Origin: an uncultured Alphaproteobacteria bacterium
GTDB lineage: Bacteria > Pseudomonadota > Alphaproteobacteria > Rhodobacterales > Rhodobacteraceae
Direction: 5' to 3'
Length of the DNA stretch: 64,000 bases
NCBI GenBank assembly: GCA_963822985.1
Contig: CAWGJU010000018.1
Coordinates: 48,394 to 112,393 of the forward strand
Shown here: one piece after another, positions 1 to 64,000 of the stretch
Layout of the letters: every line of letters begins with the position of its first letter
Position numbering within the stretch: the stretch's first letter is position 1
Notes under the pieces: generated by a model
Seen by the model: only the letters and a program-made list of their open reading frames with translations
Databases searched by the model: none
What the model was told of the DNA's origin: nothing
Translations under genes and position numbers: made by a program

Positions 1-691
1 CCGAGACGTTGATGCGCACGCCCTGCCGGCCGTCGAGATGGCCGATCGCGGCGGCGATGCGGCTGATATAGGCACCGAGCGGAACCTCGTCGTTGGCGGC
101 GGTGGAGACGCCGCCCGTGCTCAGTTCCTGATAGAGGAGTTGCAGCGCTTCGACCCGGCGGGCCAGCATGTCGTAGTCGGCCGCGGCGCCCTCGGCGCCG
201 GCCTGCAGACGGATCAGGCCGACGACCATCGCCAGGTGGTTCTTCACCCTGTGCTGGATCTCGGCCAACTGCGCCAGCAGGTCGGCCTGGACATCCTCGT
301 TGGTCAGGTCACGCTGGATGCCGAGAAAGAGGACGACCGTTCCAGCATCGTCCCGGATCGGCGCAATCGATACCTGGTTGCGGAAGGGCGTGCCGTCGGC
401 GCGATAGTTCGTGATTTCGACCGAGACGTCCTCGCCCGCCGCAATGGCGCGGCGCATCTCGTCGACGCGGTCGGGCTCGGTCGCCTCGCCCTGCAGAAAG
501 CGGCAGTTCCGGCCGATGACGTCGCGCCGGCGATAACCGCTCAGTTCCTCGAAGGCCTCGTTGGCGAAGATCAGCGGATTGTCGTCCAGGCCGGGGTTGC
601 TGAGCGTCAGCGCCAGAGGCAGCCGCGCCAGCGCGGCGGTCGGCACGCTGTCGGGCTCGATCGCCTCGGCCAGTTGCTTCACGTCTTTCAT
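1..691 (-). CDS. LOV-domain (blue-light) sensor histidine kinase, HisKA_2/HWE-type; 3' part runs off the left edge
   Basis: Missing from the ORF track because there is no in-window stop. Manual minus-strand translation from ATG at 691 (RBS GGGAGG): MKDVKQLAEAIEPD...DNPLIFANEAFEELSGYRRRDVIGRNCRFLQGEATEP...ITNYRADGTPFRNQVSIAPIRD...FLGIQRD...AEIQHRVKNHLAMV. GRNCRFLQG is the LOV signature; HRVKN is the HisKA_2-type phospho-His box. Confidence 0.9.
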   Translation of the reverse strand, partial: MKDVKQLAEAIEPDSVPTAALARLPLALTLSNPGLDDNPLIFANEAFEELSGYRRRDVIGRNCRFLQGEATEPDRVDEMRRAIAAGEDVSVEITNYRADGTPFRNQVSIAPIRDDAGTVVLFLGIQRDLTNEDVQADLLAQLAEIQHRVKNHLAMVVGLIRLQAGAEGAAADYDMLARRVEALQLLYQELSTGGVSTAANDEVPLGAYISRIAAAIGHLDGRQGVRINVS

Positions 692-743
692 GTCGGCGTC
701 CTCCCGCCCCGCCCCGCTGTCCCGGCCAGAGTCGCCCGAGAGC

Positions 744-1442
744 CTATGCGGCCTTGCGCACCGTGCGCTGCTCGATGCGCTTCTCGTGGCTCCCCTTGAT
801 GACACGCTGCACGAAGATGCCGGGCGTGTGGATCAGGTCGGGATCGAGCTCTCCCGTCGGCACCAGCTCCTCGACCTCGGCCACCGTGACCTTGCCGCAG
901 CTGGCGCAGAGCGGGTTGAAGTTCCGCGCGGTCTTTCGGTAAATCAAATTGCCTTGGTGGTCGCCCTTCCAGGCCTTGACGATGCCGAGATCGGCGCGGA
1001 TCGCCCGCTCGAGGATATAGGTCTCGCCGTCGAACTCCTTGTGCTCCTTGCCCTCGGCGATCTGCGTGCCGACGCCCGTCTTGGTGTAGAAGCCCGGGAT
1101 GCCGGCGCCGCCGGCGCGCATCCGCTCGGCCAGCGTGCCCTGCGGGTTGAACTCGATCTCGAGCTCGCCCGAGAGGTATTGCTGCATGAAGAGGTCGTTC
1201 TCGCCGACATAGGACGAGATCATCTTGCGCACCTGCTTGCCCTGCAGCAGCAGGCCGAGGCCGAAATCGTCGACGCCGGCGTTGTTCGAGGCGACGGTCA
1301 GCTCCTTGACGCCGGAATCGCGGATCGCGGCGATGAAGTTCTCGGGGATCCCGCAAAGGCCGAAACCGCCGGCGGCGATGCTCATCCCGTCGAAAAGCAA
1401 TCCATCCAGCGCCTCGGCCGCCGTGGCGTAGACCTTTTCCAT
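744..1442 (-). CDS. scoA: 3-oxoacid CoA-transferase subunit A (ScoA/PcaI family)
   Basis: MEKVYATAAEAL...AAGGFGLCGIPENFI...SNNAGVDDFGLG...NPQGTLAERMRAGGAGIPGFYT; start placed at ATG 1442 with a GGAGG RBS. Confidence 0.9.
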   Translation of the reverse strand: MEKVYATAAEALDGLLFDGMSIAAGGFGLCGIPENFIAAIRDSGVKELTVASNNAGVDDFGLGLLLQGKQVRKMISSYVGENDLFMQQYLSGELEIEFNPQGTLAERMRAGGAGIPGFYTKTGVGTQIAEGKEHKEFDGETYILERAIRADLGIVKAWKGDHQGNLIYRKTARNFNPLCASCGKVTVAEVEELVPTGELDPDLIHTPGIFVQRVIKGSHEKRIEQRTVRKAA

Positions 1443-1483
1443 AGAACCCCCTCCGCCGACGGAAACGTGCAACGCAAGGGCGC

Positions 1484-1512
1484 TTTATAGGTCTGGCCGC
1501 GCCGCCCCTCAA
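1484..1512 (-). promoter_or_regulatory. Putative sigma70 promoter for scoA
   Basis: Minus strand reads TTGAGG-N17-TATAAA, about 40 nt upstream of the ATG. Confidence 0.5.
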
Positions 1513-1540
1513 GCGCGGATTTGTTGCAGGCGCGTAAGGC

Positions 1541-1897
1541 TCAGCCGCAGGCGGTGTTCTCGCCGCGCCAGCCCGTCGCCGTCTGGCGCATCGTGTCGCG
1601 CACGGCGATGCCCCCGGCGCGGACCATCACCTCGACGCGGCCGGGCCCCAGCGCCGTCCACTCCCCCGAGACGTCATGGCCGGCATAGCGGCCGGACAGC
1701 GTGCCATCCGGCGCGAAGACCAGCATCGAATCCGGGAAATCCTGCGCGCAGCGCAGCGTCGCCCCGGCGATGGGCGAGTTCGTGTTTCGCTGCCCAAAAA
1801 GGCCATCGTCCTGCGGCGAGCTGGCCGTGGGCGTGCATGACGAGACGGCCGCGGCGGCGAGGCTGGCGACGAGCGCCAGGAGGACAGTTCGGATCAT
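1541..1897 (-). CDS. Small exported/lipoprotein-like hypothetical protein
   Basis: MIRTVLLALVASLAAAAVSSC: hydrophobic leader ending in a lipobox-like Cys. Confidence 0.55.
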   Translation of the reverse strand: MIRTVLLALVASLAAAAVSSCTPTASSPQDDGLFGQRNTNSPIAGATLRCAQDFPDSMLVFAPDGTLSGRYAGHDVSGEWTALGPGRVEVMVRAGGIAVRDTMRQTATGWRGENTACG

Positions 1898-1964
1898 AGG
1901 TTCTCCGGGCCGAGCAGCGCTCAGACTCGCACGGGTCGGGACGGAACTCAACGGGTGAGACGGG

Positions 1965-2651
1965 CTAGCTTTGGAGACGGGCGAGCAGCGCCGCGAGGCG
2001 GGCGTTGACCTCCGAAGGGCGTTCAAGCGTCGCGATATGGCCGCAGCCGGGGATCTCGGTCAGCTCGGCCGCCGGCAGCGCCGCAGCGATCGGGGCGTGC
2101 AGCTTCGGCGGGCAAACGCGGTCCTCGGCGCCGACGAGGATCTCGACCGGGCCGGCGAAGCCCGCGATCAGGGGCAGCATGTCGCGGCGCGTGTCGAGGG
2201 AGCGCGCCTGTGCGCGGGCGACGGGTTCGGGTGTTCTCAGCATGGCGGCCCGCGTCTCCGGGCCGAGGCGCGCCGCAACCTGCGGATCGTGCAGGTAGAA
2301 GCGGCCGACGAAGGTTTCGACGTATTCGCCCAGGCTGCGGTCGAGCAGCTCGTTGCGCCATTCGATCTCGCGCTCGCGGGCGGATGTCGGGTCGGTGTCC
2401 ATCAGGCAGGCGCCGAGCAGGCGATCGGGTGCGCGCGCCATCACCTCCATCGCGACCATGCCGCCCATCGAGAGCCCGGCGACGACGAACCGCTCGGGCG
2501 CCTGGCCGAGCAGCCGGTCGGCCATGGCGCCGACCGTGTCGTCCGCCGTCGTGTCGGCGAGCCTGACGTCGTGCTCCGCCAGCCCCGCGAATTGCGGCGC
2601 GTAGAGCGCGGCATCGCAGAGATGCCCCGGCACAAGCACGATCGCGACCAT
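1965..2651 (-). CDS. Alpha/beta hydrolase
   Basis: VLVPGHLCD, nucleophile elbow GLSMGG, VGAEDRVCP and CGHIATLE catalytic Asp/His segments. Confidence 0.85.
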   Translation of the reverse strand: MVAIVLVPGHLCDAALYAPQFAGLAEHDVRLADTTADDTVGAMADRLLGQAPERFVVAGLSMGGMVAMEVMARAPDRLLGACLMDTDPTSAREREIEWRNELLDRSLGEYVETFVGRFYLHDPQVAARLGPETRAAMLRTPEPVARAQARSLDTRRDMLPLIAGFAGPVEILVGAEDRVCPPKLHAPIAAALPAAELTEIPGCGHIATLERPSEVNARLAALLARLQS

Positions 2652-2761
2652 CTCTCCCCCATCTCTCTTCCTGCCTGCATTGCCGCGCCCAGAATGGCAG
2701 GGCGGGCGGCCGACGCGCAACCCGCGTGCCGGCGGCGTGCCGGCGGGCTATATGCCGTGCC

Positions 2762-5224
2762 ATGCATCTTCCCGAGCCATTCGGCGGCTGGTTTGCCGCG
2801 CGCGGCTGGACGCCGCATCCGCACCAGCTGGCGCTGTTGCGCGAGCGGGCGCCCGCCGTCTTGCTGATCGCCCCGACCGGGGCGGGCAAGACGCTGGCCG
2901 GCTTCCTGCCATCGCTGGTCGAGTTGGCGGCGCGCTTGGGCGAGGGTCGCCCTGCGGGCCGAGGCCGGGCCGGCGGGCTCCACACGCTCTATGTCTCGCC
3001 CCTGAAGGCGCTGGCCGCCGATATCGGCCGCAACCTGCGCGCGCCGGTCGCCGAGATGGAGCTACCGATCCGCATCGAGGATCGGACGGGCGACACCTCG
3101 TCTGGTGCCAAGGCCCGCCAGCGCGCCGAGCCCCCCGACATCCTGCTCACCACGCCCGAGAGCCTGGCGCTGCTGCTGTCGCAGCCCGATGCGGGGCGCA
3201 TCTTCGCCGGGCTGTCCCGGATCGTGCTCGACGAGATACACGCGCTGGCCGGCGGCAAGCGCGGCGACCAGCTTTCGCTCTGCCTCGCTAGGCTGGGCTC
3301 GCTCGCGCCGGGACATCGGCTGACGGCGCTGTCGGCGACGGTCGAGAACCCCGGCGAGATCGCCGAATGGCTGGCGCCCGGCTGCCGCATCCACTTCGCC
3401 GATCCGGGGCCACCGGCCGAGGTCGGCATCCTGAACGCCGCCGGCACGCCGCCCTGGGCGGGCATGGGCGGTCGCTATGCCGCAGCCGCCGTGATGGCGC
3501 AGATCCGCGCGAACCGGACGACGATCGTATTCATCAACACGCGGGCGCAGGCCGAGCTGTTCTTCCAGGCGCTCTGGGCCGAGAACGACGAGAACCTGCC
3601 CATCGGCCTGCACCACGGCTCGCTCGGCCGCGAGGCGCGGAGCCGGGTCGAGGCGGCGATGGCGGCGGGCGAGCTGCGCGCCGTGGTGGCGACGGGCTCG
3701 CTGGACCTGGGCCTCGACTGGGGCGATGTCGCCCTGGTGATCCAGGTCGGCGCGCCCAAGAACGTCAAGCGCCTGGTCCAGCGAATCGGCCGGGCGAACC
3801 ACACCTACCACGCGCCCTCGCGCGCGCTCCTGGTGCCGGCGAACCGCTTCGAGGTGCTCGAGTGCCACGCGGCGCTCGACGCGGTGGCCGAGGGCGCGCT
3901 CGACGGCGAGCCGCTGCCGCCGGGGGGGCTGGACGTGCTCTGCCAGCACCTGTCGCTGGTCGCCTGCGCGGGGGATTTCGACGCCGATGAGCTCTATGCC
4001 GAGCTGCGGCGGGCCGGCGCCTACCGGATGCTGACGCGGGCGGATTTCGACGCCTGCCTCGAGTTCTGCGCGACCGGCGGCTATGCGCTGCGCGCCTATG
4101 AGCGCTGGCACCGGCTGGTGCGGCGGCCGGACGGGCGCTGGGGCCTGCGCGACCTGCGCGTGGCGCGGCGGCTGCGCATGAACGTCGGCACCATCGTCGC
4201 GCCCGACTACATGAAGGTGCGCATGGGGCGGGGCGGCGTCAGTGGCCGGGGCATAGGCAGTGGCGGCGCCTATCTCGGCGAGATCGAGGAGGAGTTCGTG
4301 GCGACGCTGACGCCCGGCGACTCGTTCCTCTTCGGCGGCCAGGTCGTGCGTTACGAGCGGACGCACGAGATGACCGTGCAGGTCAGCCCCTCGCCCTCGC
4401 GCGAGCCGAAAATCGCCGTCTATTACGGCACGAAGCTGGCCACCTCGACGCTGCTCTCGCACCGGATGGTCGAGCTGATGGCGTCGCCCAAGCGCTGGCC
4501 CGCCCTGCCGGCGCCCGTGCGGGAGTGGCTGGAGCTGCAGGAGCACTATGCCCGGCTGCCCAGACCTGGGCGGCTGCTGGTCGAGACCTTTCCCCGCGCC
4601 GGCCGGCATTTCTGCGCGATCTACGCCTTCGCCGGCAAGAACGCCAACCAGACGCTGGGCCTGCTGGTCAGCCAGCGGATGGAGGAGGCGGGGCTTGCGC
4701 CGCAAGGCTTTGTCACCAACGATTACGCGCTGCTGCTCTGGGGATTGCGCGAGGTCGCGGACCCGGTCCCGCTGCTTTCGGCCGAGGGGCTGACACGGGG
4801 CTTCGAGGACTGGCTCGCCGGCAACACGGTGATGAAGCGCACCTTTCGTAACGTCGCCATCGTCGCCGGGCTGATCGAGCGCAACGTCATCGGGCGTGGG
4901 CGGCGGACGGGGCGCCAGACGAGCTTTTCCTCCGACATTCTCTACGACACGCTGCGCCGCTTCGACCCGGACCATCTGCTGCTGCGCATCACGCGGGACG
5001 AGGCGCTGCGCGGCCTGGTCGACTTCGGCCGGATCGAGGAGATGCTGGCGCGCGTCGAGGGGCGCATCGACCTGACGCGGGCGAGCCGGGTCACGCCGCT
5101 GGCGGCGCCGATGCTGCTCGAGATGGGGCGGGTGCCGCTGCGCGGCGGCTCGGCCGAGGATTTGGTGCTGGCCGACCAGGCGGCGCTGATGGCCGAGCTT
5201 GTCCCCGAGTTCGCGGACGGGTGA
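2762..5224 (+). CDS. Ligase-associated DNA damage response DEXH-box helicase (Lhr family)
   Basis: Walker A APTGAGKT, SPLKAL, DEIH, HHGSL, SLDLGLDWG, QRIGR; about 820 aa. Confidence 0.9.
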   Translation: MHLPEPFGGWFAARGWTPHPHQLALLRERAPAVLLIAPTGAGKTLAGFLPSLVELAARLGEGRPAGRGRAGGLHTLYVSPLKALAADIGRNLRAPVAEMELPIRIEDRTGDTSSGAKARQRAEPPDILLTTPESLALLLSQPDAGRIFAGLSRIVLDEIHALAGGKRGDQLSLCLARLGSLAPGHRLTALSATVENPGEIAEWLAPGCRIHFADPGPPAEVGILNAAGTPPWAGMGGRYAAAAVMAQIRANRTTIVFINTRAQAELFFQALWAENDENLPIGLHHGSLGREARSRVEAAMAAGELRAVVATGSLDLGLDWGDVALVIQVGAPKNVKRLVQRIGRANHTYHAPSRALLVPANRFEVLECHAALDAVAEGALDGEPLPPGGLDVLCQHLSLVACAGDFDADELYAELRRAGAYRMLTRADFDACLEFCATGGYALRAYERWHRLVRRPDGRWGLRDLRVARRLRMNVGTIVAPDYMKVRMGRGGVSGRGIGSGGAYLGEIEEEFVATLTPGDSFLFGGQVVRYERTHEMTVQVSPSPSREPKIAVYYGTKLATSTLLSHRMVELMASPKRWPALPAPVREWLELQEHYARLPRPGRLLVETFPRAGRHFCAIYAFAGKNANQTLGLLVSQRMEEAGLAPQGFVTNDYALLLWGLREVADPVPLLSAEGLTRGFEDWLAGNTVMKRTFRNVAIVAGLIERNVIGRGRRTGRQTSFSSDILYDTLRRFDPDHLLLRITRDEALRGLVDFGRIEEMLARVEGRIDLTRASRVTPLAAPMLLEMGRVPLRGGSAEDLVLADQAALMAELVPEFADG

Positions 5225-5290
5225 CAATTCGAGCGGCGGCGACCGCTTTCATCCTTCCTTGACGCGGATCGGCGATCCGGCGAGCCCGCA

Positions 5291-5319
5291 TTGCCGCGCG
5301 GGTCAACCACTGGTATAGG
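5291..5319 (+). promoter_or_regulatory. Putative sigma70 promoter for ahcY
   Basis: TTGCCG-N17-TATAGG about 55 nt upstream of the ahcY ATG. Confidence 0.45.
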
Positions 5320-5373
5320 CGCGCGCAAACCGGCGGGATGGCCCGTCAGCATGAGATCAGCCGAGGACCACGC

Positions 5374-6777
5374 ATGAAGGACGCCGCGCACGACTACGCC
5401 GTCAGGAACATCGAGCTCGCCGATTACGGTCGCAAGGAGATTGCGATCGCCGAAACCGAGATGCCGGGGCTGATGGCCTGCCGCGAGGAGTTCGGCGCGA
5501 CGCAGCCGCTGAAGGGCGCGCGGATCGCCGGGTCCTTGCACATGACGATCCAGACTGCGGTGCTGATCGAGACGCTGGTGGCGCTGGGCGCCGAGGTGCG
5601 CTGGGCGTCGTGCAACATCTTTTCCACCCAGGACCATGCGGCGTCGGCGATCGCGGCCGCCGGCGTGCCGGTCTTTGCCCACAAGGGCGAGACGCTGAAG
5701 GAATACTGGGACTTTGCCGACCGGATCTTCCACTTTCCGGAAGGGCCGGCGAACATGATCCTCGACGATGGCGGCGACGCGACCCTCTACATCCTGATGG
5801 GCGCCCGCGTCGAGGAAGGCGAGACGGCGCTGATCGCGGACCCGCAATCCGAGGAGGAGGAATACCTCTTCGCCCAGATCCGCAAGCGCATGGCCGACTC
5901 TCCCGGTTGGTTCGTGAAGCAGCGCAAGGCGATCCGCGGCGTCTCCGAGGAGACGACGACGGGCGTCCACCGGCTTTACAAGATGATGGAGAAGGGGCAC
6001 CTGCCCTTCCCGGCGATCAACGTCAACGACAGCGTCACCAAGTCGAAGTTCGACAACAAGTACGGCTGCAAGGAGTCGCTCGTCGACGGCATCCGGCGCG
6101 CCACCGACACGATGATGGCCGGCAAGGTCGCCGTGGTCTGCGGCTATGGCGATGTCGGCAAGGGCTCGGCCGCCTCGCTTCGCGGCGCCGGCGCGCGCGT
6201 GAAGGTGACCGAGGTCGACCCGATCTGCGCGCTGCAGGCGGCGATGGACGGCTTCGAGGTGCTGACGCTGGAGGACGCGGTCAAGACGGCAGACATCTTC
6301 ATCACGGCGACCGGCAACAAGGACGTCATCCGCATCGACCACATGCGCGAGATGAAGGACATGGCGATCGTCGGCAACATCGGCCACTTCGACAACGAGA
6401 TCCAGATCGCCGCGCTGAAGAACCACAAGTGGACGAGCATCAAGGACCAGGTCGACATGGTCGAGATGCCGTCCGGCAACCGGATCATCCTGCTGTCCGA
6501 GGGGCGGCTCCTCAATCTCGGCAACGCGACGGGGCACCCCAGCTTCGTCATGTCGGCGAGCTTCACCAACCAGGTGCTGGCGCAGGTCGAGCTGTGGACC
6601 AAGGGGGAGCAGTACGAGGACAAGGTCTACGTGCTGCCCAAGCACCTGGACGAGAAGGTGGCCCGGCTGCATCTCGGCCGGATCGGCGCGCGCCTGACCG
6701 AGCTGAGCGCGGACCAGGCCGACTATATCGGCGTGACGCCGCAGGGGCCGTTCAAGACGGACGCCTACCGGTATTGA
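5374..6777 (+). CDS. ahcY: Adenosylhomocysteinase (SAH hydrolase)
   Basis: [65 protein letters not shown]. Confidence 0.97.
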
Positions 6778-6779
6778 GC

Positions 6780-6808
6780 GAAGGGGTGGGTGCGAGCACC
6801 CACCCTTC
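6780..6808. terminator. Hairpin (terminator or REP-like) between convergent genes
   Basis: GAAGGGGTGGGTGC-GA-GCACCCACCCTTC inverted repeat directly after the ahcY stop. Confidence 0.6.
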
Positions 6809-6829
6809 GGCCTCTGACCTGAGTGTTGT

Positions 6830-7045
6830 CGGTTCGCCCGTCGGCGGCGCTGGAAGGTTGCGAGCAGGCTGAGGTCGTCGATGTGGTCGTGGCCGGCGCC
6901 GTATTTAGGCGAAGCGCACGGGCGTGATGGCGCCGTCAGCGACCAGGTTGGCGAAGGCCGCGCCGAAGCCGAAGCCGTCGAAGGCCTCGGGTTTGATCGA
7001 AAGCAGGAAGTGCGCGCCCGGCCGCGCCACGCGCACCAGATGCCG
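6830..7045 (-). pseudogene. Frameshifted remnant paralogous to the 3' end of the adjacent methyltransferase gene
   Basis: Translates RHLVRVARPGAHFLLSIKPEAFDGFGFGAAFANLVADGAITPVRFA* and, in another frame, YGAGHDHIDDLSLLATFQRRR. The neighbour reads ELMRVARPRALFVLSIKPEVFDEAGFGSAFASLVAERAITPVDF...YENASHDHAEDTTLLALFRRT. Confidence 0.75.
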
Positions 7046-7077
7046 GCCCCTGTCACCCTCGGTATGTCCGAGCCGGT

Positions 7078-7722
7078 TCAGGTCCGGCGGAAGAGGGCCA
7101 GCAGCGTCGTGTCCTCGGCGTGGTCGTGGCTGGCGTTCTCGTAGATGCGCGTCCGGCGGAAATCGACGGGCGTGATCGCGCGCTCCGCGACCAGGGACGC
7201 GAAGGCCGAGCCGAAGCCCGCCTCGTCGAAGACCTCGGGCTTGATCGACAGCACGAAGAGCGCCCGCGGGCGGGCGACGCGCATCAGCTCGGGCAGGCAG
7301 ACGGGGCCGACATGGCCGTGCGTGAAGGTGCCGGACGAGACCAGACCGTCATAGCTGGCGTCGTCGACCGGCAGCTTCTGCGTCAGGTCGGCGACCATGC
7401 GGCGCCGGTAGAGGCCCTTGGCGGCGGCGACGTCGAGCATCTCGCGGCTTATGTCGATGCCGTCGACCGTCAGCTCGCGCAGGTGCTCGGCCACCTGTCC
7501 CGTTCCGGCGCCGACGTCGAGCACCGGCCCCGGCGCGGCGCCGGCCTCGGCCAGAAAGGCGCGGGCCGCCTCGTGCGCGGCGACATAGCCATGCGAGCGG
7601 ACGAAGGTCTCGTCATAGCTCTCGGCCCAGTCGCGATAGAGCTGCGCCAAATCAGCGGGCGTCCGCAGTGCATAGGCGCGCGCCAGATGCTCGCTCCTGT
7701 GCTCGCTCTCGGGCCCGCTCAT
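7078..7722 (-). CDS. Class I SAM-dependent methyltransferase
   Basis: LYRDWAESYD, motif I VLDVGAGTG, GIDISREML, SSGTFTHGHVGP; ATGA overlap with the upstream DUF1330 gene. Confidence 0.85.
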   Translation of the reverse strand: MSGPESEHRSEHLARAYALRTPADLAQLYRDWAESYDETFVRSHGYVAAHEAARAFLAEAGAAPGPVLDVGAGTGQVAEHLRELTVDGIDISREMLDVAAAKGLYRRRMVADLTQKLPVDDASYDGLVSSGTFTHGHVGPVCLPELMRVARPRALFVLSIKPEVFDEAGFGSAFASLVAERAITPVDFRRTRIYENASHDHAEDTTLLALFRRT

Positions 7723-8012
7723 CCGTCGAAGCCGTCCGCGATCAGCATGACGCCCTGCGAATTGGCCCGCCGGATGGCGAGGATCCTCTGGTAGTCGGCC
7801 GAATTGTACCAGGCCTCGGCCGAGGCGCGGTCGGGAAAGCGGATGACGACGTGACGGCCATGCGGCATGTCGCCCTCGACGACCGTGGTTTCGCCGCCGC
7901 GCACGAGGAACTCGCCGCCAAAGGGCTCGAGGCTCGCCGGCACCTGGCAGGCATAATCCGGATAGCCCTGCGGATTGCTGACGTTCACATGGGCAATGAC
8001 ATAGGCACTCAT
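7719..8012 (-). CDS. DUF1330 domain protein
   Basis: MSAYVIAHVNV...PFGGEFLVRGG...VVIRFPDRASAEAWYNSADYQ. Confidence 0.85.
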   Translation of the reverse strand: MSAYVIAHVNVSNPQGYPDYACQVPASLEPFGGEFLVRGGETTVVEGDMPHGRHVVIRFPDRASAEAWYNSADYQRILAIRRANSQGVMLIADGFDG

Positions 8013-8096
8013 TCCCGCGGCTCCTCCCGATCCGATGATGCAAGGATGCTGTCACCGAAGTGGCCGGAAGTCACGCGCGGCGTCCGAGCGGCGGCC

Positions 8097-9227
8097 TCAG
8101 ACGACGTCCATGTCGCCCCAGGCGAACTGCCACGGCCCCGCGATCTCCGCCATCGGCGTGTCGAGCGGGAGACCGACAAGCGTGAACGGCTTGGGGTCGA
8201 ACCGCTGCGGGACGGCGAGGAAGCCCGCTTGGGCGAGCGCGCGGGCCAAGGGCGAACCGGGCTGCGCCTCGGCGGCGGCGAGCCGGTCGCCCTCGCCGGC
8301 GGCGCGTCGCAGCGCCGCCGAGACGAGCGCGCGCGCGGCCGGCAGCGCGGCGGGGTCAATCACGGCGTCGACGATCAGGACGGCGGGCACGCCCTCGAGA
8401 TCGCGCCTGGTGGTGACGATCAGCGCGGACAGGGCGCCATCGGCCTGCCAGCCGAGGAGCTCGTAGCGCCGGAACGGATGCTGCTCGTACCGCCAGCCCA
8501 GTGCCGCGGCGTCGCGGACGATGCTCGCCGGCCTGTCGTCGCGGCGGCGCTGCCAGAGCGCGTCGATGGAATCCGCGTCGGCCCCTGTCGCGAGCGCACG
8601 GACCTCGCCCCGCGGGCGTCGCCGAAAGGCGGCGGCGAGGTCGAGGGCCGTCCCGCCGAGCGCCAGGCCCAGCCGCTTGGCAAGCCCGTCCGTGGCGCCG
8701 TCCTGTGGGCCACCGCGCGAGCCATCGCGCCAAACGCCGCGCAGCGGCCGGACCATCAGGCGGGGACGCAGGATGTCGCGCCAGCCGATGCGGTCGGAGG
8801 TGACGATCCGATAGGAATTCTGGTTCGGAAAGCCGATGCCGAAGACGAAATCTTCGGCGCGCGCCAGCTTTTCCCAGGCTTGCGCGAGGCGGAGCGCATA
8901 GCGGGCCGACGCCGCCGGGCCGATCTCGCGGTCGACCATGTAGTCCAGGCAGTGGGCGACGGCGATGTCCCGCCGGTGAAAGCGAACGCGCCTGGCGCAC
9001 AGGCCCATAAAGCCGAGCACGCGCTCGCCGCGGCGCAGCACGACGCCGCCGCCAGTGCCCGCTGGATTGGCCTCGCCGAACAGCCAGGAGAAGAAGGCCG
9101 GCGAGGTGTGCGGATGTTCCGCGCCCCACACGCCCGCGCGCAGCGCGAGCAGCCCGTCCTCGAGCGTCCCCGGGCGCCAGACCTCCGACACCGCCGCGCC
9201 CGCTCGCTGATCGCTCTCGACGGTCAT
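8097..9227 (-). CDS. GNAT-family (tandem-domain) N-acetyltransferase-like protein
   Basis: 376 aa; FFSWLFGEANP, FGIGFPNQNS, LGWRYEQHP and C-terminal WQFAWGDMDVV resemble two-domain GNATs. Confidence 0.6.
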   Translation of the reverse strand: MTVESDQRAGAAVSEVWRPGTLEDGLLALRAGVWGAEHPHTSPAFFSWLFGEANPAGTGGGVVLRRGERVLGFMGLCARRVRFHRRDIAVAHCLDYMVDREIGPAASARYALRLAQAWEKLARAEDFVFGIGFPNQNSYRIVTSDRIGWRDILRPRLMVRPLRGVWRDGSRGGPQDGATDGLAKRLGLALGGTALDLAAAFRRRPRGEVRALATGADADSIDALWQRRRDDRPASIVRDAAALGWRYEQHPFRRYELLGWQADGALSALIVTTRRDLEGVPAVLIVDAVIDPAALPAARALVSAALRRAAGEGDRLAAAEAQPGSPLARALAQAGFLAVPQRFDPKPFTLVGLPLDTPMAEIAGPWQFAWGDMDVV

Positions 9228-9587
9228 CCGATATCAGCACCCAAAGGCAGCGGCCCGTCACGCCCCGGCCAGGCTGGCTCGACCGGGGCATTCCCCAGAG
9301 CACCGGGAGATCGCGCGGTCAAGCCGGGCGATGAAGATGGGTTCTTGGCAATGGGCGCTGGGATGAGGGTGCCTATCGGTCGAACTTCCGGCAAAGGCGT
9401 CGCTGTATCGGGTGATGCAGGGACACTAACGGAGCGTTTACAGAGCGATGCCTGCGGCCGGGCTGCGCCGGTCGTCAGCCCCGCGAAAGTGCCGGTCACG
9501 TCCGTGAGAGCGCAGGGGTTCGCGTGCAACCGAGACGCGCTACACATGGTAAGGAGGTTCGGACGTCGTCAAAGGAGGAACCGAGCC

Positions 9588-10037
9588 ATGCGCCTTCTCG
9601 TTCTGACCGCCGCGGCGGCGCTCGTCGCGATGCCGGCGCTTGCCCAGGACTACCTTCGCAAGTCGAGCCCCTACCCGGTCGGCGAGACCGTCGAACGGTT
9701 GCAGAGCGCCATCGAGCAGGGCGGCGCCAAGATCGTCGCCACGGTCGACCACAGCGCCGCGGCCGAGAAGGCCGGGTTGAAGCTCGACCCGGCGACCCTC
9801 CTCATCTTCGGCAATCCGGCCTTGGGCACGCCGATCATGCAGCAGGCGCCGTCGATGGCGCTGGCGCTGCCGCTGCGCATCGCGGTCTACCAGACCTCCG
9901 ACGGCGGCACGGAGGTGGCCTATCCGGACCTGCAACAAATCGCCCAGGCGCATGGCGTGCCGGATGGGATGGAGGAGGTGGAGAGCGCCATCCGCTCGCT
10001 CGAGGCCCTGACCGACAAGGCCGTCCGCGAGCAGTAG
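9588..10037 (+). CDS. Exported DUF302 domain protein
   Basis: Signal peptide ...PALAQ; TVDHSAAA...LLIFGNPALGTPIMQ...LALPLRIAVY; AGGAGG RBS. Confidence 0.85.
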   Translation: MRLLVLTAAAALVAMPALAQDYLRKSSPYPVGETVERLQSAIEQGGAKIVATVDHSAAAEKAGLKLDPATLLIFGNPALGTPIMQQAPSMALALPLRIAVYQTSDGGTEVAYPDLQQIAQAHGVPDGMEEVESAIRSLEALTDKAVREQ

Positions 10038-10038
10038 G

Positions 10039-10764
10039 TCAGGAGCCGTCCAGCAAGCGCTGCGCCTCTGCCGGGTCGATGCGGCCGTCATAGAGCGCGC
10101 GGCCCGAGATCGCGCCATCGAGCGGCGTGCCGCAATCGCGCAGGGCGCGCAGATCGTCGAGCGACGAGACGCCGCCCGAGGCGATGACCGGGATGGCGAC
10201 GGCGCGGGCGAGCGCCGCCGTCGCCTCGACGTTCGGGCCTCCCATGGCCCCGTCGCGCTCGATGTCCGTGTAGACGATCGCGGCAACGCCTGCGTCCTCC
10301 ACCCGGCACGCGAGATCAAGGGCGGAGAGCTCGGTCGTCTCGGCCCAGCCGGCGACGGCAACCCGGCCGCCGCGCGCATCGATGCCGACCGCGACCCGGC
10401 CCGGGAAGGCGCGGGCGGCCTCGCGGACCAGCGCCGGCTCGCGCACGGCGGCCGTGCCGAGGATGACGCGCGCCACGCCACGGCCGAGCCAGGCCTCGAT
10501 TGCGGCCATCTCGCGTATACCGCCGCCGAGCTGCGCGGGGATCGAGACCGTCGCCAGGATCGCCTCGACCGCGGCGCCGTTGACCGCCCGCCCGGCGAAA
10601 GCGCCGTCGAGGTCGACGAGGTGCAACCAGCGACAGCCCGCCGCGGCGAAGGCGCGCGCCTGCGCGGCCGGGTCGTCGTTGAAGACGGTCGCGGCGTTCA
10701 TCTCGCCGCGCAGCAGGCGGACGCACTTGCCATCCTTGAGATCGATCGCGGGGTAGAGGATCAT
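10039..10764 (-). CDS. hisA: ProFAR isomerase
   Basis: [57 protein letters not shown]. Confidence 0.95.
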
Positions 10765-10846
10765 GACCGGCTCCCGTCCTGGCCCGCCGCCATAGCGCGC
10801 CCGAGACCGGACGAAAACCCCGCGCGCCGCCCGCTCTCGATGCTCC

Positions 10847-10874
10847 GAAATCGTGATTGGGAAATCGTGATTGG
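10847..10874. repeat. Perfect 14-bp tandem repeat in the divergent hisA / Cys-protein promoter
   Basis: GAAATCGTGATTGG twice (10847-10860, 10861-10874), followed by a degenerate CGTGATC. Confidence 0.8.
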
Positions 10875-10932
10875 ACCGTGATCGCGTGCCGCGCCCATCC
10901 TTGCTGCCGCAAGGGCAATAAGAGGGGAAGCC

Positions 10933-11382
10933 ATGCGAGGCATTACGGGCGCCGTTCTGGCGGTGCTCGCAGCTTGGCCCGTCGCCGCCGCCCAGGGCGA
11001 GCGCGTGCAGGTCAAGGGCGAGATGATCGACACCTGGTGCTATTTCTCCGGCGTGATGGGCGGCCCCGAGGCGGTCGTGGGGACGGCGCACCACACATGC
11101 GCGATCTGGTGCGCGGCGGGCGGTATTCCGGTCGGCATCCGCGCCGAGGACGGGACCGTCTACATGGTCGTCAAATGGCGGGGCGATCCGGACGTCACGG
11201 GCGGCACGTTGCTGGACCTGCAGAGCCACGACGTGGTCGCCGATGGCATCCTGCACCAGCGGGACGGCATCAACTACCTGCTGGTCGAAGAGGTCGTCGA
11301 CAACGGCATCACGAACCTCAGCCACGAGGAATTCGGGGTCACGCCCGATTTCGCCGTCCCGCCGGAGGTGACCGGCAAATGA
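10933..11382 (+). CDS. Exported hypothetical protein with Cys/His motifs
   Basis: Signal peptide; GEMIDTWCY...[19 protein letters not shown]. Confidence 0.75.
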
Positions 11383-11963
11383 GAGGCGCCGCCGTTGCCA
11401 TTGGCCTGGCCGCGATGCTGCTCGCCGCGTCGGCGCGGGCAGAAGGAGAGTTCGCCGAGGGAAGCGAGATCACCGGCTGGGACAACCTGCAGGGTCGCGA
11501 GAACGCGACCTTTCGGGCGAAGGTCGTCGACGTCGTCTGCGCGCTGACGGGCGATTGCCCCGAGGATTGCGGCGGCGGCGCGCGGCAGATGGCGCTGCTG
11601 CGCGAGGCCGACGGCGCGCTGATCCTCGCCGCCAAGAACGCCCAGCCGCTGTTCACCGGGGCCACCCGGGACCTCGCGCCCTATTGCGGACAGACGGTCA
11701 CGGTGGACGGGCTGCTGGTCGGCGACCCGGAGCTGACCGAGACCAAGGTCTACCAGGTCTTCCTGATCCGGCGCGAAGGGGCCGACAGATCGGCCAAGGC
11801 CGAGCGCTGGTCGCGCCTCTGGGAGCGCGAGCACAAGGACCTGGCGAAGAAGCAAGGCCCCTGGTTCCGGCACGATCCCACCGTCCAGCGGGCCATCGAG
11901 GGGAACGGCTATCTCGGGCTCGGCGCCGAAGCGGACGAGGCATTCATCGAGGAGTTCTACTGA
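11379..11963 (+). CDS. Exported hypothetical protein, Cys-containing, likely related to the upstream gene
   Basis: ATGA overlap; signal peptide; [21 protein letters not shown]...DLAPYCG. Confidence 0.75.
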
Positions 11964-12643
11964 TGCCGGCGCGGCGCCCGGCCTCGGCGCCCCCTCCCCA
12001 TCCCTACCCCACAAGGGGGGAGGGAGGCGCCCGGCCGCGACGGCTGGCCACTTTGTTCGGGATCGGCATCTGCCTTGCCGTCGTCGGGTCGTCCGCCAGC
12101 TCCGCCGGGCAGGGGGCGCCGGGCGCCGACGCGGTTCGCGCCGCCCTGCCGGCGGCGGCCTTTCCCGCCGACATCCAGCCGCGCTTCCGGCTGACGGACC
12201 AGGCGGGGCGCGAGGTGACCGAGGCCGATTTCGCCGGGCGGCCGATGGCCGTCTTCTTTGGCTATGCGAGCTGCGAGGCGATCTGCTCAGTCGCGCTGCC
12301 GCAACTCGGCGCGGCGCTCGACCTGCTGGGCGACAAGGCGGCAGGGCTGGCGCCGATTCTCATCACCGTCGATCCGGCGCGCGACACGCCCGAGGCGATG
12401 CGCGCGGCGCTGCCGAGATGGCACCCGCGCCTGATCGGCCTGACCGGCCCGGAGGCGGCGCTGGCCGAGGCGCGGGCGGTCTTCCAGGTCGAGGCGCAGA
12501 AGGTCTTCGACGGCCCGGAAGGCCCGGTCTATGCGCATGGCAGCTTCATCTACCTTTTCGACCGGGAGGGGCGGCTGGTGACGCTGCTGCCGCCGATCCT
12601 CGGCCCCGAGCGCCTGGCCGAGATCATCGCCGGCGCGCTCTGA
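11963..12643 (+). CDS. SCO1/SenC family copper chaperone
   Basis: FRLTDQAG...VFFGYASCEAICS (CxxxC), ITVDPARDT, IGLTG, YAHGSFIYL (distal His). Start uncertain. Confidence 0.88.
   Translation: MPARRPASAPPPHPYPTRGEGGARPRRLATLFGIGICLAVVGSSASSAGQGAPGADAVRAALPAAAFPADIQPRFRLTDQAGREVTEADFAGRPMAVFFGYASCEAICSVALPQLGAALDLLGDKAAGLAPILITVDPARDTPEAMRAALPRWHPRLIGLTGPEAALAEARAVFQVEAQKVFDGPEGPVYAHGSFIYLFDREGRLVTLLPPILGPERLAEIIAGAL
11987..12030. repeat. Short palindromic element of the alphaproteobacterial CCCCTCCCC...GGGGAGGG type
   Basis: GCGCCCCCTCCCCATCCCTACCCCACAAGGGGGGAGGGAGGCGC lies in the SCO 5' region and reads PPPHPYPTRGEG in frame. Confidence 0.5.
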
Positions 12644-12683
12644 AGGGCCGGCTCTGGCGCGCGCCGGGCGTGCGCCGACCGCT

Positions 12684-13319
12684 TCAGGGCCGCCAGCGCA
12701 GGAAGTTGGCGATCAGGCGCAGGCCTGTCGCCTGGCTCTTTTCCGGGTGGAACTGCGTGCCCGCCACATTGCCGCGGGCGACCAGCGCCGTCACCGGCTC
12801 GCCATAGTCGACATGCGCCAGGCGATTTGCCGCGTCGCGCGGGCGGAGATGGTATGAATGGACGAAATAGGCGTGGTCGCCCGTGGCGATCCCCTCGAGC
12901 AGCGGGTGCGCCCGGTCGACCACCAGCTCGTTCCAGCCCATATGCGGCACCTTCAGCGCCGGGTCGCGGGGCGCGAGACGGACCACCTCGCCGCCGATCC
13001 AGTCGAAACCCGGCGTCTCGCCATGCTCGAGCCCGCGCGTCGCCATCAGCTGCATGCCGACGCAGATGCCGAGAAACGGGCAGCCGGCCTCCACCCGGGC
13101 GACAATCGCGTCCGTCAGCCCGGGGATGGCCATCAGCCCTTCCCGGCATGCGGCGAAGGCGCCGACGCCCGGCAGCACGATCCGCTCGGCGCGCGCGACG
13201 GCCTCCGGCTCGGCCGTCACCAGGACCGGATCGCCGCCGGCCTCGGCCGCCATGCGCTGGAAGGCCTTTTCGGCCGAGCGCAGATTGCCCGAGCCATAAT
13301 CGACAATCGCGGTCGTCAT
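12684..13319 (-). CDS. hisH: Imidazole glycerol phosphate synthase glutaminase subunit
   Basis: IVDYGSGNLRS, LPGVGAF, LGICVGMQ, PHMGWN, YFVHSY, TQFHPEKS. Confidence 0.95.
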   Translation of the reverse strand: MTTAIVDYGSGNLRSAEKAFQRMAAEAGGDPVLVTAEPEAVARAERIVLPGVGAFAACREGLMAIPGLTDAIVARVEAGCPFLGICVGMQLMATRGLEHGETPGFDWIGGEVVRLAPRDPALKVPHMGWNELVVDRAHPLLEGIATGDHAYFVHSYHLRPRDAANRLAHVDYGEPVTALVARGNVAGTQFHPEKSQATGLRLIANFLRWRP

Positions 13320-13660
13320 GCGGCCTGCCCGGTCAGATATAGCTCCTCGGCGCCATCGGGCGTGCGCGCCTCGACGACGGCGGCTTCGCGCCAGCCCCGC
13401 AGGCGCAGCTCGGCGCGGATGATCGAGGCGCCCTCGAAGGCGCAGATGGCCGCGGCGCCCGAAAGCGCGGGCCATGCGGCGAGCGGCGCTATCAGCGCCA
13501 AGGCGACCAGCAGAACCACCAGGGCGAGCATGGCGATCCACAGCCGCTGCCAGACCAGCCAGCCCGGCAGGAACAGCAGCGCCAGCAGCGAGAAACAGTC
13601 CGCCACCACGCGCATGTGGCGCTCGCCCTTGCGATGGACCGTGTAGAGATGCGTCTCCAT
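13316..13660 (-). CDS. DUF2628 domain membrane protein
   Basis: [10 protein letters not shown]...FSLLALLFLPGWLVWQRLW...LRGWRE; sits in the usual hisB-hisH position. Confidence 0.75.
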   Translation of the reverse strand: METHLYTVHRKGERHMRVVADCFSLLALLFLPGWLVWQRLWIAMLALVVLLVALALIAPLAAWPALSGAAAICAFEGASIIRAELRLRGWREAAVVEARTPDGAEELYLTGQAA

Positions 13661-14247
13661 CAGAGCGCGCCCTTGGTCGAGGGGACGGCGTCGGCCCGGC
13701 GCGGGTCGGGCTCGACCGCGTCGCGCAAGCTGCGCGCCACCGCCTTGAAGACCGCCTCGGCGACATGGTGCGCGTTCACGCCGTCCAGGCGCTCGACATG
13801 CAGGGTCATGCGCGCGTTCATCGCGAAGGCGGTGAAGAACTCGCGCACCAGCTCGGTGTCGAAGCTGCCGATCTTCGCCGCCGCGAAATCGACCTTCCAG
13901 ACGAGGTATGGCCGGCCGGAGAGGTCCAGCGCCGCCCGCGCCAGAGCATCGTCCATGGGCAGGAGGCAGGACCCATAGCGGCGGATGCCGCGCTTGGTCC
14001 CCAGCGCCTCGTCCAGCGCCTGGCCGAGCACGATGCCCACATCCTCGACGGTGTGATGATCGTCGATGTGCCGGTCGCCCTTGGCATGCACCGTCAGGTC
14101 GAACAGCGCGTGGCGGGCCAGCTGGTCGAGCATGTGGTCGAAAAAGCCCACGCCCGTTTGGTTCTCGTACCGGCCGGTGCCGTCGAGATCCAGCGCGACC
14201 GTCACCTCGGTCTCGGCCGTCTTGCGCGTCTTCTTCGCCTGCCGCAT
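13660..14247 (-). CDS. hisB: Imidazoleglycerol-phosphate dehydratase
   Basis: [46 protein letters not shown]. Confidence 0.96.
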
Positions 14248-14338
14248 CGCCCGCCGCATCCCACAGTCCTGCCAGCGCCGAGCCGCCGGCGCGCGCCTCA
14301 CCTAGCAATTTCCGGGCGGCGTGGCTATCTGCCCGGCC

Positions 14339-14893
14339 ATGGAAAAAGACGCATCGGGCTGGCACGGCACCACGATCGTTGCCATCAAGAAGGGCGACAA
14401 GGTCGCCGTGGCGGGCGACGGGCAGGTCTCGCTCGACAAGACGACCATCAAGTCGAACGCGCGTAAAGTACGGCGGATCTCGCCCGGCGGGCACGACGTC
14501 GTCTGCGGCTTTGCCGGGGCGACGGCCGATGCCTTCACGCTGCTCGAGCGGCTGGAGGGCAAGCTGGAGAAGAGCCCCGGCAACCTGATGCGCGCCTGCG
14601 TCGAGCTTGCCAAGGACTGGCGCACGGACCGCTATCTGCGCAACCTGCAGGCAATGCTGATCGTCACCGACGGGCGCGAGCTTCTGGTGGTGACCGGCAA
14701 TGGCGACGTGCTCGAGCCCGAGGGCGGCATCGCCGCGATCGGCTCGGGCGGCAACTACGCGCTGGCCGCCGCCCGGGCGCTGGCCGACCACGAAGCGGAT
14801 GCCGAGCGGCTGGCCCGCAAGGCGCTGGAGATCGCCGCCGGCATCTGCGTCTACACCAACGGCAACGCGACCGTCGAAGTGATCGACGCGTGA
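14339..14893 (+). CDS. hslV: ATP-dependent protease subunit HslV
   Basis: WHGTTIV (N-terminal Thr nucleophile after processing), [27 protein letters not shown]. Confidence 0.96.
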
Positions 14894-14915
14894 CGCGGCC
14901 CCGAACAGGAAACCC

Positions 14916-16220
14916 ATGAGCGACCTGACCCCCCGCGAGATCGTCTCCGAGCTCGACCGCTTCATCATCGGCCAGAAGGACGCCAAGCGCGCCGTCGCGG
15001 TGGCGCTGCGCAACCGCTGGCGGCGCCAGCAGCTCGACCCCGCCATGCAGGCCGAGATTTACCCGAAGAACATCCTGATGATCGGCCCGACGGGCGTCGG
15101 CAAGACCGAGATCTCGCGCCGGCTGGCCAAGCTGGCGAACGCACCCTTCATCAAGGTCGAGGCGACCAAGTTCACCGAGGTCGGCTATGTCGGCCGCGAT
15201 GTCGAGCAGATCGTCCGCGACCTGGTAGAGAGCGCCATCGCCATGGTCCGCGACCGCCAGCGCGCTGAAAAGCGTGCACAGGCGCACGAGGCGGCCGAGG
15301 AGAGGGTGATCGACGCGCTGGTCAAGGGCGATTCGAGCGAGACGACGCGGCGTTTCTTCCGGCAGAAGCTGCGCGCCAACGAGCTCGACGACAAGGAGAT
15401 CGAGCTGGAAATCGCAGACACCGCGAACCCCATGCCGTTCCTCGACATACCGGGCGGCGGCGGCCAGATCGGCATGGCGAACCTGGGCGACCTGTTCGGC
15501 AAGGCCTTCAAGGGGCGCAAGAAATCCGTTCGCACCACCGTCGCCGACAGCTACAAGCTGTTGATCGACGAGGAGGCCGACAAGCTGATCGACGACGAGG
15601 CGATCAAGCGCGAGGCGATCCAGGCGGTCGAGCAGAACGGCATCGTCTTCCTCGACGAGATTGACAAGGTCTGCGCCCGCTCAGAGCACCGCGGCGCCGA
15701 TGTCAGCCGCGAGGGCGTGCAGCGCGACCTGCTGCCGCTGATCGAGGGCACCACCGTCACGACCAAGCACGGCGCGGTGAACACCGACCATGTCCTCTTC
15801 ATCGCATCGGGCGCCTTCCACATCGCCAAGCCGAGCGATCTGCTGCCCGAGCTGCAGGGCCGCTTGCCGATCCGGGTCGAGCTGCGGGCGCTGACCGAGG
15901 ACGATTTCCGCCGCATCCTGACCGAGACCGACAACGCGCTGACCCGGCAATACGCCGCGCTGATGGGCACCGAGGCCGTCGAAGTCGAGTTCGCCTCCGA
16001 TGGCGTCGAGGCGCTGGCCCGCGTAGCCGCCGAGGTGAACGCCACCGTCGAGAACATTGGCGCCCGTCGCCTGCAGACGGTGCTGGAACGCGTCTTCGAG
16101 GAGCTGAGCTTCACCGCCCCCGACCGCGGCGGCGAGAAGGTGGTGGTGGACGGCGCCATGGTGGAGAAGCACCTCGGCGACCTGGCGCGGAGCGCGGATC
16201 TGAGCCGGTACGTTCTCTAA
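14916..16220 (+). CDS. hslU: ATP-dependent protease ATPase subunit HslU
   Basis: [60 protein letters not shown]. Confidence 0.97.
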
Positions 16221-16362
16221 GTGGCTCTGAACGTTTCCACTTTCGGATTTCTATATAGAATTGGCAATCCCGTCACAGAGGTGGCTCGGGAAATCTGAAC
16301 AGGGGCTATGAGTGGTGAAGCCGCTCGAGATCGGCAAGAAGATTGCCGAGAACCGAGGAGGC

Positions 16363-16674
16363 ATGACGAGACGACCGCGCCGGAACCACAGCCCGGCCTT
16401 CAAGGCGAAGGTGGCGATAGCGGCCCTCAAGGGCGAGAAGACGCTGGCCGAGCTGGCCCAGCAGATCGATGTGCATCCGAACCAGATCACGCAATGGCGC
16501 GGCCAGCTCCTGGAGGGCGCGACGGCGGTGTTCGGCGAGGGCGCCAAGGCCGACGCCGCTCCGGCGATCGACGTCGAGGTCCTGCACGCGAAGATCGGCG
16601 AGCTGACGCTGGCCAATGATTTTTTAGCGGGCGCGCTCGACAAGGCCGGACTGCTGGCGAGCGCAAGGAAATGA
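16363..16674 (+). CDS. IS3 transposase OrfA (HTH)
   Basis: MTRRPRRNHSPAFKAKVAIAALKGEKTLAELAQQIDVHPNQITQW. Confidence 0.9.
   Translation: MTRRPRRNHSPAFKAKVAIAALKGEKTLAELAQQIDVHPNQITQWRGQLLEGATAVFGEGAKADAAPAIDVEVLHAKIGELTLANDFLAGALDKAGLLASARK
16620..16665 (+). promoter_or_regulatory. Programmed -1 ribosomal frameshift signal of the IS3
   Basis: Slippery heptamer T TTT TTA (16620-16626) in the OrfA frame, with a downstream GCGCTCG...CGAGCGC hairpin. The -1 frame reads into ERKEMIDR of OrfB. Confidence 0.7.
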
Positions 16675-17473
16675 TCGACAGGTCCCATGAACTGCCGCTG
16701 ACCGGCCAGGGATTGGGCAGGCGAAGGCGCTCGGGATCAGCCGGGGCGGCGTTTACTACCTGGCGCGGCCGACCTCGGCCGCCGACCTGGTGCTGATGCG
16801 CCGGATCGATGAGCTGCACCTCGAGCATCCGTTCGCGGGCAGCCGGATGCTGCGGGACATGCTGAAGGCGGAAGGCCGCCATGTCGGCAGCCGGCACGTT
16901 GCGACGCTGATGAGAGTCGAGGCGATCTACCGACGGCCGAACACCTCGAAGCCGGCGCCCGGGCACAAGATCTATCCATACCTGCTGCGCAACCTGGCGG
17001 TGACGCGGCCCAACCAGGTCTGGGCGAGCGACATCACCTACGTGCCGATGGCGCGGGGGTTCGTCTACCTCGTCGCCATCGTCGACTGGTTCAGCCGCAA
17101 GGTCCTGGCCTGGCGGCTCTCGATCACGCTGTCGGCGGACTTCTGCGTCGAGGCCCTGGAGGAGGCGCTCGCCCGGCACGGCAATCCCGAGGTCTTCAAC
17201 ACGGACCAGGGCAGTCAATTCACCTCGACCGACTTCACCAAGGTACTGAAGGACGCCGAAATCGCGATCAGTGTCTTCGTCGAGCGGCTCTGGCGGACGG
17301 TCAAATACGAGGAAGTCTATCTGCGTGCTTACGCCGGTGTCACGCAAGCCAGAGCTTCGATCGGCCGGTATCTGAGCTTCAACAACGGCAAGAGGCCGCA
17401 TTCGTCGCTTGGCGGGAAAACTCCCGATCAGGCATACACCAACCTGCCGACGCCAATCCCGGCGGCGGCCTGA
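16671..17473 (+). pseudogene. IS3 transposase OrfB (DDE integrase core), disrupted
   Basis: WASDITY, DWFSRKVLAW, NTDQGSQFT. Small insertion near 16710 shifts the frame. EIAISVFVERLWR lacks the usual MDGKG..RDN segment. Confidence 0.85.
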
Positions 17474-17643
17474 AATGGGCGGCGAAGCCACTCAAAAACG
17501 CCCGGGAAGGTGTTCAGACGAACCGAGCCACCTCTGCGTGTTGCGGGCCCAGACGGGGAAACTTCGAACGCGATTTTCGAGACTTTGAAGGACTGGGAGC
17601 ATCAGCTCAAGCACAGTGAGTTCGCAGCGCCAGAGATGGAGCC

Positions 17644-18075
17644 ATGAGCGCGCCTCTCCGCAACTCCGCCCTTACGGTCCGCGACAGCTTCGATGCCGCG
17701 AGATCGGAACGCCCTTCCCGCCCGGCACGTCGGACGAAAACACCGCCGCCCTTCTCCCTGCGCCTGAGTGCTGAAGAACGTGCGCAGTTGGAAAGTGCAG
17801 CAGGCGGGATGCCTCTCGGCAGCTTTATCAAGGCGAAGCTCTTTGACGGCGATCTGAGCCCGCGCCGCGCCCGCAGCAAAACCCCGGTCCGAGATCACGC
17901 CGCCCTGGCGCAGCTACTCGGCATGCTCGGCAATATGAGGCTGGCCAACAACCTCAACCAGCTCGCCCGTTCGGCCAATATCGGGACGCTGCCCCTGACG
18001 CCTGAAGTCGAAGAGGAGCTGGCTACCGCCTGCGCGGCGGTGATTGCCATGAAGGCCAAGCCTATGCTGGCGCTC
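17644..18075 (+). pseudogene. mobC: MobC-type mobilisation/relaxosome accessory protein; 3' end fused to unrelated DNA, no relaxase downstream
   Basis: PPFSLRLSAEERAQLE (ribbon-helix-helix-like) and RLANNLNQLARSAN (MobC signature). Confidence 0.75.
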
Positions 18076-18079
18076 GCCT

Positions 18080-18460
18080 TCGGCCACCAGCAGCATGTCG
18101 GGGAGCTCGGGATGGCTGGCGCGGATGCGGGCCGGGCCCTCGGCGCGCAGTACGGGCTTCGGCGCCTTTTCGCACCATGACCAAGTGTTGCGGAACCAGA
18201 GCTGCGGGACCAGCGCGATCTCGGCCGCCTCCGGACCGCGATTGTGCGCCGTGATCCACAGCAGCGTGTCGTTGGGCCCGCCCTTTGCATAAGCGATCTC
18301 GACGTCCCAGTAGCGGTCGTCGTCGAAGATGCCGGTGTCGATCAGCTCGAACTCCGGATCGGTCTTCGAGCGCGCGCGGTTCGTCTCGATCATCTCGGCA
18401 TAGGGGAAGGCCCGCTGCGGGTACTTGTAGACCGTCTGCGACCGGAGCGGGTTCGCCATG
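18080..18460 (-). pseudogene. Internal fragment of a GH63/MGH1-like glucosidase
   Basis: YKYPQRAFPY...EFELIDTGIFDDDRYWDVEIAYAK...ITAHNRGPEAA...PQLWFRNTWSW; truncated at both ends. Confidence 0.75.
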
Positions 18461-18534
18461 CTTTGCACACCTGAATGAGTCGGCCGCCGGCCGATGGCCG
18501 ACGGCGCCTGGGACCGGGCCTTCGATGGGAAGTG

Positions 18535-19434
18535 TCAGACGCCCGCGACCTCGCGCAGGTATCCTCGGGCCTTGCGGGCATAATCCAGCGGGTTGGCCTT
18601 GCGCCGCGTCCTGCTCGGCCTCGACCATCAGCCAGCCTGCGTAGTCGGCGTCGGCGAGCGCCTGGAAGATCGGGCGAAAGTCGATGCAGCCGTCGCCCGG
18701 TACGGTGAAGATGCCCTCGAGCATCGACTCGTAGAAGGTCCGATGGCGGCGGTTGCAGCTTTCCATCACGTCCTGCCGGATGTCCTTGAGATGGACGTGC
18801 TTGATCCGGTCGGCATAGGCGCGGGCCATGTCGAGCGGATCGTCGCCGGCCCAGTAGAGATGGCCGGTGTCGAGCAGCAGGTGCACGGCCTCGGGGTCGG
18901 TGTCGTTCATCAGCCGGTCGACCTCGGCGCGCGTCATGACGCCGGTGCCCATGTGATGGTGATAGCAGAGACGCATGTCGTTCTCGGCGGCCATCCGGCC
19001 CAGCTCGTTCAGCCCCTCGGTCATCGCCCTCCACTGGTCGCGGTCGAAGAGCGGCTTGTTCGAGATCGGCGGGACGGGCGCTGGTGCACGGCGTGGCCGA
19101 GCTCGGCGACGACGACGTCGACGTGCCGCCCATCCGCTTGATGAAGCGCCATCGAGTTGCAGAAGCCCTCGATCGTCCGCTCGCGCATGTCGCGCACGGT
19201 GAAGAAGGTGCTCGACCAGGGCTCGGAGACGCGCAGGCCGCGGCGCGACAGCTCGGCTTGCAGCACCTCCGGGTCCTTGGGGTACTTGTGGCCGACGCTG
19301 CAGCCCTCGAAGCCCGCCAGCGCCATCTCGCTGACGCATTGGCCGAACGAAATGTCGTCGCCGAGGCCCGGAAGTCGTCGTTCGTCCAGCCGGTCGGCGT
19401 GATGCCGACTAGATACCTTCGCGCAGTCGAACAC
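18535..19434 (-). pseudogene. iolE: IolE-like (myo-inosose-2 dehydratase family) TIM-barrel dehydratase, several frameshifts
   Basis: Across frames: GITPTGWTNDD, GDDISFGQCVSEMALAGFEG, CYHHHMGT, LLLDTGH, HVHLKD, FTVPGDG, VEAEQD, KANPLDYARKAR. Confidence 0.85.
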
Positions 19435-19447
19435 TGGGGTGCTCCTT

Positions 19448-19942
19448 TCAAGCCTCGATGCGGGGCGGGGTCGCCCACATGCCGTATCCGAGGGGCTTGG
19501 CGCCGGACGGATTGGCGCCGATGGCGGGCCAGAGCAAGGCCCTCGGTGTAGGAGTCGGGCGAGACGACGAAGTCCCGGTCCCCTTCGCCGGTCCCGTAGG
19601 CCTCGCGCCAGTCGCGCGGCATGCCGTACCAGGTGCCGATGTACCAAAGCTTGATGACGTTGCGCGCGACCGGCCCGAGCCGGTCGTCGCTGAGGATCTC
19701 GCGGCGCAGGCCGCGGTCGATCGCGCCCTCCTCGCCATCCGCCTCGCCGGCGACCCGGCGGTAGGCGGCGAGCAGGTCGGCGATGGTCCTCTCCCCGACG
19801 ATCCGCAGGGCGGTCGAGGTAGAGGCTCGCTCTGGCCGGTGCCGCGCAGGCGGAACTCGGAAAACCCGGTCAGCGCCGCGGACAGGGCGAGAAAGTCGGT
19901 CAAGGCGCTGTCGGACTGCGATGTCGGCTCTCCATCATGCAC
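19448..19942 (-). pseudogene. Small (gamma) subunit of FAD-dependent sugar dehydrogenase (sorbitol dehydrogenase small-subunit family), frameshifted
   Basis: FLALSAALTGF...GPVARNVIKLWYIGTWY...SPDSYTEG(L)LWPAIGANPSGAKPLGYGMWATPP. No twin-arginine leader seen. Confidence 0.75.
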
Positions 19943-21013
19943 GGCATCTCGAAGGTCGGGGCGGCGTGCTCGCCCGCCCAGGCCTCGATCGGCTGGCGCA
20001 TCAGGCGGCAGCACAGCTCCTTGATGTGGAACATGCCGCCGACCGCCTCGATGCAGCAGGTTCGGGCGCGCCGCCGAAGGCGCGCGTCAGCAGGTCGAGG
20101 AACTGCTCGTAGCGTCGCGGTTGAAGGCCTCGGCGCCCGCGGCCGCAGCTCGGAGCCCTCGGGATAGTCGGCGAGCCGCGCGTTCGTCCTGACGGGATAG
20201 ACCGCGTCCCAGTCGACCTCGACCGGCCCGCCGCTGGGCTGCCCGCGCGCGTCGCCTTGCCGGTAGTAGCGGCCGCGCAGCAGCTGCTGAAACCGGTAGT
20301 AGTGCGCGATCTCGTCCTCGTCGATCGAAGATCGCGTCGCTCGACCCCTCGCCCTGCTCCGAGATCAGCTCGATCGCCGGCCTTGGCCGAGGCCAGATCG
20401 GTGACGGGGACGACCTCGCCGCCGCCGGAATAGTAGTAGTCCGGCGTGATCTGCCGGGCGCGGGTCGCCGCAGAAAAGCGCGTCGCCATGCTCGCGCGTG
20501 CAGACGCGTCGAGGCCCTGCTCGATGGCCTTGTAGAATTCGCCGATGCTGTAGAAGTGCTCCTCGGAGTCGTCGTGGACGCGCGCGGCGCGCGAGCGACC
20601 GCCGTCCGCGGCGCGCTCGCGCGTGACGGTCGTCCGCCCTCGCCGGCGGCGCTCGGCCGGGCGCTCGATCTTGAGGAAGCGTCTCGATCGCCGCCTTCGA
20701 GAAGGGCTGGCAGATCGACCTGGAAGTCGGTCTCGCCGTCCGGCAGGATAGGCCGGGTAGCGCGGCACGAAGCCCGGACCGCGTCAGGTCCGGTGCGCCG
20801 CCGACGGCGTTGAGGATGTTCGCCGCCAGCGTCAGGTGCAGCATCTCCTCGACCGCGACCGCCCGGATGACGTGGAAGGCGTCCGAGTTCGTCCCCGGCC
20901 GGATCGAGTACAGCGCCGTCAGATAGGGCGGGATCGTCGCGTGTTCGAGCTGCATCGCCGCGTGCAGGTGCTCGCTGCAGCTCGTCGATGTCGCTGATGT
21001 GGTGCAGGCTCAT
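19940..21013 (-). pseudogene. Ferritin-like (VioB-type) di-iron domain protein, multiple frameshifts
   Basis: MQLEHATIPPYLTALYSI...VAVEEMLHLTLAANILNAVGG; SIGEFYKAI; ISEQGEG; SHYYRF. 3' end approximate. Confidence 0.8.
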
Positions 21014-22925
21014 GCCGTCGCTCCCTCGGCGTCTGCCCGGATCGGGGCCGCGGCCCGTCTGATGTCTTTGGCGATGTGCTCGGCGCTGCGGAAGCAGAGC
21101 GCGGCGAGCGTCAGCGTCGTGTTCGCCGTGCCGACGCTCGGCATGCTGCCGGCGCCGACGAGGTAGAGGTTGTCGTGGTCCCAGGAGCGCTGCCGGTGCG
21201 TCGACGACCGAGTCGTGCGCGCTCGCGCCCATCAGGTGGGTGCCCGGCCCAGTGATTGCCGCCGCGCAGGACGTAGGCCTCGCCCTCGTAGTTGACATAG
21301 CCGTAGGCGGCACGGGTCGTAGGCCGTGTGGTCCTCGGCGCCGAGCCGCTGGAAGATGCGCCGCGAGAGGCGCCGGCGCGAAGGCGGCACGCCTCGAGCG
21401 TGTATTGCGAGACGCCGAAGGAGATGACCGGGCGCGGGTTGCCGAGCTGGTCGGTGAACTGCGGATCGACGCGTGACGCGGTTGCTCTCCTCGGGCAGGA
21501 CCTCGATCATGCAGTCGAGCAGCACCTGGCGCGAGACCCGGTCGACCAGCCCCTCGCGCAGCGCGCGGCCGAAGCGGTTCTCCATGTCGACCAGGCGATC
21601 GAGATCGGTATAGGGTGCCGCCGGTCGCCCAGCCCCAGCCGTCATTGTGGATGCTGAAGCGGAAGGCCGCCTGCGGCGCGCGGAACGGTCCCGTGCGCAG
21701 GTCCTCGATGCCCGAGGTGCAGAGCGGCCCGCGATCGGCGCCGGCCATCTCCGGCATCAGCGCCCAGGTCAGCAGGTAGGCATGGTCCATCAGGTTGCGG
21801 CCGACCAGTCCGCTCGAGCCGTGCAGGTCGAGGCGAGCATCAGGCGGGCGTTCTCGACGGCGTTGGCGGCGAGCACGAAGATCTTCGCCCGCACGCGTGC
21901 CGGTGGTGTGCTCGGGTGAACCTGGCGTCGGCGTAGCTCTGGAACTCGATGCCGGTGACCCGGCCGGTCGACGGGTCGATCAGAACCTGCGAGGCGACGG
22001 TCTGCGGCAGCAGGTGGACGCGCCCGGTCTCGAGCGCGGCGACCAGCGTGCGGCGGGCGTCGTACTTGGCCTGGACCGGGCAGATCGGCACGCAGTTCGT
22101 GTTGCCCTGGCAGCGCTCGCCCATCTCGGCCTGGTGGATGCTGACGGCGCCCACCGGCTTGTAGCCCCTGCCGCCGTCGTAGTCCGGGTTCGGGATGCCG
22201 TTGCGCGCCTGCGGCGTGCTGCGGACGCTGCAGCGCATAGGTGTCGCCGTCGAGCGCCGACCTCGAATGCCGTCCAGGTCCCGCGCGATCAGCCTTGTCG
22301 AGGTAGGAGGGCGGCATGCCGCGCATCGGGAAGACATAGTCCGTCGCCGAAAGTCGAGCCCGCCATAGTCCTGGTCCTCGACATCGCCCGAGACGCCCAG
22401 CTCGCGTTCGGCGCCTGGCGGTAGTACGGGCCGAGCTCGTCATAGCCGAGCGGCCAGTCGCGCCCGCGGCCGAAGCGGCGTGCGCAGCGCGAAGTCGTCC
22501 GGCAGCATGCGCAGCGCCTTGGCCTCCCAGTGCCGGGTCGTGCCGCCGAGCACGCGGGCATAGGTGCTGTCGATCTCGAACGGGCCGTTCTGGACGAAAT
22601 AGCCGGCCGTCGTTCGGCGTGCCCGGGCGGAGCTTCTGCGTCTCGTAGCTCGCGCGGCATGGGCGCGTTCGCGGTTCTCGGCATAGGCGGCGTTGTTGTC
22701 CTTGGAGACGGCCGCGTAGAAGCGCTGCACGCTTTCCTCGTAATCGCCGATCGTGATGTCCTTGCCGGACCCCGCCTCCATGACCAGGACGCGCGCGCCG
22801 CCGGCGCTCAGCTGCTTGGCGATGATCGCGCCGCTGACGCCGGAGCCGACGATGACGACGTCGTAGTCGGTCTCTCCGGCACGCTCGGGACTGACCTCGA
22901 AGGTCGGGTTCGCGCGGGCGCTCAT
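21010..22925 (-). pseudogene. GMC-family FAD dehydrogenase large subunit with Cys-rich Fe-S motif, many frameshifts
   Basis: DVVIVGSGVSG (FAD), VLGGTTRHW, RCQGNTNCVPICPVQAKY, VGRNLMDH, GTHLMG, WDHDNLYLVGAGSMPSVGTANTTLTLAAL. Confidence 0.88.
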
Positions 22926-23136
22926 CGGCAACCCCGCGGCGCGACGGTGCGCGCCTCCCTGTGCGCCGCGACGTTCGTTCCGGCCCTCGCCGCGACGGCG
23001 GAGCGGATTGGTGAGGAGTTCATGGCGATCTCCATTTCTCTGCCTCGGGATCGGCTGGCCCGACCCGATGATGAATCGGGAAGCGTCACCCCCGGATCTC
23101 CAGGGGCATTGGCGGCGGCCTCGTTCTGCGTGGTGC

Positions 23137-24060
23137 TCAAACCGGATCCGGATCTGCGGACGCCGAGAGCGGCGCGATCACGAAGCGCCAGGACCGGCTC
23201 TGCCCGGGCCCGACATGCGCGATCCCCGGCTTTCCCGACAGCGGACCGGTGAAGTCGACCTGCGCCGGGTAGCCGTGCCATGGCTCGAGCGCGAGGAACG
23301 CCGCACCGGGCTGCATCCAGAGCCCCAGGTTCGGGCTGTCGGGGAAATCGAGGCGGAGCCCTGCGCCGCCCTGGCGGGCGAAGGTGAGGCTGCGGCTCTC
23401 GAGGCAGTCGAAGACGATCGGCTGCGCGCCCTCGAAGAGCTCGTCGCGCGGCCGCAGGAGTCGTCCGTCGACCGGGCTCGGCTGCGGCTCGGGCAGCAGC
23501 ATGACCGGGTCGTCGACGCCGCGGCGGATCGGCTCCGGCTCCTCGGTCGCGAACGTGACGGTGTACGCGTCCTTGGACTGTCCGGGCTCGAGCGGCCAGT
23601 TGAAGCCCGGGTGGATGCCGACATCGCACGGCATCTCCGTCGCGCCGCGGTTCTCGACCGAAAGCGTCAGATGCAGGTCGGCGCCCACCAGCCGATAGTA
23701 CGCCTGGAAGGCGAATGCGAACGGGTAGTAGCGGCGCGTCTCGGCACTGTCCTCGAAGCGCAGCAGCACCTCGTCCGCCTCGTGGCGGTCGACGGCAAAA
23801 GCCGCGCTTCGGGCGAAGCCGTGCGGCGGCATCGGGAACTTGCGCCCCTCAACCTCGATGTGCTGATCAGGCGTCTGCGAGATCAGCGGGAACAGCACCG
23901 GCGCGTGATCCGGCCAGCGGCCGGGTGCGCCCTGCCAGATCAGCTCCGGCATGCCGGCCGGCCGGAACGAGACGAGCTCTGCCCCGGTCACCCGGACGAG
24001 CGCGCTCGCCTGTTCCGTCTCCAGCGTGACGACGTCATCGACCTGTCGCGCCCCGTCCAT
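23137..24060 (-). CDS. Aldose 1-epimerase family protein
   Basis: GAELVSF, WPDHAPVLFP, MPPHGFAR, YYPFAF, GIHPGF, FLALEPWHG; TGATG overlap with GH15. Confidence 0.88.
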   Translation of the reverse strand: MDGARQVDDVVTLETEQASALVRVTGAELVSFRPAGMPELIWQGAPGRWPDHAPVLFPLISQTPDQHIEVEGRKFPMPPHGFARSAAFAVDRHEADEVLLRFEDSAETRRYYPFAFAFQAYYRLVGADLHLTLSVENRGATEMPCDVGIHPGFNWPLEPGQSKDAYTVTFATEEPEPIRRGVDDPVMLLPEPQPSPVDGRLLRPRDELFEGAQPIVFDCLESRSLTFARQGGAGLRLDFPDSPNLGLWMQPGAAFLALEPWHGYPAQVDFTGPLSGKPGIAHVGPGQSRSWRFVIAPLSASADPDPV

Positions 24061-25880
24061 CAGAGACCGCCCGCCAGTTCGGCCGCCCGGTCGAGCGCCG
24101 CATCGAGCGAGCGCGCGGCGCCGACCAGGCCGAGATGCGTGAAGGCCTGCGGGTAGTTGCCGAGATGCTCGCCGGTCGGGCCGAGCTCCTCGGCGTAGAG
24201 GCCGAGCGTGCCGGCATAATGCAGCATCTTCTCGAAGATCAGCCGCGCCTCCTCGACCCGCCCGGCGCGGGCCAGGCAGTCGACATACCAGAAGGTGCAC
24301 ATGCTGAAGGTGCCTTCCGAGCCGGCCAGCCCGTCGGACGCCGCCTGGTCCGTCCGGTACCGGTAGACGAGGGAGTCGTCGACGAGCTCGCGCCCGACCG
24401 CGTCGAGCGTCGACAGCCATCTCGGATCGCGCGGCGCGATGAAGCCGGCGATCGGCATCAGCAGGCACGACGCGTCCAGGATCTTGCTGCCGCGGTACTG
24501 GACAAAGATCTTCCGCTCGGCGTCCCAGAAACGATGGTAGATCTCGTCGTGGATCGCGTCGCGCGTCGCGCGCCAGCGCTCGAGCGGGGCCGGCAGCGAG
24601 CGCCGCTCGGCGATACGCACCGCGCGATCGAGGCCGACCCAGTCCATGAGCCGCGAGTAGAGGAACCGGCGCTGCCCGCCGCGGACCTCCCAAACGCCCT
24701 CGTCCTCGCGGTCCCAGTTCTCGCAGACCCACCCGACCGTCTTCTGGATGTGCGTCCACAGGTCGTTGTAGATCGGCTCGACCTTGGCATCGTAGCGCTC
24801 GAGGAACAGCAGCAGCTCGCCATAAATATCGAGCTGGAGCTGCGAATAGGCGCCATTGCCGATCCTGACCGGCCGCGAGCCCTTGTAGCCGTCCAGGTGC
24901 TCGAGCGTCTGCTCGGTCAGCTTGCTCCGGCCGTCGATGCCGTACATGATCTGCAGTTGGCCGTCGCCCGACTTGCGGTACCGGTCGAGGATCCAGTTGA
25001 CGAAGCTGCGCGCCTCGTCGTGACAGCCGACGTCGACCAGGGTCGCCGCCGTCAGCGAGGCGTCCCGGATCCAGGTGAAGCGGTAGTCCCAGTTGCGCTC
25101 GCCGCCCACGCTCTCCGGCAGGCCGAAGGTCGCCGCCGCGGCCAGCGAGCCGCATGGCGCCGAGGTCATCAGCTTCATGCCGAGCACCGAGCGATTGACC
25201 GCCTGCGTCCACCGTCCGTCGTAATTGCAGCCGGCCATCCAGTCGCGCCAGAAGCGCAGCGTCCGCGTGAACGCCTGCTCGGCATAGCCCGGGCCCTCGA
25301 CGACGCTGGTGTGGTCCTCCTGCGCGACCTCGAGCACGAAATCGGCCTCCTCGCCGGCTTCCAGGGTGAAGTGCGCGCGCACGTCGCGATGCGCGGCGAC
25401 GACGGGCACCGGCGCGTGCAGCCGCAGCGGGCGGTTGTGCGCGTGCCGCGGCCGGAACAGCGCCTGGTTGCCGTCAATCTCCAGGCTGTGCTCGCCGCGC
25501 GCATAGTCGAACCGCGGCGCGCACAGCATTTCGAACGAGACCCGGCCGCGGATGGTCTTGACCCGCCGCACCAGCCTGTGGGCGTGCTGCTCCTCGGGCG
25601 TCGGCATGAAGTCGACGATCTCGGCGACGCCGTCCTTGCCGAGGAACCGCGTCATCAGGATGTTGGTGTCGGGAATATAGAACCGCCGGGTCCACTGGTT
25701 CTCCATGATCGCCGAGATCCGGAAACGGCCCCCTTCCTCGTCGTCGAGCAGCGCCGCGAAGACCGTCGGCGAATCGAAATGCGGCATGCACATGAAGTCA
25801 ATGCTGGCATCTTCGGAGACGAGCGCCAGCGTGTGCATGTCTCCGATCAGTCCATAACTCTCGATTGGCTGATATGCCAT
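24060..25880 (-). CDS. Glycoside hydrolase family 15 (trehalase/glucoamylase-like)
   Basis: YGLIGDMHT, PHFDSPTVF, NWDYRFTWIRDAS, QLDIYGE, GVWEVRG, LGLYAEE, GNYPQAFTHLGL. Confidence 0.92.
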   Translation of the reverse strand: MAYQPIESYGLIGDMHTLALVSEDASIDFMCMPHFDSPTVFAALLDDEEGGRFRISAIMENQWTRRFYIPDTNILMTRFLGKDGVAEIVDFMPTPEEQHAHRLVRRVKTIRGRVSFEMLCAPRFDYARGEHSLEIDGNQALFRPRHAHNRPLRLHAPVPVVAAHRDVRAHFTLEAGEEADFVLEVAQEDHTSVVEGPGYAEQAFTRTLRFWRDWMAGCNYDGRWTQAVNRSVLGMKLMTSAPCGSLAAAATFGLPESVGGERNWDYRFTWIRDASLTAATLVDVGCHDEARSFVNWILDRYRKSGDGQLQIMYGIDGRSKLTEQTLEHLDGYKGSRPVRIGNGAYSQLQLDIYGELLLFLERYDAKVEPIYNDLWTHIQKTVGWVCENWDREDEGVWEVRGGQRRFLYSRLMDWVGLDRAVRIAERRSLPAPLERWRATRDAIHDEIYHRFWDAERKIFVQYRGSKILDASCLLMPIAGFIAPRDPRWLSTLDAVGRELVDDSLVYRYRTDQAASDGLAGSEGTFSMCTFWYVDCLARAGRVEEARLIFEKMLHYAGTLGLYAEELGPTGEHLGNYPQAFTHLGLVGAARSLDAALDRAAELAGGL

Positions 25881-26533
25881 CTGCCCTCCTCGGCGGTCGA
25901 CTGGCGGCCGCCGATGCTATCCAGAAATCTATTGTGCGCCGTGTGGTAGACGGCATAACCTAAAGGCTTCATTACCCAGGCGGCGGTGCCGATCAGCGGA
26001 TGGTGCAGTTCGGCGACCACGGCGACGAAGATCGCAGCGAGCGGAAAGCTGATGGCGTGATAGGCGGCGCGGCGACGCAGGAACCGCGCCTCGTATGTCG
26101 CGTGCAGCTCGGAATGCTGCGACAGATACCAGGCGTTCAGCGCCATCAGCATGCCGTTGAGCAGCATGATCACCGAGAAGATGGCCGCCGAAAGCAAATC
26201 CTCAGGATAGTCGCCGACCAGATTGGCGCCGAGCGGAATCAGGGTGACGCCGCCGAGCTGCAGCATGTTAATGACGATGAAGCCGCTGTCGGTTCTGCCG
26301 CTGTGCGCGAACAGGTAATGCTGGTCGTACCAGACAAGCCCGATGACGACGAAGCTGATCATCCACGCCGTCAGCTCGGGGGCCTGGTTCCTCAGCTGCG
26401 CCCAGAGCACGGCATCGTTCGCGGCGTCACCGGGAACCTTGAGATCCAGCACGAGAAGCGTGATCGCGATCGCGACGACGCCATCCGAAAGCGCTCCGAT
26501 GCGTTCGATCCCGAAGGAGCGGATGCTCGCCAT
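25847..26533 (-). CDS. TMEM175-family potassium channel
   Basis: ERIGALSDGVVAIAITLLVLDL (RxxxFSD-like), YDQHYLF; about 6 hydrophobic segments. Confidence 0.85.
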   Translation of the reverse strand: MASIRSFGIERIGALSDGVVAIAITLLVLDLKVPGDAANDAVLWAQLRNQAPELTAWMISFVVIGLVWYDQHYLFAHSGRTDSGFIVINMLQLGGVTLIPLGANLVGDYPEDLLSAAIFSVIMLLNGMLMALNAWYLSQHSELHATYEARFLRRRAAYHAISFPLAAIFVAVVAELHHPLIGTAAWVMKPLGYAVYHTAHNRFLDSIGGRQSTAEEGRWHISQSRVMD

Positions 26534-26736
26534 TCAGGGCTTTTCCTTCCGGCCCGCTCTTGCGTGCGTTCGACCCGATCCAGGCGCCCGGCCGCTGTGC
26601 GAGGCCAAGGTCGGCACCCGGTTGATGAGCGTGCAACCCTCATCCCTATCGCATCCTCGGCCGCAGGACTTGCCGAAGGGTTAAATGGCCGGAGCGTCGT
26701 CCGGCATGACGGCCGGGCCGGTCGTTGGCCTTCCGG

Positions 26737-27198
26737 TCAACCGGCGCATCTGGCGACGAGGGCTGCCTCTGCGAGCAGGCCGGCCCGCATCATCATCATA
26801 GCAATCAGCCCCTGGCAGGTCGGCGAGCGGTCGAAGGAGGGCATCGCGGAGAGGGCGAAGAGCCGGAAACGGTAATGATGAACGCCAGACCCCGGCGGCG
26901 GGCATGGCGGAAACAGCCCCACGGCGCCGAAATCGTGCAGGACCGGCCGAGCCGGGTCGGCCAGGTCGCCGGTTCCCTCCGGCAGTTCGCGCGTCTCTGC
27001 CGGGATGGCATAGGCGCCGAAGTGCCTGAATGCCCCGCCCGGCGCATCGGGGTCTTCCAGAATCAGGGCGAATCCCACCGTCCCATCCGGCACGCCAGAC
27101 CATGCGAGCGGCGGCAGAAGGCCGGCACCCCGGCAGGTGTACTTGTCGGGAAGCTCGGAGTTCGCGGCGAAGGCCGGCGAGGCCAGCGTCAGCGGCAT
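26737..27198 (-). CDS. YbhB/YbcL (PEBP/Raf kinase inhibitor-like) protein
   Basis: MPLTLASPAF...YTCRG...PPLAWSGVP...ILEDPDAPGG...PCPPPGSGVHHYRFRLFAL; AAGGAG RBS. Confidence 0.85.
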   Translation of the reverse strand: MPLTLASPAFAANSELPDKYTCRGAGLLPPLAWSGVPDGTVGFALILEDPDAPGGAFRHFGAYAIPAETRELPEGTGDLADPARPVLHDFGAVGLFPPCPPPGSGVHHYRFRLFALSAMPSFDRSPTCQGLIAMMMMRAGLLAEAALVARCAG

Positions 27199-27369
27199 GG
27201 ATATCTCCTTGGAAATCGAAACTGCCATCCGTTTCGCCGCGGCATCGGGTCGGCTGGTCGCGGCAGATTTCTGTTCGCGCGGTCACTGGACGGTCATGGC
27301 GGCCGTCGGCGGCAAAGTCTCCTCTATTTAATTCGAGGTGATGAATGGTTGAGACTTCACAAAGGCCAA

Positions 27370-27385
27370 TCAGAATCAATTCTGA
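27370..27385. promoter_or_regulatory. Palindromic operator candidate in the AT-rich divergent promoter
   Basis: TCAGAAT-CA-ATTCTGA perfect 7-bp inverted repeat. Confidence 0.4.
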
Positions 27386-27496
27386 ACCGTGAATGCATAT
27401 AGCCGGAAGGAAATTTTAAGGATTGGGCGGTGAGGTGCCGATCGGTTCAATTTGCTGCAACGTGCAGCCATTCCAGTCGGCGGCGAGGAACTCCGA

Positions 27497-28717
27497 ATGA
27501 AGGTTAAATTCGCGCAACCCAGGTTCGAGCAGGCTCTGGTCGAGGGCGGCCTCAAGGACGGCTACTGGCTCGACAGCGTCGACCTGAACGGCGACGGGCG
27601 GCCGGATCTCGTGGCCTCCGGCCTGGCTGTCGGCGAGATCGTCTGGTACGAGAATCCCGGCTGGAAGAAGCACGTTATCGGCCAGCTCTCGAAGCCGGTG
27701 GCGATGGATCACATCGACATCGACGGGGACGGGCGCCAGGATCTCGTTATCTGCCACGACTATGGCGAGTGCATGTATCACTGCCAGCCCGAGGACGGTA
27801 AGATCTCGTGGCTGCGCAATCCCGGCAACGGCGCCCACGGCCCTTGGGAGCAGCGCTTCGTCGCCGACCTGATGGCGACGCACCGGTTGCGCTTCGGCTA
27901 TTTCACCCAGCGCGAGAAGCCCGAGCTGATGGGGCTCCCGGTGGTTGGGCCCGAAGGCGGCATGGCCGGCGTCCACGAACCGGTGCAGGTCATGCTCTAC
28001 CGCCGCCCCGACGACGTGGCGAGCGCCGAGAAATGGGAAGGCGAGCTGATCGACGGCCAGAACTTCCGGATCATCCACGACGTCGTGGTCGGCAAATGGG
28101 GCGGCCCGGACGCCCTCAACTCGGTCATGCTGGCGACCGAGGAAGGCGTCTGCTGGTTCCGCTACGAGAACGGTACCTGGAAGACATCCGTGCTCGGCAC
28201 TGGCGAGCTGACCGAGTACACGAAGACGCATTTCAAGGGCACCGGCAATCTCGCCTTCGGCAAGGTCGATGGCGATCCCCATGCCTATATCGCGACCGTC
28301 GAGCCCTTTCACGGCAACGTGGTGGCAGTCTACACAAAGGAAGGTGGCGGCCGCCTTGACGACGCGCGCTGGCGCCGCACGGTGCTCGATGTTTACGGCG
28401 ACCCGAACGCCTCCGATGAGGGTCCCGGCCATCACGTGATGGCGGCGGATTTCGACGGCGACGGCGACGACGAGTTTCTCGTCGCGCTGCGCGGACCGTG
28501 GCCCTGGCAGGGTGTCTTCTATTACAAGTGTATCGACGTCGAGAACGCTGTCTTCACCAAGACCCGCATCTCTTCGGCATCGGCGGCGCGTATCGCCCTC
28601 GGGGACTTCGACGGGGACGGCCGCATCGACTTTGCGACCACGGGTTACTACACGCCAGGATACTTCCTCTGCGATGATCCAAGCGTATTGGTTTTCTATA
28701 ATAGGATCGAGCATTGA
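27497..28717 (+). CDS. FG-GAP beta-propeller protein homologous to the dehydratase domain of aldos-2-ulose dehydratase (AUDH)
   Basis: DGYW, PVAMDHIDIDGDG, ISWLRNPG, ATHRLRFGYFT, IIHDVV, EPFHGNVVAVYTK, GHHVMAADFDGDGDDEFLVA, FTKTRISSASAARIA, DFATTGYYTPGYF. These match, in order, motifs I recall from fungal AUDH. No signal peptide. Confidence 0.75.
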   Translation: MKVKFAQPRFEQALVEGGLKDGYWLDSVDLNGDGRPDLVASGLAVGEIVWYENPGWKKHVIGQLSKPVAMDHIDIDGDGRQDLVICHDYGECMYHCQPEDGKISWLRNPGNGAHGPWEQRFVADLMATHRLRFGYFTQREKPELMGLPVVGPEGGMAGVHEPVQVMLYRRPDDVASAEKWEGELIDGQNFRIIHDVVVGKWGGPDALNSVMLATEEGVCWFRYENGTWKTSVLGTGELTEYTKTHFKGTGNLAFGKVDGDPHAYIATVEPFHGNVVAVYTKEGGGRLDDARWRRTVLDVYGDPNASDEGPGHHVMAADFDGDGDDEFLVALRGPWPWQGVFYYKCIDVENAVFTKTRISSASAARIALGDFDGDGRIDFATTGYYTPGYFLCDDPSVLVFYNRIEH

Positions 28718-29028
28718 AGTATCAGGACGCCTCGGAACCCCGCAGCGGCGTCGCCGTGGCGGTGAGGATGTCGAGGTTGCGTTAGCGTGGTTCCGTCGAC
28801 TCGGACGAGTTGCTGCGCTGGGCTTTCAGAGGCAGACGATGCGCTCGAGCGGCTTTTGCGGGCGGTCGGGACGACGTGCTCCCCTTTTCAGCCGTTGGCC
28901 GCCCTCCCGGTGAGAACGGCGGTGCAAAAGTCGGCCCCGGTAGCGGCGGGATGATCCCGCGGCGGGCGGCGTAAAAGTCGGCCAGGTTTGCCCTCTCTGA
29001 CGGCAGGGAGGGCGGGGGCATTTTCAGC

Positions 29029-30561
29029 GTGGAGTTGTATCGGAAGGTGCGCCGTGCCTATTTCAGGCAGGGCATGAGCAAGCGGGGGATCGCGCGCCAC
29101 TTCGGGATCTCGCGCGACAGCGTGGACAAGATGATCGTCTACTCGGTGCCGCCGGGCTACCGGCGGACGGCGCCGGTGAAGCGGCCGAAGCTCGACGGGT
29201 TCACCGAGATCATCGACCGCTGGCTGTGCGAGGATGCGGACCGCCCCCGCAAGCAGCGGCACACGGCAAAGCGGGTTCTCGACCGCCTCCGTGACGAGCA
29301 CGGGTTCACCGGCGGCTACACGATCGTGAAGGCGTATGTGCGCGAGCATCAGCGGCGCGGCCGGGAGATGTTCGTGCCGCTGCACCATGCGCCCGGGCAC
29401 GCGCAGGCGGACTTCGGCGAAGCGCTGGTGGTGATCGGCGGGGGTCGAGCAGATGGCGCACTTCTTCGCCTTCGACCTGCCGCACAGCGACGCCTGTTAT
29501 ATCCGGGCCTACCCGGCGGCGACGGCCGAGGCGTGGGCCGACGGCCACGTGCACGCCTTCGCCTTCTTCGGGCGGGTGCCGCTGTCGGTGCTCTATGACA
29601 GTGAGGAGGATCAGAAATCGATCCAGTGGATCGATTTCCCGACGAACCGCTGCCTGGTGGCGCGCATCCTGCCGGACGGGACGCGCCAAGCGGGCCCGCG
29701 CTCTTCCAGCGGATTGCTGTCGCACTACGTCATCGAGGATCGCTCCGGCCGGCCGGGCAAGGGCAACGACAAGGGCAGCGTCGAAGGCTCGTCGGCTGGT
29801 CGCGGCGGAACTTCATGGTGCCGCTGCCGCGGTTTGCGACCTGGAACGACTTCAACGCCTGGCTCGAGGAGCAGTGTCGCAAACAACTCGCCGATGTCCT
29901 GCGCGGCCACAGCGAGACGATCGGCGAGCGGCTCCAGCGCGATCTCAAGGCGATGGCTCCGCTGCCGCCGGCGTCATTCGAGGCCTGCGACCAGGCGACG
30001 GGCCGGGTGAGCTCGCAGGCGCTGGTGCGCTACAAGACCAACGACTACTCGGTGCCGGTCGCCTACGGCCACCGCGACGTCCGGGTGCGGGGCTATGTCG
30101 ACCAGGTGGTCATCGGCTGCGGCGGCGAGATCATCGCCCGCCATCCACGCTGCTACGGCCGCGAGGACATGGTCTTCGATCCGATCCACTACCTGCCGCT
30201 GCTGGAGAAAAAGATCGGCGCCTTCGACCAGGCTGCACCGCTGGTGGGCTGGGAACTGCCCGCCGAGTTCCAGACGCTGCGCCGGCTGCGGCTGCTGGAG
30301 ACGTTCGAGCTCGGCGAGCTGCATTTGGCGGTGAAGACCGCGCTGAGGATGGGCGCCGTCGGCTTCGACGCCATCAAGCACCGTTCGCCATGGCGCTCGG
30401 ACCGGTGGCACGCCATGGCTCACCCGTGCCAGGTCGAGAGGCGGCCGCCGAAGCTCGACCTCGACGTCTACCCCTACCTGCCGCGCGCCAACGTCGGGAC
30501 CACCTCGGCGGCGAGCTACATGTGCCTGATCGCCGGGAGCTCGGCCGGTGGCTCGGCATGA
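29029..30561 (+). pseudogene. istA: IS21 transposase IstA, frameshifted, with insertions and a deletion
   Basis: MELYRKVRRAY, HGFTGGYTIVK, HAQADFGEA, LYD, GNDKG, YKTNDYSVP; extra G near 29445 and further indels. Confidence 0.88.
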
Positions 30562-30845
30562 GCGACGCGCCGAAGCTGCTGCTCGACCACCACCTCAAGA
30601 CGCTGAAGCTGCCAACCTTCCTTCGGGAATACGGCAAGCTCGCCCGCCCGGCGGCATACGCCGCCAGGATCGTGATCTGCGCGCATCCGCGCGCGGGGCG
30701 CCGCCGAGGGGCAGGACCATGTGCAGTTCCTGGCCCGGCTGGTGGAGCTCGAGCTGATCGACCGCGAGCGCCGGATGATCGAGCGCCGGATCAAGGCGGC
30801 AAAGTTCCCGGTGACCAAGAGCCTCGACAGCTTCGACTTCAAGGC
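30558..30845 (+). pseudogene. istB: IS21 ATPase IstB, 5' fragment
   Basis: LLDHHLKTLKLPTFLREY...ELIDRERRMIERRIKAAKFPVTKSLDSFDF; breaks off before Walker A. Confidence 0.85.
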
Positions 30846-31029
30846 GAGGCGAACCGTGCCTGCCGCGAAGGTGCGCCGCTTAAGAGTATCCCCGAGCCGG
30901 GCGGGGGCGTCGCTGACGAGGAAGGAGATGGCTGCGCAGCAACCCAACCCCTACGGAACACTGATCGGCTCACGGCGCCCGCGAACCAGATCCTCCAGCA
31001 GATCGAGGCGATCCTGGCCCCAGAACAGC

Positions 31030-31577
31030 TCACCACGATAGGTCCAGCTGGGCGCCCCGAACACCTGCGCCTTCACCGCCGCCTCGGTCTCGGCCTTCGC
31101 CTGGGCATGAATCTCCGGCCCCTCCGCCTTTGCGAGGAGCGCATCTCCGTCCGCGCCAAGATCCTCGGCGACGGCCTTCAGCGTCGCCGGATCGGCAACG
31201 TCTCGATCCTCGACCCAGCAGGCGCGCATGAAGGCACCTGCGAGTGAGCCAACGTCCAGGTTCATCTGCGAGGCGGCGAGGAGGACGCGTGCACTGAGTG
31301 CGGCATTTGTCGGGAAGTGCTTGGGGTGGAGCGTCAGCGGCAGCCCCAGTCGGTCGCGCCAGCGCTGCAGCTCGAACAGCCGGTAACGCTGGCGCTGCGG
31401 CGCCCGCTTCGGCAGCGGCAGACCACCAGAGCCTGCGAACACCACCCCGAAATCGACCGGGTGGAAGCGAACCGCGAGACCGGTATCGGCGGCCAGCCTC
31501 ATGAAGCGGTCGTGCCCCAGATAGGACCACGGGGACGGGACGGTGAAATAGTAGTCGATCGTCTTGTCGCTCGTCAT
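31030..31577 (-). CDS. 2-hydroxychromene-2-carboxylate isomerase / DsbA family (GST kappa-like)
   Basis: IDYYFTVPSPWSYLG, KRAPQRQRYR, VFGAPSW, LFWGQDRLD. Confidence 0.9.
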
Positions 31578-31858
31578 GAAGGCCTCCCCTACTGAACTGG
31601 CCCACGGCTGCGCCAGCTTACGCGCTGACGATGGCCCGTCGCACCTTCCTACCTGATGTCCCCGAAGTTCGCCTTCTCCCGATGTGATGCTGACGCGCCG
31701 AGCCTCCGAATCGGCGCACGACCGTGGCGCCCGAACCGCGGCCGAGAATGGCGGCGCAGACCTGCCCGGGTTTCGCACGCTTTCGAACGTCGCCGCAGTG
31801 CTGCTCCGGGACGTCGCTTCTGCTGGTCGCCCGCTTTTGCATCGACCATCGTTCGCCC

Positions 31859-31951
31859 ATGCAGATCCCGAACCCGATCCACCCCGACCACCTCTCGCCG
31901 AAGGAGCGGCTGGCCGAAGTCTGCCAACTCCTCGCCCTCGGGCTCGTCCGG
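31859..31951 (+). pseudogene. 5' fragment of the small gene usually found upstream of DUF2924-recombinase modules
   Basis: MQIPNPIHPDHLSPKERLAEVCQLLALGLVR; joins the recombinase remnant in the opposite orientation. Confidence 0.5.
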
Positions 31952-32692
31952 TATGCCGTGCCCTTGTGCACGGCCTCGCCGATGTAGACCCGGTTTGACA
32001 GCAGCCGATAGAGGACTCCCTTGTGGATGACGCTGCCGCGGTTGCTGCGCACGCCCTCCCGCCGGAGCTCTCGGGCCAGCACCGTGGCTGAGCCGGTGGC
32101 GATGAAGCGCTCGAAGATCGAGCGGACGACCGCCGCCTCCGCCTCGTTCACGACCAGCTTCCGGTCGCGGACCTCGTAGCCCCAGGGCACGTTGCCGCCC
32201 ATCCACATGCCCTTGCGGCGGCTCGCAGCGATCTTGTCGCGGATGCGCTCGGCCGTCACCTCCCGCTCGAATTGGGCGAAGGAGAGCAGGATGTTCAGCA
32301 TCAGCCGGCCCATGGACGTCGTGGTGTTGAACGACTGCGTGACGCTGACGAAGGTCACCTCGTGCCGATCGAAGATCTCGACGAGCTTGGCGAAGTCGGC
32401 GAGCGAGCGCGACAGCCGGTCGATCTTGTAGCAGACGATGACGTCGACGAGGCCCTCCTCGAATATCGGCGAGCAGCCGCTTCAGTCCGGGCCGCTCCAG
32501 CGTGGCACCGGAGATCCCGCCGTCGTCGTAGGCGTCGCGCACCAGCACCCAGCCCTCCGGCTTCTGGCTGGCGATGTAGGCCTCGCAGGCCTCGCGCTGG
32601 GCGTGCAGCGAGTTGAACTCCTGCTCCAGCCCTTCCTCGCTGCTCTTCCGGGTGTAGACGGCGCAGCGGAGCTTCCGGACCACCTTCGTCAT
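31952..32692 (-). pseudogene. Large serine recombinase, frameshifted and 3'-truncated
   Basis: RCAVYTRKSS (catalytic Ser), YDDGGISG, YKIDRLSRS, SFAQFERE, GMWMGG, NRVYIG; extra base near 32461. Confidence 0.88.
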
Positions 32693-33050
32693 GCGCGCCG
32701 CCGATGGTTGGCCAAGCCGAAGAAGAGGGGCCCGTTCCAGCGCGTGCCGGTGATGGCGCGGGCGATGGCGGACAGCGAGCGGTAGGGCCGGCCCTGCCAC
32801 TCGAAGCCGTCGGCGAGTACGGTCACGACATACTCAGTGCCCTGCCACTCGCGGACGAGCCGGGTGCCGACGATAGGCTTGGTGTTTTGCCGCGCCCGCC
32901 GCTTCACGACGTCGCCGCCGTCTAGCTCCTCGCCCATCTGTTCCAGCCGGCGCAGGGTCTCCGGCTTCAGCCCGCCATAGGCGAGCTCCTGGATCCTGTA
33001 TGCGAGCCGGCTCTCGAGGAACGGCCGGTTGTAAGGCGGCGGCTCTGCGC
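32689..33050 (-). pseudogene. DUF2924 domain protein, 5' end replaced by an IS fragment
   Basis: PPPYNRPFLESRLAYRIQELAYGGL...GTRLVREWQG...YRSLSAIARAITGTRWNGPLFFGL. Confidence 0.85.
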
Positions 33051-33497
33051 CGCCACCAGCCCGGCCGATTGCAGCGCCAGCCGGGTCACCGTGTAGGACA
33101 GTTTGTAGCCGTGCCGCTGCACCAGCTGCTCATGGAAAAGCTTCACCGTGAAATCGCGGTAGCGTTCCTGGTAGAGCATCTGCATCCGCGTCAGCTCGGC
33201 CGCCGGCGCCCGCCGCGGCGACGGCTTGCCGAGCCGCCGGTCGCGCAGACCCTCGGCGCCCTCCGCGTCATGGCGCACCAACAGCCGCCGGAAATGCCGG
33301 CCCGACATGCCGAGCAGCTCGCCCGCATCCTCGGCCGTCAGCCGCCGCTTGCGGTAGCGCTCCATCGCTTCTTCGAACCTGAGCACGAAGACCTCCCATA
33401 ACGCGCTTGTCCGCCGCATCGCCCCCTCCCGAACAGGACGCGAACCTGGCGGACAACTCACGCGCTACGAAAGCGGACAACTCACCCATCTCCGACA
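33050..33497 (-). mobile_element. Left-end fragment of an ISNCY/IS481-like element (transposase start at 33419, truncated)
   Basis: End reads TGTCGG on the minus strand with repeated GCGGACAACTCAC (33449, 33473). ORF: LRFEEAMERYRKRRLTAEDAGELLGMSGRHFRRL...GLRDRRLGK. Confidence 0.7.
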
Positions 33498-33704
33498 CGC
33501 GCTCCAGTTATCCTTGCACGCACTGATAACACATAGTAGAATTTCTAGTTGAGTCGGCATGTTCCGCTTCGGGGCCAAAATACTGTCGGCTAAGTGGGGC
33601 GCAGGCAAAAGCCTGTCTGCAGTCTGAATGTATGACTGACACTTTGTCCATCGGGGGCGAGGCGGCTCTTCAAGATTTTGCGCTCGCTCCGTAAGGAGGA
33701 GGCT

Positions 33705-36374
33705 ATGTGGCTGTTCTCGAAGCATACATTGTCTGTGGCAGCGAGCGGTGCGGCGGTTCTTCCGATCGTGACGATCGCATTGATTGCTTCCGCGCAGGAT
33801 GTCCAAGTCAATCAGGCGGACGTCAATCTCGGTAACAACGATAACAGCACCACACAGAGTGAGACCAAAAACGCCGTTGTTGGCAGCACGGTGGTCGTCG
33901 GGTGGAATGATACTCGTGAGTTCGCGTCCACCGGTCTCGGCGGCCTCACCAGCATCACCGGTTACGGCTTCTCGCAGAACAACGGCGTCTCCTTCACCGA
34001 CGCCGGGCTGCTTGCAGCGCCAGCCGCCGGTTATTTCAGCCTTGGCGATCCTGCCTTCGCGACCGACGCCGCAGGCAACATCTTTTTCGCGACGCTCGCG
34101 CAGAATCCGATGACGGGCGACCAGCGCATCGCCGTCTACCCGTCTACCTCGACGAGCCCGAACGTAACATTCGGCGCCGCGACCCTGGTCGCGAACATCA
34201 ACGCCAATGGGTCAGCCGACAAGCAGTTCATAGCGGCCGACAACACCGGCGGCCCATTCAGCGGTCGCATCTATATCGCTTGGTCGGAGTTTGTCGGCGG
34301 TTCGGCCGCGATCGCGTTCGCCCGCTCTACGTCGACGAGCCCGCTCGCCTTTGCGGCGACGCAGCAACTCGTTCCGGCCAACACCCTGAACCAGGGCGCA
34401 GAGCCTGCCGTGGGACCTGGCGGCGAAGTGTACGTCGTATACGGCGCATTCGGCGGCACGACGCAGGACATCCGCATCCTCAAGTCGACGGATGGCGGGG
34501 CTACCTTCGACAATCCCGATCCGGGCGACCCGGCCGATACGAAGCTGATCGCGACGTCGACGCGCTCGCCGAACACATTTGGCAGCGGGAGCGCGGCAGT
34601 CCGCAACCGCGGCTTTCCCCGCATTGCGGCGGACCGGACGCCGTTTGGAAGTCCAACCCGCGGCAACGTCTACGTGGTGTGGCACGCCGATCCAGACGAC
34701 GCGGGAACGGACAACGCGAGCGTCTACTTTTCCCGGTCGACGGACGGCGGCGCGACGTGGAGCCGTCCGCGCACCGTCAACGCCGGTCCGGCAGTTTCCA
34801 GCGGCGGCGACAGCTCGACACGCGACAACTGGCAGCCTGCCATCGCCGTCTCTCCCGTCACGGGACAGGTTACCGTCAGCTTCTACGACCGGCGCGACGA
34901 TCCTGCGAACACCAATATTCGAGTGTACCGCGCATTCTCTACGGATGGCGGCTTGACGTTCACCAACGATCAGGTGTCGACGGCGGCCTTCACCCCCAAT
35001 ACCAGCTACGATCCGCTGACGGCATTCGCCTACATGGGCGATTACAACGATGCGGTGGGTGCCGCCTCAGGCGTTCACCTTTCATGGGGTGATCTTCGCA
35101 ACACCTGCTCTCCGCCCACGGGCGCGCCGTCGCCATGCTCGCCGGTCGGACGATCCGATCAGGACGTATTCTACCGTCACTATCAGGATCTCACCGGTCC
35201 CGACCCTGCGATCACGCCTTGGGGCCATGTGACCGGCGAGGGGCCCGCCTGGCAGACGCCAGACATATTCGTCGAGGTGGGCGGCGTCCCGACCAATGCC
35301 GCAAAGGGCGCGCTCAACCCCTTGAAGGCCAGGGTCCGCAATGTCGGGACCGATGCCGCGACCGAGGTAACGGTGCGCTTCCTCTACGCGCCGTGGTTCG
35401 CCGGAATCACGCCGGCGGCATTCAAAGAGATCGGGGTTGTTTCGGAGACCTTCGCCGCGCGCGGCGACCTCCTCGGCAACGACCTCAAGGTCGTGCCCAT
35501 CGTCTGGGACCTCACCGACCTCAACGATGACAACGGCGGCCTCTGGCCGATGCCGATCAGCGCCTTCGACCACTTCTGCGTCAAGGTACAGGTTGAGCTC
35601 GCGGGAGACGTAAACATCGGCAACAACACGGCGCAGAACAACTTCACGGATGTGCCGACCCTGAGCGGAACCTCTGTCACGCGGTTTCTCATCGGCAACC
35701 CGTTCCAGCGCAGCGTCGAGGCACGGCTGTTTCTTCGAAAGGTGCCGGAAGGCTTCCGGATCGACCTGAAGGATTTTGACGGCACGTTCGGCAAGCCGTT
35801 CACCCTGAAGCCGGAGGAGATCCGCGTGGCGACGCTGGCGTTCACCACCGACAGGGATTACCGACGGGAGCCGTCGGCACGCGATCTTGTCGCCGACATC
35901 GACTTCGAGGTCGCCGACGAGATCGTGGGGGGCGTCTCGGTGCGTCTCGTGCGCGGCAGCGATGAGGAACGGGAGGGGCGAGGCGTGCTGCCCGAGGTCA
36001 AACGCAGCTTCGACGCGCCGACGGAGAAAGTGTTCGAGGCTCTGCTCGAGGTGCTGCGCGAACGCGAGTACCCGGTCAGCCTTGCGAACCGCGAGAAGCT
36101 GCTTGTGAACACGGGATCCATCCGGACCTCTGTCGACGAGTTGCGGCAGCGGGTAGTGGGCGAACGCGCCGAGGGGGTTGCCGAGAAGCGGGAAGCGCGG
36201 TTCCTCATGTCATTCAAGATCTTGCCGATCACTGAGGACGCGACGGAGATCGCAGCGAGCGCGATGTTCATCGCCTCCACAGAGGAATACTCCCCCCTTG
36301 GCGGCTCGCCGATTGCCTCCAACGGCAGTCTGGAGCGGGAGATACTTGAGCAAGTCGCCGAACGCCTGCGTTGA
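33705..36374 (+). CDS. Large secreted Asp-box/BNR beta-propeller (sialidase-fold) protein with Ig/CARDB-like and C-terminal alpha/beta domains
   Basis: AGGAGG RBS; leader ...IASAQ; Asp-boxes KSTDGGATF, RSTDGGATW, FSTDGGLTF; ARVRNVG. Confidence 0.75.
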   Translation: MWLFSKHTLSVAASGAAVLPIVTIALIASAQDVQVNQADVNLGNNDNSTTQSETKNAVVGSTVVVGWNDTREFASTGLGGLTSITGYGFSQNNGVSFTDAGLLAAPAAGYFSLGDPAFATDAAGNIFFATLAQNPMTGDQRIAVYPSTSTSPNVTFGAATLVANINANGSADKQFIAADNTGGPFSGRIYIAWSEFVGGSAAIAFARSTSTSPLAFAATQQLVPANTLNQGAEPAVGPGGEVYVVYGAFGGTTQDIRILKSTDGGATFDNPDPGDPADTKLIATSTRSPNTFGSGSAAVRNRGFPRIAADRTPFGSPTRGNVYVVWHADPDDAGTDNASVYFSRSTDGGATWSRPRTVNAGPAVSSGGDSSTRDNWQPAIAVSPVTGQVTVSFYDRRDDPANTNIRVYRAFSTDGGLTFTNDQVSTAAFTPNTSYDPLTAFAYMGDYNDAVGAASGVHLSWGDLRNTCSPPTGAPSPCSPVGRSDQDVFYRHYQDLTGPDPAITPWGHVTGEGPAWQTPDIFVEVGGVPTNAAKGALNPLKARVRNVGTDAATEVTVRFLYAPWFAGITPAAFKEIGVVSETFAARGDLLGNDLKVVPIVWDLTDLNDDNGGLWPMPISAFDHFCVKVQVELAGDVNIGNNTAQNNFTDVPTLSGTSVTRFLIGNPFQRSVEARLFLRKVPEGFRIDLKDFDGTFGKPFTLKPEEIRVATLAFTTDRDYRREPSARDLVADIDFEVADEIVGGVSVRLVRGSDEEREGRGVLPEVKRSFDAPTEKVFEALLEVLREREYPVSLANREKLLVNTGSIRTSVDELRQRVVGERAEGVAEKREARFLMSFKILPITEDATEIAASAMFIASTEEYSPLGGSPIASNGSLEREILEQVAERLR

Positions 36375-36658
36375 GCGGTGCGGTAGAGGCGCTAGGGCGG
36401 GGCTTTGCGATCGCCTTTAACTGCACGGTTTGGCGCGGAAGAACAAACGGCAAGTTTGTCCGCACCTACGCCGTCCGGCGGCGTGTCTGCACGACCGCTT
36501 CTGCGCCATAGAACGAACCCGCTACCGCGGGAGGGCGCGCACTTGGAGGTTTGCGCGATGATCCCGGCGTCGGGGGCGGCGTGATCGGCATGACGGCGGG
36601 GGCGTGAGGTCCCGAGCATCGGAGGTCTTGCAACCTCCGGCTCGAAAGGACCACGCCG

Positions 36659-37568
36659 ATGACCACCGAGACGCCGTCCGGCTCCGTTAGCCCGCTGCGC
36701 GCCCGCATGATCGAGGACATGCGCGTGCGCGCCTTCCAGAAAGAGACGCAGCGGCAGTATCTGCGCCACGTCGCCACCTTCTCCGCGTTCCTCGGGCGCC
36801 CGCCGGACACGGCGACGGTCGAGGATGTGCGCCGCTTCCAGATACACCAGGTGGAGAGCGGCTGCGCCAAGCCGAGCATGAACGCATCGGTCACCGCGCT
36901 CCGCTTCTTCTTCACGGTGACGGTCGATCGACCCGACCTCCCCCGGCGCCTGGCACGGGCACGCTACCCGCGCAAGCTGCCCGAGAATTCTCAGCCCTGA
37001 GGAGGTGGCGCGCCTGCTCGAGGCCGCGCCGAGCCTGAAGCTGAAAGCCGCGATGAGCACGGCCTACGCCGCCGGCCTGCGGGTGGCGGAGGTCGTCTCG
37101 CTCAGGATCGCCGACATCGACAGCGCGCGCATGACGCTGCGGATCGAGCGGGGCAAGGGCGGCCGCGACCGCTACGCCATGCTCTCGCCGCAGCTGCTCG
37201 TCCTGCTGCGGATCTGGTGGCGCGAGGGCCGGCGACGTGGCCAGATGCTGCCGAACGGCTGGCTCTTCCCGGGCCGTTCGCCCATCCAGCCGCTGTCGAC
37301 CCGGCAGTTCAGTCGCGGGGTGGCGATGGCGGCGGAGACCGCCGGCATCACGAAGCGGGTGACGCCGCACACACTGCGCCACTCCTTCGCGACGCATCTC
37401 CTCGAACAGCGGACCGACATCCGAGTGATCCAGGTCCTCCTCGGTCATGCGAAGCTCGAGAGCACGGCACTCTATGCGCAAGTGGCGACGAAGACGCTGC
37501 GCTCGGTCGCGAGCCCGCTCGACAGCCTGATCCTGCCTGGATCGGAGCGACCGAGACCGGAGGCCTGA
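36659..37568 (+). pseudogene. Phage-integrase family tyrosine recombinase, +1 frameshift near 36986
   Basis: LRARMIEDM...YAAGLRVAEV...GKGGRDR...HTLRHSFATH...LLGHAKLESTALY. CCCGAGAATTCTCAGC has one extra A relative to PEILSPEE. Confidence 0.88.
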
Positions 37569-37581
37569 CGCGCCGGCCCGT

Positions 37582-38817
37582 GTGCGGCCCGTGGGTCGCC
37601 CGACGCTCGAGGTCGCCGACGTCTTCCGCCGCTTCGGCGCCGCCTGGCGTCGGGCGGAGAAAGGCCGTCTGAGCCTCGGCCAGCTGAAGGTCATGGCGGC
37701 GATCGAGACCTGCCGCACGGCAGCGCTCGGCGGCCATGTCGAACGTTGCGAGGACTGCGGCTGCGAGCGCATCGCCTACAACAGCTGCCGCAACCGCCAC
37801 TGCCCGAAGTGCCAGGGCGCGGCGGCGCGGGACTGGCTCGCTGCGCGCGAGGCCGACCTCCTGCCGGTCGAGTATTTCCACCTCGTGTTCACCCTGCCGG
37901 CCGAGATCGCCGCCATCGCCTACCAAAACAAGACGGTGGTCTACGACGCGCTCTTCAAGGCGGCCTCGGAGACGGTGCTGACGATCGCCGCCGATCCGCG
38001 TCATCTCGGCGCGCGGGTCGGCCTCACCGCCGTGCTCCACACATGGGGCTCCGCGTCGTGTCGCAGACGCGCCTCCGGCACGATGACGCACCACCCGCAC
38101 GTCCACATGATCGTTCCGGGCGGCGGACTATCGCTCGACGGTGTGCGCTGGATCCGCTGCCGGACCGGCTTCCTCCTGCCGGTGAAGGCGCTCTCGCGCC
38201 TGTTCCGCCGGCTCATGCTCGAGCGGCTGGCAATGGCCCACGCGGCGGGCCGCCTGCACTTCTTCGGCGAACTCGCCGGCCTCGCCGATGCGACGGCCCT
38301 CGCCGAGCGCCTCGCGCCCCTCCGGCGGAAGGACTGGTTCGTCTACGCCAAGCGCCCCTTCGCCGGACCCGCCGCCGTGCTCGCATATCTGGCGCGCTAC
38401 ACGCACCGGGTCGCGATCTCGAACAGCAGGCTTCTTGCGATCGGCGAGGACGACGTCACCTTCCGCGTCAAGGACTACCGTCGCTCAGGGCGCGAGCGAT
38501 ACCGCACGATGACCCTTCCGCCCACCGAGTTCATGCGGCGCTTCCTGCTCCACGTGCTGCCGGGCGGCTTCCACCGCATCCGCCATTACGGGCTCCTCGC
38601 CGGCGCGAACCGCAAGGCCAACCTCGCGCACGCCCGCGAGCTCATCGCAACGCCTGCACCAGTGCTCGATACGCCGACCGACGGCGCCGTCGAGCCCGTC
38701 CCACGCACCTCGCATCCTCCGCCCTGCTCGTGCTGCGGCGGGCGCATGATCGTTGTCGAGGCTTTCGAGCGCGGCCAGTCTCCGCGCGGCCCGCCAAACC
38801 GGAGAGCCGCCGCATGA
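37582..38817 (+). CDS. IS91-family-like transposase with N-terminal Zn finger
   Basis: CEDCG...YNSCRNRHCPKC, YFHLVFTLP, HUH motif HPHVH, YLARYTHR, RIRHYGLL, C-terminal CSCC..RM. Confidence 0.9.
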   Translation: MRPVGRPTLEVADVFRRFGAAWRRAEKGRLSLGQLKVMAAIETCRTAALGGHVERCEDCGCERIAYNSCRNRHCPKCQGAAARDWLAAREADLLPVEYFHLVFTLPAEIAAIAYQNKTVVYDALFKAASETVLTIAADPRHLGARVGLTAVLHTWGSASCRRRASGTMTHHPHVHMIVPGGGLSLDGVRWIRCRTGFLLPVKALSRLFRRLMLERLAMAHAAGRLHFFGELAGLADATALAERLAPLRRKDWFVYAKRPFAGPAAVLAYLARYTHRVAISNSRLLAIGEDDVTFRVKDYRRSGRERYRTMTLPPTEFMRRFLLHVLPGGFHRIRHYGLLAGANRKANLAHARELIATPAPVLDTPTDGAVEPVPRTSHPPPCSCCGGRMIVVEAFERGQSPRGPPNRRAAA

Positions 38818-39161
38818 TCCGCCCCTCGACATACCACCTCTATCCTCCGCGCCGGCGACCGGACGCGGCTGCGTCCTTACCGTCGCAAATCCCTCCGAGC
38901 GCGGCGCAGGCGCCCGATCCGCGCCGTTTCGCCAGCCGCCGTCACTCCCGAACGTCTCCCGCGGCCCGTCTCACCGTCAACGGACCGCAGCGGCGAGCGC
39001 GTCATCGCAGCGCCACCGCGCCACCTAAAACAACGAAATCTCCATAGACGCAGAACACCGCGCCAAGCACCCGCGGGTTCGTTCCCTGGCGGCTTTCGGA
39101 CGCCGGCCACGGCGCGCCCGGCCGACATCGACCGACCGGCGTCCGAAATCCTTCACAGGAG

Positions 39162-39495
39162 CTGACGTCCGGAAGCGCTGCGGGCGAAAGCTGGTGATCA
39201 CGCCGGACGGTGAAACGCACCGCCCGCGGCCGCGCGCCGACAACGCGCTCGTCAAGGCGCTTGCTCGCGCGCACCGGTGGCAGCGCATCCTGGAGGGCGG
39301 CGAGTGCGCCAGCATCCCGCGGCCGAGAAGATCGACCGGTCATATCTCTGCCGCGTGCTCCGGCTGACGCTGCTCGCGCCGGAGATCGTCGAGGCGATGA
39401 TGGATGGGCGGCAACCGGAGGGGATGACGCTGCCGGCGCTGATGAAGGGGTTTCCGGTGGAGTGGGAGGAGCAGCAGGACTGGCAGCACAGATGA
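39162..39495 (+). pseudogene. Remnant of the gene that accompanies DUF2924/serine-recombinase modules
   Basis: VRKRCGRKLVITPDG...DNALVKALARAHRWQRILEGGE...EKIDRSYLCRVLRLTLLAPEIVEAMMDGRQP; frameshifted, no start. Confidence 0.75.
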
Positions 39496-39703
39496 CCGCC
39501 AAACGTCGGCTTCACCCTCGGCCCTTGCAGGATGCGAGCAGAAGCGCGTGGACGCTGGCGCCCTGTTTGTCCGTGTCCCCGTCGCCGAGTTGCGGAAACA
39601 CAGGGCAGGTTGATGTACAAAGCCTCTAGCGGAGCCTCGGGAGTAGAAGCGTTCTACTGATATGTGCATCTATGTTCGTCGGAGAGCGCGAGGAGCAGGG
39701 TTT

Positions 39704-40771
39704 ATGGAGCTGCGATCAGGAGGGCCGGGAAAGTTGCGGATTTCTGCGGCGTCAGCACTGCTCGCCGCAAGCGCAACTCTTCTCACGGGAGGAGTGGGGA
39801 CAGCCGACTGGTTTCCCGTCAGAGTCGAGACGCGTGAGCCGCCGTTCTCGGCGGAAGGAACGCTCACCCGCGTCGATTATTTCCCTGGTGACGGGGCTCG
39901 CCGGAAATGGCGGCTCTGTGCCACGCTGCCGGGGCTTCAGTTTCCGTATTTTGCGGCTGTGGCGCACGGCCTGTCGGCCGAGACCGCGCGACAGGGCGTC
40001 GAGATAAGGATCGACGACGCGGGCGGCTTCCATGCGGAGAGCCAGCGCGTCACCCTCGAGGATTGCCTCGCCAACGGTTACAGCGCGATCCTCGTTGCCC
40101 CGGCCCAGGATGGTGCGCTAGCCGGCCTCCGGCAGCGTGCGCTTTCATCGGGGGTGGTCGTCATCGACATGGTGACAGGGTCAGGCGCCTCGGCCGCCAC
40201 CGCGCATGTCGCCGCCGAGCCCGAGCAGGTCGGACGCGCAGTCGGCAACGACCTCGTCGAGCGGCATCCCCTCGGCGATCAGACCCTTGAAGTGGCCTGG
40301 TTCCCCGGTCCGCAGGACGCTGCCTTCGCCGTCGGCTACGATGAGGGGTTCCGTGATGCGATCCGAGACAGCGCCATCAACGTCGAGCGGGGGGGCTTCT
40401 CGCCGCTCGACCCTGTGCAGCTGCGCGAGGCATTGACCGAGGCGCTCGACGACGCCGCGGCGCTCGGTGCCGTGGCGGGGGTCGGACCTGTCATCCTGGA
40501 GGCGGCAAGTGCCCTCGGCCCGCTGGCGCGTGGGATCACCATAATTTCGACCGGAGTCAGTCCGGAAATCGTCGCTGCGATCAAGGCGGGCGACATCGCC
40601 TCCGCTGTCAACGACAAGCCGGTGGTGCAGGGCCGCATCGCGGTGGACATCGCCATTCGGGCGCTCGAGGGTCGCCCCTTTGTGGCCGACCTGCGCCCGA
40701 CCCTCGAGATCGTGGACAGGACGAACGTCAATAGCTTCGACAGCTCGACGGCGCTGGTGCCGGGCGACTGA
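39704..40771 (+). CDS. TorT-like periplasmic binding protein (sugar-binding/RbsB fold)
   Basis: WFPVRV...KWRLCATLPGLQFPYFAAVAHG...DDAGGF; WFPGPQDAAF; VNDKPVVQGRIAVDIAIR. Start uncertain. Confidence 0.7.
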   Translation: MELRSGGPGKLRISAASALLAASATLLTGGVGTADWFPVRVETREPPFSAEGTLTRVDYFPGDGARRKWRLCATLPGLQFPYFAAVAHGLSAETARQGVEIRIDDAGGFHAESQRVTLEDCLANGYSAILVAPAQDGALAGLRQRALSSGVVVIDMVTGSGASAATAHVAAEPEQVGRAVGNDLVERHPLGDQTLEVAWFPGPQDAAFAVGYDEGFRDAIRDSAINVERGGFSPLDPVQLREALTEALDDAAALGAVAGVGPVILEAASALGPLARGITIISTGVSPEIVAAIKAGDIASAVNDKPVVQGRIAVDIAIRALEGRPFVADLRPTLEIVDRTNVNSFDSSTALVPGD

Positions 40772-40834
40772 GCCGCGCCTTTGGTCCGCGCCAGCCTTGC
40801 CGCGCAGCGCGACGGCGAGCTGGCGCACGGCCGT

Positions 40835-41383
40835 CTACTCCGCCGGCGTCTTCGTCGACCGGCGCTCGCGGGCGCGGCGGCTGTGCGGCGAGCCGGGCGC
40901 CGGATAATCACCGGTGTTGTAGGTCTCCCACCACTCAGTCTCGTCGAAGTCGGGAAAGGGCAGGCGTTCCTCGTTCCGGAGCCGCTCCGCCCACGCCTCG
41001 GCCGCGGCCTTCCGCTCTCCATCGAGCCCGGCATCGCGGGCGAGATAGTTGACAGTGCTCGGAAAGGCAAAGCCCGTGCCGGCCTCGTGGACGATGTCGG
41101 CGAGCCGGGGGGCGTCGGCCTCACGCGTCGTGGCGCGCTCCGCTCGCTCGGCGCCGGCGCGCTCGGCGGCGGTCTGGCCGCGCATCACCGCCTGCGCGCC
41201 GACATTGCCGACACGGACGTTCAGGAGGTCGCCCCCGAAGCGCTGCTCAAGGAAGAGATCCTCGACCGCCCAGCCGGTCCAGTTGGTGAACTCGTAATTC
41301 GACCAGGGGCCGGCGGCGGGGATGGCCGCGGCCGCGGCGGTCGTGCCGAGAAACTCCCTGCGGGTCGTCTGCATCTCGCTCAT
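40835..41383 (-). CDS. Hypothetical protein with twin-arginine (Tat) leader; possibly internally deleted
   Basis: MQTTRREFLGTTAAAAAIPAAG; the rest was not recognised. Confidence 0.5.
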   Translation of the reverse strand: MSEMQTTRREFLGTTAAAAAIPAAGPWSNYEFTNWTGWAVEDLFLEQRFGGDLLNVRVGNVGAQAVMRGQTAAERAGAERAERATTREADAPRLADIVHEAGTGFAFPSTVNYLARDAGLDGERKAAAEAWAERLRNEERLPFPDFDETEWWETYNTGDYPAPGSPHSRRARERRSTKTPAE

Positions 41384-41454
41384 TCCTTCCGTTCTTCGTG
41401 TGCCCGACTGCGCAGCGGTCAGCGCAACTGCACGTTGACGCCAAAGAAGACGCC

Positions 41455-42204
41455 TCATTCCGGCTGGCCGGGTCCCTCGGTCAGAACGGAATATTGCGGT
41501 TCGACGAAGACGTTCAGGATCGTCTTCTCCAACGGGATGACGCGCCCGACGCCGAGGCCGACCGGCGTCGCGTAGTTCCCCTCCTCGAAGTCGAACTGCC
41601 AGACGCCGGTCGACCGCAACACCCAGCCGTCGCCGAGTTGCAGGATCCCGAAAGGCTGCAAGAACAGGCGGTTCACGTCCTGCGCGTTGCCGTGCGTCTG
41701 GTAGACGTCCGCTTCCCAGACGGCGAGATAGCCCCACTGGACGCGGCGGCTGGTGGCGTTGAACAGCACGTTCGCGAGACCGAGGTTGAGCGAGCCGGTG
41801 CCGAGCCGGCTGTCGCTCGCAGTCGGGACCGTAACGCTGGGGCCGACCGCGAAGGTGATGCCCGGATTTCCAACGTCCAGAAGACGTCCGGCGAAGACGT
41901 TGAAATCGCCCGTTCCGCTGCGCGTGTCGAAGCCGGGGCCGACCGGCAGGCTGACGATGGGCAGCGTGGCGCGCGACACCCAGGTCCGGAAGAATTCGAA
42001 CAGCTGGACCGTGCGCAGGTTCAGGACGTTGGCCGGCTCATCGACGGTCGTAAGGTTGCCGATGTACTGGTTCTGCAGGTTGTAAGAGCTGAGGCTTGCA
42101 AGCGGGTTGTTGGCCTGCACGGCGCCCGCCGGGACCTCTCCGAGTTCGACGTCCGGCAGTTCCTGTGCCCATACGATACCAGTGGCGGCCAGAAGCGCGC
42201 ACAC
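41455..42204 (-). CDS. Putative outer-membrane beta-barrel/transporter-like protein
   Basis: Leader ...VWAQE; NNPLASLSSYNLQNQY, SGTGDFNVF, GPSVTVPT, amphipathic strands, FVEPQY. Confidence 0.65.
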   Translation of the reverse strand: MCALLAATGIVWAQELPDVELGEVPAGAVQANNPLASLSSYNLQNQYIGNLTTVDEPANVLNLRTVQLFEFFRTWVSRATLPIVSLPVGPGFDTRSGTGDFNVFAGRLLDVGNPGITFAVGPSVTVPTASDSRLGTGSLNLGLANVLFNATSRRVQWGYLAVWEADVYQTHGNAQDVNRLFLQPFGILQLGDGWVLRSTGVWQFDFEEGNYATPVGLGVGRVIPLEKTILNVFVEPQYSVLTEGPGQPE

Positions 42205-42797
42205 GCTTGCCTTGGATGCGAGCCAACTTAATGCAGGAAGTCGACGACGCCCAGCCGGATGATCCGCTATGCAATTCGGCCTTACGCACTTGGTATTCTT
42301 CTATCGAGACTGCAGGTATGGGCGGTCGCTGCCATTCGCTTCACAGCGCCGTCGCAAGCCGCTCTCCCTGGATGTGCTTTCATAGATGGTGCAGTCGCCG
42401 CGGATCTATACTCGTCGACGGCCTCGAAGGCGCAGCTTTTCATACCGGTGTGTTTCCATGCTTCAGCACTCATCCTTTGAGATATTCTCCTGTCCAAGGC
42501 GACCGGCCATGCTCCAATGCCGTTGCTCCACTGCTTGCGAAAGCCGACGCTCCCGTCCGAGCTATTCACATTCTGCTAGAATTGCCGCAACGGCCGCGAA
42601 CGCCGCGCAAAGGAGTGCAGATGTTGCGCATAGGATCGGATGTCGATGACCGTCGGTCGACCTCGACCGGCCCTGGAAGGTTTCCCGCAATTCGCCGATC
42701 GCAGGGATTCGACGTCTACCGAAGTTGGACTAAGTCACCGCGGCACCATTCAGCATCGTGAGCAGTAGGGCTGTTGTGATGACACTCGGGGGGCCGT

Positions 42798-43846
42798 GTG
42801 ATGGCATTCGGCGAGGCACCAGCGCCGCACCACTTCTTTTCGACTGACGCTTACGGCGCCTGCCATCGCTACGAGGCATGGCGGGCGATGTTCGGGCGCG
42901 TCCATGACGTTCGGATCGCGCCCGATCTGAGAAACCGTTTCGTTGCGCGGGCCGAGCACTGGCAGGTCGGCAACGTCGTGATCGGCTCTTACAGCACGCC
43001 AGCCCGCGAGGTCGTTCGCACAGCGCGGTGTTGCCGGACCGATGGCGTCGATCATTGGGTGCTTCAGGTCTCGCGGCGCGGGACAGAGCGAACACGGATC
43101 GGCGAAGCCACCCACTGCATCCGCCCTGGCGAGCTCGTCGTCTCGTCCTATGCAGCATCCTACGCGAAGGATTGCGCGGCAGGTGACTGGGTTGCCGCTA
43201 TGGTGCCGCGCAATGCCTTCCCGGTCCTGAGCGCGCGGCTGGAAAGGCTCGCTCCTGGTCCGCAGACCGGGGCGGGAGCGCGGGTATTAGCTGACTTCCT
43301 GCTATCCGTCGCCGCGCGATCGCCCGATGCTCGGCTATCGGAACTTTCGGGGATCGAAAGGGCGGTCTCTGTGATGGCGGCCGCCTGCCCTTCGGAGATG
43401 CCGATCCGGAGGCCGTTGCGCAGTGCGATGCGGCAACGCGGGATCGGGCGCGGGCGCTCCGCGCGATCGAAGCGAACATCGCCTCTGCCCGGCTGGACGT
43501 GGGCCGCATCGCCGCATTGTCGGAACTGTCGCGACATGCTCTTTATCAGCTGTTCGGTGCGGAAGGCGGTGTCATGAGGTATGTGCAGTCGCGCCGCCTC
43601 GAGCTTGTGCGAGCCGACCTCGCCGACCCGGACCTCGCCTCCGAGCCGATCGCTCGAATTGCCGAGCGGCGCGGTTTCTTCTGCGCGGCCTCCTTCAGCC
43701 GAGCTTTTCGGCGCACGTACGGCATGACGCCGAGAGATATGCGCACGACCTCGCGCCCTCGAACCACGCTCGGGACACGCTTGCCGGCCGCTCGCTTGGA
43801 ACGGCCCCGCGATTTCCTCGACCTGCTCAGCCCCGGCCGGGAGTGA
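42798..43846 (+). pseudogene. AraC-family regulator (FeaR/NimR-like), frameshift near 43390
   Basis: N-terminal FSTD...RYEAWR ligand domain; a second frame gives ALRAIEANI...SRHALYQLF...RRLELVRADL...IARIAERRGFFCAASFSRAFRRTYGMTP. Confidence 0.85.
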
Positions 43847-43940
43847 CCGCCGGCGTCCCAGGGAGCGCAGGAATATCCGACGAACTTAGCTTTTGAGGAC
43901 GGCGACCGTCTCGGTTCGCGTCGACAACACGGGGGGACTG

Positions 43941-45059
43941 ATGCTTCATATCGATTTGCCAACGCGGCCCGAGCTTCTGGACCTGTTCAGGCACCGGTCA
44001 TGGCCGAGCGTGTCGATCTACCTGCCGACAACGCCGCTGACAGCGGATGCCCAGGCAGATCGGATCGCGCTGAAGAACCACCTGAAAGCTGCGGTCGAGC
44101 AGATGGAGGCTGCCGGTATCACCAAGCGCGCCATCCGGACGATCGAGGAGCACAACGGTGCGCTGATCGACGATCAGGAGTTTTGGGCCACCCAGGCGAA
44201 TAGCCTTGCCATCTTCGCGTCGGACGAGCTCCTCCGGACGTACCGCCTGCCCAACAAGCTCGGCGCCGCCGTTGAAGTGTCGGATCGCTTGCACCTGAAG
44301 CCGTTGATGCGCGCCGTGTCGTTCCCCAGAACGGCCTTCATCTTGGCCATCTCGGTCGGCGGCGTTCGCGTCATCGAGGTGTCGGCCGGCACCCAGGCAC
44401 GAACGGTCGGTGTACCCGACCTGCCGCGCGACATGAGCGCCGCCATCGGTCGCCGCAGCCACACCGAACGATCCGGCAACATGGAAAGCGGCGAGAGCAG
44501 CAGCGAGAGCGCCCTGCTCAGGCGCTATGCCCGGAGCGTGGATCAAGCCATCCGGCCGGTTCTCGTCGGCCAGGAGCGGCCGCTGATCATCGCCGCCAGC
44601 GAACCCTTGGCGAGCTATGCACGCGCCGTCTCCAGCTATCCGCACACGCTCGACGGGTCTATCGCCGGTACGCCCGACCGAACGCCCGATCACGAGCTCG
44701 TCGCGGCGGCGCACCGGGTCCTTGACGAGTTCTATGCCGGCCAGATCGCCGAACTTGCCGCGCTCTACGACCACCGTTTCAAGGAGGACCGCGCGACCGG
44801 CGATATCGCCCGCGCGGCGCGTGCAGCCACTTTTGGCGTGATCGACACGCTGATTTACGACATGGACGAGGTGGTCCCGGGCACCGTTTCGGAGGAAGGC
44901 GCGGTGACCTTCGCCGATGCGCCCTCGGCGGCGAGCTACGGTATCGTCGACGAGATCGTGAGGCGGGCTTTCTTGTCAGGCGCCCGCGTCATTGCCATGC
45001 GACGCGGCGAGGTGCCCGGCGGTGGTAGTCTGGCTGCGATATTGCGCTACTCAATCTGA
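43941..45059 (+). CDS. Bacterial archaeo-eukaryotic release factor (baeRF, family 11-like) protein
   Basis: MLHIDLPT...SVSIYLPTTP...SLAIFAS...VSDRLHLKPLMR...ARAATFGVIDTL...YGIVDEIVRRAFLSGARV...AAILRY. Confidence 0.7.
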   Translation: MLHIDLPTRPELLDLFRHRSWPSVSIYLPTTPLTADAQADRIALKNHLKAAVEQMEAAGITKRAIRTIEEHNGALIDDQEFWATQANSLAIFASDELLRTYRLPNKLGAAVEVSDRLHLKPLMRAVSFPRTAFILAISVGGVRVIEVSAGTQARTVGVPDLPRDMSAAIGRRSHTERSGNMESGESSSESALLRRYARSVDQAIRPVLVGQERPLIIAASEPLASYARAVSSYPHTLDGSIAGTPDRTPDHELVAAAHRVLDEFYAGQIAELAALYDHRFKEDRATGDIARAARAATFGVIDTLIYDMDEVVPGTVSEEGAVTFADAPSAASYGIVDEIVRRAFLSGARVIAMRRGEVPGGGSLAAILRYSI

Positions 45060-45170
45060 GCCCTGTCTCGGACGAAGATCTAGAAGGGGGCAAATCGCCC
45101 GCGATTATTTGACCGTTCGAACGCGGCGCATTGACGACCTCCAGCGGCGACGCCGCTTCCGCCCCAGCAC

Positions 45171-45244
45171 CTGACGTCCGGAAGCGCCGCGGGCGCAAGC
45201 TGCTGATCCCGCCTGACAGCAGGACCGACCGCCCGCGGCCGCGC
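45171..45244 (+). repeat. Second copy of the 74-bp segment at 39162-39235
   Basis: CTGACGTCCGGAAGCGC...CCGCCCGCGGCCGCGC; 62/74 identical by manual alignment. Confidence 0.8.
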
Positions 45245-45284
45245 ATGAGGCGCAGGCGCGCGTCCGAAACGAACGGAGGAAGAC

Positions 45285-45926
45285 ATGACCCCTTGGGAGA
45301 TCAGAGGCCACGAGCTGGCGAACTGCAATTGCTCGTATGCGTGCCCATGCCAGTTCAATGCACTGCCGACCGACGGCACGTGCCAGGCCGCTGTCGGCTA
45401 TCAGGTCGAGGAGGGCCGCTTTGGCGATGTCCGACTCGACGGGCTCCGCATGGCTGCCACCTACAAGTGGCCTGGCGCCGTTCACGAGGGCAACGGCGAG
45501 ATGCAGCTCGTGATCGACGAGCGTTCGTCGCCGGAGCAGCGCGATGCGCTGCAGAAGATCATGACCGGCGAGGACACGAAGGAGATGGCCACCATGTGGT
45601 GGATCTTCGCCGCTATGTGCCCGACCCGGCACGAGACCCTCTTCAAGCCGATCGAGATGTCGGTCGACGTGGATGGCCGGCGCGGCAGCGTCGTCGTCAA
45701 GGACGTATTCGAGACGACGGCCGAGCCGATCAAGAACCCGGTGACGGGCGCCGATCACCGGGTGCGGATCGATCTCCCGAATGGCTTCGAATACAGCATC
45801 GCAGAGATCGGCAGCGGGACCACCCGCACCCAGGGCGTGATCGAGCTGGATAGGACTCAGAGCAGCTATGCCCAGTTCGCGCGGCTGCACCTGACCAATG
45901 ACGGCGTCGTCCGCGCCGCGGCCTGA
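45285..45926 (+). CDS. DUF1326 domain protein
   Basis: NCNCSYACPCQF...CQA, WPGAVHEGNG, IDERSSPEQR, LPNGFEY. Confidence 0.88.
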   Translation: MTPWEIRGHELANCNCSYACPCQFNALPTDGTCQAAVGYQVEEGRFGDVRLDGLRMAATYKWPGAVHEGNGEMQLVIDERSSPEQRDALQKIMTGEDTKEMATMWWIFAAMCPTRHETLFKPIEMSVDVDGRRGSVVVKDVFETTAEPIKNPVTGADHRVRIDLPNGFEYSIAEIGSGTTRTQGVIELDRTQSSYAQFARLHLTNDGVVRAAA

Positions 45927-45948
45927 TCCCATCCTTCGGAGGGCGAAT

Positions 45949-46836
45949 GTGGCCAGCGCCGAAGGCATCGAGCGCATCCTGAAGCGCGACCGACTTGTCG
46001 TGATTGCGGCGCTGGCGGTGATCATCGCCGCGAGCTGGGCCTATGTCCTTGCCGGGGCAGGGATGGGCATGTCGGCCTTCGAGATGTCGTCGCTCTCGAT
46101 GGCGCTCGGGCAGTTTGCTGCGATACCGATGGCGGAGGGGATGAGGACTGTGGCGAGTGGCATGGGCGGCGCGATGCAGGCGATGGCCACTCCCGTCGCC
46201 TGGACCGCCGGATATGCGGTGCTGATGTTCTTCATGTGGTGGATCATGATGATCGCCATGATGCTGCCGAGCGCCGCGCCGATGGTGCTGTTGCACGCCG
46301 CCGCCACGCGGAAGTCGTCCATGCAGGCCGGGTCTAACGCGCCTTGGGCCACCTCCACCTTCACGCTCGGCTACCTTACGGCCTGGGCGGCGTTCAGCAT
46401 CGTCGCAGTCACCCTGCAGTGGCGCTTCGAGGCGGCCGGCATGCTGTCGCCGATGACCCTGAACAGCACCAACGCTCTGTTTGCCGCGGCGATCCTGCTG
46501 TTTGCGGGCATCTACCAGCTGACGCCGCTGAAGCAGGCCTGCCTGAAGCACTGCCGCGGGCCGGTAGAATTCCTGACCCGGCACTGGCGTCCCGGGGCGA
46601 GCGGTGCCTTCCTCATGGGGCTGCACCACGGCGCCTTTTGCCTCGGGTGCTGCTGGGGCCTGATGGCGATCCTGTTCTTCGGCGGGATCATGAACCTCTA
46701 CTGGATCATCGGCTTGGCGCTGCTGGTGCTGGCCGAGAAGGCTCTGCCCCACGGCCCCTGGATCGGACGCGCCACCGGCGCGGCGCTGCTGGCCGGCAGC
46801 GGCCTCATGTTCGGCTCGGCGGCGGGAGCCTTCTGA
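45949..46836 (+). CDS. DUF2182 predicted metal-binding integral membrane protein
   Basis: WWIMMIAMMLPS, YQLTPLKQACLKHCR, YCLGCCW-like FCLGCCWGLM, GIMNLYW; GTG start with GGAGG RBS. Confidence 0.88.
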   Translation: MASAEGIERILKRDRLVVIAALAVIIAASWAYVLAGAGMGMSAFEMSSLSMALGQFAAIPMAEGMRTVASGMGGAMQAMATPVAWTAGYAVLMFFMWWIMMIAMMLPSAAPMVLLHAAATRKSSMQAGSNAPWATSTFTLGYLTAWAAFSIVAVTLQWRFEAAGMLSPMTLNSTNALFAAAILLFAGIYQLTPLKQACLKHCRGPVEFLTRHWRPGASGAFLMGLHHGAFCLGCCWGLMAILFFGGIMNLYWIIGLALLVLAEKALPHGPWIGRATGAALLAGSGLMFGSAAGAF

Positions 46837-46882
46837 GCGGGCGCGGTCTGCGCAAAAAGCTCTTCGAGGAGGGGAGAACCGG

Positions 46883-47529
46883 ATGCCCAACATCGACTGG
46901 TACATCGAGGGGATCGAGTTCGGGAACTGCAACTGCAACTATGGCTGCCCTTGCCAGTTCGAGGACCTGCCGACGCACGGGAACTGCCGCGGGTTCGAGG
47001 TGCTGCAGATCGCGCGCGGGCACTTCGGCGACGTCAAGCTCGACGGTCTCCGCTGCGCGGTGCTGTATGCTTGGCCGGGCCCGATCTTCGAGGGCAAGGG
47101 AGAGTTGCAGGCTATCATCGACGAACGTGCCAGCCCCGATCAGCGCGTCGCGCTGGAGAAAGTGCTGCACGGAAAGGAAACCGAGGAAGCGAAGACCCAC
47201 TGGTGGGTCTATAATGCCATGTCCGACACGGTCCACCCGACGCTGTTCAAGCCGATCGACTTCGAAGTGGACCTGCAAGGCCGCACTGCCGGGGTTTCGA
47301 TTCCGGACGTGCTCGAGGCGACCGGTCGGCCCATCCGGTCGCCGCGACGGGGGATCCGCACCACGTTCAGATCTCGATCCCGGATGGCATCGATTTCGAG
47401 ACCGCCGAGATCGGCAGCGCCTCGAGCAAGGCAACGGCGGCGATCCGGCTCGATCTGGATGATACCTATGGGCAGTGGAACCTCTTGCGGCACTCGGGCA
47501 TCGGCGTGGTGCATGAGACGGCGCGGTGA
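46883..47529 (+). pseudogene. Second DUF1326 paralog, 1-bp deletion near 47345
   Basis: NCNCNYGCPCQF...CRG; the shifted frame continues ATGDPHHVQISIPDGIDFETAEIGS...LRHSGIGVVHETAR*. Confidence 0.85.
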
Positions 47530-47805
47530 CACTGCCGCATCCAGCTTTGCGGCTTGCGTTGCCGGCGAGCGTCCAAGTGTCCTGAACCAGCGTGCTGTCG
47601 ATGCGCGGTCGCGCTCGCCCGGTCCCCCGGCTGGCGTGACCGCCAGCTGTCGCTGCCGCGGTTCCCGATGGAGAAGCAGCTTCGCTTCGTCCACGGCCAG
47701 TTTGCACGGCGCGATCTCGCGCCTTCTGCTCGGCTGCAATAATGATGGTGCAGCGCCCCGGCACACGCCACCTGCCGCATGACGGGGTCGCCTTGGGAGG
47801 AGACC

Positions 47806-49004
47806 ATGACAACACATGAACTTCAGCACGCTGCGGATGCGGTGCTGCAGAACGTGGCCAACGGCAATCCGAGCGTGCCTGGTATCGTCGCGATGGCCAC
47901 CGGCCGCGGCGGCACGCTCTATGAGGGCGCGGCTGGCGTGCGGACGCTCGGCGAGGAGGCGCCGATGACGACCGACACGGTCTTCGCGATCTTCTCGACC
48001 ACGAAGGCGATCACCGGCACCGCCGCTCTGCAGCTTCTCGAAGAGGGCCGGCTCGACCTCGACGCGCCAGCCCGGACCTATGCGCCCGATATCGGCAAGC
48101 TGCAGGTTCTCGAGGGTTTCGACGACAAGGGTCAGCCGAAACTACGGCACCGAAGCGGGAGATCACGACGCGGATGCTCCTGCTGCATACCGCCGGGCTC
48201 GGCTACGACTTCTTCAACGAGACCTACGCGCGGCTCAGCAGGGATCACGGGCAGCCGAGCGTCATCGAGGCGAGGAAGGCGTCGCTGATGACGCCGCTCC
48301 TCTTCGATCCTGGCGAGACGTGGGAGTACGGCTCGAACATCGACTGGGTCGGTCAGGTCATCGAGGGCCTCACCGGCCGGCGGCTCGGCGACGTCGTGCA
48401 GGAGCGCATTCTCGACCCGCTCGGCATGGCCGACACCGCCTGGACGCTGACACCCGACATGCGGGGCCGCCTCGCTGGCATGCATGCGCGCAAGGCGGAC
48501 GGCCGCCTCGAGGCTTTGCGGGGATGGGAGCTGCCGCAGGATCCGGAGATCCACATGGGCGGCCACGGGCTCTACTCCACCGTCGGCGACTCCTGCCGCT
48601 TCATCCGCATGTGGCTGAACGACGGCCGGGGACCGGACGGGCCGGTCCTGAAGGAGACGACGGTCGAGATGGCTGTCGCCGATGGCCTCGGCGGGATGAA
48701 GATCAAGGGCCTGCCGGCGGTCAATCCCGCCTTGACCAACTATGCCGAGTTCTTCCCCGGCATGCCGAAGTCCTGGGGCCTGACCTTCATGATCAACGAC
48801 GAGGACGCGCCGACGGGGCGCCCGGCCGGATCGCTGGCCTGGGCGGGACTCGCCAACCTCTACTACTGGATCGACCGCCGGAATGGCGTCGGCGGCTTTT
48901 GGGCCACCCAGATCCTGCCGTTTGCGGATGCCGCCTCGGTCGGCGGCTATCTCGAATTCGAGACGGCCGTCTACGAGAGCCTGCGCCAGAAGAAGGCTGG
49001 CTGA
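47806..49004 (+). pseudogene. Serine hydrolase, beta-lactamase/family VIII esterase type, 1-bp deletion near 48147
   Basis: SxxK = FSTTK; LLHTAG; WEYGSNID; MGGHGL; [12 protein letters not shown]. Confidence 0.88.
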
Positions 49005-49105
49005 CCTCATTCTCCGCCCGGCAGGTGTCGGAGTCGAGCGTTGAGCACTGTTGAGGTTGCGACATGCTGGCCGGAGCGCCACGCCGCCCCGGCCATCCTT
49101 TCGGT

Positions 49106-50905
49106 TCAGCTCAGATGGTGCACGGTCTGGAGACCGTAGACCGGCGTCGGGATGCTCTCCATCCGCGCCTTCAGCTGAAGGGCGAGGAACTGCGAGTAGT
49201 GGCGTGACTGGTGCAGGTTGCCGCCGTGGAACCAGAGCGCCTCCTGCTGGGTGGGCTTCCACATGTTGCGCTGCTCGCCCTCCCAGGGGCCGGGGTCCTT
49301 CGGCGTGTCCGAGCCGAGGCCCCACACTTTGCCGACCCTGTCGGCCACGTCCTGGCTGATGAGATCGGCCGCCCAGCCATTCATCGAGCCATAGCCCGTG
49401 GCGTAGACGATCAGGTCCGCCGGCAGATCCTCGCCGGTGTCGAGCATGACGCCCGTGGCGGTGATCTCGGTCACCTGCCCGCGCCTGAGCTTGACCTCGC
49501 CGTCGATGACCAGCTGGCTCGCCCCGATGTCGATATAGTAGCCGGAGCCGCGGCGCAGGTATTTCATAAAAAGCCCGGAGTCGTCGGGGCCCCAGTCGAG
49601 CCAGAACCCGGCTTTCTCCAGCCCGTCATAGAACGCCTGGTCGCGCTCCTTCATCTGCGCATAGAGCGGGATCTGGAACTCGTGCAGGATCGCGTAGGGA
49701 ACCGAGGCGAAGATCAGATCGGCCTTGCTGTGGTCGATCCCCGATCTGACGGCCTGCTCGGAGTAGAGCGCGCCGAGGCCGATATCCATGAGCGTGTCCG
49801 AGCGCACGATATGCGTGGACGAGCGCTGCACCATCGTCACGTCGGCGTCGTTCTCCCACAGCGCCGCGGCGATGTCGTGCGCCGAGTTATTTGAGCCGAT
49901 GACCACGCATTTCTTGCCACTGTAGGCATCGGGGCCGGAGTGTTTCGAGGAATGGTGCTGGTCGCCCTTGAACTTCTCCATGCCCGGGAATTTCGGGACG
50001 TTGGGCTTGCCCGACATGCCGGTCGCCAGGACGAGCTGCTTCGGCCGCAGCGTCACTTCCTTGCCGTCGCGGTCGACGACGACCGTCCATTCCTTCTTCG
50101 CCTCGTCATACTTCGCCGACTTGGCCGTCGTCCGGGTCCAGTAGTTCAGCTCCATGACCCGCACGTACATCTCGAGCCAGTCGCCGATCTTGTCCTTCGG
50201 GCTGAAGACCGGCCAGTTCGGCGGGAACGGCAGATAGGGCAGGTGGTCATACCAGACCGGGTCGTGCAGGCAGAGCGACTTGTAGCGGTTGCGCCAGCTG
50301 TCGCCTGGACGGTCGTTCTTCTCGACGATGATCGTCGGCACACCGAGCTGGCGTAGCCGCGCGCCGAGGGCGATACCGCCCTGCCCGCCGCCGATGATCA
50401 GCGCGTAGGGTTGCGTCCCGTAACCGAGCGCCCGCGCCTCGGCCTCACGCTCCTCTTGCCAGGTCGGGCGGTGCTTGCCCTGCCCGTGCTTGGCGCCGAG
50501 CGGCCGGGCAAAGCCCTGTGGCTCCTCATGGCCCTTCAGCTCGACCATGGTGGTCAGCAGCGTCCAGATCTTCTCGTCCTGCAGCCGCATCAGCCCGTAG
50601 CCGCGCGCGACGGCGGTCTCGAAGGTGAACCAGGCGGTGGTCACGCCGCCTTCCTCGGTGACGATCTCGTTCGGCGCCAGCGCCCAGGATGTGGGCTTCA
50701 CCGCCGCGAGCTGGCTCTGCAGCATGTCGCGGATCGCGTCCCGGCTCTCCAGCGTCTTGATGTTCCAGGTGAAGCTGACGAGGTCGCGCCAGAAGCAGAT
50801 GTCGGCGAACTGCGCGACGGCGCTCTCGATATCTCCCGCTTCGAGAGCGTCGCCGAAAGTCTGCAACACGCCGGCTGCGCGCGCCTCACTCGTGGTGTCC
50901 AGCAT
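49106..50905 (-). CDS. Flavin-containing monooxygenase (type II FMO-like) with N-terminal SnoaL/NTF2-like extension
   Basis: IIGGGQGG (FAD), LHDPVWYDHLPY, FKGDQHHSSKH, GSNNSAHD, ATGY; about 160-aa N-terminal WRDLVSFTW domain. Confidence 0.9.
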   Translation of the reverse strand: MLDTTSEARAAGVLQTFGDALEAGDIESAVAQFADICFWRDLVSFTWNIKTLESRDAIRDMLQSQLAAVKPTSWALAPNEIVTEEGGVTTAWFTFETAVARGYGLMRLQDEKIWTLLTTMVELKGHEEPQGFARPLGAKHGQGKHRPTWQEEREAEARALGYGTQPYALIIGGGQGGIALGARLRQLGVPTIIVEKNDRPGDSWRNRYKSLCLHDPVWYDHLPYLPFPPNWPVFSPKDKIGDWLEMYVRVMELNYWTRTTAKSAKYDEAKKEWTVVVDRDGKEVTLRPKQLVLATGMSGKPNVPKFPGMEKFKGDQHHSSKHSGPDAYSGKKCVVIGSNNSAHDIAAALWENDADVTMVQRSSTHIVRSDTLMDIGLGALYSEQAVRSGIDHSKADLIFASVPYAILHEFQIPLYAQMKERDQAFYDGLEKAGFWLDWGPDDSGLFMKYLRRGSGYYIDIGASQLVIDGEVKLRRGQVTEITATGVMLDTGEDLPADLIVYATGYGSMNGWAADLISQDVADRVGKVWGLGSDTPKDPGPWEGEQRNMWKPTQQEALWFHGGNLHQSRHYSQFLALQLKARMESIPTPVYGLQTVHHLS

Positions 50906-51158
50906 AGGTTTCCTCCCTTCCCGGAACCCCCTTCGTCATTCAGTCGGACGCGATCTTAGCCCCATGCCAGGTGGGATCGGCAGGGTGGCTCGAAACCGCC
51001 GTCGGAGCCCGTCGACCTGATGAAGGGGAACGCTTTCTCCACGCTGTTCCCATTCCCCCACAACCTCACCGAGTACATTGTCCCTCCAGTGAACCCCTGT
51101 CCAGAGTAGCTCGCCGGCTGCGTGTCTGAAGGAGAAGTGGTTCAGGTTCACACCTCGT

Positions 51159-51257
51159 ACCGGACACAAAGGCTGTGGACGTGTCCGGTGGGAAGTCGCG
51201 GGTCTGCCGCTGGTCTCGGCGACCCAGGAAGCTCAGCGGGAATGTGCGATCGCACAT
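51159..51257. promoter_or_regulatory. Two perfect inverted repeats upstream of the FMO gene
   Basis: ACCGGACAC-N13-GTGTCCGGT (51159-51189) and ATGTGCGATCGCACAT (51242-51257). Confidence 0.4.
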
Positions 51258-51534
51258 CTGCTCGGCCGGCAAGTGCCCGAACGCTGCTGTTGCGGGGTAC
51301 TGGCCTGCCATGTCCCTATGGCGACAATCGCAGGCACTGCCGTCATCGCTGGTTCAGGCCGCCAGCGAGCAGGGTGCGCCACAAGCTGCCGTAGCGGATC
51401 CGCCGAGATCCGGGCCTGCGGAGGAGTGCCGCCGGCACTGGGATCGCTGGCTTCCGTCCGTGCGCGAGGCATTCGCCATATCAGCAGGAGCATGCTTCCA
51501 GTGCGTCTGCACCGGGCCCGACGAATGGAGCGGC

Positions 51535-52416
51535 TCAGAGGTCGATAGTCAGCCCGTCGAAACCGATCGAAAGCGGCCCACTCCAGGTTCGGCGCACCGC
51601 CTCCTCCCACTTCTCCTCGCCGTAGCCTGGAATCCCGTCCGGGATGAGATGGTTGAGGGCCAGCCGCCCGACACCCGCCTCGGTCGCGATGCGGCCGGCA
51701 TCCTTGGCGGTCGTGTGGCTTCTCAGGATGTGCTGGCGGAGCCGCTCTCCGCCGTTCGGCACGCGTGCGACCAGCGCATCGACGCCTTCGGTGAGCATCG
51801 CTTCATGAACGAGGAGGTCGGCACCCCGCGCGAACGGGATCAGGGCCGGAAGGAAGGCCGTATCGCCCGACAGGACGATGCGCTTCCCGTTGCCCTCGAA
51901 CCGGAGCGCGAAGCTCTCCTCTATCGGCGGATGAGCGTTGCGCAGCGCGTTCACGGTCAGCCCGTCCTGCGACAGCACCTCGCCTTCCACGAGGGTGTTG
52001 ATGTGGACCAGATCGGACAGGGTGGGCCGCCCTTCGTCATCGATCCGGATCGCGATGTCGAATGCCATCGAGGCGAGAAAGCCGCGCCAGTACTCGGCGA
52101 GGCCAGGCGGGCCGAAGATCGTTACCGGCCGGCTCAGCCCCGCGGTCCAGGCGGTATGGATCAGCGGCCCGAGCTCGAGGTAATGGTCGGAGTGGAGATG
52201 CGTGACGAAGACGAGGTCGATCTCCGTCAGGGGCACCCCCCGGTCGCAGATCGCCCGCGTCACACTCAGGCCGGCGTCGATGACGATCGTCCGTCCCGCG
52301 AGACGCAGAAGCATCGAGGTCGGCATGTTGGACCCCGGGCGGATTGCAGGTCCGCCCTTCACGCCGAGAAGTGACAGGCAGTCGGACACGAGTCCTTCCT
52401 CTGCTGCGGACATCAT
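51535..52416 (-). CDS. MBL-fold metallo-hydrolase (RNase Z/AtsA-like)
   Basis: LGVKGGP, VIDAG, THLHSDH, HPPI, SGDT, LVHEA, SHTT, LNHL. Confidence 0.88.
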   Translation of the reverse strand: MMSAAEEGLVSDCLSLLGVKGGPAIRPGSNMPTSMLLRLAGRTIVIDAGLSVTRAICDRGVPLTEIDLVFVTHLHSDHYLELGPLIHTAWTAGLSRPVTIFGPPGLAEYWRGFLASMAFDIAIRIDDEGRPTLSDLVHINTLVEGEVLSQDGLTVNALRNAHPPIEESFALRFEGNGKRIVLSGDTAFLPALIPFARGADLLVHEAMLTEGVDALVARVPNGGERLRQHILRSHTTAKDAGRIATEAGVGRLALNHLIPDGIPGYGEEKWEEAVRRTWSGPLSIGFDGLTIDL

Positions 52417-52431
52417 GCGGCGCGTCCCAGG

Positions 52432-53605
52432 TCAGCGTCCGCGAACGAAATCGACGAAACGCCCCACCTCATCCTCCGTGTTGAAGCAGTGAACGGAGGC
52501 GCGCGCGAGGGGGGAGCTTCGCGGGCCGAGGTCGAGGCGCGCATAGGGCTGGGTCGAGACCGAGATGTTGGCACCGGCGGCGCCGAGGCGGCGGGCGAGG
52601 TCGGCCGGCGCCTCGTCCGCCTTGTCGAAGGTGACGATGCCCGCAGCGGCGCCGGCCCTGGTCGCGGACCGCGAGGCCGGGAATGTCGCCGAGCCGCTCG
52701 CGCAGCATGCCGGCGAGCGCCGTCACCCGGGCCTCGATCGCCGGCACTCCGATGGCGAGCGCGTAATCGACCGCCGCGGCGAGCCCGATGCGGCCCGCGA
52801 CGAAGCTCTCCCAGTTCTCGAAGCGGCGCGCTCCCTCGGCGAGGACGTAGGCGTCGTCCGACGTCCAGCTGGCGGCATGCAGGTCGACGAAGGGCGGGTC
52901 GAGCTGATCGACGATCTCGCGGGAGACGTAGAGGAAGCCCGTGCCGCGCGGCCCGCGCAGGAACTTGCGCCCCGTGCCGGACAGCAGATGGCAGCCGATG
53001 CGCCGAACGTCGAGCTCGATCTGGCCGACCGACTGGCAGGCGTCGAGCAGGTAGAAGAGGCCATGCTCGCGCGCGACGCGGCCGACCTCCTCGGCCGGGT
53101 TCACCAGGCCGCCCTGCGTCGGCCGTGCGTGATCGCGACCAGCCGCGTCCGCGGCCGGATCGCGGCGGCCAGCGCGTCGACGTCGATCTGCCCGCTGTCG
53201 TCGGAGGGGACGAGGTCGATCTCGACCCCGCGGCGGTGGGCGAGTTGCAGGAAAGCGAGGTAGTTCGACGCGTACTCGCTGGCATGCGTCAGGATTCGGT
53301 CGCCCTCCTGCAGCGGCAGGGCGTAGAACGCCATGTCCCAGGCGCGGGTCGCGTTCTCGACATAGGCGATCTCGTCCGGCCGCGCGCCGAGCAGCTCGGC
53401 GAATGCGTCGTAGAAGCGGGCGAGCGCACCCGTCGCTCGCTCGGCCGCCTCGTAGCCGCCGAGCTTCGCGCTCAAGCCGGAGGTGGCCGACAGTCGCCTC
53501 GTAGACCGGGTCGGGCATCAGCGAGGCGCCTGCGTTGTTGAAATGGATCATGCGCTCGCAGGAGGGCGTCTCGGCGCGCAGGCGTGCGACTTCCTCAGGT
53601 GTCAT
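52432..53605 (-). pseudogene. Class V PLP aminotransferase / cysteine desulfurase-like, several frameshifts
   Basis: HFNNAGASL, ENATRAW, LDACQSVGQ, SGTGRKFLRGPRGTG (PLP Lys), RFENWE, RASVHCFNTEDE across frames. Confidence 0.85.
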
Positions 53606-53703
53606 CGGCTCCTCGTCCGGTCCTCTCCGGTGCAGAACACTCAGGCGGTCCGATCTTTCGGGTCCGGATCGCCGTCAGGCGGAAACGATCCCTTCGCTTG
53701 CCA

Positions 53704-54180
53704 TCAATCCGGCAACCAAGCCGCGAAAGCATCAGGCGATGGCCACCAGGGATCCGTGGGAACCAGGAAGATCGAGGCCGCGATCCGCAGCTGATGCACC
53801 CAAATCTCCGAAGCGGCCCGGCCGCAGTGCAGTTGCGCTTGCACGAGATCGGGCAGCGAGCGCGCCATGGCGACATCGCGGAGCGCCGCCGCGCCGATCT
53901 CAGCAGCCTCCTGCGCGAGCGCAGACGCATCGGGAGTGCGGCAGAAAGACAGAAATTCAGTAGGCGACGAAACGGCCGTGGTTGTGCCTGAGGTCCCCGC
54001 CACCGCATCCCCGGGAAACTCAGCCCCACCTCCACTCAACGCTTTCGCGGGCTGCGGGTCGCCGGCTGCCGCCGACGGGCCGGCGGACGGCTCGGCCGAT
54101 CGGGTGTTGGCCGCGCGAGCGCCTTCGGCCGCGCGAGGCCGCCGCTCCGTCGACGGAGTCACCTTTGCCGTCTTACGCAC
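53704..54180 (-). CDS. Possible phasin-like hypothetical protein
   Basis: Low-complexity N-terminus, then VAMARSLPDLVQAQ, reminiscent of phasins; weak. Confidence 0.25.
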   Translation of the reverse strand: MRKTAKVTPSTERRPRAAEGARAANTRSAEPSAGPSAAAGDPQPAKALSGGGAEFPGDAVAGTSGTTTAVSSPTEFLSFCRTPDASALAQEAAEIGAAALRDVAMARSLPDLVQAQLHCGRAASEIWVHQLRIAASIFLVPTDPWWPSPDAFAAWLPD

Positions 54181-54951
54181 GTCATCCGACGCTGCTCTCG
54201 CTGCGGCCGCCGCCCGATCCCTCTCCTTCCGGGCACGCCCTCTGTCCTTACCGCATTTCCGCCCCGTAGCGGATGCTCGGCCTCATTCTCGGCCATCCGC
54301 CGGCTGCTCCGCACAGCCGGCGCTGCGGCAGGCGCGGCTTCGGCTTTCATCCCGGTCCCCGGCTGGGCTGAGACGTCCCGTCCCACGACAGCGGCGTTCG
54401 CCTTCTTCGAACGGGCCCGGCGATTGGAAGCCTTCCCCGTCGCGCCCTTCGGCCCAGAGTCCGAAGCTCTGCTGTCGGAAGGGTCGGCGGCGCGACTTTG
54501 CCACTTCTGCCGCCGTGGTTCGGTGGCGCTCGACGGCGCCATGGCCTGTCGGTGCTTCAGCCTTCTTGGGCAGCGTGCCTTCCGCGACATCGACCGGTGC
54601 GACTTCTGCGTCGCGATCCGCCGTCTCTGAGGTCTGGTGGGCCTGCGCAGAGAGCTTGCGCTCGCGCTTGGTCGAGCGCAGCCGGCCCTTGCCAACGCCG
54701 GGCGACCCGAAATTGCGGTGCACCGCCAGCTTGCCTGCGCGTGTGCGGCGCGGCCTATCACTCTTCATCGGAGTATCTCCGGCCCAGCGACTCTCAGGAT
54801 TGCCGGCCCCCTACGCGTGCCCGCCGAATTCGTCAAGAAGAGCTGGCAATCGCCGTCTGCACGCGCGCCGAATTATTTGCTGGGAGAAACTCGATCAGTC
54901 GGCGCTCAAGGTCTTCGGTGCGGAACCGGCGCGTCGGCTTGCGAAACATCC

Positions 54952-57063
54952 CTACCGGTGCAGAGCGTGCCTGCGACTGAGCCAGGCGGGGAGGAGCGGC
55001 GTGACCTCTGACGGCTCGGCGTTGCCGTCACCGAAGGCCGCGATCAGCTTCAGAACAGCGCGATCATCCTTTCGAAGACTGCGGCCTGGCCAAGCCGAGC
55101 GATCCGCTTCAGTTCCCGCGATGAACCCGCGCGCCCACTGCCGAAGGTCTTCGGCAGCGCTGGATTTGAGGTGCCGTCCAATGGCCGCGGCATCGGCCAG
55201 GTCACGGTTGGCCGTGTTGTACCGGAGCATGACGAGGTCGAGGAAACGCTGGAGCCGGGCGTAATCGGGAAAGCCGTGTGCACGGTCCAAAAGCCCGCCA
55301 ACCCAGGCTGACGGCGGCGACATCCGCGGGGCCACCACAACGGCAGCAAGATAGCCGTCGAGCCAAGCCGGCGAGATGTCCATCGCCGCATCTCTCAGGA
55401 GCCGCCGCAACTCCCCGCGCTTCTCGGGTTCGGGGGGCTCGGACAGGTACTCCGGGCCTTCGATGCTCTCGGCATCGTCTCCGGCGAGAGGTGTCCAGGG
55501 GTCGTCCGGGCCCATGAGCGTCAGCTGATGGACCCAGCCGAGGATCGGGACCTTGCGTGCCGGCCGCCCGTCCGCCAGTGCCACACCCATGGCCGCGACC
55601 GGTTGCCATTCTTCGGAACTCGCCGCCGGCCGCGCCGCCAGAACGGCTGCTGCGCGCATCGTCAGCATCGCCCACCACTCGCGGCGCCGGTCGAGATAGC
55701 GCCACAGCGCGATCTCACGGCTTCTCGGCGTGATGTTGTTCGTCAGGATCTCCCGGGTCTCGGGACCGTCCTCGAACCAGCTCGTCAGCAGCCGGTGCCG
55801 GGCTGGCCAGTCTGCACCGGCATTCACCATCCGGCCGAAATGCTGCTTGGACAGGCCCGTGAGGGCCCCCTCGGGATCGATCTCACCGAGCCAGTCCTGC
55901 ACGCTCATCGTCCTCGGCACGAGCCGATCGATGCCACAGATCTCGACGACGTCGAGCAGGCCGTGCGCCGGCGGCTCGTCGCGCGCGGCATTCTCCGCGA
56001 GGGCCGCCGCGAGCGCCGTCGAGAGGAACCCCGGCTCCACCTCGAACGCGTCCATCTCACGCTCGACGAAGCCGAGGCGCTGCTTCTGCTCCGTCGCGCT
56101 CGAGCACGGTACGAGATAGGCGTCGCGCACCCCATGGCCTTGCTTGAGGAGCACCATCACGATGCAGCGCCTTCCGCCCTGGCGCGCCGCGACCGCGAAG
56201 CTCTGCCCGCCGGACCCGTCCGGAATGCTCGCCACCGTCCGGTGCAGTGTCCACGATCCGGCAATCGGTTCGCCGGCCAGGTCCTGCCGGAGCACTGCCT
56301 TGAGCGTGCTGTCGATCGTCGCCCGGGCTGCGTCCGCCGGCATCCAGTTGCGAAGCCTGGTCAGACGCGACCGGATCGTGGCATCGAGCCGCCCCTGTCG
56401 GGCGTGGCCGAGAAACGCGTCTGCCGCCACGCTTCGCAGGTCGGGCGACTTGTCCAGCAACCAGTAGCAGCCGAGCCGGGCAAAAGCCGGGTCGAAGCGT
56501 TCAAGGATGGCCCGAACCAGCGTCTCCTGGATCTCGGCATCATAGGTCGCGAGCATCTCGCCCAAGGCGGCATGGAAGGCGTACGGGTCGCCGCGGGCGT
56601 CACCGCGCATCCTGCTGATGAGGTCGTCCAGATCGGGCACAGCAGCCCCCGTGCTCGCCGCGATCGAGGCCTCTCTGACGGAATTCTTGAGTCGCTCCGG
56701 CGGCCTCAAACTCGCGCGAACATAGCACCTCCCGAGGAGGGCGAGCCCAGGCCCGGCCTCGCCAGCCCGGCGGCCGATCGATCTCTCGGCCGCATCGAGA
56801 ACTGCAGGCCCCTTGCTGCCCCGGCCTTCGGCATCGATGCGCGCGCCGTCGAGCAGTGCCTCCAGGAGGAGAAGCTCCGCGGGCACGTCCTCCGCGTCTT
56901 CCGCGGCAATGATGCGCCGGGCCAATTCGGCTGCGGCCTCCGGATGCTGCAGGAGCGCGCGAGAACTCGCAGCCACGGCATCCCAGCGTTCATCGTCATC
57001 CGATGCGCTGGAAACCTCTTCAAGGCAGCGTCGCAAGACGAGATCGGGCAGAGAAACCTCCAC
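54952..57063 (-). CDS. Large hypothetical protein with C-terminal UPF0149/YecA domain
   Basis: 703 aa uninterrupted ORF; WLDGYLAAVVVAPRMSPPSAWV...WARGFIAG is UPF0149-like. Confidence 0.7.
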   Translation of the reverse strand: MEVSLPDLVLRRCLEEVSSASDDDERWDAVAASSRALLQHPEAAAELARRIIAAEDAEDVPAELLLLEALLDGARIDAEGRGSKGPAVLDAAERSIGRRAGEAGPGLALLGRCYVRASLRPPERLKNSVREASIAASTGAAVPDLDDLISRMRGDARGDPYAFHAALGEMLATYDAEIQETLVRAILERFDPAFARLGCYWLLDKSPDLRSVAADAFLGHARQGRLDATIRSRLTRLRNWMPADAARATIDSTLKAVLRQDLAGEPIAGSWTLHRTVASIPDGSGGQSFAVAARQGGRRCIVMVLLKQGHGVRDAYLVPCSSATEQKQRLGFVEREMDAFEVEPGFLSTALAAALAENAARDEPPAHGLLDVVEICGIDRLVPRTMSVQDWLGEIDPEGALTGLSKQHFGRMVNAGADWPARHRLLTSWFEDGPETREILTNNITPRSREIALWRYLDRRREWWAMLTMRAAAVLAARPAASSEEWQPVAAMGVALADGRPARKVPILGWVHQLTLMGPDDPWTPLAGDDAESIEGPEYLSEPPEPEKRGELRRLLRDAAMDISPAWLDGYLAAVVVAPRMSPPSAWVGGLLDRAHGFPDYARLQRFLDLVMLRYNTANRDLADAAAIGRHLKSSAAEDLRQWARGFIAGTEADRSAWPGRSLRKDDRAVLKLIAAFGDGNAEPSEVTPLLPAWLSRRHALHR

Positions 57064-57367
57064 ATCGAGGTAGTGGACGGGCTTTGCCCCGCCGTCCGGC
57101 TGCAGGCATCATGTCACTGCACCTGCCATAGGGGACAGCCCGTGGCGTTGTCCATGCCGAGGCAAGCTCACGCAGCGTACCGATTAGCCTCCATGACCCC
57201 AGCGTGATCTATGACAAGTTCGGGTTACGGATCGCCGGCGGTCGTATGGCAGTTGCAGAGGGAACAGCGGGCGCTCGTCCTTGGCCGGGCCGACGCGAAG
57301 GTTGCGCCAAATTCGGTCATAGCTGCCGCCGTGCATGTCGGACGGCACCACGACCGTGCTCAAGTGG

Positions 57368-58063
57368 TTATGGAGACCCGGCGTTGCGGCTTTCGCCATC
57401 TCGCGTCGACCGGCGAGGCGGCGCTTTGCCTCCGGCCGGCGTTCGCGGCGGGTGCGGCCGATAGACCGGCAGCCGCCACCCGAAGTGCAGCGAGCCCGCC
57501 CTCAGGGCGAAGGTGAGCGCGGAGCCGGCCAGCAGTGAGATGAACTGCCCCGACGGAAACAGCGCGAAGAGGATGACGCCGAGGAGTGCGCCGGCGAGGC
57601 AGGCGCTGACATAGAGCTCGCCCTGTCGCAGCACCATCGGGATCTCGTTGGCGACGACGTCGCGCATCATGCCGCCGAAGGTGCCGGTCGCGATGCCCGT
57701 CACGAGCACGATCGGCCAGGACACACCGGCTTCCCGCGCGATCGTCACGCCCGCCGCCATGGCGACCGACAGAGCCACTGCATCGAGCCAAAGAATGGCC
57801 CGATGGCGGGATTCAAGCCGGTGCGCGGTGAAGAAAACCAGCACCGCCGCGACGCAGGCCACGCCGAGATAATGCGGGCTTGCGATCCAGAACACCGGGT
57901 CGCGCCCGAGCACCAGGTCCCGGAGCGTGCCGCCGCCGATGCCGGTGAGGCAGGCCAGGAACAGGAACCCGACGATGTCGAGCCGGGCGCGGGAGGCGAC
58001 GAGGCCGCCCGTCAGCGCGAACACGAAGACGGCGGCAAGATCGAGCGCTGCGGCGGGCGACAT
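57368..58063 (-). CDS. Trimeric intracellular cation channel (TRIC/UPF0126) protein
   Basis: VFALTG, TGIGGGTLRDL, TGTFGGMMRDV, ELYVSAC. Confidence 0.9.
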   Translation of the reverse strand: MSPAAALDLAAVFVFALTGGLVASRARLDIVGFLFLACLTGIGGGTLRDLVLGRDPVFWIASPHYLGVACVAAVLVFFTAHRLESRHRAILWLDAVALSVAMAAGVTIAREAGVSWPIVLVTGIATGTFGGMMRDVVANEIPMVLRQGELYVSACLAGALLGVILFALFPSGQFISLLAGSALTFALRAGSLHFGWRLPVYRPHPPRTPAGGKAPPRRSTRDGESRNAGSP

Positions 58064-58156
58064 GGTTGTCCCTCGGCTCCGGTTCCGGGCGAGAGTAGAC
58101 GCGGGAGCCGGCGCGAGAACAAGATGGGCGGGCCAGGTGATCTGCCCGCCATCCGA

Positions 58157-59011
58157 TCACGCCAGCTTCGCTTTCGGCGCGGCGACCGGACCGAGCCCGA
58201 GCAGGCGCCGCGCCTCGGCCGGGCTCGCAACCCTGCGGCCGTGCACCTCGCAGAGCTCCGCCGCGAGCCGCACCAGCGCCGCGTTCGACGGCGCAAGCGT
58301 GCTGCGGTCGAGCCGGATGTTGTCCTCGAGCCCGGTCCGTACATGGCCGCCGAGCTCGAGCGACCAGCGGGCGACCTCCATCTGGTGCCGCCCGATGCCG
58401 GCCGCGGTGAAGGTGGCGCCTGGGAGAAGCTCCTTCAGCATCGCGACCTCGAAGGCAAGGATGTCGCGCCGCGCCGGCAGGGCATGCTTCACGCCCATCA
58501 CGAATTGGACATGCGGCTTCGGCGCGACCAGCCCTTCCGCGACAAGGTCGGCGGCATTGATCAGCATCGCGAGGTCGAAGACCTCGATCTCCGGCTTCAC
58601 CCCCAGCGCGCGCATCCGCCCGGCGAGGCCGCGCACGAAATCGGGCGGGTTCTCGTAGACGATGGTCGGGAAGTTGCAGGAGCCGGTGGCGAGCGAGGCC
58701 ATGTCGGGCCTGAGGTGCAGCATCGCCCCGCGCTGGTCGAGGGCGCGGCCGCGCCCGCCGGTCGAGAACTCCACGATGATGTCCGGGCAGACGCGGCGGA
58801 TGCCGTCCTGGAAGGCGGCGAACCTGTCCGGGTCGCTCGAGCTCGTCTCGTCGGCATTGCGGACATGGACGTGGACGAGCGACGCGCCCGCCTCGCAGGC
58901 CGCATGGGTGCTCTCGATCTGCTCGGCGATCGAGATCGGCACGGCCGGGTTGTCCTTCTTGCGGGGCACCGAGCCGGTGATGGCGACGGCGATGATGGCG
59001 GGTTCGCGCAT
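58157..59011 (-). CDS. Beta-keto acid cleavage enzyme (BKACE/Kce, DUF849)
   Basis: AITGS, NPAVP, VHVHVR (Zn HxH), STGG, PDMASL, PEIEVFD, GGHVRTGLEDN. Confidence 0.92.
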   Translation of the reverse strand: MREPAIIAVAITGSVPRKKDNPAVPISIAEQIESTHAACEAGASLVHVHVRNADETSSSDPDRFAAFQDGIRRVCPDIIVEFSTGGRGRALDQRGAMLHLRPDMASLATGSCNFPTIVYENPPDFVRGLAGRMRALGVKPEIEVFDLAMLINAADLVAEGLVAPKPHVQFVMGVKHALPARRDILAFEVAMLKELLPGATFTAAGIGRHQMEVARWSLELGGHVRTGLEDNIRLDRSTLAPSNAALVRLAAELCEVHGRRVASPAEARRLLGLGPVAAPKAKLA

Positions 59012-59091
59012 GGGGGCCTCTCAGGGAGTATGGCAAGGCGGGAGGGGTGCGACCTGCGAGCAAGCCGCCCGCAGGTGCATGGGATGACGGG

Positions 59092-60453
59092 TCACTCGGC
59101 TGCGATCGCAACGGCCGCCGGGGTGGCATTCGCCGCCACCGCGCGGGCCAGCCAGGCCTTGCCGAGCATCGCCATTGCGGCGAGGAAAGCGGGCAGCGCC
59201 GCCGCCGCGAAGACCGTGGCGAGATCCCAGCCGAAGGACATGAGCACGCCGCCCACCATCGAGCCGAGCACGGAGCCGGTGCGGCCGACGGCGTTCGCCC
59301 AGCTGACGCCCGTCGCGCGGCTCTCGGTCGGGTAGTAGCCGGCGGCGAGCGCGTTCACGCCGACCTGCGCCCCGGCGACGCCGAAGCCCGCGCCGAAGAT
59401 CGCGAGGACCAGCAGCCAGGGTGTCGCGACCGCCGAGCCGAGCAGAATGACGAAGCCGCCCGCCACGAGATAGGCGCCGGCCAGCACGAGGTGCGGCTCG
59501 AAGCGGTCCATCAGCCGGCCGATCAGCACCGCGCCGACCGTGCCGCCGGCGGCGAGCGTCGCACCCATCAGCGAGGCGTGCTCCATGCTGAAGCCGGCCG
59601 TGGTGATGAGAAGCGGCAGCCAGGAGGCGAGCAGGTAGAAGACGAGCAGGCTCATGAAGAAGGTCGTCCAGATCAGCACCGTGCCGAGGCCGAGACCGTT
59701 CCGGAAGAGCTGGGCGACGGGCGAGCCCGGCACCCGTGCCGGCACGGCGAAGCGTGCATCGCCCAGGTCAGCCGCGGGGACCATGCGCTGCAGCACCGCC
59801 CTGATCCGGGCCGGCTCGGTCCCCCGCGCGGCGAGGTAGCGCGGCGACTCCGGCAGGAGCGCCAGCAGCACCGGCGCGAGCAGCACGGGCAGGACGCCGC
59901 CGAGGACCAGGAGACCCTGCCAGCCCCAGGCCGCGACGATCCCCGAGGCGGCAAGCCCCGCCGAGGCCGAGCCGATGGTGAAGCCGCAGAACATCAGCGT
60001 CACGAGCGAGGAGCGGCGCCTCGACGGGCAGAGCTCGGCCGTCAGCGTGATCGCCGCCGGCATGGCCCCGCCGAGCCCGAGCCCGGTCAGGAAGCGCAGC
60101 GCGATCAGGGTCTGCGCATCGGGTGCGAAGGCCGAGGCCAGGGAGGCGAGACCGAAGAACAGGGTCGTGGCGACGAGCACGGGCTTGCGCCCGATCCGGT
60201 CGGCGAGGGGCCCGAAGACGAGCGCGCCGGCCATCAGCCCGAAGAGCCCCGCCGCAAAGAGCGGCGCGAGATCGGCCGGGGTGACGCCCCATTCCGCCTT
60301 GAGCGCCGGCGCGATGAATCCGATCGCGGCGGTGTCGAAGCCGTCGATCGCGACGACGAGAAAGCAGAGCGCGATGACGCTCTTCTGGAAGCGCGACAGG
60401 GGATGGGCGTCGACCACCTCCTGGACGTCGAGAACTCGGCCGGGCGCAGTCAT
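59092..60453 (-). CDS. MFS aromatic acid:H+ symporter (BenK/PcaK family)
   Basis: IDGFDTAAIG, GPLADRIGRK, RFLTGLGLGG, LPES, YYPTESRATG. Confidence 0.9.
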   Translation of the reverse strand: MTAPGRVLDVQEVVDAHPLSRFQKSVIALCFLVVAIDGFDTAAIGFIAPALKAEWGVTPADLAPLFAAGLFGLMAGALVFGPLADRIGRKPVLVATTLFFGLASLASAFAPDAQTLIALRFLTGLGLGGAMPAAITLTAELCPSRRRSSLVTLMFCGFTIGSASAGLAASGIVAAWGWQGLLVLGGVLPVLLAPVLLALLPESPRYLAARGTEPARIRAVLQRMVPAADLGDARFAVPARVPGSPVAQLFRNGLGLGTVLIWTTFFMSLLVFYLLASWLPLLITTAGFSMEHASLMGATLAAGGTVGAVLIGRLMDRFEPHLVLAGAYLVAGGFVILLGSAVATPWLLVLAIFGAGFGVAGAQVGVNALAAGYYPTESRATGVSWANAVGRTGSVLGSMVGGVLMSFGWDLATVFAAAALPAFLAAMAMLGKAWLARAVAANATPAAVAIAAE

Positions 60454-60492
60454 TTGGGTTTCCCTCCCCTGTGTTTGGATTTCTGCTTGGCG

Positions 60493-60768
60493 TCAGATCG
60501 CGGATGGGTGCCGCGCGAGCGGCGTCACCTCGATTTCCATGAACGGGAAGAGCGGCAGGGAGCTGAGGATGCCGTGCAGCTCGTCATGGTCGGCCACGTC
60601 GAAGATCGAGAAGTTCGAGTAATGGCCGGCGATGCGCCAAAGGTGCCGCCACTTGCCCTCGCGCTGGAGTGCCTGGGCACGCTCCTTCTCGGCGGCCTTG
60701 ATCTCCTCGAAGCGGTCCGGGTCGATGTCGTGCGGCGGGCACACGTCCATGCGGACATGGTAGAGCAT
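60493..60768 (-). CDS. catC: Muconolactone delta-isomerase
   Basis: MLYHVRMDV...KWRHLWRIAG.YSNFSIFDV...LPLFPFMEIEVTPLARHPSAI. Confidence 0.95.
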   Translation of the reverse strand: MLYHVRMDVCPPHDIDPDRFEEIKAAEKERAQALQREGKWRHLWRIAGHYSNFSIFDVADHDELHGILSSLPLFPFMEIEVTPLARHPSAI

Positions 60769-60805
60769 GGGGGTTCTCCTTTCCGTCGTGTTCGGCGGGC
60801 TTGGT

Positions 60806-61972
60806 TCAGGCGCGCGCGAAGCGCTTCATCTTGTCGGGGTCGAGGGTGACGCCGAGGCCGGGGCCGGTCGGCAGGTGGATCTCGAAATCGGCGATGCGCA
60901 ACGGCTTCTCGGCGAGGTCCTCGACGAGGATGTGCGGACCGAAGTGCTCGCATCCCCAGTCGAGGCGACGGAGCGCCGCGAAGACCTGGAGATGCGCCGC
61001 CGCCCCGATGGAGCTCTCGAGGAGGCAGCCGCCATAGAGCGAGAGCCCGGCCGCCTCGGCCACGGAGGCGACCCTGCGCGTGCCGAGCAGGCCCCCATGC
61101 TTGACGATCTTGAGCGACAGCGTATCCGCCGCCCCGGCCGCGGCGACCCGGGCCATGTCATGAGCGTCAAAGACGCATTCGTCGGCCATGATCGGCACCG
61201 CCGAACGGGCGCGCACGCGCGCCAGGCCCTCGACGTTCCAGGCCGGCAGCGGCTGCTCGATCAGTGCCACGCCCATCTCGGCGAGCGCCGGCATGGCACG
61301 GACGGCCGTCGCCTCGTCCCAGGCCTGGTTGGCGTCGACGATCAGCGTGGCCCGGCCCTCCAGCGCCGCCGCCAGCCGGGCGAGCCGGCCGAGGTCGTCG
61401 GCCAAGGGCTGCGCGCCGATCTTCACCTTGAAGCGGTCGTGCAGGCGCTGGCCGAGCCTCGCCTCGGCCTCGTCGATCTCCTGGGCCGGGTCGCCCGAGG
61501 CGAGCGTCCACCAGACCGGCATCCGTTCGCGCACGATGCCGTTGAGGAGCTGCACCGCCGGCAACCCGAGCGCCTTGCCGACCGCGTCGAAGAGCGCGCT
61601 CTCGATGGCACCCTTGGCGGCGTTGTTGCGCCTGGCCGCCGCGTCCATCAGCGCGCCAGCGGCCTCGAGGCGGCGCGCATCGGCGCCGAGCACGGCCGGG
61701 GCGAGATGCGCGTCAATGACCGCCTTGATGCCCTCGACGCTTTCCTCCGACCAGCGCGGGCCGCCGAGCGTCGCCGCCTCGCCGACCCCCGTCACGCCGC
61801 CGGCGAGCCGGACCTCGACGATCACGTAGGACTGCGCCGAGACCGAGAGCTGGCTGAGCTTGTGCCGGCGCACGGTCGGCACGTCGACGATCGTGGCGCG
61901 TATTTCCGCGATGCTGAAGTCGGAGGTAAGATCGCCTGGGAGGTTGATCGGGCGGTATTCCATCGGGTTCAC
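60806..61972 (-). CDS. catB: Muconate cycloisomerase
   Basis: VDVPTVRRHKL, GVGEA, WTLASG, FKVKIG, VDANQAW, EQP, MADE, LKIVK, CEHFGP. Confidence 0.93.
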   Translation of the reverse strand: MNPMEYRPINLPGDLTSDFSIAEIRATIVDVPTVRRHKLSQLSVSAQSYVIVEVRLAGGVTGVGEAATLGGPRWSEESVEGIKAVIDAHLAPAVLGADARRLEAAGALMDAAARRNNAAKGAIESALFDAVGKALGLPAVQLLNGIVRERMPVWWTLASGDPAQEIDEAEARLGQRLHDRFKVKIGAQPLADDLGRLARLAAALEGRATLIVDANQAWDEATAVRAMPALAEMGVALIEQPLPAWNVEGLARVRARSAVPIMADECVFDAHDMARVAAAGAADTLSLKIVKHGGLLGTRRVASVAEAAGLSLYGGCLLESSIGAAAHLQVFAALRRLDWGCEHFGPHILVEDLAEKPLRIADFEIHLPTGPGLGVTLDPDKMKRFARA

Positions 61973-62067
61973 TCGAACATGAGGGGGCCGGGCCCGCAGC
62001 GGACGGCCGGCGGGATGCGGAGGATCGGCTGGAGAGGAAGCGGCCGGCGGGGCCGGCCGCAGAGCCG

Positions 62068-62991
62068 TCAGTCGGCCATCGCATGGGCGCGCTCGACCAC
62101 CGTCTTCGGCGCGTCGGCTGTCTCGCGATGCAGGACGAAGTCGAAGCGGATCGCCGTGTAGGCGTCGTTCAGCCCGTTCGCCCGGATGCGCTCGGCATCC
62201 GTGACCTTCTCGACCGGCGGGATCAGCTCGTCACGGGTCGCGAAGGCGAAGTCGTCGTGCAGGTACTCGTCGCCGTCGATGTTGATCTGCGTCGTCAGGT
62301 GCCGATGGCCGTCAGCCGAGACGAAGAAGTGGATATGCGCCGGCCGGTGGCCATGCCTGCCGAGCCCGTCGAGCAGCTCCTGCGTCACGCCGTCGGGCGG
62401 GCAGGCATAGCCGGAGGGCAGTATCGAGCGGAACCTGTACCGCCCTTGCGCGTCCGTCTCGATCCGGCGGCGGAGATTGTACTTCGCCTGGGACGGATCG
62501 AAGAACGAGTACCCGCCCTTGGTGTTGGCGTGCCAGACGTCGACGATGGCGCCGGCTACCGGCTTGCCGCCCTTGTCGCGGACCTCGCCTTCCATGATCA
62601 GGACCTCGCCCTGCTCGGTGCCGTCGTCGAGGCGGCCGACGCCCTTCTCGAGCGGCGCCCCGGCGACATAGAGCGGCCCCTCGATCGTGCGCGGCGTGCC
62701 GCCCTCGATGCCGGCCCGACGCTCGGCCTCGTCGAGCATGATGTCGAGGAAGGTCTCGACGCCAAGGCCCGGCACCAGCAGCCCCGCCTCGTTCGCCTGG
62801 CCGAGCCTGGTGATGTAGTCGACGCCGGCCCAGAACTCGTCCGGCTGCACGTCGAGGTCCTCGATGGCGCGGAACATGTCCTCGGCGGCGCGGCGGACGA
62901 CCGCCTTCACCCGCAGATTGCCGGCGGTCGAGTCGAGGCCCGCCACGCGGTCGAGAAGCTGCTGCACCTGGTCATTGTCGACGAGAGACAT
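62068..62991 (-). CDS. catA: Catechol 1,2-dioxygenase
   Basis: GTPRTIEGPLY, DVWHAN, GGYS, PSGYACP, RPAHIHFF, LTTQIN, DDFAFATR. Confidence 0.95.
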   Translation of the reverse strand: MSLVDNDQVQQLLDRVAGLDSTAGNLRVKAVVRRAAEDMFRAIEDLDVQPDEFWAGVDYITRLGQANEAGLLVPGLGVETFLDIMLDEAERRAGIEGGTPRTIEGPLYVAGAPLEKGVGRLDDGTEQGEVLIMEGEVRDKGGKPVAGAIVDVWHANTKGGYSFFDPSQAKYNLRRRIETDAQGRYRFRSILPSGYACPPDGVTQELLDGLGRHGHRPAHIHFFVSADGHRHLTTQINIDGDEYLHDDFAFATRDELIPPVEKVTDAERIRANGLNDAYTAIRFDFVLHRETADAPKTVVERAHAMAD

Positions 62992-63047
62992 GGGGTATTT
63001 CCTCCGGAATGGGCGCGTCCTGCGCCGGGTTTCGATCGGGTTGAGCC

Positions 63048-63845
63048 TCAGCCGAGGTCGCCGCCGGACACCGGCAGGGTGACGCCGGTGACGTAGGAGG
63101 CCTCGTGGGATGCAAGGAACAGGATGGGTGCCGCCTGCTCCTCGACCGTGCCGTAGCGGCCGAGAAGGCTCGACGCCGTTGTCTGGGCCACCACCGCCTC
63201 GGTCCAGGCGTGGTCCTCCGCGTCGGGCAGAGCGGCGTTGCGCGGGATGCGTCGCGGCGGCGCTTGCGTTCCGCCGGGCGCTGTGGCGACGACGCGGATG
63301 CCGCGCGGGGCCGCCTCCCAGGCCAGCGAGGCGGTCAGGGCGTTCACGCCGCCCTTTGCCGCCGAATAGGGGATGCGGTGGATGCCGCGCGTCGCGATCG
63401 ACGAGACGTTGACGATGACGCCGCCCTGGCTCATCGCCGGCAGCGCCGCGCGGCAGCACCAGAGCGTCGGCATCAGCGAGCGGCGGATCTCGGCCTCGAT
63501 CTCGGCCGGTTCGAACCGCTCGAACGGCTTCATCCAGATCGCGCCGCCGACATTGTTGATCAGGATGTCGAGCCGGCCATGCGCCTCCAGCGCGGCCGCG
63601 ACCGCGGCCGCGGCCCCTTGCCAGGTCTCGAGATCAGCGGTGACGGCGATGCCGTCCGCCGCCTCGGCGACCTCGGCGACGAACTCGGAGCGGTCCACCG
63701 CGACCAGCCTACCGCCCTCGGCGGCGAGCCTGAGGGCCACCGCCCGGCCGATGCCCTGCGCGGCGCCGGTGACGATCGCCACCTTGTCAGCGAAGCGTCC
63801 GGACGTGAGCCCGGCGGCGGCGTGAATGCGGGCGGGAGCTGTCAT
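63048..63845 (-). CDS. benD: cis-dihydrodiol dehydrogenase (benzoate pathway SDR)
   Basis: VTGAAQGIG, INNVGGAIWMKPF, NVSSIATRG, YSAAKGG, PGGT, PVSGGDLG. Confidence 0.92.
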   Translation of the reverse strand: MTAPARIHAAAGLTSGRFADKVAIVTGAAQGIGRAVALRLAAEGGRLVAVDRSEFVAEVAEAADGIAVTADLETWQGAAAAVAAALEAHGRLDILINNVGGAIWMKPFERFEPAEIEAEIRRSLMPTLWCCRAALPAMSQGGVIVNVSSIATRGIHRIPYSAAKGGVNALTASLAWEAAPRGIRVVATAPGGTQAPPRRIPRNAALPDAEDHAWTEAVVAQTTASSLLGRYGTVEEQAAPILFLASHEASYVTGVTLPVSGGDLG

Positions 63846-63867
63846 CTCGGTACTCCTTGCTGCTGGG

Positions 63868-64000
63868 TCAGCTGGCGAGCTTGAGGGGCTGGGCGGCTGC
63901 GCCGCTCACGGCGAACTTCTCGGTGTGAAAGCCTGCCGGCTCGACGTCCTGGGCCCTTAGCCAGGCCCGCACGGCGTCCACCATCGCTGGCGGCCCGCAG
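63868..64000 (-). CDS. benC: 3' end of benzoate 1,2-dioxygenase reductase (partial at window edge)
   Basis: CGPPAMVDAVRAWL...FHTEKFA is the FNR-family C-terminus; lies directly upstream of benD. Confidence 0.75.
   Translation of the reverse strand, partial: CGPPAMVDAVRAWLRAQDVEPAGFHTEKFAVSGAAAQPLKLAS

Follow-up and report, generated by a model that had tools for sequence, protein, structure and literature searches.

In the antibiotic-forming P2Ox/AUDH pathway of fungi, glucose is converted to glucosone and then to cortalcerone, and 1,5-anhydrofructose is converted via ascopyrone M to microthecin. IolE, the 2-keto-myo-inositol dehydratase, belongs to myo-inositol catabolism, and FAD-GDH and FDH are membrane-bound sugar dehydrogenases with a multi-haem cytochrome c subunit. 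Here we describe a gene cluster in a 64-kb stretch of DNA (the window) that appears to be a bacterial counterpart of the fungal pathway. The cluster is apparently undescribed: no published description of it was found in the searchable literature, in line with the preliminary description of this DNA, which knew of none in bacteria.

Organization of the gene cluster

The cluster consists of a run of minus-strand genes facing a divergently transcribed propeller gene, with mobile-element remnants (IS3-type, MobC/NikA-like and IS21) on both sides. Pfam and orthologue searches found every gene of the run named in the preliminary description at about the place it had given, and its domain calls all hold; however, the GMC, ferritin-like, small-subunit and IolE-like genes are not intact open reading frames in the window. 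The features are as follows.

16691-17470: IS3-type fragment, a mobile-element remnant bounding the block
17620..18177, plus strand: MobC/NikA-like ORF (Pfam), in the flank outside the system, marking the left truncation of the cluster
18112..18483, minus strand: MGH1-like/GH63 glycosidase remnant (tblastn with the 916-residue orthologue of locus L001)
18538..19434, minus strand: IolE-type xylose-isomerase-like TIM-barrel dehydratase, 298 residues (Pfam AP_endonuc_2, E=6e-26; alignment to L001)
19454..19920, minus strand: small subunit, ~155 residues, without known domain (frameshift-aware alignment)
19945..21013, minus strand: ferritin-like protein (PF12902), ~356 residues (Pfam Ferritin-like, E=3e-28)
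21010..22928, minus strand: GMC flavoprotein large subunit with C-x5-C-x3-C (3Fe-4S) motif (frameshift-aware alignment to the L001 orthologue)
23137..24060, minus strand: aldose 1-epimerase, ~307 residues, intact (Pfam Aldose_epim, E=3e-17)
24060..25880, minus strand: GH15 with trehalase-like N-domain, 606 residues, intact (Pfam Glyco_hydro_15, E=2e-74, and TREH_N)
25847..26533, minus strand: TMEM175-family K+ channel homologue, 228 residues, intact (Pfam TMEM175, E=5e-24)
26737..27198, minus strand: YbhB/PEBP-family protein (PBP), 153 residues, intact (Pfam PBP, E=2e-27)
27199..27496: divergent intergenic region between PBP and propeller, with one promoter-like site per strand
27497..28717, plus strand: AUDH-type seven-bladed propeller, 406 residues, intact (Pfam AUDH_beta_propeller, E=2e-50)
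28975..31040, plus strand: frame-broken IS21-type istA/istB remnant (read from translations), in the flank, marking the right boundary

The MobC/NikA-like ORF gave only weak Pfam matches (MobC 1e-4, NikA-like 2e-3), and the IS21 remnant was identified by reading the sequence and its frame switches, without HMM. The shared divergent region, earlier described as AT-rich, has a G+C content of 54%, compared to ~68% for the 64-kb window, and the same divergent layout of PBP and propeller is also found in loci L001-L004. Within the run, the 3' end of the TMEM175 gene overlaps the GH15 start, the ATG of the aldose 1-epimerase overlaps the GH15 stop codon (TGATG, a junction read directly), and that of the ferritin-like gene overlaps the GMC stop codon (ATGA). 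TMEM175 sits at the equivalent position in L131, L048 and L130, and PBP shares 66% identity with its L001 orthologue, which matches NCBIfam TIGR00481. Neither PBP nor the ion channel is accounted for by the chemistry proposed below.

The glycosidases differ among loci. In the window the enzyme is GH15, which at 392 bits stays below the cutoff of the NCBIfam TreH1-like model (820); other loci have GDE/GH133-like together with GH63/MGH1-like enzymes. The GH63 remnant covers only residues ~122-240 of the ~916-residue orthologue at 52% identity, and the L001 orthologue carries both Pfam MGH1-like_GH and Glyco_hydro_63. The aldose 1-epimerase is a recurrent member across related loci; its counterpart in L010 matches at 50% along the full length.

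Frame breaks in the window copy

Four adjacent genes of the window copy are interrupted by 42 frame-breaking indels (GMC 19, ferritin-like 15, small subunit 2 and IolE-like 6), all confined to one 4.4-kb patch at 18.5-22.9 kb, and Pfam pieces of GMC_oxred N and C, Ferritin-like and AP_endonuc_2 are spread across all three minus-strand frames at 18.5-23 kb. Such a pattern might reflect a real pseudogene cluster, in which an IS-mediated rearrangement truncated GH63 and removed a SnoaL-like gene, after which the dehydrogenase and IolE-like genes decayed and the system died. Besides the frame breaks themselves, this scenario would account for the truncated GH63 with IS3, MobC and IS21 remnants alongside, for the missing SnoaL-like gene, which is present in L131 and L049, and for the sharply local indels, as random sequencing error is expected to be more even. 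However, alignment to L001 revealed no in-frame stop in any of the four broken genes after frame correction, and their corrected amino-acid identities of 63-83% match the 66-76% of the intact neighbours. Moreover, insertions outnumber deletions (64 versus 23), opposite to the deletion bias that bacterial gene decay generally shows, and it is implausible that a single gene would gather 19 independent frameshifts but no nonsense or excess missense mutations. We therefore consider decay unlikely; the frame breaks are most likely assembly errors in a locally error-rich stretch, and the genes are thus probably intact in the organism.

Co-conservation and interchange of the oxidoreductase

An intact relative of the window cluster is found at L131, which is collinear in the order IolE, small subunit, ferritin-like, GMC, epimerase, GH15, TMEM175 and PBP, then a SnoaL-like gene and the divergent propeller, with 80% DNA identity to the window across 8 kb. 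In Thioalkalivibrio nitratireducens and Aureibacter tunicatorum, the genes form co-directional seven-gene operons in the order GMC-ferritin-small-propeller-GDE-GH63-IolE, an order that recurs in L049, L060, L062, L065 and L066. We surveyed 50 non-redundant loci with a propeller of at least 52% identity, which contain an IolE-like gene in 31, any GMC in 24 and any glycoside hydrolase in 25 cases. Among the 13 loci with at least 4 kb on both flanks, the corresponding counts are 13, 11 and 13, whereas the partner genes are found in none of the 14 loci of a sister propeller clade. The recurrence of the gene set beside propeller orthologues in many phyla, together with its absence from the sister clade, is more than chance would give. 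Thus the co-conservation on which the preliminary description had staked its reading, including the co-occurrence of the propeller with GMC, ferritin-like and IolE-like genes, is borne out by this neighbourhood survey.

The system is modular and has three flavours. The oxidoreductase slot is filled either by the trio of iron-sulfur GMC (FeS-GMC), ferritin-like protein and small subunit or by a P2Ox-type enzyme, never by both, and across the surveyed loci the ferritin-like gene never occurs together with P2Ox. The replacement scores 602-616 bits on the pyranose-oxidase equivalog TIGR02462 (cutoff 544.9). Its E-value is 6e-149 against 9FL2, a bacterial POx that has been characterised, and ~1e-119 against the fungal P2Ox, compared to a weaker match of 1e-60 to the glycoside 3-oxidase 7qf8. 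The substrate profile and regioselectivity of 9FL2 are reportedly those of fungal POx (PMC11650716). The mutually exclusive swap of the trio for a pyranose 2-oxidase, which like the gene content, homology and co-conservation is directly observed, supports the formation of a C2-keto-sugar that is then dehydrated.

The FeS-GMC, ferritin-like and small-subunit trio

The window GMC is identical to the intact L001 orthologue at 468 of 625 positions in a frameshift-aware alignment. This orthologue matches the α subunit of FAD-GDH (6a2u_B, 2e-70) and FDH (7w2j_A, 1e-66), and the cysteine triad aligns with that of FDH. Homology is compatible with more than one position of oxidation, because the closest relatives with solved structures oxidise glucose at C1 (FAD-GDH) or fructose at C5 (FDH) and the wider FeS-GMC family includes glucoside 3-dehydrogenases.

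Because FAD-GDH, to which the large subunit is closest among solved structures, oxidises C1, the GMC might be a soluble glucose 1-dehydrogenase that yields gluconolactone, with the “dehydratases” acting on the lactone, gluconate or unrelated substrates. We regard this as highly improbable, given the replacement of the trio by P2Ox orthologues in sister clusters and the lack of a lactonase or gluconate kinase in the loci; in addition, to our knowledge the AUDH and IolE families act only on ketone substrates.

The ferritin-like family displays an invariant E/ExxH/E/ExxH pattern, and its sole structural relative is 3hl1 (phmmer 2e-15; Foldseek 9e-10, TM 0.59-0.74). Judging from this sequence motif, the protein probably binds two metal ions and takes electrons, which it would most simply hand to O2. 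The small subunit matches no Pfam or NCBIfam family; it has at least 596 relatives, which form a conserved family whose members are all unnamed; in its model, the N-terminal helical bundle best fits the FDH small subunit 9jqa_B, albeit weakly (prob 0.98, E 0.22, TM ~0.4). The trio has neither Tat nor Sec-like N-termini and is free of CxxCH motifs; without signal peptides, the proteins would reside in the cytoplasm.

The AUDH-type propeller and the IolE-type TIM barrel

The propeller, a member of a family of at least 1581 homologues, aligns to residues 18-431 of Phanerochaete chrysosporium AUDH (PDB 4A7K), with an E-value of 1.6e-67 and 37.5% identity. Among the 117 invariant residues of the family, 78 are identical in AUDH, four histidines included, making the protein a candidate aldos-2-ulose (2-keto-sugar) dehydratase. 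Its usual neighbour, the SnoaL-like gene, lies between PBP and propeller in L131 and L132, also occurs in L049, and is absent from the window cluster. The flavour that has no propeller carries a ketose-3-epimerase-like enzyme as its extra member; an enzyme of this kind also acts at the C3 adjoining a C2 carbonyl.

After frame correction, the IolE-like gene of the window is identical to its L001 orthologue at 246 of 296 positions. With 373 bits, the orthologue exceeds the TIGR04379 iolE cutoff of 290; it aligns with the IolE structure 3cny at 3e-77, and in every flavour the TIM barrel lies above this equivalog cutoff (346-373 bits). IolE itself is known to act on the ketone of a cyclitol rather than on a sugar. 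These matches would fit a cyclitol route, in which the GMC oxidises myo- or scyllo-inositol, or another cyclitol that the glycosidases free from a glucosyl-cyclitol, to an inosose that IolE dehydrates, leaving the next step to the propeller. Nevertheless, no iolG, iolD, iolB, iolC or iolA is present in the Pfam-annotated loci, the enzyme that replaces the trio is orthologous to pyranose oxidase and an aldose 1-epimerase recurs in the clusters, so that we find this route quite unlikely.

The TIM barrel also shows a weak match (8e-7) to the 2-hydroxy-3-keto-glucal hydratase 8ro4. Xylose-isomerase-like TIM barrels reportedly perform elimination and hydration on 3-keto-glycosides (PMC10628242), and with glucoside 3-dehydrogenases in the FeS-GMC family, the GMC could be a glycoside 3-dehydrogenase whose product is cleaved or hydrated by β-elimination, a chemistry used by the Agrobacterium, C-glycoside and levoglucosan pathways. 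This appears improbable to us: the TIM barrel is IolE-like and has no significant match among the C-deglycosidase subunits in the PDB comparison, the replacement enzyme is nearer to the C2-specific P2Ox than to glycoside 3-oxidase, and hydrolytic glycosidases and a mutarotase in one operon make cleavage by elimination redundant.

A proposed pathway

We propose, with moderate confidence, that the cluster in the window encodes a keto-sugar oxidation and dehydration pathway that is widespread among bacteria, modular and apparently cytoplasmic, and of which it is one copy. In this model, α-glucosidase-type enzymes would free glucose from an internal α-glucoside or glucan (trehalose, glycogen or a glucosyl compatible solute), the mutarotase would equilibrate the anomers, and the flavoenzyme would oxidise the pyranose to a 2-keto-sugar of the glucosone type. 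In the window flavour, this oxidation would be carried out by the 3Fe-4S GMC, the FdhS-like small subunit without Tat signal and the translationally coupled ferritin-like protein. Finally, the propeller and the IolE-like enzyme, both predicted to be metal-dependent and to abstract a proton adjoining the ketone, would dehydrate this keto-sugar to a 4-deoxy-2,3-diketo or enolone/pyranone compound. We infer which substrate is used, where it is oxidised, in what order and to which products it is dehydrated, how the electrons travel and that the enzymes are cytoplasmic.

Comparison with known systems

Agrobacterium 3-keto-glycoside metabolism, CarABC/DgpABC and levoglucosan LgdA-B likewise combine a sugar oxidoreductase with a xylose-isomerase-like TIM barrel and a carbonyl-driven elimination. 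However, the TIM barrel here is of IolE type, not CarB/DgpC/OGE type, the interchangeable oxidase is of P2Ox type, not glycoside-3-oxidase type, and classical hydrolases are present.

The large subunit resembles those of Burkholderia cepacia FAD-GDH αβγ (6A2U) and Gluconobacter japonicus FdhLCS (7W2J/9JQA), with which the trio also shares the 3Fe-4S motif and, weakly, the helical core of FdhS. In contrast to these membrane-bound enzymes, the trio would form a soluble complex in the cytoplasm; it has a large subunit ~90 residues longer, and lacks a Tat signal, the multi-haem cytochrome c subunit and CxxCH. The most novel element of the cluster is the translationally coupled PF12902 ferritin-like partner, found where a cytochrome c subunit would normally be. 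Its only solved relative is CC_0557 of Caulobacter (PDB 3HL1), a protein without assigned function that has the PF12902 domain in common with VioB/RebD-type enzymes; what sets the cluster protein apart from CC_0557 is a disordered insert of 50 residues and its constant pairing with an FeS flavoprotein.

The TIM barrel aligns end to end with myo-inositol IolE (3CNY), whereas the examined loci hold no other iol genes. Since its partners are pyranose oxidisers and glycosidases, its substrate is probably a 2-keto-pyranose, which would be sterically close to scyllo-inosose.

With regard to the fungal pathway, the bacterial propeller stands alone (406 residues versus 900 for AUDH), without the cupin isomerase and lectin domains, and the fungal end products suggested in the preliminary description therefore cannot be assumed, whereas its keto-sugar idea is strengthened by the P2Ox swap. 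The oxidant in the window is the trio instead of P2Ox, the bacterial cluster adds an IolE-type enzyme and often a SnoaL-like protein, and its genes lie together with those for intracellular glycosidases and ion channels; secretion signals are absent. Nevertheless, the entire propeller shows homology to the N-terminal domain of AUDH, sister clusters hold a true P2Ox orthologue beside it, and both systems would follow the same logic of C2 oxidation and subsequent dehydration.

Organization of the gene cluster

Tracking of G+C content by codon position, in a window of ~68% G+C overall, revealed a minus-strand coding run from ~27.2 kb down to ~18 kb and, on the plus strand, one gene (27.5-28.7 kb). 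The genes of this block, and the elements that lie around it, are as follows.

Features of the cluster and its surroundings
16691-17470, IS3-type transposase fragment, bounds the block
17620-18177, MobC/NikA-like ORF, bounds the block
18112-18483, MGH1-like/GH63 piece, corresponding to residues 122-240 in an MGH1-like/GH63 protein of 916 aa
After the epimerase in transcription order, minus strand, GMC oxidoreductase, then ferritin-like protein (PF12902), then xylose-isomerase-like TIM barrel (Pfam)
23140-24060, minus strand, aldose 1-epimerase (Pfam)
24063-25880, minus strand, GH15 with a trehalase-like N-domain (Pfam)
25850-26533, minus strand, TMEM175 (Pfam; gene 25847-26533)
26740-27198, minus strand, PBP/YbhB (Pfam)
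27497-28714, plus strand, AUDH_beta_propeller protein of 406 aa (Pfam PF22301, E=2e-50)
28975-31040, frame-broken IS21 istA/istB, bounds the block
37582-38814, intact IS91-family Y2 transposase, elsewhere in the window

Every domain named in the preliminary description, which was made from the sequence alone, was recovered by Pfam, and so were the order of its gene run and the divergent propeller gene beyond a spacer of lower G+C content. This spacer, between the PBP and propeller genes, has 54% G+C and carries one promoter-like site on each strand. Stop and start codons overlap at the GH15/epimerase junction (TGATG) and at the GMC/ferritin-like junction (ATGA).

The cluster region is rich in mobile elements (IS3, MobC/NikA-like, IS21 and IS91). 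Housekeeping genes elsewhere in the window, encoding an Lhr helicase, an AdoHcy hydrolase, a HisF-like and an HslU-like protein, suggest that the region belongs to a chromosome rather than a plasmid. An intact 388-aa bacterial eRF1-like protein of baeRF family 11/8, encoded at 43893-45056, has no relation to the cluster; proteins of the baeRF type tend to occur in settings of conflict or defence.

Broken reading frames at 18.5-23 kb

All genes of the run proposed in the preliminary description are there, but the reading frames of the GMC, ferritin-like, small-ORF and IolE-like TIM-barrel genes are not open in the window. Frameshift-aware protein-to-DNA alignment against the intact orthologues of a related locus, L001, revealed 42 frame breaks.

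Frame-breaking indels and identity to L001 after correction
GMC, 19 indels, 75% identity
Ferritin-like, 15 indels, 69% identity
Small ORF, 2 indels, 63% identity
IolE-like TIM barrel, 6 indels, 83% identity

The same alignments showed no in-frame stop in the four frame-corrected genes, and the intact propeller and PBP neighbours are 76% and 66% identical to their L001 counterparts. A frame-tracking model placed the switches almost all within 18-22.5 kb. Comparison with L131, a collinear intact relative (80% DNA identity over 8 kb), revealed 64 frame-breaking insertions and 23 deletions, which are confined to 18.5-~23 kb and leave GH15, TMEM175 and the propeller clean. The patch at 18500-23000 has sharp edges and about one frame-breaking indel per 100 nt, mostly outside homopolymers; homopolymer slippage was rejected as the main cause, since the same base adjoins only 14 of 55 single-base insertions. 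The broken frames might be taken for those of real pseudogenes, which is an unlikely explanation given the excess of insertions over deletions, the lack of in-frame stops and the normal substitution divergence. These three features point to a locally error-rich assembly rather than decay. The patch resembles sequence that was left unpolished or put in to fill a gap during assembly, and the cluster copy is probably intact in the organism and garbled in the sequence as given. Several same-strand frame switches were also seen at 10977-14260, a very G+C-rich region with genes near a His_biosynth match, which suggest more frame errors beyond the cluster.

Conservation of the cluster

The nearest propeller relatives on long contigs have the same partner genes. 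In Thioalkalivibrio nitratireducens and Aureibacter tunicatorum, the genes for GMC, ferritin-like, small, propeller, GDE-like, GH63/MGH1-like and IolE-like proteins form a co-directional operon. L131, which comes from an independent metagenome, repeats the gene order of the window gene for gene with all ORFs intact, plus a SnoaL-like gene beside the propeller. A scan of metagenome contigs, in which the propeller alignment was trimmed to a family-specific core rather than the generic FG-GAP motif DFDGDG, yielded 80 loci, and their partner genes were tabulated by tblastn.

Partner genes of the propeller
Propeller identity at least 52%, non-redundant, n=50: IolE-like 31, any GH 25, any GMC 24, ion channel/exchanger 14
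Propeller identity at least 52%, at least 4 kb on both flanks, n=13: IolE-like 13, GH 13, GMC 11, ion channel/exchanger 7
Sister clade, 40-52% identity, both flanks, n=14: IolE-like 0, GH 0, GMC 0, ion channel/exchanger 0

The partner counts, and the absence of the partners from all 14 sister-clade loci, indicate an association that is peculiar to the window's clade and much too strong for chance; juxtaposition by chance was therefore rejected. The co-conservation that the preliminary description had proposed to look for around propeller homologues was accordingly found, with an IolE-like gene in 13/13 and a GMC gene in 11/13 of the two-flank loci. The sister propellers (L008, L109, L113, L122; 40-50% identity) lie beside an Acyl_transf_3 membrane acyltransferase, a UDP-GlcNAc 2-epimerase, a BBE-type FAD oxidase or a different XI-like TIM barrel.

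A SnoaL/NTF2-like gene of ~147 aa adjoins the propeller in 15 loci (L131 8657-9100; L049 9137-9565; 13 more); the window is without it, a 298-bp spacer standing there in place of a 729-bp segment. Ion channels or exchangers of three families with no relation to one another (TMEM175, bestrophin-like and Na/Ca exchanger) are encoded in or beside the clusters, in 7/13 two-flank loci (for example, window 25847-26533; L046 7476-8291; L049 15738-16721; L006 11299-12432). They have no evident part in sugar chemistry; they may be linked to osmotic or ionic stress. Another recurrent neighbour, in 7/50 loci and mostly those of the pyranose 2-oxidase (P2Ox) flavour, is an HbpS-like/GlcG protein (PF03928; L044 17042-17470; L046 129-536; L050, L051, L052, L056, L089), possibly for peroxide or haem handling.

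Three flavours of the cluster could be distinguished.

Flavours of the cluster
Flavour A: FeS-GMC, ferritin-like and small proteins, with propeller, IolE-like and GDE/GH63
Flavour B: a 534-aa GMC replaces this trio
Flavour C: trio and IolE-like, no propeller; then a PCC-domain protein and a ketose-3-epimerase-like second TIM barrel

The window belongs to flavour A, with accessory GH15, epimerase, TMEM175 and PBP genes. The flavour-B GMCs, at 602 and 616 bits, pass the NCBIfam pyranose-oxidase equivalog model TIGR02462 (cutoff 544.9) and match the structure 9FL2 of the characterised Oscillatoria POx (6e-149) and fungal P2Ox (~1e-119); the 9FL2 enzyme is reported to be like fungal POx in its substrate profile and regioselectivity (PMC11650716). 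Flavour C was found in L129 (Salipiger aestuarii, 3195-14979) and L130 (5253-16324), in the order glycosidases, GMC, ferritin-like, small, IolE-like, PCC (PF03479), ketose-3-epimerase-like TIM barrel and metallo-beta-lactamase/ODP-type; L130 also has a gene of the animal-haem-peroxidase family. Among the tabulated loci, the ferritin-like gene accompanies the FeS-GMC alone; no P2Ox locus has it.

Carriers of the cluster were seen among Gammaproteobacteria, Alphaproteobacteria, Bacteroidota, Chloroflexota, Actinomycetota and Planctomycetota-type MAGs. The preliminary description had held the combination to be undescribed in bacteria, and the literature searched, limited to open-access text, yielded no description of the neighbourhood; gene context is not raised in two recent papers about pyranose oxidases of bacteria. 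Altogether, the cluster is real and conserved, and apparently undescribed.

Components of the cluster

Intact orthologues were used to identify the parts, and in the HMM and structure searches for each protein, as suggested at the outset, the domain identities held. The propeller aligns to residues 18-431 of the 900-residue fungal aldos-2-ulose dehydratase AUDH (EC 4.2.1.110; PDB 4A7K), with E=1.6e-67 and 37.5% identity. Among 117 family-invariant positions, 78 are identical in AUDH, four histidines among them. Residues H155, H215, H295, H337, D283, R156 and N297 of AUDH are invariant in 14 bacterial sequences and AUDH, and some of them we take to be Zn ligands.

The GMC orthologue is closest, over its full length, to the catalytic subunit of FAD-dependent glucose dehydrogenase (FAD-GDH, 6a2u_B, 2e-70) and to fructose dehydrogenase (FDH, 7w2j_A, 1e-66). 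Its FeS cysteine motif, ERCQGNTNCVPICP in the window, aligns with PQCCGNNNCMPICP of FDH, the three-cysteine motif that binds 3Fe-4S. On TIGR02462, window-type GMC orthologues score 51-58 bits, below the cutoff.

The ferritin-like protein (PF12902, 8e-68) is one of a family of at least 2647 proteins, none of them named, with the invariant residues E23, E56-x-x-H59, E237/E240 and E252-x-x-H255. Its only resemblances are to CC_0557 (3hl1), itself uncharacterised, and at a greater distance to dimetal proteins of the ferritin fold; its model (pLDDT 81.7) gave weak fold matches to Bfr, Dps, rubrerythrin and Mn-catalase.

The small ORF represents a family of at least 596 proteins, all unnamed. In its model a helical bundle is predicted with confidence at the N-terminus, and the C-terminus (residues 107-153), disordered but strongly conserved, is left unmodelled. 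The best fold match is the FDH small subunit FdhS (9jqa_B), which is weak (prob 0.98, E 0.22, TM ~0.4), and a profile search against PDB sequences returned noise only. Four orthologues have neither a twin-arginine nor a hydrophobic N-terminus. More generally, Sec- or Tat-like N-termini are lacking in the propeller, GMC, ferritin-like, small and TIM-barrel proteins, CxxCH motifs are lacking in all cluster proteins, and no annotated locus contains a cytochrome Pfam family.

The TIM-barrel orthologues score 373, 371 and 346 bits on the IolE equivalog model TIGR04379 (cutoff 290), and the window TIM barrel, with its 6 frame breaks, is 83% identical to the 373-bit orthologue. Matches to IolE structures reach 3e-77; that to the keto-glucal hydratase 8ro4 is marginal (8e-7), and no C-deglycosidase chain is among the matches at E<=1e-3.

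The GH15 protein has the Pfam GH15 and trehalase-like N-domains and scores 392 bits on the TreH model NF041084, below its cutoff of 820. At 1e-10, phmmer against the PDB gave only spurious matches to designer PPR proteins through a 22-residue stretch. One source gives members of its 90% cluster the name "pentatricopeptide repeat protein", an annotation artefact of helical repeats and not a sign of homology. The GH63-like protein matches only yeast glucosidase I in the PDB, marginally.

A proposed pathway and its implications

Since the trio and P2Ox, two unrelated kinds of oxidoreductase, fill the same slot beside the same downstream enzymes, they would most likely make the same product. P2Ox oxidizes pyranoses specifically at C2, and the AUDH propeller, IolE and, in flavour C, the ketose-3-epimerase-like enzyme are of types known to take a proton next to a ring or chain ketone. 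Glucosone in its pyranose form would, moreover, be sterically near scyllo-inosose. From these three points we propose a sequence of C2 oxidation and dehydration. An alpha-glucoside or glucan would be hydrolysed by GH15, or by GDE and GH63, and the epimerase would equilibrate the anomers. After oxidation at C2, water would be lost in one or two beta-eliminations to leave a 4-deoxy-2,3-diulose or a pyranone. Where present, the SnoaL-like protein is a candidate tautomerase or isomerase in place of the missing cupin domain of AUDH. Drawn from gene content and homology, this outline as a whole stands in our judgement at an even chance of being correct.

Within the trio, the ferritin-like protein may take the electrons, perhaps as a di-iron oxidase; electron acceptor is its simplest role in view of its place in the position of cytochrome c and its translational coupling to the GMC gene. 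The pairing of an FeS-flavoprotein with a ferritin-like partner may be a new arrangement in itself. Taken further, the trio could be a new soluble sugar:oxygen oxidoreductase, in which a di-iron ferritin-like subunit replaces cytochrome c and reduces O2 to water or oxygenates the sugar in the cytoplasm. It could then feed a bacterial pyranone pathway (cortalcerone, ascopyrone or kojic-acid class: glucose minus 2H minus 2 H2O) from stored trehalose or glycogen, tied to ion-channel-mediated osmotic or desiccation responses. We regard this joint reading, taken entire, as rather unlikely.

If the proposal is true, bacteria of at least six phyla or major lineages have a counterpart of the fungal pyranosone pathway. 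It would also place bacterial pyranose oxidases, the role of which has been described as unclear (PMC11650716), in a physiological setting, and account for thousands of genes now mis-annotated or left without annotation, those called "VCBS/FG-GAP repeat" and the orphan "IolE" genes. The ferritin-like partner suggests a new electron-transfer architecture in the FAD-GDH/FDH family, which is much used in biosensors. Its products might be enolones or pyranones, reactive compounds that could act as antioxidants, metal chelators or antimicrobials. The recurrent TMEM175, bestrophin-like and Na/Ca-exchanger genes point to an unexplored link of ion homeostasis with glucose-based solute turnover.

Relation to known systems

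The cluster is not a CarABC/Dgp-type system, its TIM barrel not being of the CarB, DgpC or OGE type in the structure-database matches. Our first guess, a glucoside-3-dehydrogenase with a CarB-like lyase, was discarded because the TIM barrel is of the IolE type and the alternative oxidase of the P2Ox type. By score the TIM barrel is an IolE, yet it lies outside any iol pathway: iolG, iolD, iolB, iolC and iolA are absent from the window block and the related Pfam-annotated loci.

The trio resembles the FAD-GDH and FDH complexes in having a GMC large subunit of the same family with the 3Fe-4S cysteine motif, whereas two defining features of these complexes, a "hitch-hiker" small subunit with a Tat signal and a multi-haem cytochrome c subunit, are absent here.

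The N-terminal seven-bladed propeller of AUDH is its dehydratase domain and is homologous to the bacterial propeller; however, the 406-aa bacterial protein is without the central double-cupin (isomerase) and C-terminal lectin domains. No cupin gene occurs consistently near the cluster among the loci inspected, and a cupin acting as the missing isomerase domain was rejected as a regular component, such genes lying near two loci only. Lacking the cupin and lectin domains, and with no P2Ox in the window, the cluster falls outside the fungal P2Ox/AUDH route, although it would work in much the same way.

Follow-up and report, generated by a model that had tools for sequence, protein, structure and literature searches.

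The gene at positions 27497..28717 (+ strand) of the 64-kb stretch of DNA analyzed here (the window) raises the question of whether its product is one more FG-GAP repeat protein or a stand-alone bacterial relative of the β-propeller of aldos-2-ulose dehydratase (AUDH), and, if the latter, what such an enzyme would do. AUDH is a fungal enzyme known for the antimicrobials cortalcerone and microthecin, which are formed from glucosone and 1,5-anhydrofructose. To our knowledge, reduction is the sole bacterial fate known for 1,5-anhydrofructose.

The first-pass annotation had described this reading frame as intact and devoid of a signal peptide, and both points held. Its 1,221 bp encode 406 aa with no frameshift or stop, an independent gene call returned the identical 406-aa product, and no hydrophobic signal segment was found at the N-terminus of the protein (MKVKFAQPRFEQALVEGG). 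A longer version could start from a TTG at 27452; the ATG at 27497 is favored because a Shine-Dalgarno-like GAGGA, read from the sequence, lies 7 nt before it (27485..27489, + strand). An independent short-read contig (ERR11594398) matches window positions 25080-28936 with 99.95% identity and zero gaps; its end at 28936 is what one would expect at the edge of a repeat. Compared with four orthologues, the gene has a dN/dS of 0.09-0.15 and is under purifying selection.

Fungal AUDH (4a7k) was the sole PDB sequence match of the protein, even at E<=10 (phmmer, E 1.6e-67), with residues 6-401 of the query aligned to residues 18-431 of 4a7k. The Pfam family PF22301 (AUDH_beta_propeller) scored 171.5 bits against a cut-off of 27. 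When an AF2 model of the 406-aa protein (pLDDT 89, pTM 0.90) was compared with 4a7k using Foldseek, the TMq was 0.91, with an rmsd of 2.3 Å and 34% identity; the next fold reached 0.67, and lectins and integrins only 0.45-0.59. Alignment and superposition of the predicted structure thus both bear out the AUDH assignment made from the sequence, and the motifs on which it had been based are all present in the HMMER alignment, in the same order as in AUDH (DGYW, PVAM, SWLxNPG, HRLxxGxFT, H(D/E)V, FHGNxVxVYTK, HxVxxADxDGDGxDEFLVA, FxKTxxSSxSAxRIA, and DxATxxYxxPGYF). As judged from sequence and the predicted model, the homology to the AUDH propeller is full-length and specific, beyond a generic FG-GAP likeness. 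The protein also has DxDGDG loops within FG-GAP and FG-GAP_3 repeats. No extra domain was found beside the propeller. PF18637, the bicupin carrying the isomerase site, had no match in the 406-aa protein, and the C-terminal lectin domain is also absent, as had been proposed, because the protein stops at the end of the AUDH propeller (residue 431 of 900). The earlier view of a dehydratase only, with no isomerase, agrees with this domain content; in other subfamilies, the bicupin is encoded by a separate adjacent gene.

We then compared conserved residues in an alignment of 39 bacterial sequences drawn from three context types. H129, H194, H272, and H312 of the window protein align with H155, H215, H295, and H337 of AUDH and are kept across the 39 sequences, no column having more than one exception. 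They are the very histidines that had been picked out from ATHRL, IIHDV, PFHGN, and GHHV as candidate ligands. From their conservation, and as reportedly described for AUDH by Claesson et al. in 2012, these four are candidates for the metal ligands and the base. Among the 64 columns conserved in the bacterial sequences, 57 are identical in AUDH, including the pairs R130/R156, Y279/Y302, and R294/R319, and the window protein keeps all invariant columns, both here and in alignment A1. An explanation by generic FG-GAP similarity without conserved histidines fails, since the homology is specific and the four histidines are conserved. Six positions specific to the window subfamily differ from AUDH (S41, H87, D100, S104, R191, and H313); these are candidate pocket residues, and the substrate may therefore differ from that of AUDH.

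A PEBP/YbhB-family gene (26737..27228, - strand; PF01161, E 1.6e-27) is divergent from the AUDH-like gene, and this divergent pair recurs in the related loci L001-L004 and L010. It is followed by a TMEM175-type potassium channel gene (25847..26533, - strand; PF06736, E 4.6e-24), which is also present on the independent contig L088 and is probably not part of the pathway. The intact gene at 24060..25880 (- strand; PF00723, E 2e-74, plus TREH_N) encodes a GH15 glucoamylase/trehalase-like glycoside hydrolase that is 69-70% identical to an AUDH neighbor in L009, whose own match to the archaeal trehalase TreH1 was below the cut-off; this GH15 family recurs in 14 loci. An aldose 1-epimerase (mutarotase)-like gene (23140..24036, - strand; PF01263, E 1.8e-17) encodes a protein 53% identical over 284 aa to the product of an L015 gene located between the IolE-like and AUDH-like genes.

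The next genes form a decayed operon (18.5-22.9 kb, - strand), with about 26 frame changes in four genes. Using tblastn with intact orthologues, we recognized a GMC flavoprotein dehydrogenase pseudogene (21013..22925, - strand) with ~12 frame changes, the N-terminal fragment of which matches FAD-binding families. It is accompanied by frameshifted genes for a ferritin-like (PF12902) partner (19945..20970, - strand; ~9 frame changes), a small subunit of ~160 aa (19454..19930, - strand; 2 frame changes), and an IolE-like xylose-isomerase-fold TIM barrel of the inosose-dehydratase family (18538..19497, - strand; 3 frame changes). A fifth gene, for an MGH1/GH63-like glycoside hydrolase (17962..18483, - strand), is truncated to ~aa 116-292 of roughly 900; its intact orthologue matches PF22422. 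An IS3-family transposase gene (rve; 16790..17473, + strand; PF00665, E 3.9e-24) borders the decayed operon, IS21/Mu-type transposase remnants in two frames (29029..30561, + strand; PF22483, E 1.4e-25 on 29626-30561) lie directly downstream of the AUDH-like gene, and IS3, IS21, resolvase, integrase, and IS91 remnants ring the region. An assembly error is an unlikely source of the frameshifts at 18.5-22.9 kb, judging from the flanking DNA: the adjacent 3.9 kb is gap-free against the independent assembly, and long ORFs elsewhere in the window are intact. The in-frame segments of the partner genes have dN/dS values of 0.24-0.44, above that of the AUDH-like gene. Because the partners are frameshifted or truncated, the pathway proposed below cannot run from this locus.

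Since the window holds only IS debris downstream of the AUDH-like gene, related loci were examined. Genomic context was surveyed in 87 of them, and the counts use the 51 flanked by 6 kb or more on each side. An IolE-like TIM barrel was found in 35/51, a GMC dehydrogenase in 35/51, and both in 33/51, and alpha-glucan hydrolases often accompany the two genes. This linkage, which we call type A when an intact GMC gene and an intact IolE-like gene are adjacent, spans Alpha- and Gammaproteobacteria, Bacteroidota, Myxococcota, Chloroflexota, Actinomycetota, Planctomycetota, and Cyanobacteria. The usual type A cluster also encodes the ferritin-like protein, the small subunit, GDE, and GH63-like hydrolases. 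The window has no adjacent intact pair and, by tblastn, no GDE gene; the other type A partner genes lie within 9 kb of the AUDH-like gene, in the frameshifted or truncated forms described above. Intact orthologues of the TIM barrel match IolE (PDB 3cny, E 3.6e-77) and TIGR04379 (346 bits, cut-off 290), as well as, weakly, the 2-hydroxy-3-keto-glucal hydratase 8ro4 (E 8e-7). The nearest solved relatives of the GMC enzyme, FAD-GDH and FDH, oxidize glucose at C1 or fructose at C5, not at C2. A Cys-rich Fe-S motif of the FAD-GDH kind was present in 0/53 GMC proteins. The ferritin-like partner, in its intact orthologue, matches PDB 3hl1, and the small-subunit family (~160 aa) has no Pfam or NCBIfam match. 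A periplasmic complex was considered and rejected, as no twin-arginine motif was found in the small subunit. The CarA/CarB/CarC system of C-glycoside deglycosylation, another candidate for the combination of GMC enzyme, TIM barrel, and small protein, was also discarded: the TIM barrel resembles IolE and not CarB/DgpC, the GMC enzyme resembles FAD-GDH/FDH, and the gene for the small protein comes after those for the ferritin-like protein and the GMC enzyme, in the manner of a dehydrogenase small subunit.

In other subfamilies, which we call type B, the AUDH-like propeller gene adjoins a gene for a separate bicupin of 240-250 aa. In structure comparison, this bicupin is closest to AUDH itself (4a7z, at a TMq of 0.61, against <=0.31 for other bicupins), and weak PF18637 matches were obtained for 7/15 members. 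A sequence profile of the 248-aa bicupin family searched against the PDB did not recover AUDH; structure comparison alone did so. The propeller and the separate bicupin are in effect a split AUDH. An enzyme of ~1,010 aa from family GH31 is often part of this arrangement; it may be a hydrolase or a lyase, as its scores are similar against maltase-glucoamylase (211 bits) and against the alpha-1,4-glucan lyase 2x2h (185 bits). No homolog of the separate bicupin was found by tblastn anywhere in the 64-kb window.

The bacterial family comprises >1,500 clusters of ~410 aa, with carriers such as Thioalkalivibrio nitratireducens (L007), Aureibacter tunicatorum, Persicobacter diffluens, and Flavivirga aquatica. 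Its members are annotated as "Aldos-2-ulose dehydratase beta-propeller domain-containing" or "VCBS repeat-containing". The homology itself is not new: it is recorded in Pfam (PF22301), and UniRef already names some bacterial clusters after AUDH. What is new is the gene context, that is, the linkage to GMC and IolE-like genes and the pairing with bicupin and GH31. Neither the conserved cluster nor the decay of the partner genes in the window had been noticed in the first-pass annotation. A literature search found no paper testing or describing a bacterial AUDH-like member. Judging by its sequence, the window protein is a typical representative of this stand-alone family, being 53-89% identical to 120 listed homologs of the same length and domain content.

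By analogy with AUDH, we consider it somewhat better than an even bet (probability of about 0.55) that the product is a cytoplasmic, divalent-metal-dependent keto-sugar dehydratase, a single-domain counterpart of the AUDH propeller active site. By the same analogy, a metal held by the conserved histidines would polarize the sugar carbonyl, a conserved histidine would abstract the alpha-proton, and the beta-hydroxyl would then depart, yielding an ascopyrone-M-type 4-deoxy enol-one. Where the family has its usual neighbors, alpha-glucan/alpha-glucoside hydrolases and a mutarotase would free a sugar, the GMC flavoprotein dehydrogenase encoded nearby would oxidize it to the keto-sugar, and the neighboring IolE-like dehydratase would take over the product in place of the fungal cupin. 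The data show homology, fold, conserved residues, gene linkage, and purifying selection; the metal, the substrate, the regiochemistry, and the direction of the reaction are what we infer for this protein. As its partner operon is degraded, the enzyme of the window would work with genes elsewhere or be an orphan survivor. More tentatively, the bacterial propellers may mark an undescribed cytoplasmic route for alpha-glucan- or glucose-derived sugars, a possibility to which we give somewhat less than even odds. In type A, the GMC enzyme with its ferritin-like (possibly di-iron) and small subunits would yield a keto-sugar for the propeller and then the IolE-like enzyme; in type B, GH31, a possible alpha-1,4-glucan lyase, would yield 1,5-anhydrofructose for the propeller and bicupin.

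The same gene set could also be read as acting on 3-keto sugars in place of 2-keto ones. On this view, the GMC enzyme would be a glucoside/glucose 3-dehydrogenase and the IolE-like protein a 3-keto-glycoside beta-eliminase, with the AUDH-like protein hydrating or further dehydrating the resulting 2-hydroxy-3-keto-glycal. Known glucoside 3-dehydrogenases fall within the three-subunit GMC group that also includes the FAD-GDH/FDH matches, which counts for this reading. In known 3-keto pathways, the hydration step is carried out by DUF1080 or AtHYD-type proteins. The glycoside hydrolase and mutarotase neighbors would suit glycoside catabolism, and the weak 8ro4 match of the TIM barrel points the same way. 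The enzyme set resembles oxidation-elimination-hydration pathways that combine a sugar dehydrogenase with an AP_endonuc_2 TIM-barrel lyase (PMC10628242; bioRxiv 10.1101/2024.03.25.586180). However, the TIM barrel lies far nearer to IolE (3cny and TIGR04379) than to any lyase or hydratase of the 3-keto-glycoside type, the sole characterized relative of the propeller uses 2-keto sugars, and the split-AUDH loci with bicupin and GH31 point to chemistry of the 1,5-anhydrofructose type. We thus regard the 3-keto assignment as unlikely. Less probable still is a catalytically idle propeller of the FG-GAP/VCBS kind, a calcium-binding scaffold or carbohydrate binder like the integrin- or PVL-type propellers; we hold this to be very improbable. 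It would account for the FG-GAP and FG-GAP_3 repeats and their DxDGDG loops, and binding proteins are numerous in the VCBS supercluster, although its core proteins are described as signal-bearing (PMC8023676), unlike the window protein. The latter shows neither the secretion signal nor the accessory binding domains of generic extracellular FG-GAP/VCBS proteins. Its AUDH match is specific, with zero lectins or integrins in the sequence search and much weaker structural matches to them, it has the invariant His/Arg/Tyr set common to an enzyme, and the family is tightly linked to metabolic enzymes.

A separate doubt concerns this genome only, in which the gene might be a leftover with no current role, still intact because little time has elapsed or through an unrelated co-option. 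The decay of five partners, their higher dN/dS, and the ring of mobile-element remnants would fit this, but zero frameshifts or stops in 1,221 bp stand against about 26 frame changes in the neighboring 4.4 kb. The low dN/dS of the gene and the retention of every family-conserved column also argue against a leftover, as do the intact GH15, mutarotase, and PEBP genes, and the operon may exist in another, intact copy outside the 64-kb window. This scenario seems rather improbable, and we retain the metal-dependent keto-sugar dehydratase as the preferred reading.

With >1,500 clusters across many phyla, and with tight linkage either to a sugar dehydrogenase plus a further dehydratase or to bicupin and GH31, the family suggests that keto-sugar dehydration is widespread and unexplored in bacteria. 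If correct, type B would be the first bacterial pathway of the anhydrofructose/ascopyrone type. Being simple, soluble, and single-domain, the enzymes of the family could also serve to test the AUDH mechanism and to produce deoxy-enone sugars. The value of the window itself is lower, as its protein is an ordinary member with decayed partners.

Several known systems help to place the protein. The 3-keto-glycoside enzymes (DUF1080 BT2/AL2, AtHYD 8ro4, and OGE/CGE) likewise handle keto-sugar enones after a sugar dehydrogenase, in small catabolic clusters, but their hydratases and lyases have jelly-roll or TIM-barrel folds; we know of no propeller reported in these pathways. IolE, the myo-inosose-2 dehydratase, performs the same type of chemistry, a metal-assisted beta-elimination of water beside a ring ketone, on an unrelated TIM-barrel fold. 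It is a partner of the propeller rather than a relative; among the neighbors of the AUDH-like gene, a close IolE paralogue is found most often. The closest system is AUDH of Phanerochaete chrysosporium (pyranosone dehydratase, EC 4.2.1.110; 4a7k/4a7y/4a7z), which shares the whole-length seven-bladed FG-GAP-type propeller, the four histidines and most family-invariant residues, and the link to a GMC sugar-oxidizing flavoenzyme. In the fungal pathway this is pyranose 2-oxidase, as reportedly described by Koths in 1992 in a paper listed among the references of PMC11650716, whereas the bacterial propeller is partnered by a GMC enzyme of the dehydrogenase type that has ferritin-like and small subunits. 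AUDH is a 900-aa protein with a bicupin isomerase and a lectin domain; the window protein is bacterial, cytoplasmic by prediction, and 406 aa long, lacks both domains, and differs at the six candidate pocket positions. In the bacterial clusters, the IolE-like TIM barrel stands at the step of the cupin, and, unlike the window, other bacterial genomes of the family mostly keep the GMC/ferritin-like/small-subunit/IolE-like/GDE/GH63-like cluster intact.

Both sequence comparison and modelling indicate that the 406-aa product of the plus-strand gene at 27497..28717 is AUDH-like and not merely an FG-GAP protein. In a Pfam scan, it matched the AUDH_beta_propeller family PF22301 (E 2e-50; 171.5 bits, cut-off 27) as well as FG-GAP repeats; no NCBIfam model matched it. 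The sole match among all PDB sequences, even at E<=10, was the fungal aldos-2-ulose dehydratase 4a7k (E 1.6e-67; residues 6-401 of the window protein against chain residues 18-431), and all nine AUDH motifs named in the first-pass annotation were found in this alignment, in the same order. An AlphaFold2 model built with 25 homologues as input was all-beta and confident (pLDDT 89.4, pTM 0.90). When it was superposed on known structures, as the annotation had proposed, the top Foldseek matches were the AUDH structures 4a7k, 4a7y, and 4a7z (TMq 0.89-0.91, rmsd 2.3-2.6 Å, 33-34% identity); the next-best fold, CRTAC1, reached a TMq of only 0.67, and lectins and integrins 0.45-0.59. The protein ends where the AUDH propeller ends, and the bicupin and lectin domains are missing, as had been claimed.

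For a comparison of conserved residues, AUDH residues 18-431 were reconstructed from the printed alignment and aligned with the window protein and 38 bacterial homologues sampled from three genomic contexts. Sixty-four columns are conserved with at most one bacterial exception, and AUDH has the same residue in 57 of them. The four histidines proposed as candidate catalytic residues or zinc ligands turned out to be exactly the conserved histidine set (H129/H155, H194/H215, H272/H295, and H312/H337, window protein/AUDH numbering); R130/R156, Y89/Y116, Y279/Y302, R294/R319, Y384/Y414, and Y389/Y419 are also conserved. The zinc of the AUDH dehydration site reportedly sits in the propeller, and His155 is said to take part in proton abstraction. 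At six positions (S41, H87, D100, S104, R191, and H313), the subfamily of the window protein has a fixed residue that neither AUDH nor the other subfamilies share, which may mean a different substrate specificity.

The ORF was confirmed to be intact, with 406 uninterrupted codons, and the predicted lack of a signal peptide agrees with the absence of a hydrophobic signal segment from the N-terminus. Although a TTG at 27452 would give a longer ORF, a GAGGA at 27485-27489 and an independent gene call with the same 406-aa product favour the ATG at 27497. The GC3 is 0.83, and the composition is normal for a coding frame (window GC 64-73%). An independent short-read contig, ERR11594398, matches 25080-28936 at 99.95% identity without gaps and ends ~90 bp short of the IS21-like ORF, the expected behaviour at a repeat edge. 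The observation and interpretation of the AUDH-like gene in the first-pass annotation stand. Downstream, mobile-element remnants are densely packed at 29029-38817: IS21/Mu-type transposase remnants in two frames, an HTH protein, resolvase/recombinase fragments (31618-32800), a phage-integrase fragment (37005-37568), and an IS91-type Y2 transposase (37582-38817). Amid them lies an 898-aa ORF (33678-36374, plus strand) whose sole match, to BNR_2, is weak and sub-threshold (E 7e-7).

A word-indexed protein search with the window protein retrieved 1,581 clusters at E<=1e-5, spread over many phyla; of the 120 best-scoring, 118 have PF22301 and a length of 400-449 aa. The closest genome match is a Geminicoccaceae MAG (87% identity). 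Some homologues are already titled 'Aldos-2-ulose dehydratase beta-propeller domain-containing' by UniRef or JGI, and the homology is therefore already on record in databases. A literature search found no study of a bacterial AUDH-propeller member; in a paper on the VCBS superfamily (PMC8023676), AUDH is only listed, among the peripheral VCBS families. Within this large family of already labelled, uncharacterised proteins, the window gene is an ordinary representative; the novelty lies in the conserved gene cluster, the split-AUDH loci, and the pseudogenisation in the window.

ORFs were called and clustered in 87 related loci, which led to a classification into three context types. Type A contains the closest relatives of the window propeller (at least 50% identity). 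The partners are a GMC flavoprotein of ~530-760 aa, whose nearest solved relatives (E about 1e-70) are 6a2u, the alpha subunit of FAD-glucose dehydrogenase, and 7w2j, the large subunit of fructose dehydrogenase; a ferritin-like protein (PF12902; PDB 3hl1); a conserved ~160-aa protein that could be assigned to no family and lacks a twin-arginine motif; and an IolE-like TIM barrel (PDB 3cny, E 3.6e-77; TIGR04379, 346 bits, cut-off 290). Among the 51 loci whose flanks extend 6 kb or more on both sides of the propeller gene, 35 encode the TIM barrel, 35 the GMC protein, and 33 both. A Cys-rich Fe-S motif is a feature of FAD-GDH and was present in none of 53 GMC proteins. The GMC, ferritin-like, and ~160-aa proteins may be the three subunits of an undescribed cytoplasmic sugar dehydrogenase or oxidase. 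Frequent further partners are an archaeal-type glycogen-debranching-like GDE (TIGR01561) and a ~900-aa MGH1/GH63-like hydrolase, with a GH15 trehalase-like enzyme, a mutarotase, and a PEBP protein as alternatives.

Several arrangements recur in these loci. In the Thioalkalivibrio nitratireducens locus (L007, 6540-9982) and 36 others, the GMC gene is consistently followed by those for the PF12902 protein and the ~160-aa protein, the latter with a conserved LWYxGTWYxLP motif. Four Flammeovirga loci (L048-L050 and L052) have a tandem GMC gene pair, with the small subunit in between, before the ferritin-like and AUDH-like genes; here the dehydrogenase is duplicated within the cluster. The margins of type A clusters repeatedly carry a bestrophin-like channel (PF14023) and a SnoaL-like protein (loci L011, L017, L021, L028, L032, L033, L066, L068, L069, and L071; also L006, L008, and L015).

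In the window, the type A partners were found on the minus strand, upstream of the AUDH-like gene, but damaged. The PEBP (27228-26737), TMEM175 channel (26533-25847), and GH15 (25880-24060) genes are intact and the mutarotase gene (24036-23140) apparently so. Beyond them lie the genes for the GMC protein (22925-21013, about 12 frame changes), the ferritin-like protein (20970-19945, about 9), the small subunit (19930-19454, 2), and the IolE-like protein (19497-18538, 3), then a GH63-like fragment of about 175 residues (18483-17962) and an IS3 transposase, a mobile element (16790-17473); GDE is absent from the window. The genes that flank the damaged stretch (17962-22925, minus strand) are intact; either the operon is decaying or the ~26 frame changes in the GMC, ferritin-like, small-subunit, and IolE-like genes reflect a local assembly error. 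We read these changes as real decay because long ORFs in the rest of the window are intact and the neighbouring 3.9 kb are confirmed by the independent assembly. The dN/dS of the in-frame pieces of the damaged genes is 0.24-0.44, and that of the AUDH-like gene against four orthologues is 0.09-0.15. In the source genome, the AUDH-like gene may have outlived its decaying cluster as an orphan.

Type B loci (47-52% identity) occur in Bacteroidota, Cyanobacteria, Paenibacillus, Electrothrix, and others. The propeller gene is followed by one for a conserved 240-250-aa protein and, in seven loci (L054, at 2164-7300; also L060, L064, L065, L070, L075, and L078), by one for a ~1,010-aa GH31 enzyme. The 240-250-aa family has 458 members, all named ones titled 'hypothetical protein' or 'uncharacterized'; 7 of 15 members weakly matched PF18637 (AUDH_Cupin), and no other consistent family was found among the 15. 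A confident model (pLDDT 93) best matched the AUDH cupin region (4a7z, E 7e-9, TMq 0.61), no other bicupin exceeding a TMq of 0.31. Given this structural likeness and the weak PF18637 matches, type B loci encode an AUDH split into a propeller and a separate bicupin. The GH31 enzyme scores similarly against maltase-glucoamylase and alpha-1,4-glucan lyase 2x2h and is possibly such a lyase, which may yield 1,5-anhydrofructose; adjoining a split AUDH, it makes the seven loci a candidate bacterial anhydrofructose pathway. Type C loci (L073, L076, L079-L084, L086, and L087; Streptomyces, Nocardiopsis, and Xenorhabdus) combine the propeller/bicupin pair with a nucleotidyltransferase, short-chain dehydrogenases, a UDP-GlcNAc 2-epimerase-like enzyme, an acyltransferase_3, and an MFS transporter. 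This cluster looks biosynthetic, and its product may be a sugar-derived secondary metabolite.

The best-supported reading is that the propeller is a cytoplasmic, metal-dependent keto-sugar dehydratase, which would be the counterpart of the first AUDH active site; we infer the metal, the oxidised carbon, the substrate, and the reaction direction. The recurrent linkage of the propeller with a GMC sugar-oxidising enzyme parallels that of pyranose 2-oxidase and AUDH in fungi. The IolE-like enzyme dehydrates a ring ketone, and its linkage to the propeller suggests two eliminations in succession, which would replace the fungal dehydration and isomerisation. The adjoining glycoside hydrolases and mutarotase suggest an alpha-glucan or alpha-glucoside as the carbon source, used through free glucose. 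The main rival is a 3-keto sugar route in which the propeller would act on a 2-hydroxy-3-keto-glycal, as in oxidation-elimination-hydration pathways; however, the TIM barrel is far nearer IolE than the lyases of those pathways. Nor is the propeller likely to be purely a binding protein.

Follow-up and report, generated by a model that had tools for sequence, protein, structure and literature searches.

The β-keto acid cleavage enzymes (BKACE) include a subgroup that was screened by Bastard et al. (2014; Nat Chem Biol 10:42) and that, in the account of this work given by two later papers (PMC8963497, PMC12379598), is credited with the reaction of 3-oxoadipate with acetyl-CoA. In pca operons of Methylobacterium, this reaction was described as a bypass of PcaIJ and PcaF in 2022 (PMC8963497) and in 2025 (PMC12379598), and the M. 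nodulans cluster pcaHG-kce-pcaB-pcaL enables M. extorquens to grow on protocatechuate (PMC8963497, PMC12379598). The idea of the bypass, for which both papers cite Bastard et al. (2014), is not new, having been described before in related pathways. Here, we analyzed a 64,000-nucleotide stretch of DNA (the window) on contig C18 of the draft genome of an uncultured alphaproteobacterium of the family Rhodobacteraceae. Judging from profile models and gene order, we put at about 0.8 the probability that this stretch encodes a zinc-dependent BKACE, belonging to the subgroup specific for 3-oxoadipate, whose gene closes the catabolic part of a benABCD-catABC-benK operon.

On the minus strand lie benD, catA, catB, catC, an aromatic-acid MFS transporter gene, the BKACE gene and a UPF0126/TRIC-like gene, each with NCBIfam or Pfam support (Table 1). 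A preliminary description of the locus had read the order ben-cat-MFS-BKACE-TRIC on one strand, and every gene it named was confirmed. Intergenic gaps along the cluster, cat genes included, span 37–95 bp. The benzoate/catechol branch is represented by benABCD, catA, catB and catC, all above equivalog or subfamily cut-offs; CatA comprises 307 residues when counted from the ATG at 62991. The MFS protein scores 391 bits against TIGR00895 (cut-off 418.55) and 433 bits against the PcaK model (cut-off 770), under both thresholds, and shares 75–78% identity with the transporters that occupy this place in related operons. The cluster itself holds no hydrolase, CoA-transferase or thiolase gene, so the gene content bears out the earlier statement that an enol-lactone hydrolase, a CoA-transferase and a thiolase are lacking from it. 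The UPF0126 gene is the last of this minus-strand run before a gap of ~260 bp, beyond which an unrelated gene lies, and scans for terminators and promoters gave no signal exceeding the shuffle expectation. The UPF0126 protein reaches 114 bits against the YadS-type model, under its equivalog cut-off. Because the gene is adjacent to BKACE in none of 80 related loci, it was rejected as a part of the pathway, and it is probably a passenger.

Table 1. Genes of the operon, its flanks and the candidate partner functions; positions refer to the window unless a contig is given, and scores are in bits with model cut-offs in brackets.
Feature	Position	Strand	Model support
UPF0149 fusion protein, next gene downstream of the cluster	54955-57108
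UPF0126/'Gly_transporter', prokaryotic TRIC-like membrane protein	57368-58063	-	PF03458 134, two repeats
BKACE, predicted 3-oxoadipate:acetyl-CoA acetyltransferase	58157-59011	-	NF053568, PF05853
MFS, aromatic acid:H+ symporter type (BenK/PcaK-like)	59092-60453	-
catC, muconolactone delta-isomerase	60493-60768	-	TIGR03221 150.6 (130.6)
catB, muconate cycloisomerase	60806-61972	-	TIGR02534 415.5 (335)
catA, catechol 1,2-dioxygenase	62068-62991	-	TIGR02439 444 (392)
benD, benzoate diol dehydrogenase	63048-63845	-	NF040811 409 (380)
benC 3' end, last ~44 codons in the window	63868-64000	-	NF040810 497 (430)
benC full gene, benzoate 1,2-dioxygenase reductase	C18:112261-113292, running past the window end
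benB	just past the window end		TIGR03232 268 (225.55)
benA	just past the window end		TIGR03229 859 (781)
LysR gene, BenM-like, divergent	just past the window end		308, below exception cut-off
ScoA/PcaI family, 3-oxoacid CoA-transferase subunit A	747-1484	-	TIGR02429 254 (128.5)
3-oxoacid CoA-transferase subunit B	C18:47388-48017, just outside the window start		TIGR02428 333 (243.55)
Candidate lactonase, alpha/beta hydrolase next to scoA	1968-2747
Candidate lactonase, alpha/beta hydrolase next to a pcaC-like gene	C17:239712-240812
Candidate lactonase, alpha/beta hydrolase	C6:324711-325529

The BKACE protein, of 284 residues, scores 461.3 bits against the equivalog model NF053568 ("3-oxoadipate:acetyl-CoA acetyltransferase"; cut-off 350), which places it in the 3-oxoadipate group, and its second-best model is Kce with 260 bits (cut-off 382). 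It matches PF05853 (DUF849) with 310.9 bits, residues 4–273 covering profile positions 1–274 of 274. The motifs HVH (residues 47–49) and GLEDN (residues 227–231) both align with PDB entries 3NO5 and 3CHV. We take the His-x-His near residue 47 and the Glu-Asp of GLEDN near residue 229 to be the metal-site ligands, following the Kce structure. The closest solved structure is 3NO5, with ~70% identity and 383 bits over residues 1–274 in a phmmer alignment; it is a structural-genomics entry of DUF849, deposited as 'Uncharacterized protein' in a file that states no function.

The genomic setting of related genes was also compared. Genes of the NF053568 type are associated with functions that produce 3-oxoadipate, with cat, pcaHG, pcaB, pcaD and quiC as neighbours; pcaHG occurs near the orthologue in 11 loci, quiC in 24, and pcaD in L034, L109 and L114. 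The order benABCD-catABC-transporter-BKACE is repeated in several genomes of the Roseomonas group and in one Beijerinckiaceae MAG (loci with this order: L031, L033, L043, L044 and L052). In L039 the BKACE gene directly follows catABC, and in L034 and L040 an ABC transporter stands where the MFS gene would be. Other arrangements join BKACE to CoA-transferase genes, as in pcaB-BKACE-scoAB-phaC (L046) and pcaB-BKACE-scoA (L085); ScoA homologues 66–69% identical to that of the window adjoin BKACE in L046, L052 and L085.

The NF053568 score, the missing PcaF (see below) and the recurring cat/pca/qui neighbourhoods make a bypass of PcaIJ and PcaF by BKACE a well-supported prediction, in agreement with the one-step cleavage of 3-oxoadipate proposed in the preliminary description. 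The route set out next, with its substrate, flux direction and partner enzymes, is our inference. The MFS transporter would import benzoate, BenABC and BenD would convert it to catechol, and CatA, CatB and CatC would take catechol to 3-oxoadipate enol-lactone. An enol-lactonase, none of which was identified in the draft, would then yield 3-oxoadipate, and acetyl transfer by BKACE would turn 3-oxoadipate and acetyl-CoA into succinyl-CoA and acetoacetate. ScoA/ScoB, encoded at the opposite end of the window, may convert acetoacetate and succinyl-CoA into acetoacetyl-CoA and succinate, the former being split into two acetyl-CoA by a PhaA-type thiolase or directed into PHB. The net balance of a BKACE-ScoAB-thiolase route equals that of PcaIJ/PcaF. 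Acetoacetate still has to pass through ScoAB and a thiolase, which the genome has, so PcaIJ and PcaF would be replaced and the net chemistry would not be shortened.

The CoA-transferase also allows for a different reading of the locus. The scoA gene, overlooked in the preliminary description, lies ~55 kb from the operon in the same window, and a gene for a LOV/PAS-HisKA_2 histidine kinase separates it from scoB. The draft genome, which is 92% complete, contains one such ScoA/ScoB-type pair, recognized by models (TIGR02429 and TIGR02428) that cover pcaIJ and scoAB jointly as subfamilies and do not separate Sco from Pca. The transferase could, therefore, be PcaIJ, with a general thiolase acting as PcaF and BKACE either redundant or directed at another β-keto acid. 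Five thiolase-like genes, scoring 213–414 bits against the pcaF model, are candidates for such a substitution, and ordinary acetoacetyl-CoA thiolases are present. However, none of the thiolases of the draft reaches the cut-off for PcaF (TIGR02430; best 414 vs 597 bits), and the transferase genes are distant from the operon, split by the kinase gene and unlinked to cat or pca genes here. BKACE, moreover, passes a model specific for 3-oxoadipate and keeps its operon-terminal place in other genomes, and we consider the assignment to PcaIJ and PcaF quite improbable.

A survey of 101 genomes of the family bears on the same question. A gene of NF053568 grade is present in 75 genomes, often less than 3 kb from pcaD. 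BKACE occurs together with a pcaF-grade gene in 45 genomes, as the redundancy of BKACE would allow, and alone in 30; 16 genomes have pcaF only, and 10 have neither. A thiolase of pcaF/paaJ grade is thus found equally often in BKACE-positive (45/75) and BKACE-negative (16/26) genomes, so there is no genome-level sign that BKACE replaces pcaF. This lack of anticorrelation among the 101 genomes is uninformative because TIGR02430 also catches PaaJ.

The step that precedes BKACE has no clear counterpart in the draft. Across the whole 92%-complete assembly, no PcaD/CatD enol-lactonase was found with TIGR02427 (best 73 bits, cut-off 255.85), and the PcaD proteins of relatives, used as queries, retrieved no orthologue and only weak alpha/beta-hydrolase matches of at most 73 bits. 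The pathway as encoded is, therefore, incomplete. The preliminary description had left the enol-lactone hydrolase to come from elsewhere: its absence from the cluster holds, and a source elsewhere in the draft was not found. Of the genes for the classical route, pcaD was not found in the draft, an absence that the description had foreseen for the cluster, and for pcaIJ the search returned the single transferase pair, of Sco or Pca type. Neoroseomonas eburnea carries this operon too and shows no PcaD match at E ≤ 1e-30, and no lactonase candidate lies among the genes that follow BKACE in N. eburnea and R. ponticola. One conceivable explanation, which we hold to be unlikely, is that both this genome and N. 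eburnea truly lack a CatD/PcaD-type enzyme and employ a non-orthologous hydrolase, ben-cat-BKACE being a mobile 'short' catechol pathway. Such a module would depend on ScoAB and PHB-cycle enzymes of the host and on a lactonase not yet described, for which three alpha/beta hydrolases of the draft are candidates (Table 1).

The ben-cat-BKACE operon looks horizontally exchanged. Its proteins are 65–85% identical to proteins of the Roseomonas group, whereas YidC is 46–48% identical to that group and 53–61% identical to its family mates. Contig C13 carries a decayed partial duplicate of the operon, which is broken by a 1.56-kb insertion and lies among IS copies. The BKACE copies on C18 and C13 are identical, the UPF0126 gene was co-duplicated with BKACE on C13, and a further BKACE copy, on C6, reads frameshifted. 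These features would also fit an acquired, partly decaying module that does not support growth on benzoate, in which BKACE is intact but has no current role. The draft's want of an enol-lactonase, present (TIGR02427) in 82 of the 101 family genomes, and the rarity of catC (5 of 101) point the same way. On the other hand, the ten operon genes on C18 are intact and score over curated cut-offs, save for the MFS gene, and pcaD may simply be unassembled in a draft that is 92% complete. Decay of the module thus appears rather improbable, and a functional bypass by BKACE is the preferred reading.

The finding matters mainly for annotation: a cat/pca genome without pcaIJ and pcaF should not be scored as having an incomplete β-ketoadipate pathway if a BKACE of the NF053568 type is present. 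The linkage to the catechol branch extends the published protocatechuate-branch cases, and BKACE appears to move with ben-cat operons across alphaproteobacterial families. Aromatic carbon would be routed via free acetoacetate, close to PHB metabolism, which may serve the engineering of lignin-aromatic conversion.

A comparison with known systems places the enzyme closest to those described by NF053568 (label 3OXCoAcCUPNH), with which it shares the full-length BKACE fold, the metal-site motifs and the predicted reaction. The orthologues of Cupriavidus and Paraburkholderia are ~70% identical to it; in most Burkholderiaceae loci, however, the gene stands beside quiC/pcaR, whereas the gene described here comes after all other enzyme genes of a ben-cat operon. 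The Methylobacterium kce product (DUF849) belongs to the same subgroup, with the same proposed bypass, and is likewise encoded inside a β-ketoadipate operon without pcaIJF. It serves the protocatechuate branch and is accompanied by its own lactonase gene, pcaL, whereas the present enzyme is assigned to the benzoate/catechol branch in an operon and a draft that have none. The Kce of lysine fermentation (3-keto-5-aminohexanoate; PDB 2Y7D-G) shares the Pfam family, the TIM-barrel and the retro-Claisen/Claisen chemistry with acetyl-CoA that gives acetoacetate, but differs in substrate and is more distant, matching with just 187 bits in phmmer and 260 bits against the Kce model, which requires 382. 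Classical PcaIJ and PcaF, encoded like BKACE here at the end of cat/pca operons, start from 3-oxoadipate and arrive overall at the same end products, succinate or succinyl-CoA plus acetyl-CoA. Their folds are unrelated to BKACE, and they proceed through 3-oxoadipyl-CoA, where the route predicted here would pass through free acetoacetate.

Gene calls with hmmscan against NCBIfam and Pfam show a benzoate/catechol operon that closes with a gene for an enzyme of beta-keto acid cleavage (BKACE; DUF849) and a putative channel gene (see the table). The window spans C18:48394–112393, and the source draft amounts to 5.2 Mb in 18 contigs, with 69% G+C and an estimated completeness of 92%. Intact benC, benB and benA, together with a divergent BenM-like LysR gene, lie beyond the window end on the same contig, C18. 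Intergenic gaps across the cluster are 37–95 bp, and simple scans found no convincing terminator within it. The next gene on the same strand (54955–57108) encodes an unrelated UPF0149 fusion protein. This 718-aa protein carries its UPF0149 domain at the C-terminus, with about 550 N-terminal residues that have no assignment. Both the gene content and the downstream end of the cluster given in the preliminary description are borne out.

Genes of the ben-cat cluster within the window
Feature	Position	Strand	Assignment
benC (last ~44 codons only; rest beyond window end)		minus	
benD	63048-63845	minus	409 bits, cut-off 380
catA	62068-62991	minus	444 bits, cut-off 392
catB	60806-61972	minus	415.5 bits, cut-off 335
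catC	60493-60768	minus	150.6 bits, cut-off 130.6
MFS transporter, aromatic-acid:H+ symporter type	59092-60453	minus	below subfamily cut-off
BKACE	58157-59011	minus	PF05853 + NF053568
UPF0126/'Gly_transporter' (family includes prokaryotic TRIC-like channels)	57368-58063	minus	NCBIfam/Pfam hmmscan

The window BKACE gives a full-length PF05853 match (311 bits) and scores 461 bits against NF053568 (cut-off 350), the NCBIfam equivalog model named 3-oxoadipate:acetyl-CoA acetyltransferase; current annotation pipelines would therefore name the gene automatically. The model for Kce of lysine fermentation gives 260 bits, under its cut-off of 382. Of the solved structures, 3NO5 comes nearest (383 bits, about 70% identity). 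The motifs HVH (residues 47–49) and GLEDN (227–231), which we take to be the zinc-site contexts of Kce, are kept.

The identities and linkages of the genes are observed directly; the substrate and flux of the following route are inferred. BKACE would convert 3-oxoadipate and acetyl-CoA to succinyl-CoA and acetoacetate. The 3-oxoacid CoA-transferase ScoAB would then turn acetoacetate and succinyl-CoA into acetoacetyl-CoA and succinate, and a thiolase would cleave acetoacetyl-CoA with CoA to two acetyl-CoA; alternatively, acetoacetyl-CoA would enter PHB. The net balance would equal that of PcaIJ/PcaF. Across the genome, a search for pcaD, pcaIJ and pcaF yielded a ScoA/PcaI-family pair but no pcaF or pcaD above cut-off. 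The best of the thiolases reaches 414 bits with the pcaF model (cut-off 597), and several general thiolases are present. The ScoA/PcaI family has exactly one strong match (window 747–1484), with its B subunit at C18:47388–48017. The two genes of this only 3-oxoacid CoA-transferase are split by a same-strand gene for a 379-aa LOV/PAS-HisKA_2 histidine kinase (window 1–1484 and C18:47388–49865), an arrangement out of the ordinary for two genes that normally sit side by side.

Comparison with 80 loci encoding BKACE relatives (69–86% identical) revealed that the order LysR | benABCD-catABC-MFS-BKACE also occurs in Paracraurococcus ruber, Neoroseomonas eburnea, Roseomonas ponticola, Craurococcus roseus and a Beijerinckiaceae MAG, the last with pcaD (258 bits) and scoA after BKACE. 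In two Falsiroseomonas species an ABC transporter replaces the MFS gene, one of them having pcaD directly before BKACE, and in an Acidisphaera MAG BKACE follows straight after catABC. Elsewhere the orthologue adjoins pcaHG (11 loci) or a QuiC-type dehydroshikimate dehydratase gene (24 loci); locus L046 reads pcaB-BKACE-scoA-scoB-phaC and locus L085 pcaB-BKACE-scoA. These neighbourhoods fit an enzyme that would consume 3-oxoadipate, and fit acetoacetate handling by ScoAB and a PHB-cycle thiolase. Together with the NF053568 score, the orthologues beside cat, pca and qui genes support the bypass of PcaIJ/PcaF that had been proposed for this operon.

The missing enol-lactonase is the only loose end of this pathway reading. 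The whole draft has no CatD/PcaD-type enzyme (best 73 versus 256 bits) and no orthologue of the relatives' PcaD was found in it, although the genome carries pcaHG, pcaB, pcaC-like genes and catABC and has BKACE in three copies. The simplest explanation is an assembly gap in a 92%-complete draft. On contig C6, pcaHG, quiC and a shikimate dehydrogenase gene lie together (691796–695947); both pcaC-like genes of the genome fall just short of cut-off. A cluster at C17:237141–240812 (L104 5141–8812) holds a pcaC-like gene (148 bits versus 155.7), a 2-hydroxyacid dehydrogenase, an enolase-superfamily dehydratase, an alpha/beta hydrolase weakly similar to PcaD, a CaiB-type CoA-transferase and a tartrate dehydrogenase, and possibly serves a separate lactone or acid-sugar pathway.

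A second BKACE type, preceded by TRAP transporter genes and followed by pcaB, is located at C6:283374–285511. It is family-typical (428 bits to NF053568), and the adjoining pcaB-like gene scores 345 bits versus 355.75 (C6:283349–285511; L019 11349–13511). This BKACE reads frameshifted near codon 25, its first ~30 codons being in a different frame, owing either to a genuine frameshift or to an indel introduced in assembly. In a sample of 101 genomes from the window's own family, an NF053568-grade gene is present in 75 and pcaD, frequently no more than 3 kb from BKACE, in 82; catC occurs in only 5. The family mates' BKACE copies resemble the C6 copy (70–76% identity) and are only 52–61% identical to the window copy. 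The operon appears to have been exchanged horizontally, because its proteins are 65–85% identical to those of the Roseomonas group, whereas YidC is 53–61% identical to family mates and 46–48% to that group. In a phylogeny of BKACE, the partner of the window copy is a MAG copy adjoining pcaD and phaC (support 100/99); the window copy falls outside the clade of cat-linked copies.

A partial duplicate of the end of the operon, at C13:13454–18560 (L018 8454–13560), contains a second UPF0126 gene and BKACE, 99.7% identical to the window copy, and lies among multi-copy IS elements on its far side. Its catC and the 5' part of its MFS gene show 93.6% identity, and a unique insertion of 1.56 kb divides that MFS gene. 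Within the insert lies a gene for an AbiEii-type nucleotidyltransferase toxin (PF08843, 64 bits; L018 10985–11946, C13:15985–16946); the preceding 94-aa ORF, which has no Pfam match, could be its antitoxin.

The bypass itself has precedents. Methylobacterium pca clusters without pcaIJF carry a DUF849 gene, proposed as a PcaIJ replacement (PMC8963497, 2022) and, as that paper reports, earlier classed as a beta-ketoadipate-type BKACE by Bastard et al. 2014. A 2025 study (PMC12379598) named the gene kce, drew the one-step bypass, and reported that pcaHG-kce-pcaB-pcaL of M. nodulans enables M. extorquens PA1 to grow on protocatechuate. Because a full-text literature search found no paper pairing DUF849 with catechol, the benzoate/catechol-operon version may not have been spelled out in the literature that this search covered. 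The catechol-operon BKACE is a small extension of the known bypass, of low novelty.
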